Shown here: one piece after another, positions 1 to 64,000 of the stretch | How positions within the stretch are numbered: position 1 is the first letter of the stretch | Layout: the number at the start of each line of letters is the position of its first letter | NCBI GenBank assembly: GCA_973895155.1 | Contig: OZ316891.1 | Coordinates: 21,216,169-21,280,168 of the forward strand | Length of the DNA stretch: 64,000 bases | Source of the DNA: Marsupella aquatica | Taxonomy: Eukaryota; Plantae; Marchantiophyta | Direction of reading: 5' to 3' | Position numbers and translations under genes: made by a program | The notes under the pieces: generated by a model | What the model saw: the letters and a program-made list of their open reading frames with translations, nothing else | What the model was told of the DNA's origin: nothing | The model's database searches: none

Positions 1-18
1 TTAGTGAAGTGTATTCTA

Positions 19-143
19 TACGTAAATCCTGTCAGGAAAAGAGGTTACCGGTGTGTAACCATTTCTACAGGGGCCTGCTATAGTCATAATCTGGTGTCCT
101 GAAAAGTTGAGCTGGTAACCTCTTTCCTGGCAGGAGTTACGTA
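19..143. repeat. Imperfect ~30-bp inverted repeat (foldback/MITE-like fragment)
   Basis: tacgtaaatcctgtcaggaaaagaggttacc (19-49) is nearly the reverse complement of ggtaacctctttcctggcaggagttacgta (114-143). Confidence 0.6.
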
Positions 144-159
144 CACTAATGCAGGGCAT

Positions 160-334
160 GGCTGGGGTTATAGGCTGTAACCTGCGTCCGGAATATTCAA
201 AGAAGCTTCCCGGCTGCCGCCGGTCAGTTTCTTTTCATATTCCGACAGGGCTGGGGTTATAGGCTGTAACCTGCATCCGAAATATTCAAAGAAACTTCCC
301 GGCTGCCGCCGGTCAGTTTCTTTTCATATTCCGA
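160..334. repeat. Tandem duplication, period 89 bp, 2 copies
   Basis: ggctggggttataggctgtaacctgc...cagtttcttttcatattccga occurs at 160-245 and 249-334 with few substitutions. Confidence 0.9.
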
Positions 335-1329
335 ACATCCTAGTAACCCTGCACCCAGACTTGCATTACCCTATACTTCAATTACTCTTAGAAGGGGTTC
401 CCCTAGAGAGAGGCCCCCAAGTTTGACTCGCCAGATCATTTCCCGCTCAAATTCCCGGCCAGTCGGCTCCGTCCCATCCCCTTCCTCCCGTGATAACCGC
501 CATCCCGTCGACGGGGTTCCCGTTCATTCCATTCTTCCCGTCCATCACGGTTTTCCCGTCCGTCCATCACGGTCTTCCCGTCAGCTTAGTCGATGTACCG
601 CCCGTCGACCCCGGTACTTACAAACACACTACAACAGAACACGAGAGAAGAGAAGAGAGAAGAAACCCTTCGACTCGACTAAAACCCTGAGGGCGGCCAC
701 AAGCAACGAAGAAAGTGAGGGAAAGACAGAAATCACACCATTGAAGCGGTTGAGTGCAGGGAAGGCGAGTTGGCAGAGGGCCCGAGCGAAGCGAACAGGG
801 GAAGAAGGAGCTGAGCGAGGGTTGGTGGTGTTGCTTTTCCTTCTCATCGTGGAAATTGGGGCTCCTGGCTACTTGTTAGCTCTAGATTCTTCTTGGTGGT
901 GTTCTTAGGCTTCTTTAGGCCTTTGTCCTTCAGCATTTGGACCCCGTTTTGTGGTGGTTATGGTGTCCTTTCTTCTTTTTGCAGTAAGTGCAATGAGTTT
1001 CTCAACGTCGTCTTGTGTCTAAAACAGCAGCAGCAGGGCACTCTTGCCGGTGAAGAAGAAGGCAAGGAAGTTGGCGAACAGCTTCTTTAGGGTAAGGAGA
1101 GTTGTCTCCGTCGTAGTTTGTTAGGGAGGAGCGAAGGCGGGAGGGAGGGATATATTGGTCTGTAGTCTGAGCCTTGCAGAATTCGGGAAGGGTTTCTTTG
1201 GAGGAGAGAACTGGAGACTGGCTGGGTGGATTCGTACGAGGTGTACATTGTGGATCTTGACTGATTAATCCAGCATCAGTCTGCTGCTCTGCGATTGAGG
1301 CAGGAAGTTGATATCGACTGCGTGCCAGA

Positions 1330-4300
1330 ATGTCTGCTCCTCAGACCGTGGACTTGTTCGGAGATCGACAGACCGGGCAAGATGTCCGGACTCAAAACGG
1401 TATGCCGGGCGCTTTCCATTTGGTTGCTGCTCACGCGAGATGTCTATAACGTTTCTGGAGTCCTGCATTACGGAACGTGGTTGTCATTTTATCGTATCTA
1501 TGTTGCGTCTCTGGAACCAACTGCATTGGCTTGGCGCTAATCGGAAGACTGGACGCTGTCTTGCTGTGGATTTTCGTCGTTTTCTTCTCTCCACTGCTGG
1601 GCGGGTGTGTTACTGCTTGATCCCGGGGTTCTCCGATGAAACTCATGGTGTGTGTGTGTGTGTGTGTATTTTGGGGGGGAAATTTGCAGTCATGGCCTGT
1701 CAAGCGCTGGCCAACATTGTGAAGAGCTCCCTCGGGCCTGTGGGCCTGGACAAGGTAGGCATTTCTCTCTGTGGATTTCTCCCTCTAACCACGAGTACCG
1801 AAAGCGAGTAAATCTGTGTCCTGCATCAATTCTTCGTTATGGGCCTCGACTGTTATAGTTTCATGTGATTGCTCTCACTCTTTGGGTAACTGGTTCTGGA
1901 TGGCATTATGGATAAGATCACAATATTTCCTCTTCATCATCGCGCATTGCTTGGTCAACGCAAGGGGAGCGTGACAGTCGTTCCATGATATTGTTTAAGC
2001 AGTGTGATGAATCTTCAGATTTGCCTAGACGGACATCAATTTATAATTCTCACCCTTGTGGCATTGCCTCTTCGCTTATGTTGGCCACGGAAGGAAGTAT
2101 TCGTTGTCCAATTGATGTCTTTGCCATGCTTGTTTGGAAATTAGGTCTTACACTAGGAATATGTGCTTTTCGAGTGCCTGCCTCGCGTTTATGTTGTCCC
2201 ATCTCGCGAAGAACTGCCCCTCAGTCTTCCTTCGACACGAAATTTGAAATGCTCTTTTCTACAGCTATCGGGTGATGAGTTCAGGGAGCTGTCTTGAGCC
2301 TCACGGATCAAAATTGCGATTGACTTAGTGGGAGGAGCTTGCCGTGTTCTCTCTAATTGACAAAGTTAGTCCTAAATCTTGTTAAATTTCTTTCTATGAG
2401 GCTTATTTGAGGGGATTGTGCAGATGCTTGTGGATGACATAGGTGACGTGACTATTACAAATGATGGTGCAACCATACTAAAAATGTTGGAAGTAGAGCA
2501 CCCTGCTGCAAAGGTACCTGTTATGTTGTCACGACGTCCCTACCGCCAAATCCTCAGTTTTTAAAGTGGGTGTTTGCCTCTAGCAGATTTGTGTCAGTTG
2601 TGACCTATTGTTTCTAGTAAAGGGACAGTAGTTGGTTCGCTTTGTTGGGCTTAAATGCAACTCGAATGACCTACATTGGTAGATTTCGGATTAGCTTTAC
2701 GGTGCTTCTCACTACGCCAACTTACCTAGAAGTGTGGTTGAGCAGGTTTTAGTAGAGTTGGCCGAACTCCAAGACAGAGAAGTTGGAGATGGAACCACTT
2801 CCGTCGTTATTATTGCTGCTGAGCTTCTCAAGGTAGTTCATGAAGTTATTGAGGAATGCGTATACTAAGAACTCGTATTCTGCTACGTTTGATACACTTT
2901 GCATCTAAAGCCTTTAGTGTGCTTTCTTCTATCACTTCAAATTTTGGGGGACAAACTATCGGACGACCATAGAAAGTTAGAGTTACCTGATCAAGAGGCT
3001 GCTTTTATTTGCAGAGAGCAAATGATTTGGTCAGAAACAAGATTCATCCAACGTCTATCATCAGTGGATATCGCGTAAGCTCTCAAACTTTTGGTGGGAC
3101 CATCAAGTTATATATCCTGCGCTTCACATCGGTAATTGCTAATCGCTGCAATGTGAGGTAGGTCTGGATGTGGTACTCATTATTCATCTGTGTGATTAAT
3201 TATTCCGTTACTGGATGTTTCAGCTTGCCATGAGAGAGTCTTGCAAGTATATTGAAGAAAAACTGGCAGTCAAGGTACTTCTGCACCTTTTTTAACTCCA
3301 GTTGATGCATTAAATCTGTTAGTCATTGTCTTAGGAACGTACCTCTGTTATATCCCGTATGGCCTTTAGAGGGCACACTGTGAAACGTCCATATTTAAAT
3401 GATTTCATTTGCACAGTGAATTTTATTTGAATTTCGCACCATCGCATTAGGTAGCAAACAATAGGATAGGACAATAGGATAGGACTTGCTGATGTCATAG
3501 AAGTTGAATTGAATATGTAGAAGAAAAACTTAAACATTCTTCATTAGGGGTTTAGGGGTGGTTTCTAGAAATTGGTTCCTTAAATTATAAAATAGACATT
3601 AATAACTGTCTTAAATATGTAATAAAATCAAAAGGACCATTGAGGATGTTACAGAGGTAGTGTACTGTAACCTCTTACACGTTTTACAAGACGAGACATG
3701 TGGTTGTTCACGTGGAAAGGGTTCGTATTAGCCTTCCCTTCGTCTCTTAGATTTGCGTAACAGCCCTATCATTTAGCTGAGGTGGTCGTTCTTCTAGTGT
3801 GATGTTTAGGGTTTAGGGTTTAGGTGGTTCCATAAATCCTTAGGAAAGTTATAACTGGCACCATCAGATCTCGCCCACCCTGATACTGTGATATTGTCTT
3901 TCAAGTCTTGACATTGCTGACTGTCGTGTCCCAGGTTGACAAGCTGGGAAAAGAGTCACTAATCAACTGTGCTAAGACGAGCATGTCATCCAAAATTATA
4001 GGAACAGACAGTGACTTTTTCGCGAAAATGGTATGCTCAAGTCACGTTACATGATGGCATTTTTTTGGTTAAATATGTTCCTTCGACTCCCTTAAACGGG
4101 AATTACTGTCTTGCATAAGCCTGTTGATTTTGTTTTATGAAGAGGAAATTCGTCTTCACATTTCTGGTTGCCAGACGTCTTAGTTTTATTCCATATTAAA
4201 TTATAGACGTCGGACGGCATGGTTAAGGACTTGCTTGGAGCGGCAGTTTAATCTCAACCGTTGAGTTGGAACGTCGTAATTTGACACGCAAGAATATGGG

Positions 4301-7300
4301 TCTTTTATATCATTGTAGCATTTCAAACAGTTTATTCTGCTACATGAATACTTGTGTTTCCAAACTGCAGGTGGTTGATGCTGTACTGGCTGTGAAATCC
4401 ACGAATGATAGAGGGGATGTGAAATATCCAATCAAGGTGGGTCTATGCAACTAATTTGAGTAGAGTAGCTTTTGTATACTTATCTGCTGCCACTACTGTC
4501 CCTGAGAGTTCTGTAGATTGAGAGTTCTGTAGATTAAGACTAATGGCTGAAAATATATAATCAGGCTTTCAATTGTCGTAGGATTAGTTTGATAGTAGTC
4601 CTTGTATTGACAGGATTTCCTGACTTGAATGATGATGTTTGGATGTCCAGGCTATAAACGTATTGAAGGCGCACGGAAAGAGTGCTCGAGAGAGTTATCT
4701 CCTAAATGGCTATGCTCTGAATACGGGCCGTGCCGCGCAAGGCCTGGCAAAGCGTGTATCTCCGGCTCGAATAGCCTGTCTTGATCTGAATTTGCAGAAG
4801 TCAAAGATGCAGATGGGCGTCCAAGTACTAGTCACGGACCCTCGGGAGCTTGAGAAAATTCGCGACAGGTAGCTATAATTGTATCCTGAAAGCAGCGTCA
4901 TCTTCTTTGAAGTTCGGTCTTCTCCTGAAAGGTGCAGCATATTCTAATTTCAGTTTTTGAACTTGTGCAGGGAGTCAGATATTACGAAAGAAAGAATAGA
5001 GAAGATTTTGAAAGCTGGTGCAAATGTGATTCTTACGACTAAGGGCATTGATGACATGTCTCTAAAGGTTTGGTGCTGTGGAAGATCCCATCCTCGGTCG
5101 GTTTCTCTTGATTTGATGCTTACCAACAGGACGGTTACCTTCGACGACAATTCTGCCGCCGATTCTGAGGATTGGGGAATTTAGATCTCTAGTCTGGTCC
5201 TCAATCTTTTGGACCTCGTTGTGGGCTATTCATCGACTCTCATTCTGTAAATATTGTGGATGGCAGTACTTTGTCGAAGCGGGCGCAATAGCTGTGAGGA
5301 GAGTTCCAAAAGAAGATATGCGCCATGTTGCCAAGGCAACTGGAGCAACTCAGGTAGATAAGCAACTTGGGCTTGTTTGCTAGTAACTACACATGCAATA
5401 TCTAATTCGTTGTCGCTTGCGGTCATTTTTTAACTCAAGTATTGTATAGCCGGTGTTTAAAGTGCATGTACTATATGTTTTAGGAGCTCTGGGCATTTGA
5501 TGTAAAGAAAAACCAAAGAATTGCAGCCTCAGATCTCTTGGTACTTCTGGAACGAATTCCCCGAGTTAGGGCATGTCTCTGATTCTGTTTTTGATTTTGA
5601 CGAACCCGCGGGTCTTGTTTTGTTGCAGGTACTTACATTTGCTGATATGGAAGGTGGGGAGACATTTGATGCTTCTTTCCTCGGACACGCTGAGGAGGTT
5701 GTGGAAGAAACTGTAGCTGACGACGATGTAATTCTTATCAAAGGAGCTAAGAGCTCAAGAGCGGTACGTTTGTTACCTCGATCCGTTTTGTGATAGTTCC
5801 TGTGAGTCGTGTTGAGCCAGGATGTTGTTGGAATCCGGTAGGTGCATATCTTCAGTTTGAAGTTTGAAGCTATAATCAATCTGAATTTGTAAGCACTGTT
5901 TATCTGGGTTTCCGTCTGAGTTCGGGGAGTGTGTCGTGGTGCTTGATTTTTCAGGTTTCTATCATCTTGAGGGGTGCAAATGACTACATGCTTGATGAAA
6001 TGGAACGATCATTACATGATTCTTTGAGCATTGTTAAGCGCACTTTGGAGTCCAATCTGGTATGTACTCCACCTTGATCATTTCGGTGACGGTGGACACC
6101 ATTTGCTGCCGATATAGGGATCGATTTTTATTCTTATTTTGTGTCGAGCTCTGGAGTTCGCTCTGTTATGGACGTATCTTATACACAATGTGAGAATCAT
6201 CATGCATAAGACTCTGTTTGGCAGGTTGTACCTGGAGGAGGGGCTGTCGAGGCAGCTCTATCAGTGTATCTAGAAAACCTGGCAACCACGTTCGGATCTC
6301 GGGAGCAGCTAGCAATTGCAGAATTTGCCGAGGCACTCCTTGTTATTCCCAAGGTACCTGTCCTTATCTATTAACTGCAAGGCATTATGCTATTGTTTTT
6401 CTCAATGCCCTTAGTTCCCCTGAGCAAAATATATCGTTACTTACAACAAGTTTGTCCTGGCATAGCCTTGCTAATATTGTTTGATAACTTCATCTTGATT
6501 TATACTCCATGTATTTCCATTGTTAAAATGAGTTGTGACCTTGTTGCCAGTTCTTGAACTACTCCACCATTTTGTTTTAGTGCATTATTCAAGTACCTTT
6601 CCTAAATTTTATTAATTATGCTTATTGCGGCACGGTCAGTTCAGAAGTAAGCAAAAATCATAGTTGCATGTGTTATAACATTAAATTGATACCAGTTTTC
6701 GCAGTTGTAACTATCGACTTGTTAAGTTTTTGCAAAGCTTCAATCAATGGTTTGAGCATCTCGTATCGAAATAGCTATCAGCAGAACAGTGAGGGCAGGT
6801 AGTTAATATCGGTGTCCTACTCGCAGGTGTTGGCCGTGAATGCCGCCAAGGATGCTACCGAGCTTGTTGCAAAACTACGGGCCTATCATTACAATGCACA
6901 GAACAAGCCAGACAAGCAACATCTAGCAGGGTAATCTTGTCTACCAAAATATTATTCAGAATATGGAAACTCACTCTTTCTGCGAAAACTCGGAATAGTT
7001 TTGCTCAGGCTATATTGCAAACAGAGAACTACAGTTGCTCATTGCTGTCAAATGTGGAGGTAGAAACTGGGACTTTAGGCAGGTCCTAGAACAACTCCTT
7101 CATCCACTTTGGGCAGGTCCTGGCACAATTCCTTCATCAGGCTGTGCACAAAGCTTAGAAGTTCTTAAGTATCAGTATCTGACAATGTTCATTGCAGGTG
7201 CGGACTTGATCTGATCAAGGGTGCTGTTAGAAATAACCTAGAGGCAGGTGTAATAGAACCCTCCATGAGCAAAGTGAAGATCATACAGGTGCGTGTCGTT

Positions 7301-7568
7301 CTTAACTAAACTAATTATTATTTGCGGGGTATGACGGTAGCACAGGGTGGAATATAGGCGTTTAGCTCCTTGTGTTTGATAGACTGTTGCGTTATTACAA
7401 TGAGCATTGCACTTGGTTTGAGGAGATTAAAATTCCCTCTTATTGTATTGTTGATTGGTCTTTCATGACTTTACTACTGTGCAGTTTGCAACTGAAGCGG
7501 CCATCACCATTCTCAGAATTGATGACATGATCAAGCTTTTTAAAGAGGAAGGTCAAGATGAAGGTTGA
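1330..7568 (+). CDS. TCP1: T-complex protein 1 subunit alpha (CCT1/TCP-1 alpha chaperonin), multi-exon
   Basis: Spliced translation: [24 protein letters not shown] (1330-1399), [21 protein letters not shown] (1690-1754), [30 protein letters not shown] (2424-2513), [19 protein letters not shown], and last exon [27 protein letters not shown] (7485-7568). The GT-AG introns checked keep frame, and the group II chaperonin motifs GDGTT and GGG are present. Confidence 0.97.
3342..3657. mobile_element. Stowaway/Tc1-mariner-like MITE inside a TCP1 intron
   Basis: TA|cctctgttatatcc ... ggatgttacagagg|TA: imperfect 14-bp TIRs, TA on both flanks and an AT-rich interior of ~316 bp. Confidence 0.5.
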
Positions 7569-8655
7569 TGATTGAAGTTTTGTAAGGTAGGATTGAAGCA
7601 TATTGGCTGGGTAACACTGACAAACATAGCACTAGTTCACGTCGTGCGCCCATTTTTGGTAGTGTAATCCATTGAAGGCTGCATAGGAATGTCTGTTACA
7701 GTAGTCTTTGATGGATGGATCATGTCAACGAGGATCTGGCAATTCGGCGTCATTTAATGAAATGCATGAAGTGGATGTCATTGAGCCGGTGGGTCTGTGT
7801 ATGTTTGCAAGCACTTCCCATCTTTATGAAACAACTTGCAGTTGAAGTACAGTAGATGATTGCGCAAGCTGGGACAAACTTGCAAGGACCTCCTGCGCTC
7901 GTTAAACATTTTGCAATTCAAGTACATGTTTGCACAAGCTGTGAATTTAAGGCTGATTTAAATTGGTCGCAAATGGATGGTGCAAAAGGGCATGCAAAGT
8001 ATAATCAAAAAGGACGCTAAATTCACTCACATTTCTGCACAATCTAAATCTATGTTGTCCTGAGAAGGCTGGGTGAAAGTGTGAGCCCAAATCAAGGCCT
8101 TGGGGGTAACAAGCCGCAATGTGGGTGGGAGGAAAGCAGGAGTGGGTGGGCAGCCGGTTGCAGGGCAGCTGAACTTCTGTTGGGAATCACAAGAGGGGAA
8201 TGGGAGGAAGGGGAATTAGGTGAACCTGGTCAACACGCTCGCCCAACCTGGCCTGGTGTCTTGATTTGCTAGACAACATTAGCTCATGACGAGACTTTTG
8301 TTTGACCAATGCAAGGCCGCACTTACTTCACCAAAGTTGATAGGAATGGACTCAACTCTGACTCAACAATGACCTGCACCACATACAAATCCACAAAGTA
8401 GCAAGGGACACTTGGCCATTATCTTGTTTCAAGCCTAACAAGCTTTTGTGATTTGATTAGCATAACCAAATCAAAAAAGATTTAGTCTTGCCATCATCTG
8501 AGACACAGGGTTTGCACCCATTTGCTTGTTTGGAGTCCCTTTACGAGGTACACTCTCTTCTTCCTAAATTTTTATTCCTCCTTGGTTGACCATCGGGCTC
8601 TAGGTCATGCCCATGGCCCTAAACTGATAGTTTGTCCTGGACCGCCTGCAGTATT

Positions 8656-8740
8656 ACAACTCACAAGATGCACTTTTGCTTGACAACACTTGTACGCAAC
8701 AACTCACAAGATGCACTTTTGCTTCACAACACTTGTACGC
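8656..8740. repeat. Tandem duplication, period 43 bp
   Basis: acaactcacaagatgcacttttgctt(g/c)acaacacttgtacgc starts at 8656 and again at 8699. Confidence 0.85.
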
Positions 8741-10179
8741 GACGGTATTCGACCCCCAATGACACTTGTGCTTCATAACACTTGTGCTAGACAGAATTTC
8801 CACATGAGTCTGGTCTATCTCCAAGTGAACCCCATGGACAAATCAATTATGGACCTCCCCTCAGCATTTCAAGTGCAGCTCTCCTTACCTGTTGCAATGG
8901 TGGTTTATCACCAAGACAAGACAGTATTATCAAGAAGCTAATGACAAGATAATCCGTAGCGAAAACACTGCAGCTAATCCCATCGCCTTTTGCAATGGTA
9001 GTTTAACACCAAGACAATACAAAGTATTATCAACAAGCTGATGACAGAAATCCATCGCAAAATCGCTCCGGTACTGATCCCACTATTTCAATACCTTTTC
9101 TTTCCCCAGTTAAGCAACACACCTGCGTCAGAAGCCCATGACTCGTCCAGCAAAATCTTGCCAACATGCAGCTACTCCACATGTAGGTGCCAAAGAATGT
9201 TGCGACCAATCGATTCAATGTATGAACTAGACAAAGAGTGTGGTCCATCTATTTCGTTTACATCCCGTTCTCATCTAGAACTCTGCCTGATATATAAAAA
9301 AGATATAACAAGGCTGTGTGAAACCAAAGTGCTCAAAAGTATCTCTTAATCACCATCAGGACCATATACAAGATATGCTTATCAGGCCGTGCAATAACAG
9401 CAGTGTTCAAACTCTTGAAAGTTTGTTCAATGGGTGTACAATATGGACACATAATGAGGAAGTGGAAACGCGAATCGCCGTCGGCAGAGTGCAGGCTACA
9501 AGATATACTGGCCCCTGGTATCATATTTGGCCTGTGCACGGTTGTTAACACGTGAAGTGAAATTGGACACACCACACAATCGGATCACCGCAATGTATGC
9601 ATGGCCCTGACATAGGTTGCAACCAATCCTCTCACAATACCTACCAAGTTTGCTCTTACCTCTGGCTTGAAACCCTCAGAATTTGCCGCTACAAAAACAG
9701 AGTGTTCTCAAGTTCTACAGTTTTGGTGGGGTATCTCGATGACGAGGCCACTCCTTGCGTTGTGCTGAAGTACATATGAAACTATCGCCAAAATTATTTG
9801 GAAATTCTAATCCTCCCAAGCCTTGATGGTTAGGGTAGGAATCACATTCAGAAGCGTCTACATTTATCACTGAGTACTGCGACTCTGTATGCATTGACCT
9901 TTGTGCTTGGGGGTGATATTCCTAATCGATACGTGTTTGCTCAAAACTCCTTTTGGAAAAAATCTGGGTTTGATGAAGGTGCGAGTTATAAACCAATCAA
10001 AATGCTCATCACACTCAGACCAAAATCTGCTTCAAGCTCCTTGACACATGTCTGCTGGCCATGAGAAGCAGTCCTTCCAACGTAACATGCTCAGCAATCT
10101 CGGCAGACGTCGCAGAGTCTAAGTAATATCTTGTGCTTGGAAGGGCGAATGTCGCTTGATGGTCAAGATGTCACTGATC

Positions 10180-13100
10180 TCACGTTGACATCGTGCTGTA
10201 GAGACGCTTCAATCCAGGACAAACTAATCGCATCCGAGCAAGTGCAGCAGAGGAGACCTGAACAATCACAAAACTTATCAATGCCTACCTTCTCCCCTCA
10301 TCCGGCCAACTCTAACAAGAACAAACACTTTACATTCTGAGTGCATAGCCTGTAAATGGCAACGTGATTCACTGAAACCACTCATAATATCTTTGCATCT
10401 CACCCTTGAGCAACTGCGGACATCCAACGTCTCCAAAAGATCACAACCCTGTATAGCTCGTTCTAACATTTCAGCTTCAATCCCACAAGACTGCCACGCC
10501 AATCCAGAAGAGCACTTCGTCAATGAAAGTTTTCTGACACTCCGGAAAATAGGGGACTAAATTGCACACAACACGTTATCATTAAACCTAAGGTAGATGT
10601 TCACATTTGTACCTCCCAAAAGCTAGATGCCTCTATTTAATCAAAGTAGCAAACGAATCTGTAAACTAGTCCAAGACTTATAATCAAGGAAATATCGGAA
10701 GGGGATCTACTGATAGGAAAAGATCTACAGACAATAAGTTTACACAACCGCAAATGAACATGAGGAGGGGTGCCCGTCGCTCAAACCTGCAGGAACAAAC
10801 TCAAAAGGCGGGGACAATCCAGCTGAAGCACCGCCAGTCCAGCACATTGACTGAAAACCAAGAACATAACTTAGTTTCTCTCATATGAAAGAATTCCTTA
10901 GCAAACCAAAACAGAACCGAATCTTTATTTCACGGGATTCATATTCACTTATCTTTAATGGACTCGCATATATTCATCCTAAATTAACCACAAAGCATTC
11001 CAGGGAGATGGGAGGCTGCGTGGAAATACCTCAAGTTTAGTGATGTTAAGTTTACACATGATAGGTGCACCTCCCGAATATTGACAGATAGGGATAGGTT
11101 GAGCGAGGACAAATGAAAGCAAGCTGCAAACCGAGGGATGAACACTTTTTTAATATGTGGGCATCCAACACAGCTGAGGTTCTGCAGGGCCCTGACAGGC
11201 CCTACTTCTGCATCCATGGATACATCACAATCCAAAAGGTCCAGTGTTGGGGTCTCCAATTCTGCACTTGGGCTGGCGACATCAGACACAGGGAAGTCCA
11301 TGAGTCCAGACATTGTAGGATCATTGCCAACCAATTTCTCCTTGTCCTCGATTTCGATCTGAGTGCAGCTGGAACAATTGCATCCCGAGATTGCTATGTC
11401 CTCTGGCTGCTCCCTTAGATTTCCTGGGCAATTATCTTGCTCAGGAGACAACAATACTTCGTTCATTCCAATCTCCTCAGCGCTGCTTACATCTCCAGAG
11501 GCAGCCGCTGTTAGAGGAGGAGACGATACCCGTGCCCATAGAAAATCTGTCACGTGGGTCAACCCATTTAAGCTCACATGAGATAGATGGGGGCACAAAG
11601 CCATTACTCCTTCAATAGCGGAATTCCCCAAGCTGCCGTACGACAAATCCAATTCCCGCAACTCCGGAAGCACTTTCCCTCCATGTAAGGCATTTAATGC
11701 TGTATCACTCAGATATTTACAGGCAGAAAGCCGCAAAACCTGCAGTGATCAAAACGGTCCTTCTTAGAACGAGAGCCTTGCTGAACTCGTTGCAAGTGCC
11801 GAGAGAGTGGGAGAAAATATTACGATCGAGAGGAAATGGCAATTATTTTTCTAGGAAAGTGTGCAACAAAAATGCTCCCAACTAGAAGTAGTCTGGAGAA
11901 AGAGCCCTAAGACTTCGAATCACGTCCAGCGTGAACAGCAGAAGGGCCAAGAAGCCTACCATACACTAGTAGGCGTTCCAGATATTCCAGAGAGAGAAAC
12001 TTCAACAGTGCAGGGTAAACAAGAGACGGACCTTCAAGCCAGGGCAAGCCTCGAATATCGGTGACAGGTCTGTCAGAAATGTATATGAAAGATCCAGAGT
12101 TGTAAGATCTTTCAACCTCTTCAGAGAGAGCAGCCCAACTGGTCCAACAGATGGACAAGATGCTAATACCAACGATTGTATAGACGGGCAAGAAGATGTC
12201 GTCTCGTCTAGGCAATCATCACCCAGTTGACTGGATCAACACAACGGATCACAAGCAGAGAACACATCAGCTTCCCAACAAGGCATGTAGGAGAATCAAT
12301 AAACCTCCTGTTTGAGGTGGAAATATAAATATTGACAAACAAGAGCACCTTTCAACCATACGAAAGAAAGAGTTGCCACCCTTGTAACCTACGTACCTGC
12401 AGTATGATGCATCAAGGGACATCAGGGCAGGGCAGCGGAGGACAGCTTGGCTTAAAACACCACATCCTCTTAGATCCAGACTGGTCATTTGTGATGCTTC
12501 AACCCGAAGCTTCTTCAAATGAGGGCAGATTCCAAGATTCAGAGAGAGCAACCCCACCTGTAGACGGTAGTCATGTCAGAACAGCATACTCACATTTCTT
12601 CAAAAGTGGAAACCAGACTGCAAAGCAACAACCAAAGGGAACAACAGGAACTAGAAATAACATTGAGCGGTGCTGATATGCACATATGGACAAAATCCCA
12701 ATACTATTTCACTCACAAAGATCGACAAATCCAGATTCCTCAAAGAACGAACGGCAACCAAGTCCATACATTCTTTTAAGTGGAAAGAAAAAGAATCTAT
12801 GCCTACCGGAGCAAAGGATGCCTCCGTCAAATGGTCACAACCGTCAAGATGCAACTGCTGAAGAGCAGGGCAGACCACCTTGAGTGACACTATGTTACGG
12901 CAACTGCCTAAAGAGAGGCTTTGAAGTGAAGAGGAAGCCAATTTGACATTATTTAAGCCCTGCTCCCCATACACAACACACGTCAGTACACCTAGCAGTA
13001 TTTGCCAGAGTCAGTGACAAGTTTCCACATAACGAGCGATGAGTAAGGACCATCGTAGCCACTCTTACAAAGAAAATTTTTCACATATTCCCGCGAATAG

Positions 13101-16100
13101 TTTCGAAAACCCCACTCCTTCACTAACTACGTTAAGATCCACCTTGCAAAATCAATGAACAAAAACAAAAAGAATACTTTCGAACGATTTGAAAATTCAA
13201 AATAGTATAACTTCTTTCTTAGTGGCTCTTCCTCTACAACCCACAACCTGGATCCCTAACAGCGAAACAAGCAGGCAATCTGACGAGGAGATGGCTGCGG
13301 ACGGTTTTCAGACAAATCAAACGATGTGGAAGCACGGCAGAAAGATTAAGCGTGCATAATGAGGCCACTGCTGTTAAAACTATACCTCACAACTGTCGAG
13401 GATAAGAACTCTGAGCTTTGGACAGCCTCCATCATCACTAAACACGTCGCAAACGGCATCTGTAAGATTTTCACACTCTGACAAATCGACTTCTCGTAGC
13501 AACGAGCACTGCAATGCCATGCTTGAGAGCCCATTCTGCTGTCTTAAAACCAAACTCTGCAACACAAAAAAAATTCATGACATGATGATCGATGGTTCAG
13601 TGTAAACAAGACGAGGCGAAGGAGCTGCTTGCATCCAAACCTCTGTGGCTTTCCTGTCAGAAACTACAATTTCACGCCGGACCCAAATTGCCAGTTCGAA
13701 GCTCTCGCACACAATGGAATATTTATCTAGAAACAGCTTCATGCTGCCAAAAACACCCAATGCATGACAGAGGAGATAAGTACCTGAAGTGAACTGGAAG
13801 TGATATCAACTCGATTTAAGCTGGGACAATTGGAGAGATTCAATTTGGTTAGCGCAGGGCTTCGCAATGTCAACTCCACAAACCTGAAATCAAGTTTATT
13901 TAAGGACACATTAGTCAGAAGAGCTATGAGTAGATAGTCAAACACACAGCTGTTAGAAGTCTCAAGTTCTCAAAAAACTAGGAATATGTTAAACTTGCTT
14001 ACTTGCGGTTGTTCGTGAGACTAATCTGTCGGAGGCGCGGTAGGTCCAATGATATTGCGGTCAATAACCAACAAAAATCTAGAGCAAGGTCCTGACGACA
14101 ATTTCAAGCCCAGATGTGAGCACATTCGTTGGCACTCGCTAAGAGCTTATCCGACCCAAAAAGAGCCACTCCTACATCGTGCAACATTCTACCGACATAA
14201 TCACGTTCGTCAACGAATTGAACGACCCATAAAAACGCATTTTAAGACACACAAGGAACTCTCTGAGGAAACTCGTACCACACCTACAAATATATATCAC
14301 GACGCTTGCACAAATGAATATCAAACGAAAATTGCTGCACTAAAAGAACGACGACGATAAAGCGTCTGACCTCTAACATGGCGCAGGAGGATAACGCTGC
14401 CATTGATGATGAAAGTATACCCTCACAACCCATGAGCTTTAGCTCAATCAGCATTGGCATTCGTACACCCTTCGTACACAAACACAAAATCAGGGATTCT
14501 CCTTGCCACAGAAAAGAGCACATTGCACAGAGATGATTTATAAATCAACAGAGATTCCCAATAAAAGGCATTTCTCAGGATGCTGATACAAGCAACACCA
14601 TAATACAGATTCGAACAATGTCACAGAGACTAATCAGTCAATATAAAGATAATAAAATTCTACTAGGAACCCTCACATTCTATCAGAGGAGACTGAAAGA
14701 ACAGGAAACTCCGTCGCGTCCACATTTACTAAAAGAATGCGTTGTTTCGTTTTGAGAAAGCTTTCGATGGACCCTTACGTTGCAACGCAGCACTTTGTTT
14801 CAGATATTTCGATCTCTCCAGCCTCTCAGTTCTATATTTCATTCTAATATAAAAAGAGAAAACGGTAATGGGAAAGCACAAATGGCTTGCTTTGAGTATG
14901 AAGGGTCGCCTGCTTTCAGAGTGAATGAGTTCACCGACGAATTACAATCATGATGAGAAATAATTACCTCCAGTGAAATGTTCGGACAGTACGACGCATC
15001 GAGAGTCCGCAGATTTGTGCAGGCCATTGAAATTTCACGTAGTGTCTCATCACTCACATACGCACAATTGGACATGTCCAAAGATGCGAGCAATGGACAA
15101 GCTGTGGCAGCAGCTCTTACACCGGAATCAGATAGCTTATGACAAGATGACACGTCTAAACATACGAGCCGAGGACAGATCAATGTGGCAGAAGCTGTCC
15201 CAGTCCGCTTCAAAGAAAGAAAGTCCAGTTGAGGACACCTGCGTAGGACAACACTGACGCTCATTGGTTGGCAGGACCTCGCCGACTCTCAAGACCAAGA
15301 CAACGAAAAACACAACTAGATTCAGTAGCATGTTTAAAAAAACTTTATATAAGGACGAACAACGCTTTGAGACCAATGGACTGGTAGATGTCCTGTATCG
15401 TCAGATCCTGACCTGATTGCTATCCGGAGCACACGACATCTGAAGATTGACAGGCGACGCAATGACTCGTGGCGAAGTACTATTTCTTGAGCACCGCCAC
15501 TTCCCAGAGTTGCATCTGAAATGCTAAGGTTTTGAAGCGAAGAACACTCGACCGCTAAAGCATAAAAAAATCCATCACTAAACAATCCTTTACTTAAATT
15601 CAACACCTCTAAGTTCCTGTAAACACAACAACAAACGAAAATGGGTAAGAACTCCAGCAAGAAAAAGGCAGAAGAAAAAATCTTGGAACCACCGTATTAC
15701 CATGTAAACCACAAAGGAAGATCAGACACAGCAGAAAGAGTGCATATGAAATTATCCAGAGGCATCACCTCAATGATCTCATTGCCTCCCGCACCAAAAC
15801 TTCATCCACACAGATTGTACCCCTGAGATTCAGAGTAGTTGCCTTGGGATACCTGAGACACAGCAGTCCAACTGGCCAGTCCCAACCACGTTACAAACAA
15901 GTTCCCACACAGATTAAACAATTCCTGTGCATTTCCAGTGAAACCTGCTCAACATTGTCAAACGCGTTCATAAGAGGAAGCCAGTCGACGCCATTAAAAC
16001 ATTCACATAACATGACCTATGCTTTCCCTCCCATCTTCACATGACAAAACTCGGAGGTCAATATTGTACCTTGCTCATGACTGACACGGCGCCCTTCAAA

Positions 16101-18773
16101 GTTCAAGACCTTCCAAAAATCTTCGTGGGCACTCGCCGCTCGCCACTGTTTGCAGACCATAGCTGCTTGGCAAAGGGCAGTGTCATTGAGGAAGGAGAAT
16201 ACCTGCACAAAACATCGATCTAGGTTACTTCCTCAAGATAAATATTTCAACAAAGACTTCCATGGGCACTCATCATACACAACAGCTCTAGCAGGCAGGT
16301 TCCGGACAGAGAAAATTCCCACTTAACAAAGAACAACTACAAGTATTCCTTCTCCAAAAACGAAGGACTGTAAGCAGAGGGGCCAGCTATGAGTCTCAAG
16401 CTTCCAAGGATCCCAGTGATTAGGAAGCTTGCAATAGTACAATGTTTTATCGGGAACCCAGTAAAACATTACCGTATAATGTCCCCATTAAAACATTATA
16501 TGATGAAAGTGCCCATAATACTTGGCATGGATCAACGTAGTGAAAGAAGTAGACAACACTCCAGAATGACGAGTTCCAAACCTTGTGTAATAGATCGTCC
16601 GTAAGGTCCATGCGGACCTTACCATCATCCATGTCGGCGGCGGAAACACTTTGTTCACCATCATCACCATCCTCTCCTCCAGCATTGTCTGAATGCAAGC
16701 GTTCGCCCTCGTCATCTTGAGATTGTGGGGGCAATAAAGGTGCAGTTGGAGGAGGCGGTTGGCCCTCTCGATCTAATCCTGAAGGTGATCCTGGTCGTGA
16801 GGATGATGAAGGAGAAGAACCACGTGAAGGAGCGGTAGGATGATGCCGACTGAAAGCAACATATGAAGACCTCATGAGCGACAGTTTTCAGAAAGCGTAG
16901 AGCGAATGGAGACCATAAAATGTACATATTGCGAGCATATAAATTGTGTAATCCGACGATCTGGTTCATACGTACAACCAACGGCATAGGTTGGACGATT
17001 CAGCCTATACTCGGTTTCTGTAAACTTCCACCACTTGAATCACAGGGTGGACTTTCACTTTGTATATGTGTTGTGCTTTATCTCCGTAAACCACAGTAAA
17101 GCCTAGACAATGCCAATGTTACTGTGGTTTCTGAGGCACAAGATTGTTCGAAGGACCATCTGCTTTCGAGACGCAACAAATCGGAATTGACAACACTAGG
17201 TTAATGAACTACAAGCTATCATTTAAATTGACGAAACATTCCAGTGTTCGCTAAATCCTATCCAGGGTTCAAATCTATAAGCCCGCCTGTGCGTGCCCAT
17301 ATGTCCTGGTCCGTATCATCAGACTACGTATCGAGAAGTCACGAGAGAGCGAGAGAAGTAATGCCACGGTCGACTCACTACTATAATACTCTACGATGCG
17401 CAATGACAATTCCGAAGCTACTAAAACTGTCAGCTTACAGCTCAGGATACTTCATTAAAATTCATAATTTTTTCATAAAAGAGCTTAAAGTAAGTGGGCT
17501 ACTGGATTCAAGTTGATATAACGACCAAGACTTAGTGACCGTCCTGAACAGCTAGGGTTGACACAGCTGCCTTGAGTGTAACCACAACAGAACCAGAAGC
17601 CTCTACCCCTTTCGAGGGTTGAAATTCAATGTGGTATTGTGCGAGAGTTGGAAACCTTCGAGACAGGGAAACGAGAAACTCAAAAACCTAACGCCTGAAT
17701 TTTTCAACAACGTCGATTGGATAATTATTCATGGCAGAAGTCAAATATTCCAGGGCAACTTACGACGGTAGAGTTTGCAAGAACTTCGCACGCTTGTGGA
17801 AATTTTCGGGACCCCGACGCATAGATCTGGGTGCAGGTTGGGGGTGGTTGGTGCGTTCGACCTCTGATCCGAAGGCTTCCACTTCTGAAGACCCCCCGAC
17901 GTGCACAACGGGCAACTCGGCCGACACTGCGCGGGAACTTTCAGGAGCAGACTGCATTGCCATACCTTCGGCGAGCCCATCGGAAGAACCGAGAAGAGAA
18001 AACACATTAGCCCTACTGACGAACAGCCTGAGGCGTTCAGCGCTTAGGTGTGCGGGCAATTCCCCGCCCGGATCATATCGGTCGGTAAGATCCATATCAT
18101 CATCCACTAGTGCATCCCGAGTGGCCGCGCTGAGGTCTGGAACTGGATTTGAGGCTGTGCACAAAGCACCCCCTGCCCACGTTGCCTCGTTGAGCTCCAA
18201 TGGCAACGGGCGCTCCCTTCTTGGATCGAACTCATCAGTCCCACTCTCATCGTCCTTGTAGAGCCTCCAACCTCCGCTGGATTGTGGGGACTGAGGTGCA
18301 GGTGCCCAAGGAGGATAAGCTACTGCCTGTCTTAGTACTTGCCGTTGCCTGCCAGCCCACATGCTCGGAGGAGCCCTGTCACAAGGAATTGGCTGGCGTA
18401 ATTCATCTGGTGGCTGTTCATTTTTGCCGCCTCTACGGACAGGGCCATCGTCACCACTAGTGCCAAGAAACGCATTACTATTATCCACCTCGACGGCCGG
18501 TCCGTTACTCTGTCCTTCGCCACTCCTCGCCGCATCCACTCTGTATCCATCCCTAAGCTTCTCCTCTCGGAAGACCCTTGAAAGACTAACGACTCCCCTG
18601 AAGCTACTCCTCCACGCCGGGCTCGTGGGTGCAGCAGCAGCAGTACCACTGACGGGTGACTCCACTGCGACGCCCTGTCTGATCTCCTCTTCCACTGTCA
18701 TCGCTTCCGCTACAGCCTCTTCTATCATTCTTCCCTCCCACCAGTCGTCCTCTTGCGATCCACTCGCTGTCAT
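10180..18773 (-). CDS. FBL15: F-box/LRR-repeat protein 15-like (FBL15/SLOMO orthologue candidate), multi-exon
   Basis: Exon 1 (18773-17764) reads MTASGSQEDD...FHKRAKF. The F-box MDLTDDLLHK|VFSFLNDTALCQAAMVCKQWRAASAHEDFW is followed by many Cys-containing LRRs (LDVSSCHKLSDSGVRAAATACPLLASLDMSNC; VDLSECENLTDAVCDVFSDDGGCPKL; LNLGICPHL). The last exon is VSSAALARMRLVCPGLKRLYSTMST* (stop 10180-10182). The start codon is inferred. Confidence 0.92.
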
Positions 18774-21700
18774 GTCACGAGATTGTCCGTAGTCGACAAG
18801 GAAAGGGCACGGGAACAGAGTGGAAGAGAGTAAACGGTTCTCAGAAAAACGGCACGTTACTCCCTTACTCCCAAAGAGTGCGGGTAAAACACAGAGGTCG
18901 CCGCCACGATTACCAGAGGGGAAGATGCACGCAGACAGGAAAAGCAGTAGAAATACAATCGCCCGAACGAGGGCCAGCGCAGGATCAGTCCAGGTGCAAC
19001 AATGCAGGTGAGCACGAAAGTGAGGTAACGAAATCACCACCCGAACAAGTTAGTCTAAAGAGTTTTGCAAAGGTGGTGCAGGAAGAACAAACGACAGGAA
19101 GTAGTTGTAGTAGAATGGACAGATGATGATCACGAAGACGACCACCAAACCCAGCCACAAGCGTTTCGAAGCCCGTAAAGAGCAACGAGCCAATTTCCTT
19201 TATTTGCCCTACACCTGTATCCAGCCAATGAGCAACCCAGCCCAAACCAACAATCCGCCTCCTAAAGCTCCACTTTGCATACCCAGTAGAACGATCAATC
19301 ACCAGCACCGCCCCAACTCTGCCAATCCGCCCCTCAACCAACAAAAATAGCAGCTGTTGCTCGTCCTCCTCTCGTCTCTCCTCCTCCGGACTCTTCCCTC
19401 CACATCACCATTTCGCCTCCCAGTCAACGTCGAGCATCCTCGCTCCACTCACACACTCAACGCACGACGACCGCCCCTCAACGAACATTCATTTTTCAGA
19501 TGCCTTCTGCGGCCCTGCCTTGTCTTCCTGCCACCAGAACCATTGCCATCCCTTCCGGTCGACATACCTAAATACAAAAACTACACCTCACCTCAACTCA
19601 ACTCAGCAGACGACCACATCGCCGTACAAGACTGATTGTCCCGATGACATTCGTCGTGCCAAGCCCTTACAATTTCCCTCCCCTCCTCGTCAGCCTTTCT
19701 GTTTTTGTGGCACCACCACCAGACCCAGCAACCTACTGCTGCTGCGTTACCGTCTTTAGAGCACCACCACCACAACCGGCAACCTATATTATTTTAAGTG
19801 CTCTGCTGCACCCATCGCAGCCCAAAAGCCAGCCACCACCCAGCCAGTCAACTGCAGCACAGTGCTGTAGAGTCTGGAGGGAAGCTAGCGACAGCCCGGT
19901 TCTTTTTCGCATTCCAGGCCTATCAATCCAGCAGCAGCGAGCAGCAGCAGACCACATCGACAAGTGAACTCTACGGAACTCTACGTCGCGATGTCGCGAC
20001 TAATTATTATCGACGATCGACTGCTCCGCCGCACCACAACTGTACCAACAAACAGCCAACTTCCCTTTCTTCCTCCTTCCTACGGCCTTCCTCCTCTCTC
20101 GTTCCTCATCCGTTTATTAGCCTTTCCACTTTCCTCTTTCCGTCCCATTCGGACTCCTCCTCCCTTCTTGCAAAGCATTATTCTTCCCATTATTTTCTTC
20201 CCATTCTCTCACCCGATCAGCAAAGCCCGACGACCGGCTCGAATCAAAAACCTCGTTCGTTCGTTCGCTCCTTCCCTCCTTCCCTCCCTCCCTCTCTTTC
20301 CTTCCCGATTTGCAGCGCTACAGTCGCCGTTATTATTATTAGTACACCACTGTAGGTGCTCTTTTTCTCTCTGCCACCTTCTTCGTCATCGCCGGAGTTC
20401 TTCGTGTTTTTTCCTCCTTTCTTGTGTTCGTCGTCGGCCAAAGAACGAGAAAGAGAAGACGAAGCAGAAAAGAACGGAAGAGGGAAACAGAGTTCGTTCC
20501 AACGTCCATCCACGGACCGGACGGACAGACGAACGGACGGAAGGACAAGGCCGGGGGGGGACCGCCGGACGGGGCGGATGGGCTGGGGGGACCAGACGCC
20601 ACTCGTTCAGCTAAAAAACAGCTAAAGTACCGGAGTTCTGTAGAGCGTTTTTCTAGTGGCCAAAACTCACTAGATTCCATTTCGTCAACTCGCTACTGTA
20701 GATAAGCCTTTTCACTGTTGGCTAAAATGGAATACTTTTTTTTCCCTTCCATGGGCCGGTTTCCACCCACCTGCAGTAGTCGGCCAAAATTAGCTACAGT
20801 AGATTCCATTTCTCTTAAATGTTTTTCCACATTTGGCTAAAAATAAGCTAGTCTTTTCTACTTCCATGAGCAAGTTTTCCCACCCACCTACAGTAGTCAC
20901 AGACTCCCTTACAGCCAGAATCTGGCAACCATCCATGAATCTAGGGAGATCTGACATCAAATCAGATCTGTCCATTTCTTGATCCGTTTACAAAACTGAG
21001 GATCTCAAATTCTGTTCAGCCAGCTTCTCGTGGCAGGTTTTCAGTTTTGCAAAAAGGGATAGACAACAAAATAGGCTGGAAGTGGATTTGAAATGGCCCT
21101 CAACAGGATCCTCTGCATGTCTGGTACTCTGGTCCATCAGCTCACGGCGACCCACGAGAAAGATGGAGAGATAGAGAAGGTACTCGAAATAGCTTGTGGT
21201 TCTGAGATGAATGACTGCTGAGCATCCCTATTGATGCTTTGGGAGCATTCTATCGAAGTAAGTGGTAAAATGTGTGCAGCATCAATTAACACAGACCAAC
21301 ATTTATTTCTCTGTTCAAGTAGGACGAAGGTGAAAACGATCAGAATCCTCAAATGCGATGGATTTCCTTGCTGAGTTGAATTGAATGCTACTGACATTCA
21401 ACAGTCTTTTTAACACCAAAAAGGACAGCCGTTAAGGAAGCGATGAGCATATCAAACCGATCAGAGTACTATTTTAATTATATGAGCGAGTTGACTATTT
21501 TCTCCTTCACACAATACTACATTTTCCAACCTGGCCAAAAAGAAAAAACAGAGCGCCAGGGGACAGGATCAATCAGGAGCACCCCTTACCAGCCTTGTTC
21601 AGAACTTGACTGTGGGACAATCACTTATTAAAGTGTAGGGTCGCCCATGGGCTGGAGGGGGTTATGGAATGTCCCCCTCAGCTCACTGCCATCAGAGAAT

Positions 21701-21873
21701 AACCCCCTCCTGCACATGGGTTACCAAGCCTAAACTTTCCTGGTAAGTTTCCTTGTGTATTTTCATTGAAGATTATGTGCCATAACCCTGGAACATCTTG
21801 TGGGTTTAACTTATTTACCTTGTTTACGGTAAGTTAAGGTTATTTAATTACTAATAAGTTACCTTATTTATCT

Positions 21874-24800
21874 TGTTTACGGACCCCACTAGAGGTCCCT
21901 TCCAAAATTCCCGACACCACATTGTGCCACATCAACAACAACCGTAACAAACAAGACTCGTCGGTTTTGTGAATCAAACTTATAGTTTTCATTCGTGTTT
22001 GTGTCAATTTGGGTGTAAATTTTGGGACGCCGTGCCATAAAAAGAAAAGTAAAACCTTTGGAAATGCAAAGAGCAAGACGGTTAAAACTGTCACTATGTA
22101 ACCGTTTTAGTTACATTTCCAATTTTAAAACTTCAATTCAAAGATTTATAAAAAGTATTTTTCATATAATAAATAATGACTAACTTGATAACTTCCTTGT
22201 TAAACCGCAACTCCCGGTATGTAAGGACCTCTCGTATTGTACGGCCATTAATGCTGGGAAGAGCACATAGAAACCTAGGATCGGGGAGGAGGAATGGCTG
22301 GAATCTTGAAAGTTCATCAAATTTTAGACTCAAAACTATTTACTCATTCTCACAACAAAAAATACCCAGTCGTAGATCTCATTGAGATCTTTCTTTTGCA
22401 CTCTAGATCTCCGTCTGACATGGATGAATAAGATTTCTAGAGGCATTACAAAATGGACGGCAAAGATCATAAAATCAACAAAATCGACGACTAGGAAGAC
22501 TTGGATTTTCATTTGAAAAATATTAACCCATTTGCAAAACGGACAGAACCCATCCATAAATCTATTTGAGATCTTTCTTTTGAGCCATAGATTGGCCATT
22601 ATGATGGACGGACGAGATTTCCGGAGATAAGAAATGGAGACAGCTCAGATCGACTCTTCCCCTTGATTTTATTAGCCAAGGGGTCCACGAACTAATTATT
22701 CAACTATTTAGAGTATGAAGAGTTGCACATTGAAATAGATAGATGAGTCAGAGGACAAAGAATAAATGGAGGATTCTAAGTGCACTGAATTTTAAAGGTA
22801 GTTAAGACAATTTCATTGCAGACAAATTCTACTTATAAACCACCGACTATCAGCTAAAGTGGTCGCCTAAGCTTCTAGAGTGAAGCTCGTAGACCATAAC
22901 TCCATGGCTCATCATGTGGATGTAAAACTCATGACTATGATGTATGTCAAATGATAATCATGCATACTTTTTATCATGATTTTTATATTGCATTAGAAGA
23001 TGGGTTCTATGCTCACACCATGACATATGTGCATAGAAAAGAGTATGATGTGTTATAAATGATTATTTAAATGATGACATGCATGATAGTTTTTTATCAT
23101 TCAAAGAATGTGAGTAAGGTATACATTTTGGTGATATTTTTATTGTCCTCCTAGTAGAAGTACATTCATGATAATACCTAGGGTAATTCTCCATGCAAAA
23201 AGTTTTCCTTAGTAACTCTGTCTAGACAATGCATGTAACATTCCATAGAGTTCATTCAAAATATTACTTTGTCCATAGTAGTTGTCTTAGAGTCCCTAGG
23301 TATTACTCTACCCATAGAGGTATGGTGTTCCTTACTTTTGCTTGTTACTCTTCTATGCATAGTACATAGCCAAAGGGTTTCTAAATTACTTTGGTAATGT
23401 TAGAGAAGTTTAAAAGTTTCTTGGGTTAATTAAGTTCTCTTGGTAAATGTTTAGAATAGTTGAAGAGTTTATTTTCACTTGTCATTATTTCAAAAATATC
23501 TAAATTCAATAGAAAATTGAAACTGACTATGAGTAATTAATCTGTGGACCCCCATGTTCATCCAAGGAATGTGTGTGTGATTAAGTGAAATCAATTTTCA
23601 TCAAGGCGGTAACCGACAGTTTTGAGTCTCCTGATGGTGTTGGTGTGTGCTCGTACAAAAACAATGCTCAAAAGATAAAGATTTATCAAATGGAAGGTTG
23701 AATGTGGAGGAATTGAGTTTTTTTATAGGTTTTGCTTACACATTGGAGAAATCATCTCTCAACTATTCTTGATTGATTGTTTGTGAGCCCGTTTGTGAGT
23801 TACATTGAGCATTACCCCACAAGACAAACGGGAGCACAACACTCAGCTGTTGGCAAAAGAGCGTTTGTCGATTCGGTGGGAAGAACACACAAAATGAACG
23901 AGCCATCACTTCACACAACGGATTTGTAGTTATTTTTATTTAAGAAAGCTATGGTGTGAGGGGAAGACCAACAATTGTTTCTTTGACATAGAGGTTGCAT
24001 TTGGCATCAACCTGTGTTCATAGTGAGCTTTAGTTGAAGACTACCTAAGAGATGCAAACAATTCAAGCCGGGAAGCAAGCATTGTGGACAAGCGATGATG
24101 ACCTAATCAAAGAAATCAATTTGTAGCGGCTAAGTTTGTGACGGTGACGAGATTGTGATATCTCTTAATCGAGAAAGGGTTTCCAATGAGCCTCAGATTG
24201 ACAAATTTTTTCAAGTTCCATATGAGTTTTTGAATTTCTTTGCCTTTCCAATGACTGTGAGTATAAGAAATTTTGATCATGAGTTCATGAATTCTTTTAG
24301 CTTTCCAACATTGAGTCCGACATTGATAAATTTCATGTCAGATTTTGTCACGACAAGAGATCAAGAGGTTTTCAATCTCTTTAGCTTTCTAATGTGTGAT
24401 ATTGAAATTATTTGTCAAGAAATAGAGAGATCATGAGTATCTAAATTTCTCTAGCTTTCCAATGAAACTAACATTCATAGATTTTATCAAGTACTAATTA
24501 GATGATGAGTTTTAATTTTACTCTAGCTTTCCAATGAGTGTGACATTGAGAGATTTTATCAAGACATTATTAAAGAGGTCACGAGTTTCTTGATCTTGAG
24601 TTTTCCAATGAATCAAATATGGGCAGATTTTATCAAGTACTAAGGAGATTTATTATTTAGTTTTACAATGTGAAGCAAAAGGGGTTTTAACTATGTACAT
24701 TTCAATCTATCAATTGCTTTTTTCAAACTTGCAAACAATTAAAAAATACAAGCATTTGATATAAAACACTGATATATCTTTGACAAACATCAAAATGGTA

Positions 24801-25024
24801 AGTTTGTTTTACTAAATCACATCTCTTCCTTTGTATTTTGGTTTTTTTACGTTTAATATTTATGGCATGGTGCCCCAAAATTACGTTGCTTTTGCCACAA
24901 ACAGGAATGTGCACATTTGTTATGGTTAAAAGTATGATCATTCCTGTTTGTGGCTGGTTGTGATGATGTGATGCAACCTCATGGCAGAGAATTTGCAAGA
25001 GACCCCTAATGGGGTCCATAAACA
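21874..25024. mobile_element. Non-autonomous DNA transposon with ~200-bp imperfect TIRs (Mutator/MULE-like)
   Basis: The left end tgtttacggaccccactagaggtccctt matches the reverse complement of the right end (tgtttatggaccccattaggggtctctt). Similarity continues ~200 bp inward (cattcgtgtttgtg...aattttgggacgccgtgccataaa vs cattcctgtttgtg...aattttggggcaccatgccataaa). The interior is AT-rich with no transposase, and the TSD is only partial (atttatctt/atttatata). Confidence 0.6.
24160..24660. repeat. Degenerate ~60-75-bp tandem repeat inside the MULE-like element
   Basis: The motif (t)agctttccaatga...agattttatcaag...atgagtt recurs about 7 times. Confidence 0.65.
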
Positions 25025-25583
25025 TTTATATATCAATCATCACTCATCCAAATATTATTTTCTTTCACCCCTATTTTTTTTTTTCTTGAAATGTTACTTT
25101 TCAATTTTTCATTGATTTTATTATTATACAGCCTAATTATTTTTCTTTGCTTTGCCTTAAACATGAATAATAAATTTGGTTCTTCTTGCACAATTAACTA
25201 TTTTTGTTTGTGACAAATCATGTAGATGTGATTGCACATGCATCCAAGAATTCTGGAAAGAAAATTCACATGGGTCTATAACCATAACTTTTTGCTCTAA
25301 ATATTAATTAAATGTCATGATCATGAGTGGGCTAGTGGAAAAAACAAAACAAAACTTTGACACAACCGTATGAAAAAACAAGTGTCATTTGTTTATGACC
25401 AAAAGCTATATCCACAAGCGTGAAACTTTGAGATACCCTAATAAAACATTTTTTGTGGTACTTTTTCCTAGTATTTATGCATTCGTTTCTCCTCTCGTAG
25501 TTATCAACTGTTCGATTGAGCCAGGCCCTACTCCACTTGGCGACGAAGAATTGGTCATCCTTGGCATGCAAATTATAGCAATA

Positions 25584-25762
25584 GGCATGCAAACGACAGA
25601 TATGTCACTCTGCCAAAAACAACCCAACAAGGAGACAATTGGCATGCAAACCATAGATATATCACTCTGCCAAAAACAACCCAACAAGGAGACTATTGGC
25701 ATGCAAACCATAGATATATCACTCTGCCAAAAACAACCCAACAAGGAGACAATTGGCATGCA
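25584..25762. repeat. Minisatellite, 57-bp unit x3
   Basis: ggcatgcaaaccatagatatatcactctgccaaaaacaacccaacaaggagac(a/t)att starts at 25584, 25641 and 25698, with a partial unit at 25755. Confidence 0.92.
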
Positions 25763-26225
25763 AGTTCGAGAAAATCACAGAGACATTTGGCATGCAAGTT
25801 TGGGAGAATCACAGAGTACGACTGTACCACGTTGTAGTACATTCATTTATGATTACAATGTGCCGACAGCGACGAGTTCTCCTATCACTCCACGATGTCC
25901 CATCATGGCTGACACGAGTTGATGAGATTGCAGTTTTCACTGAAGAGATCGAAGCACGGATCTTAGTTCTCGCGCAAATTAGTTCGGGCTCTTTCCAGTA
26001 ACGTACTTGGCTTCTTGGTAGAGAAGAGAGCTTGGCTCGGGACAACCTTCTGCAGCATCCAACTGATCGCATCCAACTGATCTAGCTGAAATCATTTTCC
26101 CATACGAGTTGGTGAGATTGCAGTTTTCGCTGAATAGATCAAATTAAGCAGGGATCCTATGTGAGCTTGAGAATGGATTCAGAGGGTTTAGAATGAAATC
26201 ACATCCAAGCCTGTAGCTCTTAAGA

Positions 26226-26866
26226 ACTTTACGGTGCTCCAAATGACTCCTATGCTCGAAAGATTAAATCTCAGAAACGGCCTAAAGCCTACTCTTGGAA
26301 GGCGCTAGCAACCCAACTACTCCAAGGAAAGTAGCGTCTCCAATTTGCCGTCTACAGCGCAGTTCAGGATTCGGTTCGTTGTAATCTTTCCTCCGTGCTT
26401 TTCTTCTTGTCGGTCACTCCATCTGAAGGTTTCTCTCTTAGTAATCTGGCTACGCAAGCTCTCTCCGTCCCAATCTGGCGAGGTACGCACACAACTTCAC
26501 ATTCAAGATGGGCTCTGTTCCGATTGAATTCAGAACGCTCGTCTGTTTCTCCGAAGGTGCATGCCAGTGAATGATCAAGTTAGTGCTCGATCTTGTCGTC
26601 CTTGGTTCATGACTTCTTGATTGATTTGACGCTGAGCTTCTCCTCGTTGGCTCTCGTTTGGTTAAGCTGTGGAGAGTGAGTTCATGACTGATTCGTGACA
26701 GAATGAACGAATCCAGCTCTTTTAGGCTTCAATTCGGGTTGATTTCTTGTTAATTTATCTCATCACAAATCTTCTCCTCCCTGGCTCTCGCTTGGTTCAG
26801 CTTTGGACGCTGAGTAAATTTTGGCGAAAATGTATCTAATATGGGCACCAAAGCGTATATCATGAA
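26226..26866 (+). pseudogene. Duplicated NOP10 promoter, 5'UTR and broken exon 1 (NOP10 pseudogene fragment)
   Basis: Colinear with 31419-32186 (caaggaaagtagcgtctccaatttgccg; ctctctccgtcccaatctg.cgaggtacgcaca; ggttcagctttggacgc; ttttggcgaaaatgtatctaat). After the ATG at 26830, 16 nt of exon 1 are missing and the GTGAG donor is gone. No exon 2 or 3 follows. Confidence 0.88.
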
Positions 26867-27440
26867 TGGACAAAGGGTGGTTGGGCAATAGGTGGAGCAA
26901 CAGTAACATGCTAAGAGGTATAAATGCACAGATACTGAATATATGTCCTTGCGTCTGCAATGGGATGCTAGGAAGTTTAATCTCAGGACGAGGTGGAAGA
27001 AATAACAGTGGCATTCATTGACGTGAATTTTTTTAATCTCAGGACGAGGACTAAGAAATAACAGTGGCATTCATATATTGACGTGAATTTTTTCAGCTGG
27101 AGGTCCTCAAGAGTGTTTGCTCAAACACTGGTTGCTGGTGATCAGCTTGCGTTTGCAGTGGGTTCCAGGAAGTTCCATCTCAGGAAGAGTTGAAATAATA
27201 AGCATGGCATGCATGGAGGTGAATTTTCTCAGCTGGAGGGCCTCCTCACAAGCATACACTCCGCGTGTGGATGCTGTTGTACTCAAGCAGCAGCGTGTGA
27301 CTCTAGTGCTTCGGAAAGAGAACGAGGGACTATTGTCTGCGAATCTCATCAAGCAAGAATCTGAAAGAAGGGGGTTTAATAAGAGACCACAAGAATTCAA
27401 GAGGAAGACGAATCCATGGAGAGCAATCAGCGTAGGGTCC

Positions 27441-28481
27441 ATGGACGAGACCTCCGAGGAATCAGCCTTGACGGAGGACACCCTCTTCTCGAAGCTCCCC
27501 GGGATGAAGAATCCGGTGGGCTTTGCTGGGGACAGCAAGACTTCAAAGGTCACGGTTGTGGGAGTGGGGAATGTAGGGATGGCTTGCGCACAAACCATCT
27601 TGACACAGAATCTGGCCGATGTGATCGCTCTGGTCGACGTCGTCCCAGACAAGCTCCGGGGTGAAATGCTCGACCTCCAGCACGCAGCTGCGTTTCTTCC
27701 CAACGTGAAAATCGTGGCCGACACCGACTACGCAGTCACTGCCGACTCCGACATCTGCATTGTCACCGCGGGAGCTCGGCAACGAGAAGGCGAGGACCGG
27801 CTCTCTCTCGTCGACCGAAACGTGTCCATCTTCAAAAACATCATCCCAAATCTCGTGAAGCACAGCCCAGACGCCATTCTCCTCATCGTCTCCAATCCCG
27901 TGGACATCCTCACGTGGGTGTCCTGGAAGCTCTCCGGCCATCCTCCCAACCGGGTCATCGGCTCTGGCACAACCCTCGACTCCTCCAGATTCCGAGCCTT
28001 AATTGCCAACTTCTTCCATGTGAGCCCTCAGAATGTACACGCACAAATTCTCGGTGAGCACGGCGAGACTTCCGTGCCCTTGTGGGATAGTGTGAACGTT
28101 GCTGGGGTTCCCGTTTCCGAATTCCTCAAGAGCAGAGGGATCACAGCCAGTCCAGCAGCGCTGGAGGAGATGCACAGGAAGGTTGTCGATGGGGCGACAG
28201 AGGTGATCAAGCTCAAGGGGTATACGTCATGGGCGATCGGCTATTCAGTGGCCAGATTGGTGAGCAGCTTGCTGCGCAATCAGAGGAGGGTGTACCCCAT
28301 TTCGGTGCTTGCTCGAGGATTTCATGGAATTGAGAACGAGGTGTTCATCAGTCTGCCTGCAAGTCTGGGGCGCACGGGGGTGTTGTCTGTGGTTAACTCG
28401 ATGCTTTCGGATGTGGAGAAGAGGCACCTTCAAGCTTCTGCCAGGGGTCTGTTCGAAGTGCAGAGCAAGCTTCACTTGTGA
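27441..28481 (+). CDS. LDH: L-lactate dehydrogenase, plant type, intronless
   Basis: Continuous ORF with Rossmann motif KVTVVGVGNVG, GEMLDLQHAAAF, substrate loop TAGARQREGEDRL (Gln/Arg of LDH), SNPVD, GSGTTLDSSRFR, GEHG and KGYTSWAIG. The start is set at MDETSEE (27441) from typical plant LDH length; the ORF is open further upstream. Confidence 0.95.
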   Translation: MDETSEESALTEDTLFSKLPGMKNPVGFAGDSKTSKVTVVGVGNVGMACAQTILTQNLADVIALVDVVPDKLRGEMLDLQHAAAFLPNVKIVADTDYAVTADSDICIVTAGARQREGEDRLSLVDRNVSIFKNIIPNLVKHSPDAILLIVSNPVDILTWVSWKLSGHPPNRVIGSGTTLDSSRFRALIANFFHVSPQNVHAQILGEHGETSVPLWDSVNVAGVPVSEFLKSRGITASPAALEEMHRKVVDGATEVIKLKGYTSWAIGYSVARLVSSLLRNQRRVYPISVLARGFHGIENEVFISLPASLGRTGVLSVVNSMLSDVEKRHLQASARGLFEVQSKLHL

Positions 28482-29499
28482 CAAATCACGTGAAGAGCTT
28501 TGTGATTATTAAATAGGGAGTCTCGAAGCTTGGGCGATGACTTTTAGCTACACCTTTTTCACAAGGTTGTACAAAAGTTTTTCTTTTACCTTTTTCTCAA
28601 GGTTGTGAAAAAGTTTTTTTCATGAGCCTGTATAGTGATTTATGATTTATGGTCGTATGCCACTCTTTTATGCCAAAAAGATGTGGATCATGAATTTAGT
28701 ACTCCATAACTTTTTGTGTCTCCATAACTTTTTATGTCTCCTTCACTACTAGTTTAAGCTCCATACAATTTTTTGAGGTTTGAGACCCCCCTCATGAAGT
28801 AGGTGCACTACAAAATATTGTCTCCTGTAAATGATGTTAAAGTGAAGTTTTGAAGTGCATAAGTGAAATATGGCCGGGAGTCCACCTAGCAACTACAATA
28901 TATTGTCTGCTGTTAATGATGTTAAAGGGAAGTTTTGAAGTGCGTAAGTGAGATATGGCCCCCCAATGTAGGGGGTCACGTGGCAACTGGATTTCAAGGA
29001 GTGGGGTGAACATTTTGGGGAGTCAGCCTAGCAATTGGATTTGAAGGAATAGGGGAATTGTGGCAGGATGAGCTGGGCATGGAAAAGATGCACCTTTGGG
29101 TTATCTAATGGATAAGAAAAACTATCACCACAATCCAATTCCAGGGAGGCTTCCTGTCATAATAACATTTTGTAGGAAGGTCATCAAAAAGAGAGTGGGA
29201 TTGCACATTAGAATGATTATAGCTCCAGTATAACACTTTGCATGAAAATTATGTTCGTACACATGCGTTGAGGTCATCATTGGGAGCCAATACTCAAAGG
29301 TTTGTTGGCCCCTTTGTTACATCCTTACCATAATTGGCCATTGTTCATGACCTACTTCATAAAGTGAAGACATAGGTCATAAATTCTCTTGTAACATTTT
29401 TTTTTTTTAAACTATGTTGGTGGACAGGGACAGACATGAGGAGTCTGGGTAAGGGGCCTTCTTGTGCATACTCAATAGTAGTCAGCTAGTACACCCTAT

Positions 29500-30170
29500 T
29501 CTTCAAAATTTTAATCATAGATCCCATGTGAGCTTGAGAAGGGAGCAAGAGGTTTAGAATGGAATTTCATCCAAGCTTATAGCTCTAAAGAACCTTATGG
29601 TCCTCCCAGAGACTCACCCCTTAGCTCAAAAGCTTGAATTTGAAAAGAAGCCTAAAAGCCTACCCTTGGATGGTGCTAGCACTCCTACTACAAGTCATAA
29701 GCTCTATGGGATCTCCATCCATAAATGTAAGCTTGGATAAGATCCCAAAATTCTATTTGTAAGAAAGAGAAACCTTTTTACTCAAATTTATAGCCTACTA
29801 TTCAAAAATCTATATATGGTAGATCCCATGTGACCTTGAGAATTCTGTAGGAGCAAAAGGTTTGAATGAATCCTCATCCAAACTTATACCTCTAAAGAAC
29901 TTTATGGCGCACCTACATTATTGACTCACCCCTAAGCTCAAAAACATTAATGTCAAAAGCGACGTAAAGGCCTACTCTTGGGAAGGTGATAGCAACCCAA
30001 CTACCTGTCATAAGCTCAGATGGGATCTCCACACAAACCTTTGAACTAGGATAACATAACAACATACTATTGTAGGAAAAATCAAACTGTTTTACTCAAT
30101 CCATATCATACTAGTCAGAAATCTACATCATAGATCCCTTGTGAGCTTGACAATAGGTACAAAAGGTTTG
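29500..30170. repeat. ~300-bp repeat unit in tandem, also present at ~26150-26320 and ~31420-31520
   Basis: gatcccatgtgagcttgagaa...catccaagc...ctctaaagaac.ttatgg...aagcctactcttgga...tagca.ccaactac recurs near 29520, 29820, 30130 and 26152; its 3' part also occurs at 31420. Confidence 0.75.
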
Positions 30171-30198
30171 TGAACCAGCAGCTTGTCACACTAAAGCA

Positions 30199-30618
30199 CT
30201 AGATGAAGACCCTTAACTCATCACACTTTTGCATACATATGGACTACGAGCCCAATGCCAGTGCGTTGCACTGTGCAAGGAGGGCCGGTCCCATAGGGAG
30301 AAAGCGCATGGAATGTAAACGTGGGAAGGGAGGCGAGCGAGGCAGGCAGCCAGGAGGGCACGAAGCCCTATGCACGGAAGGGAGGCGTGGCGAGGCAGGG
30401 CCCGAAGCCCTATGCATGGATGGGAGCAATTACGTGGGCCTGCGCCTGCCTGTGTGCGTCGTTCCTGGCATGCGTGTCTCGTTAACCGATCGGACGGATA
30501 CGAAAAAAGAGATGCTTTAATCTGACGGTTCAGTTTCATTCCCGCTGATATTCAAATTCATAACGGGACGACGGACGAAAGTGGCCAAATGGGCGGGATT
30601 GCCTATTATAGTGTTAGA
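30199..30618 (-). mobile_element. Small non-autonomous Helitron-like element
   Basis: The minus strand reads A^TCTAACACTATAATAG...CTAG^T (5' TC, 3' CTAG, inserted between A and T). The hairpin cagtgc-gtt-gcactg at ~30259 lies further from the 3' end than usual. The interior is GC-rich with a duplicated cgaagccctatgca. Confidence 0.45.
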
Positions 30619-31119
30619 TTATCTCGTCACATTATTGCAGTGGTAGATCTTTATGTTGTAGGCAGCTTTCCAAGATTTCCCCGGCACAAATCTTTATTGT
30701 CACCCATTGCAAACATGAAATTGATTGCATACACTAGAATTGAAATACCTGAGCCAAAATGTGTCATGTCAAATGCAAGATCCCAAATAGAAAAGTACCA
30801 AAGCAATCCACCTGGATTACAAAACCGAACACATGAGCAAAAAAGGGATCCACGAGGGGCCCACTAGTAGGTGACTAGGATTCATCATGGTTTGCCAGAT
30901 TGTGCTCCAAGTTCATATACACTGAAGTCTGCCCTATTCTCACTATTTCATGGCTGAGATTGCATCTCAAACATACAAGAAGAAAAAGAGGGTTCCAAAT
31001 TCTTGTAAAGCCCCTTTGTTTTTCTTCTTTCTAGGTTTTTGTGGTTTTCATTGTCTCCCTTCTTTCCAGTTTCGAGTTTATGCTCTCAACTTCTCTGAGC
31101 CTCCTTTGTTCTTATTCCA

Positions 31120-31310
31120 CTATACTTTGTTAGGCCCTTTTTCCGTAAATTGGTCCATCTCAAAACTTCTCTGGACCTCCTTTGCTATTATTAAATTATA
31201 TTTTGTTGGGCCTTTTTTCAGTAAATTGGTCCCTCTCAAAACTTCTCTGGGCCTCCTTTGCTATGATTAAATTGTATTTTGTTGGGCCTTTTTTAATAAA
31301 TTGGTCCCTT
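31120..31310 (+). promoter_or_regulatory. ~77-bp tandem repeat carrying site II motifs (TGGGCC) upstream of NOP10
   Basis: TGGGCC occurs at 31207, 31248 and 31283 within the repeated unit tttgttgggcctttt...aaattggtcc.tctcaaaacttctctgg.cctcctttg. Telo-boxes (TAGGGTTT) lie downstream at 31855, 32321 and 32455. Confidence 0.5.
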
Positions 31311-32133
31311 TTCCCCTCTTACAGAACTCTAAAGAACTTTCCGAGACGCTTTCTTCCATTGTACTGTGTTAGGCACATTTTTAGTAAATCCTTCCCTTTT
31401 CCCGATTATATCATCAAAAACTTTATGGTGCTCCTAGTGCCGCACCCCTAAGCTCAAAAGATTGATCTCAAAAGCGGCCTAAAAGCCTACTCTTGGAAGC
31501 TGCTTGCACCCAACTACGACAAGGAAAGTAGCGTCTCCAATTTGCCGAACACAGCGCACTTCAGGATTTGGTTCGTTGCAAACTTTCCTTCGTGCATTTC
31601 TTCTTGTTGCTCGCTCTCTCATTACGCGAGCTCTCTCCGTCCCAATCTGTCGAGGTACGCACAGAACATAATTCTCTCTCAAGACGCGCTCTGTTGCGAT
31701 AGAATTCAGATCGCGCGTCTGGTCGAAGCCGAAGTTGCATGCCAGTGACTGATTCACGTCAGTGCTCGATTTTGTTCTGCTTGTCGCTCGCTGTTGCGGC
31801 GGCGTGGATGGGTCATGACTGATTTGTGGCCAGACAAATTAATCCAGAGTCTTCTAGGGTTTCAATCCCGTGCTTGATTGATTACTTTGTTGGCTGACCT
31901 GACCACGGAGCTTCTCCTCGTTGGGCTCTCGTTTGGTTCACCTGTGGAGAGTGAGTGCAATGACTGATTCGTGGCAAAATGAATGAATTTAGCGTCTTCG
32001 AGGGTTTCAATTAGGGTTATTTCTTGTTGATTTATCTGACCATGAAGCTTCTCTTCCTTGGCTCTCGCGTGGTTCAGCTTTGGACGCGAGGTAGTTCTTG
32101 CGGCGGGGCAAGCGGCTGAGCGTTTTGGCGAAA

Positions 32134-32850
32134 ATGTATCTAATGTACTACGTCAACGAGGTGGGCAGCAAAGTGTATACCATGAAGGTGAGATAAGATG
32201 AGAAGAGATCATGTTTTCTTCGTCACAGGGGCCACTCTGTCCGCGTCCAGTGGGAGACGATGTGGAGATGACTGTGTGCTTTCTAGGGCGCAATCACTTT
32301 CTGTTGCATGTATTTTAATGTAGGGTTTGGAGTTTTCGTGTCACGATCGCCAAGGCGCGATTGGCCTGTTAGTTTCTGTTGGAAGAGTATACGGAGATGA
32401 CTGCTCTTCGTCTAGCGAGGTTCAGCTACTATTGCATGTGTTTTGGTCAGGGTTTAGGGTTTGGTGTCCCAGGATGTATCTCAAGATGAACAGGCTTCTC
32501 TCTCGTGTATCGGTGGCCGTCCCTTTGTCAGTTTTTGCGTCAGATCGATTTCTTGTAGCTGAATTCTGATATGGAGGAGTGGCTGCGCTTGTCTTGACAG
32601 AAAGAAGCTCCGGATGGAACGCCGACGAAATGCGCCCATCCAGGTACAACTATCACTCGTGACTTTCTTGCAAATCCATGGGGAAGTTTTTGTGTGTATA
32701 TTGTTCCCGAAGTCTTAGTGGTCGTTGACGGTGGTTTGTATTTGGTGTGCAGCTCGATTTTCACCCGACGACAAGTTTTCGAAGCAGCGGATGACTTGCA
32801 AGAGGCGATTCGGGCTTTTGCCAACGCAGGGACCTCCCCACAAGTACTGA
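32134..32850 (+). CDS. NOP10: H/ACA ribonucleoprotein complex subunit 3 (Nop10), 3 coding exons, 64 aa
   Basis: Exons 32134-32187 ([18 protein letters not shown]), 32601-32643 ([14 protein letters not shown]) and 32753-32850 ([32 protein letters not shown]) with GT-AG introns. The AHPARFSPDD and RFGLLPTQ signatures are present. Confidence 0.96.
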
Positions 32851-35800
32851 ACTGTTTTGCTGCGGCTCGGTATGGCGACCACGCTGTACATATGAAGGTT
32901 GTTATCTGAGCTGAGCAATGTCTGGTTATTTGTGGGTGTGGTTCCGGTTCTCCAATTCAATGAGCTGGGTTTAATGAAAAAGATGTCAGTAGCTTTTTTG
33001 GGCGTCACTACTGAGAATCACAATATAGCTAGTTCACTGGAATTCATATTGAGGCGACGAGAAATTAGGTATTTGTCACATATTGCCTTTCATGGTGATG
33101 ACAGACTTAAAAGCTTTTCCCGTAGAGAAGACGAAGCTCTCAGTGGACGTACAAGTGGACAGAAAGATGGGACGTGCTTGTGAGGGGTCTAGGTGAAATT
33201 GCAGATCCGGTTTCGAACTTCCGTGCTGGTAGATTGGAATGAGAAACATTAGTGGAAGTTTGTTCTTCCCGGAACTCGGAATGTATTTTTATCCAGAATA
33301 ATTTTGACCGATTGTGTGTATGGATTTACTTATTCGTCGCCTCTCCTTTTGCAACTCGGAAGTCCGAACCTGAGAAAAATGGTGGCGCGTGTCATGGCTA
33401 GATTTCAGTCTCGGTATCTTTCGTCAGGACATCCAGTAAGGGATCGTGGATTGCCGCTGCCGTCAGTACAAGCAATTCTAAAGCACAGTCGGTCATTCGG
33501 CAGCTGGACGGGAAATTATTTTTGGTTCTGGTTCACCTGTTTTTTTATTAAGGCTCACTGAGGATGGCAGTTTTAGGGCCCTTGCAAAGATTTATTCGGT
33601 TTCTATATGAGGGTTTTCATCCATAGTTCTGGTTCCATCCACATTATTTGTTGTGAGCTCACTAAACTGCGGTTTTAGATCCTTTTCATAGCGGGATTTG
33701 GTCTTCATGCGTAATGGACGTCAAATATACTACTAACGTTGTCTGTGATAGTTTTTATTTGGTTATTGTCGACAGTGGGTGACGATTCAGCTGATTGACG
33801 TCCCCACAAGCGGAAATCCAGTGATTTACATATTGTCTTTGCAGACATAATCTGCGGATCTAGTTATGGTTAAAATCATGGAGGTTCTCTGTTTTGAATT
33901 CGTTTCGCTAAAAGGGAGGGTCCAAGAGCTCACTAGTAAGACAGTTGCAAGCTATTATGAATCGGTTACTATAGATATGTTTGGCCTGCCGACGTGTGTG
34001 TGGTACCACTTCACTAACTCATCTTGAGGCTTCACTCATTATAAGATGTCTGCCAAAGGGGTGTGGCCAAACGCCTTGGATAGAAGAAACTTGGAAACGG
34101 ATGGGACATCAAATTAGAATGTTGAAGACTACACCGCAGTATTTCCTTCTACGTCGCAGATTTGACTCGGAAGTCCAACTTGGGAAATTAGTCAGAACGT
34201 GGAGAGAGCTTTCCTAGAGTCTCATTCTCCGAACGACCAGATTCGCCATAAATCCTGGCTTGAATTTGCAGGCCAGCAATCAGCTGTGCCTGAGTAACCG
34301 AGGGCAATTGTCTGTATGGTGGAAGTCTCGTCGATGAGTAGTCTTCATGATCACTCACACGTTGAATCAAATCTGCTGAGGATATCTTGTGAATCGCACG
34401 TGCTTTATGATCATCTGCATTCGGGCATAAGAAGTTCGAAGGCCATGGCAGATGACTTAGAAAGTATGCATTCAATCAGAAGTGGGGACACAACCTTTTG
34501 CTCATTGCAGGAGGTACATCTCTCTATAATCGATAAGTGAATCACCAGGCCTCATTTATGCGAACCGTATATATTACATTCGTACCAGAAATTTGTCTGG
34601 AGAACTTCCGAGCAGTGTGTTGGTGTGCCTGCTCACTCCCTGAAGGTTTGCTGCAGGAAAGTTTGGGCCAATCTTTAAGAATAAGCACGTATTCTGATTT
34701 TTCAGACAATCTGAACAGCAGTGAGGAGTACTAGGAATTTCCACCGGTATAGCAGCGTGTCACGAGTATGGTGCGATTTGTTTGAACGTTGTCTATGTCT
34801 GTTATTCCTCAATCAACTCCTGTAATCACAAACAACTGATCGGGTCGTCTTGCTGAAAACTTCCGAGCTTTTATGAGAAAGATTGGGTTACTTGGGTGGA
34901 GATTGTTGTCACCTCAAAAGGTGAGAATCTAGTTAGTGTTGTCAATTACAGCACTGGTACAACATTATTATGTACCTTTGTGATGGTGAGAGCTCTTCGT
35001 GTCATGATGAAACCTTTTTGTAGACATGGTTCTTTGGAGGGAGAAGGATTTGGCTAGAGTGGAAGAACTCACCAGATGATGATAGAGATGATCAACAATG
35101 TGAATGGCTGACAAGAAATGAGGTGGCACCTAATATCAGAATTGGAGGCAAAGCCACCAGAAACTATAATATCAATTTGAGCAAGGACTTTGCTCGACTT
35201 CTGTTGGATCAGTCAGTTCTCTAGACAAATACATCATAAACCCTAAATACATCAACTTCATCAGTTGCCTTCAGCTGGGCAGTGGTGTGTAGCTGCATGG
35301 CTTAACCCTAATCCACATCAACCCTAAATACATAAACTTCCTTAGTTTCCGTCAGTTGGGATGTAGTGTGGGACTGCATGGGTTTACCCTGACCCACTTC
35401 CCCCCTGTCCTCATCTATCACCACATCCTCTTCCCACTGGATCGCACTTCTTAGCCCCCCTCGCCCTCAGTTTGTGCTGTTGGGGCATCAAGTTTGCAAG
35501 GTTGTGGGAGGAGGATGGCACACACTGTTGTGAGGGCAGAAGATGGGGTGACGAATGGGGATGAGAGTGACGTGGGTTAGACTATGGGCGGATGGGCCAA
35601 TAGGAGGCAACCCTCAAGTCAGATTGAACAGGTTAAGGTCACAATGGGTAGGGTGGGGAGTTAACTTTTAACTACATTAAAGATATCCATAAAGTATATC
35701 CTGACTTTCGCCCAAGAATTAGGCTAACTCGGGATTAGACCCGCTAATTTGTCATTAGTCGTAAAGTAGGTCCTGCTTTGTAAAGCTTGATGAGTTACTG

Positions 35801-36080
35801 TAAACCATCCCAAGTTAATTTTGGCACACGACAGAATCATCGGGCTACTAAGCAGCTCTGCCCTTGGCCTCGACAGCGCAAGGTTACTCAGCAGCTCGCC
35901 CTTGGCCTCGACATCGCAAAAATAGCAGCCTCTGCCCTTGCGAATTGATCTGCGCCCTCTTTACTGCTCTGTGTGTGTGTCCTGCAGTCCTTCATTTACT
36001 CTTTGACGGTGTGGCCACAAGGAGCCGGTGAGCTATCCATCTTTTCGCCAAGTGTGGATCTTGGAGCAGTGCGCCTACTG

Positions 36081-37308
36081 ATGGAGATGCCCACAATGCC
36101 AGGGAGTCTTGATATGCAGCAAGTCCTTCCTCCAATCGTGCACGGCGAGGAGCATGAAGATTTCTGGAGAGGAGATAATGATAGCCAAGATCATGGAGAT
36201 ACAGGCTTCATGCTGTTGTTGCTTGCAATGGCTATGCAGGCATATCTCATAATGCTCGATACATTCCAACCAATTGAGCTGGCTCGGGAGAATCAGGTGA
36301 CTGTGAACCCAAGAAGACCAGTAGATGACCTACTCTCTAAATACTCTCAAACTCCACAATTGTTCAAGGACCTCACAAATTTCACTCTTGAAGAATTTGC
36401 AGAGCTCTTGAAGAATTGTTTGTCCCACCATAGAACAGAATGCTAGGTCTAGTGGATTATCTCATAAGCTGAAAGGTCGCCCTAGCAAATTGACCCCAGA
36501 ACAGAGATTGCTTAGCTACGTCTTTTACATGAAGCATGACAACACAATTTATTTTGATGCTGCTCATTGGAATTGGGCAAGATCATCAGTATGTGATGAT
36601 GCCATTTTTGTAGCTTCTTGTGTAAATCAAGCCTTGGCCAATGAGATCCGATGGCCTAGTGTCGATGAGAGATTGGAGTTGGGGAATGTCATCACCAACT
36701 TGCCTGGATGCATAGGATTTGTTGATGGCACCTTATGCAAAATTTGCAGGCCCTTTGATGACCCCTATCACAGTAAATGGTATCAAGGGCGGAAAAAGAT
36801 GTATTGCTTTAATTCCATAGTGCTAGTAGATCATAATGAACTTTTTATCTAAGTTGACCCTGGCTATCCTGGTAGTTTCCATGATGTCACAATTCTGAAG
36901 GATTCTTGGGTGGACAAGAATTGGAGAACCCAATTTGCAAATCAGGATGACTACTATGAGTATTTGCTTGGCGATCAGGGATACACAAGCATGGAGAATT
37001 ATGTGATGAGAGGTTTCAGTAAGGTGGAAATCCGAGCTATGGAATTGGATGAAAGCCTGGTGAAGATATTCAACAAGATGCACTCGGGATACAGAGTCAA
37101 GGTGGAGTGGGGAATTGGTGGTATGAAACAAAAATGGAGGCAGGTGCAGAAAAGATTTGATCTTGTGAGACCTAAGTTTGCCATCACATTTAGGGCAACT
37201 GCATTGCTCACCAATTTCCTGCATAGGCGAAGGAGGGATATGAGAGTAGAAATAATTGGTCCTAGGGTCAGAGGAGAAGAGAACAAGGGATGGGCTAGCG
37301 AGTTTTGA
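36081..37308 (+). pseudogene. Harbinger/HARBI1-like DDE transposase (frameshift ~36410, stop at 36850)
   Basis: FKDLTNFTLEEF, TPEQRLL, IRWPS, catalytic GFVDGT, YPGSFHD, LLGDQGY and RVKVEWGIGGMKQKW, then LTNF. Confidence 0.9.
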
Positions 37309-37827
37309 AACCTTGGGAGCTCATGAGAGTGCTCTTGGGCTCAACATTTGTTATACAGTCTGCACTGTCGTGTGCACAATTGAGAGCACACTTGTTGAAA
37401 GCACACTTGTTGCTTCAGTATCTAAAGCTATGTCTGTCCTTTAGGGGATATATGCATAACTCTTCATGAATAAAATTATCAGTTACCTTTCAAATGGCTG
37501 AGTAATGGTTTTTTGTGAGTACGTGGATTCAGTCTAGCTTCAGAAACTACAGTCCATTGCAAACATTTGCCTTTATGAAGAAATTGAAGACCTTGGAAGA
37601 CAATGACAACACACAGAAGCTCAAATGCATGAACGTGTTTTTTATTGATTTCACTCATGAATAATTTGTGTTACATGCAATAAAATTGCTCCCAGCACAA
37701 AATTCTATATGAGATCAAAACTGGCCAAGTACATAGACTACAAAATTGGTCAATTGCATGTGTGAACTACTTATATTTGCAAAAGTGGTCGAGTACATGA
37801 TCACTCTTGCCACTTCACAAACTATAA

Positions 37828-39930
37828 CTACAAGAGTCCAAAAGCAACTTTGCATTTTTCTTTGAACTCGTCCTCACTTATCAGCTCCAATGCTCGCTGC
37901 GTAATGTAATGTCTGCCAACACATTTTGCTTGGCTTGAAATGCGCTTCTCTCTTCTGATTCTTTTCTCCAAGCTGCAGATTCTGCTTGACGAGCCAAGGA
38001 CTCCTCTTGCTTTGTTTTCTCATCCAGGCCCTTCTCAGAAGTAATGCTTTTAAACATCCCCATCATCTCATCAAGGTTCTCCCATGCTCGCTTCAGGCTG
38101 TCCTTCTTGGTGGGAGGCTTCTTTTTTGTGTCATCACCTGGATTTGTGGATGGGGTGACTGGTCGGGGTGGTGCCACAGATCCAGAACACTCTGGATTAC
38201 TCACTGCAGGGCTGTTTGTGCCAGCCATAGCCCCTTCCCTAACTTTCAAAATGTTCCTGGCCTTCCAGGAAGGGGTGTCCTTTAGCTTAAACATCAGATT
38301 TGCATCTTGCAGAGTTGCTCCATCCCCGTTCTTAGGGTTGTTCACTCCTGACTGCATATCTTTGAGGCTGTCCCTTAGATGGTCTTCAAGAGTCTCCTCC
38401 TCAAATGGTGATCTTGGAAATATCGCCTTGTAGTCAACATAGATCTTCTCCCACACCTTAGCTGGGACAAGTTGTTTCACTTTTTGCTTTCGCCCTTTGC
38501 TGAATTCAGAAAAATGTTTCCAATAAGCTCTCACCAGAGGGCCAACGTGATCATTGTCCACCACCTTCCTCACCTTCTGTTTTTTTTGTTTCTTTAGAGA
38601 CCTTCTCCATCACTCTTCTCACGATTCTTCTGTTTTCGCTTGGGCTGCATCTATAGACTCTGTCCAGAGGACTCGCTTCCAGAATTGTCACTCTCCGAGG
38701 TAGCAGCCATTTCCTCTTCCTTATTGCTGCTGCTACTATCCGACAAGGTGACTTGCTGGGGGCTTTCAAATACCATATGCCCAGAAACTAGATTGTCTAC
38801 CTCAGCATCAACTGTGGATGGGTGGACTGTGGTATCCAAGCAAACAAAGCTGTGATTCACGAATCCAAACTCCTTCACCTTGTTGTCCAAGATCTCCACC
38901 GCGAAATTGGCCATCCCTCATGAGAAAGTGGGACAATAAAGCAAGAGTGAATTGAATCTAATTGATTACATGCAACTCAGAATGAAAGAAGAGGCCAATT
39001 CAATCCACTCCATCGCAAGCTACAAATACAGAGACATCCACCATGATAGCAATTGAAATAAGACTAGCATTTTCATCACTGTGCTCAATTAATTCAAATG
39101 GTCTCGGTAGCACTTCAATTTTTAGAAGTCCAAAGCGAAGTACAGGTTGATTATTCAGGACCAAGGCCAAATTAACATAACAATGCTCTATTCATGAACA
39201 CAGAGCTTTGATCAAGGATTAGCTAAGGGTTGTGTTCACTATAGTATGAATCAAATAGATCCAAACAAGCACAGTCGAAGGCAGATACTGATGGAAATTG
39301 ATGTTTTGCCCCAGTGTCCAGATTGATCGCAATCATCGATCTTGAGTGATGCCAGGTACTGATTTGCAGACAAAGATTGATACTAAACGTACTGAATCGG
39401 AAATCCACTTCATGATTCCACTAAAAGAGATCAATGTTCCTCTCTCTTGATTCCACTCGATTGCTCAATTGACCACATTGGAGCTGCAACAAACGAATTG
39501 CACAAATCCAGCCATAGCTTTATTGTATATGCTTTCCATTCCTCGTTTGCTGAACGGGAGAGTTTGAAGTAATTAGGACATGCCTGGATTGTTCTTGTCA
39601 CCCTCGTCTGCTGTTGTTGCCACCTTGCTAGCCAGCTCAAGATTGATGGGCGCTACAGGGTGCTCTGCCACGCGTTCTGCTTGCAATGTCAAGCCCCCTC
39701 CCAGTGTTGAACACTCTAAAGGTGCGAGCACTTCAGGAGATACCCCGCTCACCTCCCGGCTCTCGTTTGATGGTTGTTTTGCTCTCATCTTGCTCACACC
39801 CTTCTTTTTCGTGTCTCTTGAGATTGCCTCCATTGTGCCTACGTCGAGCACTATCATTCGGCTTCAAAGCTCCCTCTCTGCTGCCATTTCTAATGAATCC
39901 TCACCCTCAACGTGCTTGCAGCGCCTATGA
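37828..39930 (-). pseudogene. Second Harbinger ORF (Myb/SANT-trihelix-like DNA-binding protein) with a long decayed N-terminal region
   Basis: LVRAYWKHFSEF...KVWEKIYVDYKAIFP...LEDHLRD resembles a trihelix/SANT pattern, followed by a Pro/Lys-rich linker and a helical C-terminus. Upstream fragments (38651-38914 and beyond) read on through stops and frameshifts. The 5' limit is uncertain. Confidence 0.6.
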
Positions 39931-40677
39931 TCTTGGAGAGAAATCCCTAATCCAGACTGAAAACTTTTTTCTACTCGTTGCACACCAAGAAATTTTCTCA
40001 CTCGGCTCTTGGTCACTTTGTATGTGAGTAAACTAACCTGAGTTAGTTTTCAATCGGTTCATCTTGGGTTTAAGCTAGCTGCCCTCCACTCATTCGACAT
40101 TTTCTCACTTTATGGATATCTTTATTGTCAATAAAGATATTCTAATTTACAATATAAATATTATTTTTATTGTATATTTACAAATATGTCATGGTTTTTC
40201 TATATTCAAACCTTGGTTACTTTGTTGCACCTGTCATCTTTACACAAAATTGGGATGTATTTGTAAATACACCAAAAAAACATGGTAGTATTTTCAATTT
40301 GAACATCTTTCGCGTCAAAGTAAGTAAAAGTTGTTGACCCTTTTTGGTAATAGTCATTTTTCTCATTTTGAGTAATTATCAGAGAAAATGGTGCCCAGCT
40401 AGAGGCCTTCTTGGCACAGAGTAGAACAATGTTTTTTAATACATGGAGGGAAACCAAACAAGAAACAGCTCGGCCATTCTTCTCAACCATACCATGCCAA
40501 AAGGAATAGGTGTACATGTCCAATTAACTTTCCCCCCATTCCATGCGTCCACATCGATTCTCCACCAAATCATCGTCATCAAAGACTAGTTTATTTCAAT
40601 ATAAATAAATAGTTTTGTCCTTTATAAAATGAGTCAATCATAGCCCTTCATCAAAAATTATTTTTTTGGGTACCATT

Positions 40678-41021
40678 TGTTAGATATTGCTCTAGTCTTG
40701 TGACTCATGAGCTAACCATAGTTAGTCTAACTTGGGTTAGGACTTAGCTAATGTTAGCAGTAGTGCTGGTGTGCATATAGCCAGGGCTGATGCCAGACCC
40801 TGGTGGAACTTAGGCTCATTGTTACGGAGCTAGTTGAGAGATAGGGAGAGCTTGTGCTGTGGATGCTTGGTGTGGCATGTTGGCCTAGAGTGCAGTAAAG
40901 CTCTTGTGTGTTCCCGTGGACGTAGCCTCATGTGGAGGTGAACGACATATCTCTCTGTGTCGACTCTTGTGCGTTGGATGATTCATGGGCTTGCCATTGC
41001 AAATGTCGTCTATGCTCAACA
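40678..41021 (+). repeat. Copia 5' LTR (344 bp)
   Basis: Direct repeat of 58384-58726; by eye about 17 substitutions plus 1 indel. Confidence 0.97.
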
Positions 41022-41750
41022 AGTGGTATCAGAGCATGCCTGGGAGGTGACAAGGTTTTTTCGTGACAGGTTTTTTCCAGCGTTCATTGTCGGTGGCACA
41101 TTCAGAGTTTCGTTGCATGAAACTTGAATGTGTGTGGCTGTGCGGATAGGTTAGTGAGAGGGCTTTCTAACGGTGGTTAGAACTTGTTGATCGGTATCCG
41201 TGGTGCGGAGGAATTGAAGTTTGCGTCGTTCAGGTTTTATTCGTGTTCGACGGATTTTCGGGGGAGAGACCAGAGTTTGCATTATTCAACGGTGTGTGTT
41301 GTGCGGTGCGGGAGGGATCGCACATTATAGCTCAAGTTGAAGGTTGAAGCGAGCTGGTCGTTTTGGTAGCTGGATTGTTGCCGAGTTGTTATCGAGTGTG
41401 TCGTGACGAGTGACGGAGGCATTCAGGTTTTTTCACAAGCTCTGGAGCTTGTTCCCATCTGAACCGGGTTTCTCTTTGTGACGTCCGACTCGGTGGAAGA
41501 AACGCAAAGTGCCACGGCTCAATGGTTTGATCGCGGCAAGGCGGTTGTTTTGAGCCCAGGATTGGCACTTGACGCGGAGTGAAGATGACACGGCAAATTT
41601 TTTTACTCAGCTGGGGCTGCAGACTGTGCCGGTGCAATTCGACAACTTTTTCCGTCAGCGGCGTTCACTTTCTTTGTTTCAATTAGCGGCTATTGAAGTG
41701 AGTTTTTTCCTTGTCACTTTGGGGGGAGTTTTTTGAATTTTAAGGGGGTT

Positions 41751-42215
41751 TGTAACCCTTTGTGTGTGTACAAACACACGACCCTGGCCCTATGTACTAG
41801 TATACCCCCCCGCACCCCGATTTTTGCAGCTGGCTGCGTTTACCCTCCCGGCCCTTTGCGATCCCGTGAACAGGGGCTCGCTGCCCCATCCTGCGCCCCC
41901 GTCGTGCCTTAGGGTTAACATGCGACCTGCCGGCCGCGTTTAAGCCCTGCCCGGCCCTGCCTTCGACTTGACCCTTTGCGAACCCTATGGCTCGCCCTTG
42001 CTCTGACTGCCTGCCTAGCGAGTCGGGGCCGCGCCTTGACTTCCACCCCCGGTCTGATTTTTGGTTATACATGGCTGCGTACACAGGTGCTTGTATCCCC
42101 TGTGCGTAATCCTGCCTGGCCCGCCTTTTGTTTATACTTGTATTTTTGCTAAGGGGCACTAACCACCCCCTTTAAGGCACTTTTTATAGCATTTTTTCTT
42201 CCCCTTTTGTTCACA
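41751..42215 (+). mobile_element. Probable 3' LTR remnant of another LTR element
   Basis: Begins TGTAAC right after a PPT-like aagggggtt and ends gttcACA exactly where the truncated chromovirus 5' LTR begins. It has no matching TSD and no second copy in the window. Confidence 0.5.
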
Positions 42216-43422
42216 ACGGGCTAAGGCACTCCGCTTGCGGATGCCTATCAAGAAAGTTATGGGCGTTGCCAGTTGGTGGCGCGCCCATTATGCACGATGG
42301 GATCTGGGTTGGGGGCCAAATGTTTAGGGACCAAAGTTGGTCCGGGGGTGGCAGGTCTCCAGAAGCATATATGAGGGGAGTGGTGTCTCCCTGGGGGCTA
42401 AGGCCGAGCCAAAGTCGCGAACGCAGCGGTCGCGACACTAAGGGAAACCGTCAAACAGAAATAGCGATATCTTCCCAACGGGAAGTCCTCCAAAGTCCGT
42501 TGGAGGACTTCTTAGGTGCGTTGGAAAGCTCTTGAGGAGGGCTACGCCCTCCTGAGCTCAGCTGGGTCTGGGGGTGCCATGGGTTCTCGTGGTTTGTGGG
42601 TGTTAGCTCGCCCACTTGCCAAATCCTGCCGAACAGCAGCCAAGCCGCGTTCAGCCTCCCAAGAGAGCTTGCGTTGGGGAGGCAAGGCCAAGTAGGTATG
42701 GAGGCTGAGTCCCAAGGGCGCTCGGTCCCTAGACCATGAGTGGGGCAAACCGGGAGTGAGTGTTAGAGTCGGGGCCGTTCTGGTCCCGACGTGTTGAGAC
42801 AAGCTTGGGACAAGCTTTAGGACAAGCTACGCTATTTGGGCCATGAGCATGTCCTGAGGTCAGGACGGTCAGTTGGTGATGGATAGGTACGAGGGGGAAC
42901 CCGGGCCGCGCCCAAGGAAGGAGCTATCCTGGACGGACAGTGGGCGTGGGTTCTGGTTCCGGCTTATGGCATCGGGAGGACCCATCGCTGACCTATTTAC
43001 CAACGTCTGTTGAGCTTGAGTTAGGATGCTAGACTTGGCGAGTTCTAGATCCGGAGGGGTTACTTATCGAGGTGCTTGGTTGCTTGTAGAGACAATGAGG
43101 ACCGTTGAGTAGCGGTCGTGTAGGTGAGCAAGTGTGGCTTCGTATGGGAGGGGCCGCAGGTGGTGCTAAAGGCACTTGGATGCTTGCTCGAGGTATTCCA
43201 TGGAGGCGTTCGGGCACCAAGGGCACTTAGGCGCAAGTGTTGGGATTGGTGAGGGCGCTGGGTGGCGAGGTCCACCACTTGTGGTATCAGAGCGATTGCC
43301 GGCTTAGACACCGGGCCGGGGTCGTGCTTAGTCGGAATCCAAAAATTAACGGATTTTTGCGGGGTCTTAGTGCTTCAACGTGCCCGGTGGGTCGACTGCG
43401 GGCAGATTTGGTCACTGGGAAC

Positions 43423-46133
43423 ATGGAGAAAAACACTCGTGCAAAGAGTGGCAAGGAGGCTTCCCCCACCAAGGGGAGAGCCCAAGTTCACGATGAACAG
43501 AAGGAGGACGGGCCGACTTCCCTTGATGAACGTTACAAGCAAGATGAAGAAGATGCAACGGCCGAACCATCGACCGCTACGGCAAACAAATCAAGTGCAG
43601 AGCGCCGTCAACTTAATGGGAAGGAGGCGGCTGATCCTTCAGAGGATGGGTCGGATGACAACAACTCTGACACAACTGCAAGCAACGACAATGTTGAAGC
43701 TGAGACAGAGGAAGAGGGTTAGGACCCGGAAGAGGAACTGATCCCAGCCTTGAGAGGGTTGAATGCGGAAATAGGGGATGATGCCGAGCCGGACATCATC
43801 GTGGATAATTTGACCAAGCAGAACCAGGATGACGCAGGTGATACCTCAATCCCGGGAGGTCATGGTGCTCGCAAGCCGCGGGGGTGTCACCAAAATCCAC
43901 AAGAGAACCTAAGAACAGGCGGCCCGCTAAGGAAAGACGGTTGGAGGACCGTCCTCATACAACCCGTAAGGGCCCAGCCGCTGACGACGGTCTGGGTCCG
44001 TTGACTCAAGACCAACGACTCATCTATGAGCAATTGGAACACAACAAGGGGGCCCAGATTAAGTACTTAGTCTGGGTAGTCAGAGTACGTCCCGTCCCGA
44101 GGGGGGAATGGTAGTTGGACGGAGTATGTTCCAAGTGAACCAGCTACTGACTCCTCCAACTTATGACGGGGCCTACGAACAAAGTGGACAAAAGTTCCTG
44201 AGTTGGCTCTCCACGATGGAGATTCATCTCCAAGCGTGCGTTGAGCGTTCCACTTGGGCTCCCGCAGCCGCTCCTTACCTGAAGGACTATGCCTTGACTT
44301 GGTACAAGTCATGGAAGAAGTCGCGAGAGGACTCCTCCTTGCCGTTAACTTGGGAAAACCTGGTTGAGGGTCTCCGTGCTCATGTCACCACTAAGTACCC
44401 GGAGCGGCACGCTCAGAAATGCGTAACGGAGATGAGTTTCAGGGGTGATATCCAAAAGTTCATCACTTATTACCAGAATCAGTTGGCATGTATCTGGCGG
44501 GACAAGAGACCCTACATACACAGCCTCACAACTTTATCGTGAAGCTCCCGCCGTTGCTCAGGGAAAAGTTGCAGGAAAAGCGTCATGAGTTCAAAACGCT
44601 TTTTGACGCCTTCGACAAGGCCACTACCTTGGTGAATAACCGACCGGACTTGGCAAAGGTGGGTGGCAAGGGATCCAAGGGGGAAGCTGGGAAAGCAAAA
44701 GGTCCCGAGAATAAGCGTAAGCAACCTGAGGGGGCGGGGGCCGGTGGTTCGGATCCCCAGCCCCAGAATGGAGAAGCTAAGCGAAACCGGAAGGCCGGCA
44801 ACTTTAAGAAAGGAGCCTCATCGGCATAGAAAGCAAAGAAGCAAGCAACCATGGAGCAGAGGCGGGCTGAACGTTCGTGCTTCACATGTGGTGCCATGGG
44901 CCATCAAAGTAAGGATTGTTCCACGAAAGGTGGCAAACCAAACGGAGATGGTGGAGGGCAGAAGGGCATTAAGGTAAGTATCGCTCCAACCAAACCCTTA
45001 GTAGCTGAAAAGGTCCCTGTAGGGGATGTCCCTGATGGAGAGAGGGTGTTGTTGCGAGAGAAGATACCTAAAGTTAAGACAATGGATCCTGAAAAACTGA
45101 TTTTTGTGAATGTCACTTCTAACGGTAATCTAGGTGTTGCTTTGGTGGATACAGGCACGACCGCTTGCTTCATAAGTGGGCAGGCGTCAACTCGTCTTGG
45201 GGTGGACATGCAAGAGTTGTTACAACCGTTAGTGTGCAAGTTCACCAATGACACGAAGGGGATAGTGTCGAGAGTAGTGCATAGACTTCGGGTAGAGATC
45301 ATAGGCGAACAACAAAATTTTGTTAGTAAGGAGATGTTCTACGTTCTTGATGGTCTAGCCGTAGACTTCATTTTGTCGGTAGGTTATCTCAGAAAGCACA
45401 ATGTTACCTTGAAATCGGGGGGTGATGTGCTCCATTTTCCCAATAAGGGCGGTGAGCCCATCGTTGTACACGAAATTACCGAAAATAAAGAAAGATTTCT
45501 TAAAGTAAGTAAAGTGTCGTGGATGTCTCCGTGTGTATCGGCGAAGCAATGGTGGAAAGACTTCAAGGGTGGACATGAATGTTTCTTCTTTCATCTCCAC
45601 CCAACTAAGGAGGCTGCGTTGCAGCCAAAGGTCAAGTCAGCTAAGGTCGGGCCTGACTGCGGTCGAATTCCTGAAATTTTAGAGGAATTCAACGACGGGC
45701 TCTCACAAAAGCTACCTAAAGATTTACCCCCGCAAAGAGAAGTGGATCACCAAGTTGAGTTGGAGCCAGGATCGGCTCCTCAGGCTAAAGCTCCTTATCG
45801 TCTGAACCTGAATGAGCGAATGATGTTGAAGAATGCCTTGGAAGAGTTGATCGAGCAAGGGTTCATTTGCCCTAGTAAGAGTCCTTACGGGGCGCCCGCG
45901 CTGTTTGTGTCCAAAAAGGATGGTACTTTGAGATTGTGCGCAGATTATCGGGCCCTCAATAAGCAGACGGTAAAGAACAAGTACCCGTTACCTCATATGG
46001 ATGACCTCTTCGATTGCCTCTCCGGGGCTAAGAAGTTTTCAAAGGTGGACTTGCGGTCTGGGTATTACCAGATCCGCATGGCTAAGGGAGACGAGTATAA
46101 GACCGTGATGCGCACAAGGTTTGGATCCTATGA
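43423..46133 (+). pseudogene. Chromovirus gag-protease-RT (N-terminal part), with stops and frameshifts
   Basis: Gag (YLKDYALTWY...LTWENL), knuckle [14 protein letters not shown], protease ALVDTGTT, and [32 protein letters not shown]...DLRSGYYQI...RTRFGSY, which is cut by the insertion. Confidence 0.93.
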
Positions 46134-49100
46134 TGTGATGCCTAGCCAGGAATCACTCAGCCAGTTAAGTGGGTAAAGCAAGAGTGCACCCTAGAAACAC
46201 CTTAGTATAGGGACAAAACAAGGAAAATATAAACAATTAGGGGCGACTATGGAACCCGGGCCGAGGCCGGAGGTAAGGACGCTGGGGGTGAAAACAAGAT
46301 TAGGGTTAGGGTGCGCTAAGCATCGGCGGCTAGGAAGGATCAACGGGAGAAAGGACCGGAAGAGGAGAGGGGTAAGGAGCGCTTGCAGGAGATGGTGACT
46401 CATGTGCGAGCACAAACTAGGCAGACAACTACGGGAGGCCAACTACTGTCAGCTGCTTAGGCAAGCACTCGGGGAGAGAGTAGATACCGACGATCGACCT
46501 AAGGAGGGTATGAGCAACGTCAATCAAGCGGCACATTTCTGGGGATGCCTGTTCGAATGGGCAACTGAGTACATCAAGACTTACGAGGATGAAGAATCAG
46601 AAAGGGCAGCTCGAGAACGACAGGAGCTCGCTCGATTGTGGGAGCTGCAGAAGACGGCTTTCTTAGGAGGCGAACTCATCAAGGCCGAGTTCTTGTGGAC
46701 TCCTACTTCCAATTAGCTCGACGATCTTCTGTTTTTCGAAGACAGAATCATCGGCATTCGAGAGGCCATCAAGAATTGCAATGATATACACTGGGAATTG
46801 AAGGGTAGCACGGAAAAGTGGACCCAGGCAATGGTGCTAGGAGAAACCTCCACGGCAGCCGAGATGAAGAGGAAGGGAGCCGTCAACAATGAAGCCACCC
46901 TGGCAAAAAGAACGAGGTCGGCGGCACCAAAGAAGCCAGCCGAGCAGCAGAGCAGGAGGCAGGGAGAAGCCGAAGAGGAGGAGGTCGATCCCATCAATGC
47001 CATTCCAACCAGGGATGACACCTGGAAGGGCTGGGCGGCAACCCTACCAGCGGAGGTGCAACTACATTTTGCACGGGAGGAGGATGCATGCTTTACGGCC
47101 ATGCAGACCAAGAAGTACCAAGGCTTCATGGCCGGATTCGGCTTAGAGGCCTTTGTAAGATTACCATGGCTGAAGCCGGAGGTACCGGATTCAGACCTAT
47201 TAGAATTCGTGGGGTCATGGGAACCCGAGACCAATTGCACGAGGATATATGGGAAGGATTTCTATCTTACTCCCAAGGTGATTGTCGAAGTGTTTGGCTT
47301 GCCGATAGGCAATAAGACCAAAGTTGATACCAGGAAGACCTTGCCTGACAAGGAGTTCCGGTCGTTCCCCGGGCCATCAACGAAGAATGGCTTCTTCTGG
47401 AACACCTGCACCAACCCGCACATAGGAGAGATGATCGACTTCTTGCGGGTGACCATGCATTGTAACTTGCCGAGGGCAGAGATCGGCAAGGCACAGGTCT
47501 ATCTGGCAGAGAGGCCAGACCCAAGCCGGGACTACAATGGGTACCTCCTCAACCAATTGAAGAAGATCTTAAAGGAGGAGCAGCAGGTAATCGGCATGGG
47601 GAGCGTGTCGCGGCTTGGCTATCACATGCCGCTGTTGTGCCGGTATGCCAGAGGTCAGACCTTTGCCCCAGTACTTCCCCTGCAGGTAAGGGCACCCGAA
47701 GAAGCTCCAGCACCGAGGCCGGTAGCAGAGAAGCCTCAACCACCTATTAGCCCTACGATTGAGCAGGTGTTTAGGCCAAGGAAGGAAGACTTGCCGATGC
47801 AGCAACCAAGCATACAGAATCTGCTGAAAATGCTGGAGAAGGAAAAGACGGCACCGGCACCGGCTTTGGCAGCAGCACCAATACAGGACACTGCCCCAGA
47901 GGTCAACCTAAGCAGAATCAGGCCAAAATCCAAGCCGGGTTCGAATGTACGTGGGAGTCTCAAGCTCTGAATCTGAGGCAGAATTGCCTGAAGCTCCTAC
48001 CGACGAAGAAGAGAGGGAGAAGCCGGAAGTCCAAGAAGTAGAGGAGGCAGTGGAGGACTGCAGCCATGATAACTTCGGCTATGGGTCGGACCATCATGTT
48101 CCAGGAGTAAGGACCTGTGGCCGGTTTATCCCCACACTTCCAAGGGTAGTACGAGGGGACCCCAACCAGCAGAGTAGCCCTGAGTCTCCCCCACCAGATG
48201 TTGCTCCCCCGAGCTTTGACAGCATAAAACAGACGGCGTAGGAATTTCAGGAGCGAATCAGGTAGGAAGAGAAGGCAGCCCTGGCTAGGGAAAAGGATTT
48301 GCCAGGAGGAGATTGGCCGGAGGACATCAGGCGGCTAGCCGAAAAAGGAAGCAAACCTCTAGCCACGATTGAAGAGATCTGCAAGACGGCTTGGGAGCAG
48401 AGGCCGCGATGGGCGATGCCGATCACTTCTACTTATTCCACCTACGCTAAGAATAGAGCCATGGAGTATGGTGAGATGTGTGGGGAACTTGCGCTCGGCA
48501 TCTTTGGGGAGGAGTTGGAGGTAGGACCCTTTTTCCATAGGGAGCAGTTGGAGAAGCACCAATTAGAAGAAGCGGTGGCTTTAGAGAGAAGCAAGAAGGA
48601 CGAGGTCATCCGGCGGCCAAGAAATCCCAAGATGAACTGCGGATTAAGCGGCATGAGCTGAACATCATGCAGGGGCAGTTGGACACAGCGCAGGCTGATA
48701 ATCAGATTATCAAGGATAAACTGACTCAGACCCAGGGAGAATTGGTCGACGCAATCAAGGACAGGGAGAAATGGAAGAAGGAGTTGAGAAACGCAGAGGA
48801 GGCCCATATAGCAGTCAACAACCGGGTCACGGCGAAAACTCAGAGAAGGGAGAGGGCGTTGAAGGGGGAGCTCGAGAAAATCCGCGGAGTCCTTGAGCAG
48901 AAGGAGGCCGAGTTAGGGAAATCCTATCAAGGGATTATTGCGCTACAGCAGGAACTTGCATCCCTGACGGCCAGCTTCAAGGCCGACCTGCAGGAGAAGG
49001 ACACCCAGCTCGACCAGACTTATGCCAAGATGAATAACATGGAGTCTGAGGTCATAGCGAAGCTCGACAAGGAGCTAAGAGAAACCCAGGAGGAGAGGGC

Positions 49101-50737
49101 TACCACCAAGAAGGAATTGGAGGAAGCCCACAGGGAATTGGAGGAAGCCAAAAACGAGCTGGAGAAGGCACGTAAAGACCTGGATGAGACCCAGGAGGAG
49201 TTGGAGGAAATCACGAGGAAGATGGAGAACCTACAGCGGCGGGCTGACAACCAAACGGAGCGGCTGAAGAAACAAGCCGCAGTATTTAAATGCTTAGCTG
49301 CATCAGGTCCATCTCCCGTTGGGGCAAACCAGTTACCAGGGGTGGTAATTACCGAAGGACCAGCCGTGACACACGGCCCGGTGCCGGACATTGGCGACAA
49401 AAGGAAGAAACAGGTTGTGGAGATAGTGAAGAAGAAGAAGCGGAAACCTTCGGGGTCCGGAGGTTATTCGACCCCTCAAGCCGTACTCAAACCGGCACCA
49501 ACCTCCGGCATGAACACGACAATAGATTCCGCTATCACCAAAGGTGGGGATGGCGCGGCCCAAGCCGAACTACTCAATAATGAGGCCGATATCCCAGATC
49601 CACCTCTTGAGCAGGCCGGGGAGACAGTGGCTGAAGCCGAGGCTGAGGCCGTAGCCGAGAATGATTCCCGAGCCGATGCCGAAGCCGAGGGTGGGCCCAG
49701 TCAGGCCGATGAAAAGTTGACTCGGTCAGAGGCAGGTAATCTGTCAGAGGACGGACCAACGGCAGTGGTTGCGGAGGAAGCATTGGGGGCGTCCATTGAG
49801 GATCCACCATCGGTGTCGTGACGGTGCAAGGGTGTCGTTCCTTTTAGGAAGGGCGGACGTGGAGGTAGGAGGCGTGAGTGGGCAGGGCGGGCGCTGATTT
49901 CCAAGTTTAGGATTAGGATCAGGACCAGGAGCGGCCCTGACACTTAGCTTAGTGGGATTGCGGTTCCACTGGTAGGAGCAACACTTGTGCTCCTGCCTTG
50001 CTGTACATAGTTAGTTTCGGGCAGGTAGGTTACTGTTAGGTAGATTAGGCTTACGCTGCAAAGAATTAGGCGGATCCACTACCAGGATAAGTACTTGGGC
50101 AGCGGGGAGCTCAGGGCCTCTTCTTTAGCAAGTTTTTAGTTTGCACCAGCCGGGCTGGGATCAAGTAGTAAGAGAAGCTCTCGGTTAGTCATACCATGAC
50201 CTTGTGTATATTCATGTTTCCTCATGCCTAAGAGCTGAAATGAGTTGGCCTCACGGCTTAGTTCGCAGAGCTTGTGTATGAGATGTACTGTTTGTATGGC
50301 AAGTGCATGGTATGACTCAATCAGAAGGAGTTATTTTGCTATTTGTGTGTCGCATTAACTTGTGTGAAGAGTGCCCACATCAACCAGAAGGAAGGAAAGT
50401 AAACAAGGGAGTGAGAGTTGGATGTGTCGAGCTGAGAGAGGTCTTAGCGGTTTAACCAAGCCTATTGGGGATCATTCCAGCGGCGGAATCCAAACATACC
50501 TAACCAGAAGGAGAGGAAGACAAGGGAAGGCCTAGATTAGGCCGACTACATATCTCATGACCCGATGAAGGATCTGTCCAGTATATGTGTGTAAAAGGCT
50601 AATAGTAATAGTAGGAGGAGGTTAGCAGCGTCCCATGCCGCTAAGCCGCAGAAACGGCCTCGCCAAGCGCGAAACCTGCGGGAATCGGCTTGAGCTGGGG
50701 GGTTTCTTGGGTTTAGGGAGCCATGGGACGCACCACA
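46134..50737. mobile_element. 4.6-kb TG...CA insertion with a 5-bp TSD (giant solo-LTR-like element) carrying a coding gene
   Basis: TATGA|TGTGATGC ... GCACCACA|TATGA; removing the insert restores RT GSYEFLVMPFG. No internal direct repeats, PBS, gag or pol are seen. Confidence 0.9.
46249..49821 (+). pseudogene. ~1,190-aa protein: plant-mobile-domain-like region, Pro/Glu linker, long coiled coil, basic NLS and acidic tail; few lesions
   Basis: ORFs 46249/46402-46716 and 46798-47970 share a frame, as do 47945-48241 and 48299-48661; 48667-49821 joins by a frameshift. LEFVGSWEPETNCTRIYGKDFYLTPKVIVEVFGLPIG resembles the PMD motif (W.PET..F.....T..DV..ILGLP..G). Heptads ELEEAHRELEEAKNELEKARKDLDETQEELEE and KKKKRK follow. 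Confidence 0.75.
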
Positions 50738-51498
50738 TATGAGTTTTTGGTTATGCCTTTCGGGTTCTGTCCAAGATGGGCGTCCTGTGGCCTTCGAGTC
50801 ATGTAAGTTGGAAAATCACTGGATCGCGCCGGAAAGAAAAATGTATGTTGTGATCTACGCGTTGAAGAAGTGGGAGATTTACCTTAAGAATGGTCCCAAA
50901 GTGGTAATCCACACAGATAGCTCACCGGCTGGGTACTTCAGTTCTAAGCCTAGTTGTGGAAGCGGCTACCAAGGGTATGACCCTTGCCCAAAGTTGGTAC
51001 AAGGAGCAAGGGGATAAACATCGACGCCATGTAAGCTTTGAAATTGGGGAGAGCGTCTGGTTGCAGTTGAGATCTGAGCAATACCACGGGAACATAAGTA
51101 GGAAGCTGGCTCCCAGATATGCGGGGCCCTATCGCATTATACGATGGGCCCACAAGGATAATCTGGTTTTGGTGGTGTTGGAGACACCCAAGGAAATGGG
51201 CATAGGCAAAAGCTACCATGTTATCCGGCTCAAGAAGTTTATCAAAGACGATGATCCCAACCGGGATCAGGTCTTGCGTCCGGACACCATGTTGGTGGAG
51301 GACGCTGAGGAGTTTGAGGTGGAGGCAATTCTGGACCACCGGTACAAACACAAGTTGGGAAGGCAAATCTTACAGTATTTGGTGAAGTGGGCTGGCTACG
51401 ACCAGGCCGAGAGTACTTGGGAACCGGAAGAAAATTTGGGTAATGCCTCAGAGATCCTTGGAAGCTATCGTAAGCAAAGTGGCCTATCGTCATTGTAA
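50738..51498 (+). pseudogene. Chromovirus pol remnant: RT stub, partial RNase H, integrase C-terminus (GPY/F) and chromodomain
   Basis: YEFLVMPFG is joined directly to QDGRPVAFES...ALKKWEIYL, then to KLAPRYAGPYRII and EEFEVEAILDHR...YLVKWAGYDQAESTWEPEENL. Confidence 0.92.
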
Positions 51499-51956
51499 AC
51501 TGGTACAGGCAGCTGTAGCTACCTTTGTGAGTTGTATCCTAGTTTCATTCCTCTCGGCCTCTTAAGGATAAAGGCGGATTGCGTTGGTGCTAGAGGTTGT
51601 TGGGCGGCCAATTTGCTTTTTGCGAGTGGAAGTTGATGGTGCCCGCCCTACATCTGTGGGCGGGCTAGTTCAAACCAAAGGGGAGCGCCCCAAGGGGAGG
51701 ACAATGGGTCCGACGAGTTTGGAGTTAGCTTACCCGTTTGGACTGGCATCCTACTTGGATAAGTGGGATAGGTTGGAATTTCCTAAGTTTGGAATGCGCA
51801 TACCAACTTGGTTTGCATCAGCCTTATAGGCAAACCATTTGTTACCTCATAAAAATTTTTTAAGACCCAAAGTGGTCTAGGCGTGTTGGAACGTTTACTT
51901 CTAGGTCACGCGGACGTGCAAGTCGGGGTGCAAGTCGGGGTGCAAGTCAGGGTGCA

Positions 51957-53463
51957 AGTCGCGGAACTCGACTACCTTAACACTTAGCTCCGGCGTCGCT
52001 GACTTCGACGCCGAGCTCCCTTATGGTCCAGGCCCGGATAGGCCATCCGGGGAGGACTTAGCATGGGGAGACTTGTGGGCAATGAGACGTAGGACTAGCG
52101 AGGCAAGGGGCCAAGTTGGGGACACACACTAAGGACTTGGACTAGCCTATGGCTGGTAGGGTCAAGGAGAAATGGGCCGGGCTCAAGGATGGCCGTCCGG
52201 ACCGTCAGAGGGGCTTTGAGTTCTGAGGGCTTGGGAGTGAGCTCCTCTTGGACCCAAGGCCAATGGAGTTGACGCCATTGGCAACGGACGCTTGGGGCGC
52301 AAGTTGTGGCCCGATCCGGGTTGGGCTGGTCGGGGCCCCAAGCGGCAATCAGACCTGAGAGCCTAGGCATTAGCACGGGGTCGGCCCGGTCACAACGGGC
52401 TAAGGCACTCCGCTTGCGGATGCCTATCAAGAAAGTTATGGGCGTTGCCAGTTGGTGGCGCGCCCATCGTGCGCGATGGGATCCGGGTTGGGGGCCAAAT
52501 GTTTAGGGATCAAAAGTTGGTCCGAGGGTTGGCAGGTCTCCAGAAACATATATGAGGGGAGTGGTGTCTCCCTGGGGGCTAAGGCCGAGCCAAAGTCGTG
52601 AGCTGCGGCAGTCGCAACACTAAGGGAAACCGCCAAACGAAAATGGCGATATCTTCCCAACGGGAAGTCCGTTGGAGGACTTCTTAGGTGCGTTGGAAAG
52701 CTCTTGAGGAAGGCTATGCCCTCCTAAGGTCAGCTGGGTCTGGGGGTGCCATGGGTTTTCGTGGTTTGCGGGTGTTACCTCGCCCGCTTGCCAAATCCTG
52801 CCGAACAGCAGCCAAGCCGCGTTCAGCCTCCCAAGGGAGCTTGCGTTGGGGAGGCAAGGCCAAGTAGGTATGGAGGCTGAGTCCCAAGGGCGCTCGGTCC
52901 CTAGACCATCAGTGGGGCAAACCGGGAGTGGGTATTAGAGTCGGGGCCATTCTGGTCCCGGCGTGTTGAGACAAGCTTGGGACAAGCTTTAGGACAAGCT
53001 ACGCTATTTGGGCCATGAGCATGTCCTGGGGTCAAGGCGGTCAGTTGACAATGGATAGGTACGAGGGGGAACCCGGGCCTCGCCCAAGGAAGGAGCTGTC
53101 CTGGACGGACAGTGGGCATGGGTTCTGGTTTCGGCTTATGCCCGGGCTTATGGCATCGGAAGAATCTATCGCTGACCTATTTACCAACGTCTGTTGAGCT
53201 TGAGTTAGGATGCTAGACTTGGCGAGTTCTAGATCCGAAGGGGTTACTTACCGAGGTGCTTGGTTGCTTGTGTAGACAGTGAAGACCGTTGAGTAGCGGT
53301 CGTGTAGGTGAGCAAGTGCGGCTTCGTATGGGAGGGGCCGTAGGTGGTGCTAAAGGCACTTGGATGCTTGCTCGAGGTATTCCGTGGAGGCGTTCGGGCA
53401 CCAAGTGCACTTAGGTGCAAGTGCTGGGATTGGTGAGGGCGCTGGGTGGCGAGGTCCACCAGT
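51957..53463 (+). repeat. Chromovirus 3' LTR (~1.5 kb), starts AGTCGCGG
   Basis: Matches 42211-43279 from position 52390 onward, and matches the reverse complement of 59954-61431 over its whole length. Confidence 0.93.
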
Positions 53464-53924
53464 TGTCGGGATTTGCCGGGACTTGCCGCCCTCCGTTTTA
53501 ACCGCTCTGACAGGGGAACGGCCCCCTGTGAGACCTGCTATACTGTGTGGGAATATTCCCCAAAAACCAGAGAGCTGTTTTTTGGCCGTCCAACAAAGAT
53601 TCTGTCTGTCAAACGGTAATGTTTTTGGTTGTTTCTCGGTGAGGACGTTGCCACTGGAGTTAGCAATGCGGCGCACCAATCACATTGCAATTCCGACGAC
53701 GGGTTGTACTTGGTAGTTTGGTTATTCTCCGAGGTGGTCAAAATGGGGAAGTTTCCCAAGGTTTTACCCACCCGGACCAAAATTTGAATAACTTTTCTGT
53801 AGAATTTTGATTTTGATTTCGGCTTTCAGTATTGGACTCCTAGCTTCGTGGGCTACGCGGCGGTGTTGAGCTTTGAGTTTTATGAGAAGTTTTGAAAAAT
53901 GAAATTTTTTCGTGATTGTTTCAT

Positions 53925-56900
53925 ATGAGTGACTCGGAGGATACTGGAAGAATTGGCGTCGGTGGAGCTTCAGGATCACGACGATCAGATGGTGAGTCTG
54001 AGGAGGAGCTGCTACTATTTGAGGAGGAACTAGTGACAACGGTACAATCATCGGTGCGGCGTGCAGTGGAGGAAGCTGTTCTACTACCAGAGCTGTCAAT
54101 AGTAGAGAAGAAGAGGGAGATGGCTAGATTTGGAGGAGTGAAGTTTGAGGTGGAGAAGTACAATGGACGTACTGATTACTTGCTTTGGGAGAAGCAAGTG
54201 AAGGGTGTTCTACGGGCCATGGGCTTAGCTCATCTGCTTTCTTTGCGAGAGCAGTATGATGGAGAGGAGGAGATTTTTGTGAGACAGTGGAAATAGGAGC
54301 AGGTGATTGCTGTCAATGCAGTGATGCTATATCTCAAGCCGCACATCATCAAGCAGTTGGATGATTATGCGGATTGCGAATCACTATTCAAGGCTCTAAC
54401 AGAGAAGTACTACCTAGAAGATGCGTCTGATCGGCTGTACAAGAAGTCTTTCTTGATGAGCCTCAGGCTCAAGGAAGGGAGCAAGATGCAGGATCACCTG
54501 GATGAGTTTGACAGTCTAGCGGTGGATCTGTTAAACCTGCGAAAAGGAGTTGAAGATGAGGATAAGGCCTTGCTTCTGCTAAACTCCTTACCGCCATCAT
54601 ATCATGGCTTGAAATAGGTGCTCTTGTACATTGATCTGAAGTCTATTTTGTATAATGAGGTGGTGAGCTCTTTATTGTCTGATGATGCTCAAAAGAAGTT
54701 GGATTAATCACAGATAACATCTTCTTCTGGCACTGTGCAAAATGTGAACCGTGGAAGAGCAGCGCATCGCACGAATGGGCAGAACAGATTTAGATCTACA
54801 TCACGGGGGAGATCTAAATCCAGAGGGAAATCGCAAGAGAGGAAGCCTCTTGCATGTTGGAATTGTGGCAAGCCATGCCACATGAAAAGGAATTGTCGAG
54901 TAAAGGTCCCTACTGCATCTGCTAACGCGGCATCGAGCTCGCATGAGGTAGATTTACTTGATGATGATGACATATTGTGATGCCAAGGTTATGCTCTCAA
55001 TGTAGTGTCAAATCCAAGTAGTGATGACTGGATTCTAGATAGTGCATGTACTTTTCACATTTGCTCTAGGAGAGATTTTTTCAGTTCTTACACGGTTTCC
55101 AACGGGTCAGTGTTGATGGGAAATTGAATCCCATGTCAAGTTGTTGGACTTGGATCTGTAAGATTTCAGATGTTTTATGGTGCTGTAAGAACATTGAGGA
55201 ATGTGAGACACATTCCTAGCATGATGAAAAATCTCATTTCACTTGGAGTTTTAGAAGCAAATGGCCATCAGTGGAGTTCTGCTAATGGTGTTCTTCAGGT
55301 TTCAACTGGTACTAAAGTTGTATTGAAGGGAAAGAGACATAGCAATCTATACGTTTTGGAGGGCAATGTAGTTTGTGATGAAACCAATGTAACCTTATCT
55401 CATGAGGAGACGGCCCGGCTGTGGCACTTCCGTTTGGGCCACATGAGTGAAAAAGGTTTGGTTATTCTTCAGAAAAAAAAAGATTACTTTCTAATTGCAG
55501 TCTTGTAAGTTGGAATTTTGTGAGCACTGTGTGCTTGGGAAGCAGCACAGAAAACCCTTTGGCGTTGGAGCTCACACCAGCAAGGAGGTACTTGAGTATG
55601 TACATGGTGATGTGTGGGGTCCAACCCCTACTCCCTCACATTCTGGATAGTTATACTATGTCACGTTCATAGACGATTACTCAAGGTATGTGTGGATATA
55701 CTTTATACACAATAAGTCTGATGTTTTTGCCACTATTAAGGAGTGGAAAGCCCAAGTTGAGAATCAGGCTGGTAATAAGGTGAGATATCTTCGATCAGAT
55801 AATGGCGATGAATACAAGTCCGGGAAATTTGGAACATATTGTAAGGAGCAGGGGATTACCCGCCATCTCACAACAAGTTATACTCCTCAACAGAATGGTG
55901 TTTCTGAGAGACTCAACCAAACACTATTGGACCGCTCGAGGAGTATGTTGAGTCAATCATGCTTACAACATGAGTTTTGGGCTGAAGCTATCAGCACTGC
56001 AGCTTATTTGGTAAATTTTTCTCCATCTAGTTCTATTGGATTCAAGATGCCATTTGAAATGAGATACGGGTGTCCAGCAGATTACTCACATCTGAGGATT
56101 TTTGGACGTGATGCTTATGTGCTTACACCTTCCCAGCTTCGATCCAAGCTGGAATCCAAGTCAAAGAAGTGCATTTTCCTTGGCTATCAGAAAGGTGTGA
56201 AGGGTTATAGGTTATGGGATCCAGTAACCTGTAAACTAATTGTCAGTAGAGATGTGTCCTTTAATGAATCCAGATCATCAAAGGAGGGGGAGAGTTCTCA
56301 GGACTCCCATACTGACAAGGGGAAATCTCCCATCCCAGACCGGGTTAAAGGGGAGATTAGTCATGATGATGTTCATGACAGGAGAGATGGAGAAGCTCCG
56401 AGTTTGGAGCTGGTTCTTGTGATGGAACAAGAGGAGTAGGTTGTTGTTGGGGTACCTCAAATTCAGCCAGCAGCAACAGCAGATCAGCCTGAGTCATCTA
56501 CTAGAAGAACTTCCAATCGTTCTACTAGAGCTCCTACCAGGCATGGTCAATGGGCAGACTCATCTAAGTTAGATGATATTGACATTGCACTTGATGATGA
56601 TGACATGGCTTTGATCCACAGTGAGGCTTGTGCTTCAGAGCAGAAGCATGAGTGGAATACAGCAATGCAGAGGGAGTTGCAATCTTTGAGTGACAACAAG
56701 ACATGGGAGTTGGTGGAGCTTCCAAGAGGTCAGTAAGTGGTGGACAGCAAGTGGATTTACAAGTTGAAGGAAAGTCCTTCAAAGGGTGGAGATAAGATCT
56801 ACAAGGCAAGGCTTGTTGCCAAGGGGTTCACTCAGGAGAAAGGAGTGGACTACAATGAGGTCTTTTCACCTGTGGCTAAGTATTCCATAATTCGGATCTT

Positions 56901-58176
56901 GTGTTAGCTTGTTGTGTTTTTTGATCTGGTGATGGATCAGATGGATGTTGTTACTGCTTTTCTCTATGGCAACTTGGAAGAGATGATCTTCATGAGACAG
57001 CTAGTAGGCTTTATGAAGAAGGGCCAAGAGAACTTAGTTTGTAGATTGCTCAAGTCCTTGTATGGATTGAAGCAATCTCCCAGATAGTGGAACAAGCGGT
57101 TTGATAATTTCATGTTTGCTCAAGATTTTACAAGGATGATGTATGATCCTTGAGTGTATACAAAATCAGTCAAGAATGATGTGTTTGGTTTCATCATTCT
57201 GGTTATCTATGTGGATGACATGTTGATTGTGGCTAAAGATCAATCTGAGGTTGACAATCTCAAGGCGAAATTGAGTTCTGAATTTAGGATGAAGGATCTT
57301 GGCAAGGCCAAGAGGATCTTAGGGATGGAGATTTTTAGGAACTCAGATACTGGACAATTGTGCTTGAGTCAATGCCAGTATGCGAGGAAAGTACTTGCAC
57401 GATTCAACATGGATAACTGTAAGCTAGTGAGTATTCCTTTAGCTTCACACTTCAAGTTATCATCGGCTTTCTCTCCTATGGATGCTATGGAGAAAGGTTT
57501 GATGGCTAAGATTCCTTATGAGAAGGCAGTAGGCAGTCTGATGTATTTGATGACTTGTACTAGGCCTGACTTGGCCCTAGCGATGGGCAAGGTTAACAAA
57601 TCAATGTCAAATCCAGGGAAGGTACATTGGGAAGCTGTGAAGTGGATTCTCAGGTATGTGAAGGAAACATAGGACTATGGATTACTATTTGATAATAGAT
57701 CAAATAGAACGTTAGTTTGCTAAGTAAATTCTAACTATGGAGGCTGTCTGGACACAAGGAGGTCTACAACTGGGTTTGTATGTACTCTTGGAGGAGGATG
57801 TATCAATTGGAAATCTACCTTGCAGAAGTGTATATCTTAGTCTACTATAGAAGCAGAGTATATTGCAGCAGCAGAAGCAGCAAAGGAAGCAATTTGGTTG
57901 GAAAAGTTGATTGCGGAGATGGGTTTAGAGCATGGCAAAATGACTCTAAACTGTGATAGTCAGAGTGCTCTTCACTTAGCTGCTAACCAGGTGATGGATA
58001 GCAGGGTGAAGCACATTGATATCAGGTACCATTTTATCAGGCAAGCAGTGTCTGATAAAACTTTTGAGCTAGTCAAGATTGATGGAAAGCTCAATCCCGC
58101 TGATGCCTTTACCAAAGTGATTCCTTTGGAGAGTTTCTCAAGACACCGTGCTACTTTACAGGTTTTGCAGTTGTAG
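53925..58176 (+). pseudogene. Copia gag-pol polyprotein with many premature stops and frameshifts
   Basis: KFEVEKYNGRTDYLLW, knuckle CWNCGKPCHMKRNC, protease WILDSACTFH, GAG-pre-integrase LWHFRLGHMSEKG, integrase LRSDNGDEY/TPQQNGVSER/GYRLWDP, RT ARLVAKGF/YVDDMLI, and RNase H CDSQSAL/KHIDIRYHF/NPADAFTK. Confidence 0.96.
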
Positions 58177-58383
58177 TGCAAGTAGAGTTATTTAGCAATG
58201 TGTGACTATTTGTATATGGATTACTCATTCCAGTTTGGCTACGACTTAGTTCTAGTTAACCCTTAGTTAACCCTTGTGGTTTTTAGGGGGAGACCTGGTT
58301 TGGTGATTGTCTAGAACTTCCCGCTGAGGATTCCATATGGTAACAATTAGTCCAGTCCCCAAGACAAGAGTCAAGGGGGAGTT

Positions 58384-58726
58384 TGTTAGATATTGCTCTA
58401 GTCTTGTGACTCATGAGCTAACCACAGTTAGTCTAACTCGGGTTAGGACTTAGCTAATGTTAGCGGTAGTGCTGGTGTGCATATAGCCAGGGCTAATGCC
58501 AGATCTTGGTGGAACGTAGGCTCATTGTTACGGAGCTAGTTGAGAGATAGGGAGAGCTTGTGCTGTGGATGCTTGGTATGGCCTGTCGGCCTAGAGTGCA
58601 GTAAGCTCTTGTGTGTTCTCGTGGACGTAGCCTCATGTGGAGGTGAACCACGTATCTCTCTGTGTCGACTCTTGTGCGTTGGATGATTCATGGGCTTGTC
58701 GTTGCAAATGTCATCTATGTTCAACA
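58384..58726 (+). repeat. Copia 3' LTR (343 bp)
   Basis: Direct repeat of 40678-41021, preceded by the PPT and followed by TSD CCATT. Confidence 0.97.
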
Positions 58727-59953
58727 CCATTGGATCCAACTGGACACTCCTCCCACCTCAAATGTCTGTTTCACGCCTACCCTCACTTGCCCAAAATGGA
58801 AACTAAACAAATTTTCAAAAATTTCAAAATATTATTTAAATATATATTCATAGTAGTTTTAAAAACAAAAACAAAACAACACTCCCTCGTATCGCGTGAC
58901 CATGTCTGGACACCTTGGGGTCTCACTATATGGCGGCCTCCCCATCACCTGCGACATTTTTAGTCCTCGGACCTCCATAACGTAAGCCCATTCACTAAAC
59001 TTTGTCCTCCCCAACAACATTTTCACAACAACAATGACAAACATTCCTGTGCTTTTTATTCTATCATGGTCTTCTTAAAAAAATATGTTTTTCGTGCCAA
59101 GGAAAGACTGGAAAGCAAAATGTGGAAGGGGAGACCCAACAAAATTGGAAAAAGGCGAGAGGCCCATGGATGGGAAGATAGGCTGGGAGTGGGAGGCTAA
59201 ATGTATGAGAAAAGGGGAACAGACTCATTTACGCAAAGACATCCTTTAAAATGCAGCAAATTCTTTTACATACCTACATCTTTTACTCCATGACATCCTT
59301 GGCACGACAACATAATTTCCGCAATTATATGTTTTGCGTCTTATGCGCAAGGACATATTTTATGCAGCGTCATCTTTTGGGTAACAACTTCTTTTACACT
59401 AAAAATCTTTTGTATGACAATTTAACATCTTTTATGCAATGCAAAGGTATTGAGCTAGTTCTGCATAATAAGCAAGCACCCAAAAGTTCAAATATTTTTG
59501 TGAAGCCTTAATAGCTGATTATAGTAATTATGTAACATTGTAAAAAGAACCTCAACCAAGATTTCCTCCTCAAGTCCTTGCAACACTTAATCGTTCCCTT
59601 TTCTTTCTAAAAAGGGGGAATGAAGGAAAAGAGTTGTTGAACTTGATAGGAAGCTCAAAAATTCCAAGATGGGGCCTAAAGTATGAGAGGAAAAATACTT
59701 GAGGGAAATTTAAAAAAAGAAAGCTACTATTATTGATTGGAGAATTTCATCTCAACTTGAAGATTGTGCAACTAGCTGTAGTTAGCTTGAAATGTTTTCA
59801 CTGTCTTGAACATCTAATCTGAATTCTCCATTAGATTGTTCCATGTCCTCTACTGTGAGTGCAACACCCTTTCCAACCCTTGACATTGGATTGGGTAGCT
59901 TAGTTTGCTCCCGTTCCATCCCTCCATATTTGAATCCTGGTTGGCTGGCCCAC

Positions 59954-61431
59954 AGTGGTGGACCTCGCCACCCAGCGCCCTCACCAATCCCAACACTCAC
60001 GCCTAAGTGCCTCTGGTGCCCAAAACGCCTCCACGGAATACCTCGAGCAAGCACCCTAGTGCCCCGTGCACTGCCAGCGGCCCCTCCCATACGAAGCCGC
60101 ACTTGCTCTCTAACACGACCGCTACTCAACGGTCCTCCCTATCTGCACAAGCAACCAAGCACCTCGGTAAGTAACCCTTCAGGATCTAGAACTCGCCAAG
60201 TCTAGCATCTAACTCAAGCTCAACAGACGTTGGTAAATAGGTCAGCGATAGGTCCTCCCGATGCCATAAGCCGGAACCAGAACCCACGCCCACTGTTCGT
60301 CCAGAATAGCTCCTTCCTTGGGCGCAGCCCGGGTTCCCCCTCGTACCTATCCATCACCAACTGACCGCCCTGACCCCAGGACATGCTCATGGCCCAAATA
60401 GCGTAGCTTGTCCTAAAGCTTGTCCCAACACGTCGGGACCAAAATGGCCCCGACCCTGGAATCCACTCTCAGTTCACCTCACTGACGGTCTAGGGGTCAA
60501 ACACTCTTGGGACTCAACCTCCACACCTACTTGGCCTTGCCTTCCCAATGCAAGCTCCCTTGGGAGACTGAATGCGGCTTGGTTGTTGTTCGGCAGGATT
60601 TGGCACGCGGGCGAGCTAACACCCGCAAACCCCTAGACCCCAAGGGACCCCCAGACCCAGCTGAGCTCAGAAGGACGTAGCCCTCCTCAAGAGCTTTCCA
60701 ATCAAGAAGTCCTCCAGCGGACTTCCCGTTGGGAAGATATCACCATTTCTGTTGGGCGGTTTCCCTTAGTGTCGCGACCGCCGCGGCTCACGACTTCGGC
60801 TCGCCCTTAGCCCCCAGGGAGACACCATTCCCCTCATATATGCTTCTAGAGACCTGCCACCCTCGGACCAGCTTTGGTCCCTAAACATTTGGCCCCCAAC
60901 CCGGATCCTATCACGCATAATGGGCGCGCCACCAGCTGGCAACGCCCATAATTTTCTTGTTAGGCATCCACAAGCGGAGTGCCTTAGCCCGCTGTGATCG
61001 GGCCGACCCAGTGCTCATGCCTAGGCCCTCAGGTCTCATCACCACTCAAGGCCCCGGATCGGCCCAACCCGGATCGGGCCCTAACTTGCACCCCAAGCGT
61101 CCGTTGCCCATAGCGTCAACTCCATTGGCCTTGGGCCCAAGAAGAGCTCACACTCAAGCCCTGAGAACTCCAAGTCCATCCGGACGTTCGGACGGCCATC
61201 CTTGAGCCTGGCCCATTTCCCCTTGAACCGACCAGTTATCAGCTAGTCCAAGTCCTTAGTGTGTGTCCCCAGCTTGGCTCCTTGCCTCGCTAGTGCCACG
61301 TCTCATTGCCCACAAGTCTCCCCATGCTAAGTCTTCCCCGAATGGCCTATCCGAGCCTGGACCATAAGGGAGCTCGGCGTCGGAGTCAACGACGCTGGAG
61401 CTAAGTGTTAAGGTAGTCGAGTTCCACGACT
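59954..61431 (-). mobile_element. Solo LTR of the chromovirus family, TSD CCCAC
   Basis: CCCAC|AGTGGTGG...CCACGACT|CCCAC; it is the reverse complement of LTR 51957-53463. Confidence 0.95.
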
Positions 61432-62129
61432 CCCACTCCCCGTTCCCTGGTCAAGCGAGGGAGAGCATATTGGTTAACTTGAGGATGGTGACAACCATCC
61501 CATAATGAGAAACTCACAAGATGTTCACCATTTGATCATTCCAAACTAGCCAGAGTTACTTTGGTTAATCAATGGTGGAAAATGGTGGAAATGTCATAAT
61601 TTAGCACATCAAAATAGTGACAAAGTATCCAATTTTATCCTTTTGGTGCCCCTCAAGCTTGCATTTGACCTAAGGCTGCAGTACACAACAAGAGCATACA
61701 AGAACTTTCAAATCAGGGTGGACTTATTTGGAGTATTTGTAGTAGTATAATCAATGCTGTGACAAGCTAAGTCCAAATATAAATACAAATACTTCTTCTA
61801 CAAATATACAAATAAAGCTTCGTTGGCTTAGAAGGTAGTTGTGTCAGTGTATTTTTAAGCTTTTTTATTTTTAGCCGGTGTGGCGAATGTTTGCTTCTCT
61901 AAGGGAGGAGATTCTAGGAATATTCTCTGCCAGATTTTACTGAATTAAATGTTGACCGTTAGATATCACTAGATTTAAGGAGGACCCTTAGATTCTGGCT
62001 AATGGGGCCCATGACTTGGTGGAAGAGTGGCTAATGGTGTCAGAAAAATGTAGTGAATATTAGCCAAAAGTGGCCAAAGGTTTTTGGGGAGGTGGAATTT
62101 GGCTAAAATTTGCACTTAAAAAATACACA

Positions 62130-62713
62130 GAGTTGTGTCCCTATCTGTGATTATCTTCTCTGGAAAACTAATCAATGGCTAGCTTTGAGGTTTCTTTATT
62201 CTCAACTTTGACCTTCATTGATCGTAAGATTTTAACAAAGTATACCAGCATTGAAGTGAATACAAATAAAGCTTCTTCTCGGGCTTCTAGAGGCATGTGG
62301 CTATGAAAGCATTACAATTAATATGTGTTAGCTGGCTTGAAGTAACAACTTGTCAAATGTCCTTGTTCACAACTCTTCAGAACTTTCTTATCAGAACTCT
62401 AAGTGGATTGCATGAGTGTGATTCACCACCAATCAAGCAAAACTTGCTTGTGCACCAAAGCTGACTAAGCCAACTTCATCATACAGATCATCTTTGTGCT
62501 TTTTACATTCACAATCAATACTTCTTAGTTCATTTGTGTACCTTAGTAATATTGTATCTTAGGTAAATCACCTTAGAAAACATTTGTGTATCTAAAATTC
62601 AATGCTTCTTAGTAAATCTTAGTACCCATGAAGGCCAAAGTTGAGAATAAAACAAACACAAAGCTAGCCATTGATTAGTTTTCCCAAGAAGATAGTCACA
62701 AATTGGGAAGCAC
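62130..62713. mobile_element. Foldback/MITE-like element with ~90-bp imperfect inverted arms
   Basis: tgtgattatcttctctggaaaactaatcaatggctagctttg...ttattctcaactttgaccttca (62147-62218) pairs with tgaaggccaaagttgagaataaa...caaagctagccattgattagttttcccaagaagatagtcaca (62629-62700). Confidence 0.65.
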
Positions 62714-62714
62714 C

Positions 62715-63400
62715 TGCCTTCTAAGCCAATTTACGTAAGCCGACCTCACCTAAGCCAACTGATGAGAGAAAACCTTGCCTAAGCCAAGTTGGAGCCTACC
62801 TCAAAATTTAGACCAACTTTGTCCATTTTTTATATCATTTCTACTAGTCAAAAAAAGGTGTGAGTTTACTACGTGATAGTATGGACATAGCCTTATACTG
62901 TGGTAGAAGCTGAGTACTACTGAAGCTTGAAGTTGAGAAATAAAAATAGACAACGATATCCAATGATCAATTTGCTGCACTATACACAAATGTCTTGGAA
63001 GGTGATTTACCTAGATGACTGCACCTAAGCTAACCTTAACTCAATGTGACCTAAGCAGATTTAACCTCAGCCAACCTTACCTAAGCCAAATTGACCTTAA
63101 GTGACGTTACCTACACCGAGTTTGAACTTAGAGCATGGTTGTGCATTTTTACTTAGTTTCATTTCTACTTGATTTAAAAGTTGAAAGATTTTAAAGCTCA
63201 TGGAATAGACATGGTGATACATGCTGGTAAAATCTTGGTACCAACGGAGCACATGGTCAAGAATTAAAAATAAGGCAAAGGTAGCCAACATTTGATTAGT
63301 TTGTCACAAATGACATAATTAAATGCTTTCTAAGTTAATTTGATCTAGGCAGATCCAACCTGAGCCGACCTCACCTAAGCTGATCTGACCTAAGCTGTTC
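62715..63400. repeat. Clusters of degenerate ~15-20-bp acctaagc(c/t)aa repeats (subterminal-type TE repeats)
   Basis: cctaagccaa, acctaagc and gccgacctcacctaagc recur at 62720-62790, 63020-63100 and 63355-63395. Confidence 0.55.
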
Positions 63401-63843
63401 ATGCAAATGCTTGTGCTCTTGTTTGTTTGGGTTTGAGTGGTCTTTGCCCTCTTTCCCCCTCTATTCTGTAAACATATTTCCTGAGACAAAACTGAAAACA
63501 ATTCAATCAATCTATGCATTAATGTGGCTTGGAAAAATCAGTAACAATTAAACCTAATAAATCTTTCCATGATATGTGAAGGGTTGTGAAGTGAACATTT
63601 GTGATTTCTCACTCGACCAATAATACTGTCAATGTCCTTCTGCTTATAAATGGACATCCTTATCGGTAGTTATGTTGAGATAAAATTGGACAACATGTTG
63701 TCACATGGAAGTAGTGTACAAAATATATCTATCTTGACATAGACATTTTTGGTTCACCCAGTTTAGGGTGCGTACATGACCAAAAGAAAAAATTCATTAT
63801 ACATTAACACCATACAATGGCCATACATTGGCAAGTCACAAGT

Positions 63844-64000
63844 AGTGGTGGACCTTGCCACCCAGCGCCTTCACCAATCCCATCACTCACACCTAAGTGC
63901 CCTTGGTGCCCGAACGCCTCCACGGAATACCTCGAGCAAGCACCCTAGTGCCCCTTGCACCACCCGCGACCCCTCCCATATGAAGCCGCACTTGCTCACC
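63844..64000 (-). mobile_element. Another LTR of the same chromovirus family, running off the window end
   Basis: agtggtggacct.gccacccagcgcc.tcaccaatccca... matches 59954 onward. Confidence 0.92.

Follow-up and report, generated by a model that had tools for sequence, protein, structure and literature searches.

The insertion and its host element

The window, the whole 64-kb stretch of DNA that was analysed, includes a Ty3/gypsy chromovirus whose RT is broken by a 4.6-kb insertion. The following features define the insertion site.

42211..53466, + strand: host chromovirus Ty3/gypsy element with gag, protease, RT, RNase H and chromodomain
46129..46133, no strand: left target-site duplication (TSD) TATGA, recognized from the sequence and self-BLAST
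46134..50737, + strand: insertion, likely a solo LTR of a high-copy non-chromovirus Ty3/gypsy-like family, based on its ends, the TSD and contigs of other copies
50738..50742, no strand: right TSD TATGA; other copies have a PBS-like sequence at that position

The insertion is real. It is 4,604 bp in length, with the 5' end TGTGATGC and the 3' end GCACCACA. Its TG...CA termini show an inverted match at 7 of 8 positions, and the 5-bp TSD TATGA is perfect on both sides. By rough estimate, chance would produce the TSD with a probability of ~1e-3 and, with the ends fixed, the inverted match with one of 4e-4. Contigs of the uninterrupted host element confirm the insertion site: they part from the window at 46129-46133 and read on into host RT sequence. 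The ends, length and TSD given in the initial annotation were all reproduced. The LTRs of the host chromovirus are 92.5% alike, and the host is older than the insertion.

The annotated lack of paired LTRs and of gag/pol also stands: self-BLAST revealed neither a second copy in the 64-kb window nor an inner repeat, and Pfam scanning of the insertion in four pieces found no gag or pol domain. Locus searches turned up no relative among viral or prokaryote contigs.

Coding and non-coding parts of the insertion

A single long open reading frame (ORF) occupies most of the insertion, and 78% of the putative LTR is coding. The features, all on the + strand, are as follows.

46226..46233, + strand: putative TATA-like sequence AATATAAA, the sole TATAWA match across both element strands
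46249..49821, + strand: 1,190-codon sense ORF (3,573 nt), from the ATG at 46249 to the TGA at 49819-49821
47041..47667, + strand: 209-aa globular domain, conserved in other proteins, whose predicted fold matches VANC21
47668..48240, + strand: Pro-rich and acidic linker, likely disordered, judged from sequence only
48604..49290, + strand: predicted coiled coil of ~230 aa
49429..49446, + strand: KKKKRK, a predicted nuclear localisation signal with a KRKK cluster just upstream
49549..49818, + strand: acidic Ala/Glu-rich tail, seen in the sequence
49822..50737, + strand: non-coding 3' part of the LTR (putative 3' UTR, R and U5), 916 bp, with 8 of the 9 non-triplet indels
50628..50734, + strand: long terminal hairpin at the PBS-side end, folding z -4.5 and z -4.1

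The TATA-like sequence before the ATG, the coiled coil, the KKKKRK and the acidic tail had been pointed out earlier and are all present. The coiled coil holds 21-nt (one-heptad) repeats at 49084-49227. The protein has no transmembrane or other hydrophobic stretch, and an env-like role was dropped for this reason. This copy contains four stops, at 46396, 46714, 48239 and 48263, and two frameshifts, near 47938 and 48617. With six lesions, the damage is heavier than the light damage described in the initial annotation.

In the non-coding parts, the 5' end of the insertion showed no unusual structure upon folding. The terminal hairpin was considered as evidence for orientation and dropped, as it folds on both strands. 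Rfam gave no matches at E <= 1. Neither non-coding part of this copy contains a 6-9-mer enriched above shuffles, and no tandem array was found there. Across the whole element, AAGCCG occurs 18 times, above all 100 shuffles, but it is not counted as a target motif because the shuffles disregard codon structure. A scan for sigma-70 promoters was set aside as inapplicable to a plant.

Other copies and the orientation of the probable LTR

The family is abundant, with thousands of matching contigs in each of four runs. Every bin of the element is covered in all four runs and the deepest joint listed has a depth of 448; no common ORF-less form is therefore seen.

In the run X2, 20 contigs pass position 50737 with the consensus TTTTGGCGCTAGATGGAGGGG... 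(agreement 0.59). The resulting PBS-like junction, TTT-TGGCGC..., appears in the one run X2, among the loose ends listed, with 2,146 others beyond these. This PBS-like sequence would presumably pair with plant tRNA-Asn, at the 3' end of that tRNA. Its TGGCGC also occurs in the Athila PBS as published, after which the two diverge. The literature search gave no confirmation of the primer tRNA, and the pattern scans for it yielded 0 loci in one and 2 loci in another, neither of them a tRNA gene. No tRNA gene lies within the 64-kb window. In the part of the ATHILAfinder preprint available, the Athila junction is described as the LTR end, an AT-rich spacer of 3-6 bp, and then TGGCGC. According to REXdb, tRNA-Asn primers account for 12% in Athila, 15% in TatII and 4% in Retand.

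In X1, X2 and X5, other copies begin at 46134 and their flanks are mixed (agreement 0.56, 0.45 and 0.58). In X6, one contig crosses 46134, from a foreign flank on one side into the ORF start on the other. A purine-rich stretch precedes the insertion, before 46133, in two X5 contigs, and other flanks are mixed, which makes it weak as a PPT. The last 18 bases of the insertion had 15 matches among metagenome contigs, all by chance and none extending past the 18 bases.

Because the PBS-like sequence comes after 50737 and is not at the 46134 end, the LTR is placed on the plus strand, with the gene in sense. The initial annotation had proposed a minus-strand LTR with an antisense gene and predicted a PBS beside the 46134 end; the junction beyond 50737 does not support that orientation, which was rejected, and the PBS-like sequence lies at the opposite end from the one predicted. 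The likeliest identity of the insertion is a plus-strand solo LTR. Its earlier interpretation as a solo LTR with an accessory gene inside is supported by the PBS-like junction and by the exact ends common to other copies.

Conservation of the reading frame

Other copies differ from this copy at four of the six ORF lesion sites. At the stop at 46396 (site 46398), they differ at 100% of the depth in four runs, and at the stop at 48239, at 98-100% of the depth. They also differ at both frameshifts. Eight of the 9 non-triplet indels are within the 0.9-kb non-coding part and one is within the 3.57-kb ORF (P ~2e-5), and the latter is this copy's own break. The distribution supports the view that frame-shifting indels avoid the ORF and that the reading frame is under selection, as had been anticipated. 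Among the 27 ORF substitutions listed (451 further sites lie beyond these), the distribution across codon positions is 10/10/7. This spread is as expected under neutral decay of this copy and is silent on selection in the family. This copy decayed after insertion.

Relatives and predicted fold of the domain

For the piece that contains the domain, Pfam gave no family at E <= 1. The PMD family (PF10536) is absent among the 25 families listed for 25 aligned members, and no PMD was reported for the 21 HMMER matches. Neither DUF1985 or DUF287 nor ATHILA or Transposase_32 was matched by Pfam in the ORF pieces, the 21 HMMER matches or the aligned members. One of the HMMER matches, P0007, with helicase-associated repeats, was judged spurious and excluded from the alignments. 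With the single sequence as query, word-indexed searches of longer proteins and of those of near lengths gave no match. The alignment-based search yielded two proteins, both from Calypogeia fissa, and all named relatives of the domain are from a liverwort. Outside the 209-aa domain, the similarity to relatives is not significant. By ESM features, the named families nearest to the ORF are Transposase_32 and ATHILA (0.88-0.90), as they are for a relative (0.83-0.84); both are leads only.

The best of five models of the domain has a pLDDT of 78 and a pTM of 0.74, while the other four range from 64 to 49 and the single-sequence model has a pLDDT of 32. In one comparison, the domain model matches VANC21 with Z 9.2 and rmsd 3.7 over 197 aligned residues. 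In the search against the PDB set, VANC21 is the only chain with Z >= 2 among 48,161 (Z 9.0, rmsd 3.9, 202/209 residues aligned, identity 8%). The structure tool cautions that Z values below ~13 may be commonplace for domains that are mainly helical. The matched chain comprises residues 292-529 in the VANC21-DNA crystal structures (PDB 9lnj and 9lnk). Foldseek alone placed VANC21 at rank 3 (E 2.7, TM 0.49). PDB sequence searches gave no match at E <= 10, and the viral fold library gave one weak match, A0A890CAY5 (E 0.042, TM 0.35).

VANC is described to bind short DNA motifs and cause methylation loss (PMC5735166). PMC13547354 reports structural homology between VANC and MAIN, a PMD protein, and models both VANC and Athila proteins as oligomers formed through coiled coils. 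Through the fold shared by VANC and MAIN, the modelled domain likely belongs to the superfamily of PMD/VANC. The PMD-like motif of the initial annotation finds support at the fold level only, indirectly via the VANC21 match, and not with Pfam; the broader suggestion of a PMD-related, possibly anti-silencing protein gains support from this match together with the VANC-MAIN homology. The fold alone gives no direction of effect, as MAIN, a host silencing factor, shares the fold family.

Comparison with known systems

The element resembles Athila in the 5-bp TSD, the long LTR, and the LTR end followed by a short AT spacer and TGGCGC. The accessory ORF is also Athila-like in being sense and in having a predicted nuclear signal (PMC11728184), and matches to ATHILA ORF-1 are 3' and forward in 166 cases in supplement 4 of PMC6317226. 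In contrast to Athila, in which the ORF lies between pol and the 3' LTR, here it is within the LTR, between the TG and CA ends, and has no Pfam match to PF03078 (ATHILA) or PF20167 (Transposase_32). This likeness to the Athila lineage is drawn from characters other than RT or integrase.

The likeness to VANC21, encoded by VANDAL21 of Arabidopsis, extends over all 209 aa of the predicted fold (Z 9.0-9.2), and both are transposon-encoded accessory proteins with a coiled coil. The carrier of VANC21 is a Mutator-like DNA transposon, whereas here it is a likely retrotransposon LTR with TG...CA ends, a 5-bp TSD and a PBS-like junction. The identity is 8%, and the VANC domains DUF1985 and DUF287 (as given in the accessible part of PMC5735166) are missing from the ORF. 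Unlike in VANDAL elements, no repeated or tandem target motif is present in the non-coding parts of this copy. VANC is described as dicot-specific in the portion of PMC13547354 available, whereas the carrier here is likely a bryophyte element.

A PMD with a coiled coil is a known layout of Tat extra ORFs (PMC4408406); among the Tat-like elements from moss examined in that paper, none had an extra ORF. The PMD ORFs of Ogre are mostly 3' antisense (431 matches in supplement 4 of PMC6317226) and internal; the ORF here is sense, within the LTR, and without a match to PF10536. The accessory gene sag of MMTV also lies inside the LTR and lengthens it (available text of PMC3026287), but MMTV is a retrovirus with a ~1.3-kb LTR, against 4.6 kb here, and the protein is unrelated.

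Interpretation

Taken together, the insertion is, with somewhat better than even probability, a plus-strand solo LTR of an abundant Athila/Tat-like family in a likely bryophyte, liverwort-like genome, whose sense gene encodes a predicted VANC21-type DNA-binding protein that would help the family evade silencing. The full element would have the order LTR-PBS-internal region-PPT-LTR, and recombination between two 4.6-kb LTRs would have left this copy. The gene may have originated from an Athila-type 3' extra ORF; a shift of the PPT to a position upstream of the gene would have brought it into U3, the same layout as MMTV sag. Expression could occur by transcription from the TATA-like site at the 5' edge of the LTR or by splicing, ending at the LTR's own 3' signals. 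The protein would enter the nucleus, oligomerise via the coiled coil, bind a family-specific motif and counter methylation.

It is possible, though unlikely, that the gene inside the solo LTR encodes a protein with a role other than anti-silencing, such as a transcriptional activator of the LTR, an integration-site tether, or an RNA or particle scaffold. A shared fold proves no function, the identity to VANC21 is 8%, and a repeated target motif is absent from the non-coding parts of this copy. The acidic tail and the predicted nuclear signal would fit a transactivator, and the function of PMD and of Athila extra ORFs is called unknown in the available parts of PMC6317226 and PMC4408406. Against this, VANC21, the one chain that the fold matched, is an anti-silencing protein of a transposon, and its structure was solved together with its target DNA. 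Its host relatives MAIN/MAIL1 likewise have a role in silencing (PMC5418596).

The unit would be the LTR of a LARD-like non-autonomous element without gag-pol, mobilised in trans, or a single unit inserted by an integrase, with rather low probability. The very high copy number, the lack of any gag-pol seen linked to the 4.6-kb unit, and 50737 ends that join other copies at inner positions are consistent with such an origin, while the conserved PBS-like sequence right after the CA end points to an internal region and argues against a single unit. An origin by deletion or recombination from an ordinary short-LTR element with an internal extra ORF, the position of published plant extra ORFs (PMC6317226 and PMC11963269), is very improbable and largely refuted: with a complete 3' LTR, the 46134 start would recur within the element, and self-BLAST found no such repeat; just 2-6 contigs per run fit two places; and in other runs the 5' end continues into the ORF start.

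Under the preferred reading of a solo LTR with an anti-silencing gene, one step further can be tentatively considered: the family may have placed a VANC-type sequence-specific anti-silencing gene in its LTR, and each solo LTR may be a cassette licensing the family in trans. If true, solo LTRs would still license the family after deletion of gag-pol, and the host's main removal route would become a spreading route. Athila/Transposase_32 ORFs, PMD and VANC would then represent one DNA-binding superfamily, which retroelements of early land plants carried well before the VANC proteins of dicots.

The origin of PMD, between hosts and retrotransposons, is called fully open in the accessible text of PMC5418596, and the putative LTR-borne gene bears on what extra ORFs do in Ty3/gypsy elements of plants. 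The literature search, with most subscription papers outside its scope, found no published plant case of a gene inside an LTR. The predicted structure suggests a link between a retroelement accessory protein from a likely bryophyte lineage and a proven anti-silencing protein. A gene inside the LTR outlasts recombination between the two LTRs, which alters what a solo LTR is able to do.

Insertion site and host element

The element (46134-50737, 4,604 bp) starts with TGTGATGC and ends with GCACCACA (inverted match 7/8), and TATGA is present on either flank; the position proposed in the initial annotation is thereby borne out. No second copy or inner repeat was found by self-BLAST within the window. 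The insertion point is the reverse transcriptase (RT) of an older Ty3/gypsy element, a chromovirus encoding gag, a zinc knuckle, protease, RT, RNase H, and a chromodomain. Contigs from uninterrupted copies of this host element diverge from the window at 46129-46133 and continue into RT sequence, which confirms the insertion site.

Features of the window
about 10984-18773 (-): exons of an F-box/LRR gene, presumably resembling bryophyte FBL15 (SLOMO)
27204-28481 (+): lactate dehydrogenase ORF, 425 aa, without introns and extended at the N terminus; related repeats lie on both sides (26.1-26.8 kb and 31.4-32.1 kb)
35949-38609: Harbinger-like remnants, with a DDE_Tnp_4 nuclease piece (+) and a convergent second ORF (-)
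40676-41021 and 58382-58726: 346-bp direct repeat, 95% alike, spacing 17.7 kb
42211-43282 and 52390-53466: host-element LTRs, 92.5% alike
43271-43284: TGGTATCAGAGC after the host 5' LTR, which we take to be a tRNA-Met primer site
46249-49821: ORF, ATG to TGA, 1,190 codons, four stops and two frameshifts
50187-50204 and 50300-50317: 18-nt inverted repeat (89%; arms separated by 95 nt) in a T-rich stretch 3' of the ORF, perhaps forming a 3' UTR structure
50743-50910: host RT motif just past the insertion, followed directly by RNase H, then the integrase end and chromodomain
55651-57669: copia integrase and RT remnants
59950-61431 (-) and 63830-64000 (-): more host-family LTR copies, 87-90% alike

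The host chromovirus has large internal deletions and is therefore non-autonomous or decayed. Its 5' LTR is without the first ~430 bp relative to the 3' LTR, and the host-family copy at 59950-61431 looks like a solo LTR. The 346-bp repeats may be copia LTRs around the entire gypsy nest, because of the copia remnants at 55651-57669.

Copy number and ends of the family

The element represents a high-copy family with fixed ends. Its parts are present in 9 of the 10 listed sequencing runs (seven organism labels), with only a small share in three. Contigs of four runs were mapped to 45700-51200 (6,005 to 27,404 per run); all 30 bins were covered in each, and just 2-6 contigs per run fitted two places. 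The best-supported joints listed have depths of at most 448, far under the summed bin depths, and therefore no common ORF-less form is seen among these joints in the four runs. At the left end, contigs starting at 46134 have mixed flanks in runs X1 (n = 4, flank agreement 0.56), X2 (n = 8, 0.45), and X5 (n = 3, 0.58), and a single contig from run X6 passes from a foreign flank through 46134 to the ORF start. At the right end, 50737 is joined to inner positions of other copies in X2 contigs.

Orientation and LTR structure

Past 50737, 20 contigs continue as the consensus TTTTGGCGCTAGATGGAGGGG (agreement 0.59, among the loose ends listed for the single run X2). This sequence presumably pairs with the 3' terminus of plant tRNA-Asn; literature searches and sequence-pattern scans brought no confirmation of the match. 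With a candidate primer-binding site (PBS) following 50737, the LTR is placed on the plus strand and the gene in sense, reversing the minus-strand, antisense arrangement proposed initially. The junction is like that described for Athila in the ATHILAfinder preprint (10.64898/2026.03.20.713144), namely LTR end, a short spacer rich in A and T, and then TGGCGC, but the published site departs after six bases. Among Ty3/gypsy lineages in REXdb, tRNA-Asn primers are found only in Athila, TatII, and Retand (PMC6317226, Additional file 5). A candidate polypurine tract at the left end is seen in two X5 contigs only. An LTR structure with a sense gene is considered quite probable. Non-chromovirus LTRs are described with lengths up to about 5 kb (PMC6317226), so that 4.6 kb is at the upper end of the known range; the element differs from these long LTRs by its 78% coding content.

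The reading frame

The gene is real, and the window copy is dead. The TATA-like word, coiled coil, KKKKRK, and acidic tail reported in the initial annotation were all found. Differences among copies were judged from the 40 of 491 rows listed, which cover two of the four stops. Other copies differ from the window in all depth at the stop at 46398 (four runs), at 98-100% of depth at the stop at 48239, and at 70-98% at the frameshift near 47938; they have extra sequence at 48617. Eight of the nine non-triplet indels listed are in the 916-bp non-coding end and one is in the 3,573-bp ORF (P 2e-5), the latter being the window copy's own break; the ORF has just one further listed indel, a 3-base one. 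The ORF substitutions listed (n = 27) are spread evenly over codon positions, consistent with decay following insertion. The TATA at 46226 would place the transcription start near or just past ATG 46249, and thus translation may really begin at ATG 46402 or 46510, or splicing may be involved.

Relatives and predicted fold

A HMMER search of 1.84 billion proteins revealed 21 matches at E <= 0.001, the best with 40% identity over 226 residues; one was discarded as spurious. Four of the ten match clusters examined bear a species name, in each case the liverwort Calypogeia fissa, as do both matches from an alignment-based protein search, which makes a bryophyte likely as the host organism. The conserved stretch is limited to 46990-47700. 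Neither the N-terminal nor the middle part aligns significantly with the longest relative, although a coiled coil likewise forms the C terminus of that protein. The nearest named families by language-model features were Transposase_32 and ATHILA (0.88-0.90, and 0.83-0.84 for a relative), as leads only.

The fold of the domain (209 aa, 47041-47667) was modelled on a 25-sequence alignment, and the best of five models (pLDDT 78, pTM 0.74; the remaining four 64 to 49) was used. VANC21, the anti-silencing protein of VANDAL transposons, ranked third with Foldseek (E 2.7, TM 0.49; every other listed row <=0.19) and was the sole chain with Z >= 2 among 82 in VIA-align (Z 9.2, rmsd 3.7, 197 aligned). 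It was also the sole match in an independent wide search of 48,161 chains (Z 9.0, rmsd 3.9, 202/209 residues). The identity is 8%. VANC is a structural homologue of the host PMD protein MAIN according to a 2026 atlas, in whose models both VANC and the Athila domain form coiled-coil pentamers (PMC13547354). The PMD identity suggested initially fails by sequence, no Pfam family being found for the domain or its relatives, and may hold indirectly, at the fold level through VANC.

Possible origin and role

Long LTRs and solo LTRs are already known, as are extra ORFs that encode PMD or ATHILA domains; the accounts consulted place such ORFs internally (PMC6317226; PMC11963269; PMC4408406). No plant LTR enclosing such a gene was found by title or abstract start within a partial coverage of the literature. 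The parent element would be LTR-PBS-internal region-polypurine tract-LTR with 4.6-kb LTRs. An Athila-type 3' sense extra ORF (PMC6317226, Additional file 4; PMC11728184, section 2.5) may have entered U3 as the polypurine tract shifted upstream of it. MMTV sag is a known gene within an LTR (PMC3026287), the arrangement proposed here. A location within the LTR would give every element two copies of the gene and leave one in every solo LTR.

Nuclear localization, oligomerization, and binding to family DNA are predicted for the protein, which may counter methylation by analogy with VANC. VANC21 is reported to bind a nine-base motif and to bring about methylation loss over its transposons (PMC5735166). 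If the proposed LTR structure and sense gene are correct, an anti-silencing role is slightly more likely than not. Against it, no repeated target motif was found in either non-coding part of the element, and host silencers belong to the same fold family: MAIN and MAIL1 are PMD proteins with a silencing role, in a report that leaves open a host or a retrotransposon origin of PMD (PMC5418596). The feature distinguishing this LTR gene is its predicted VANC21-type fold.
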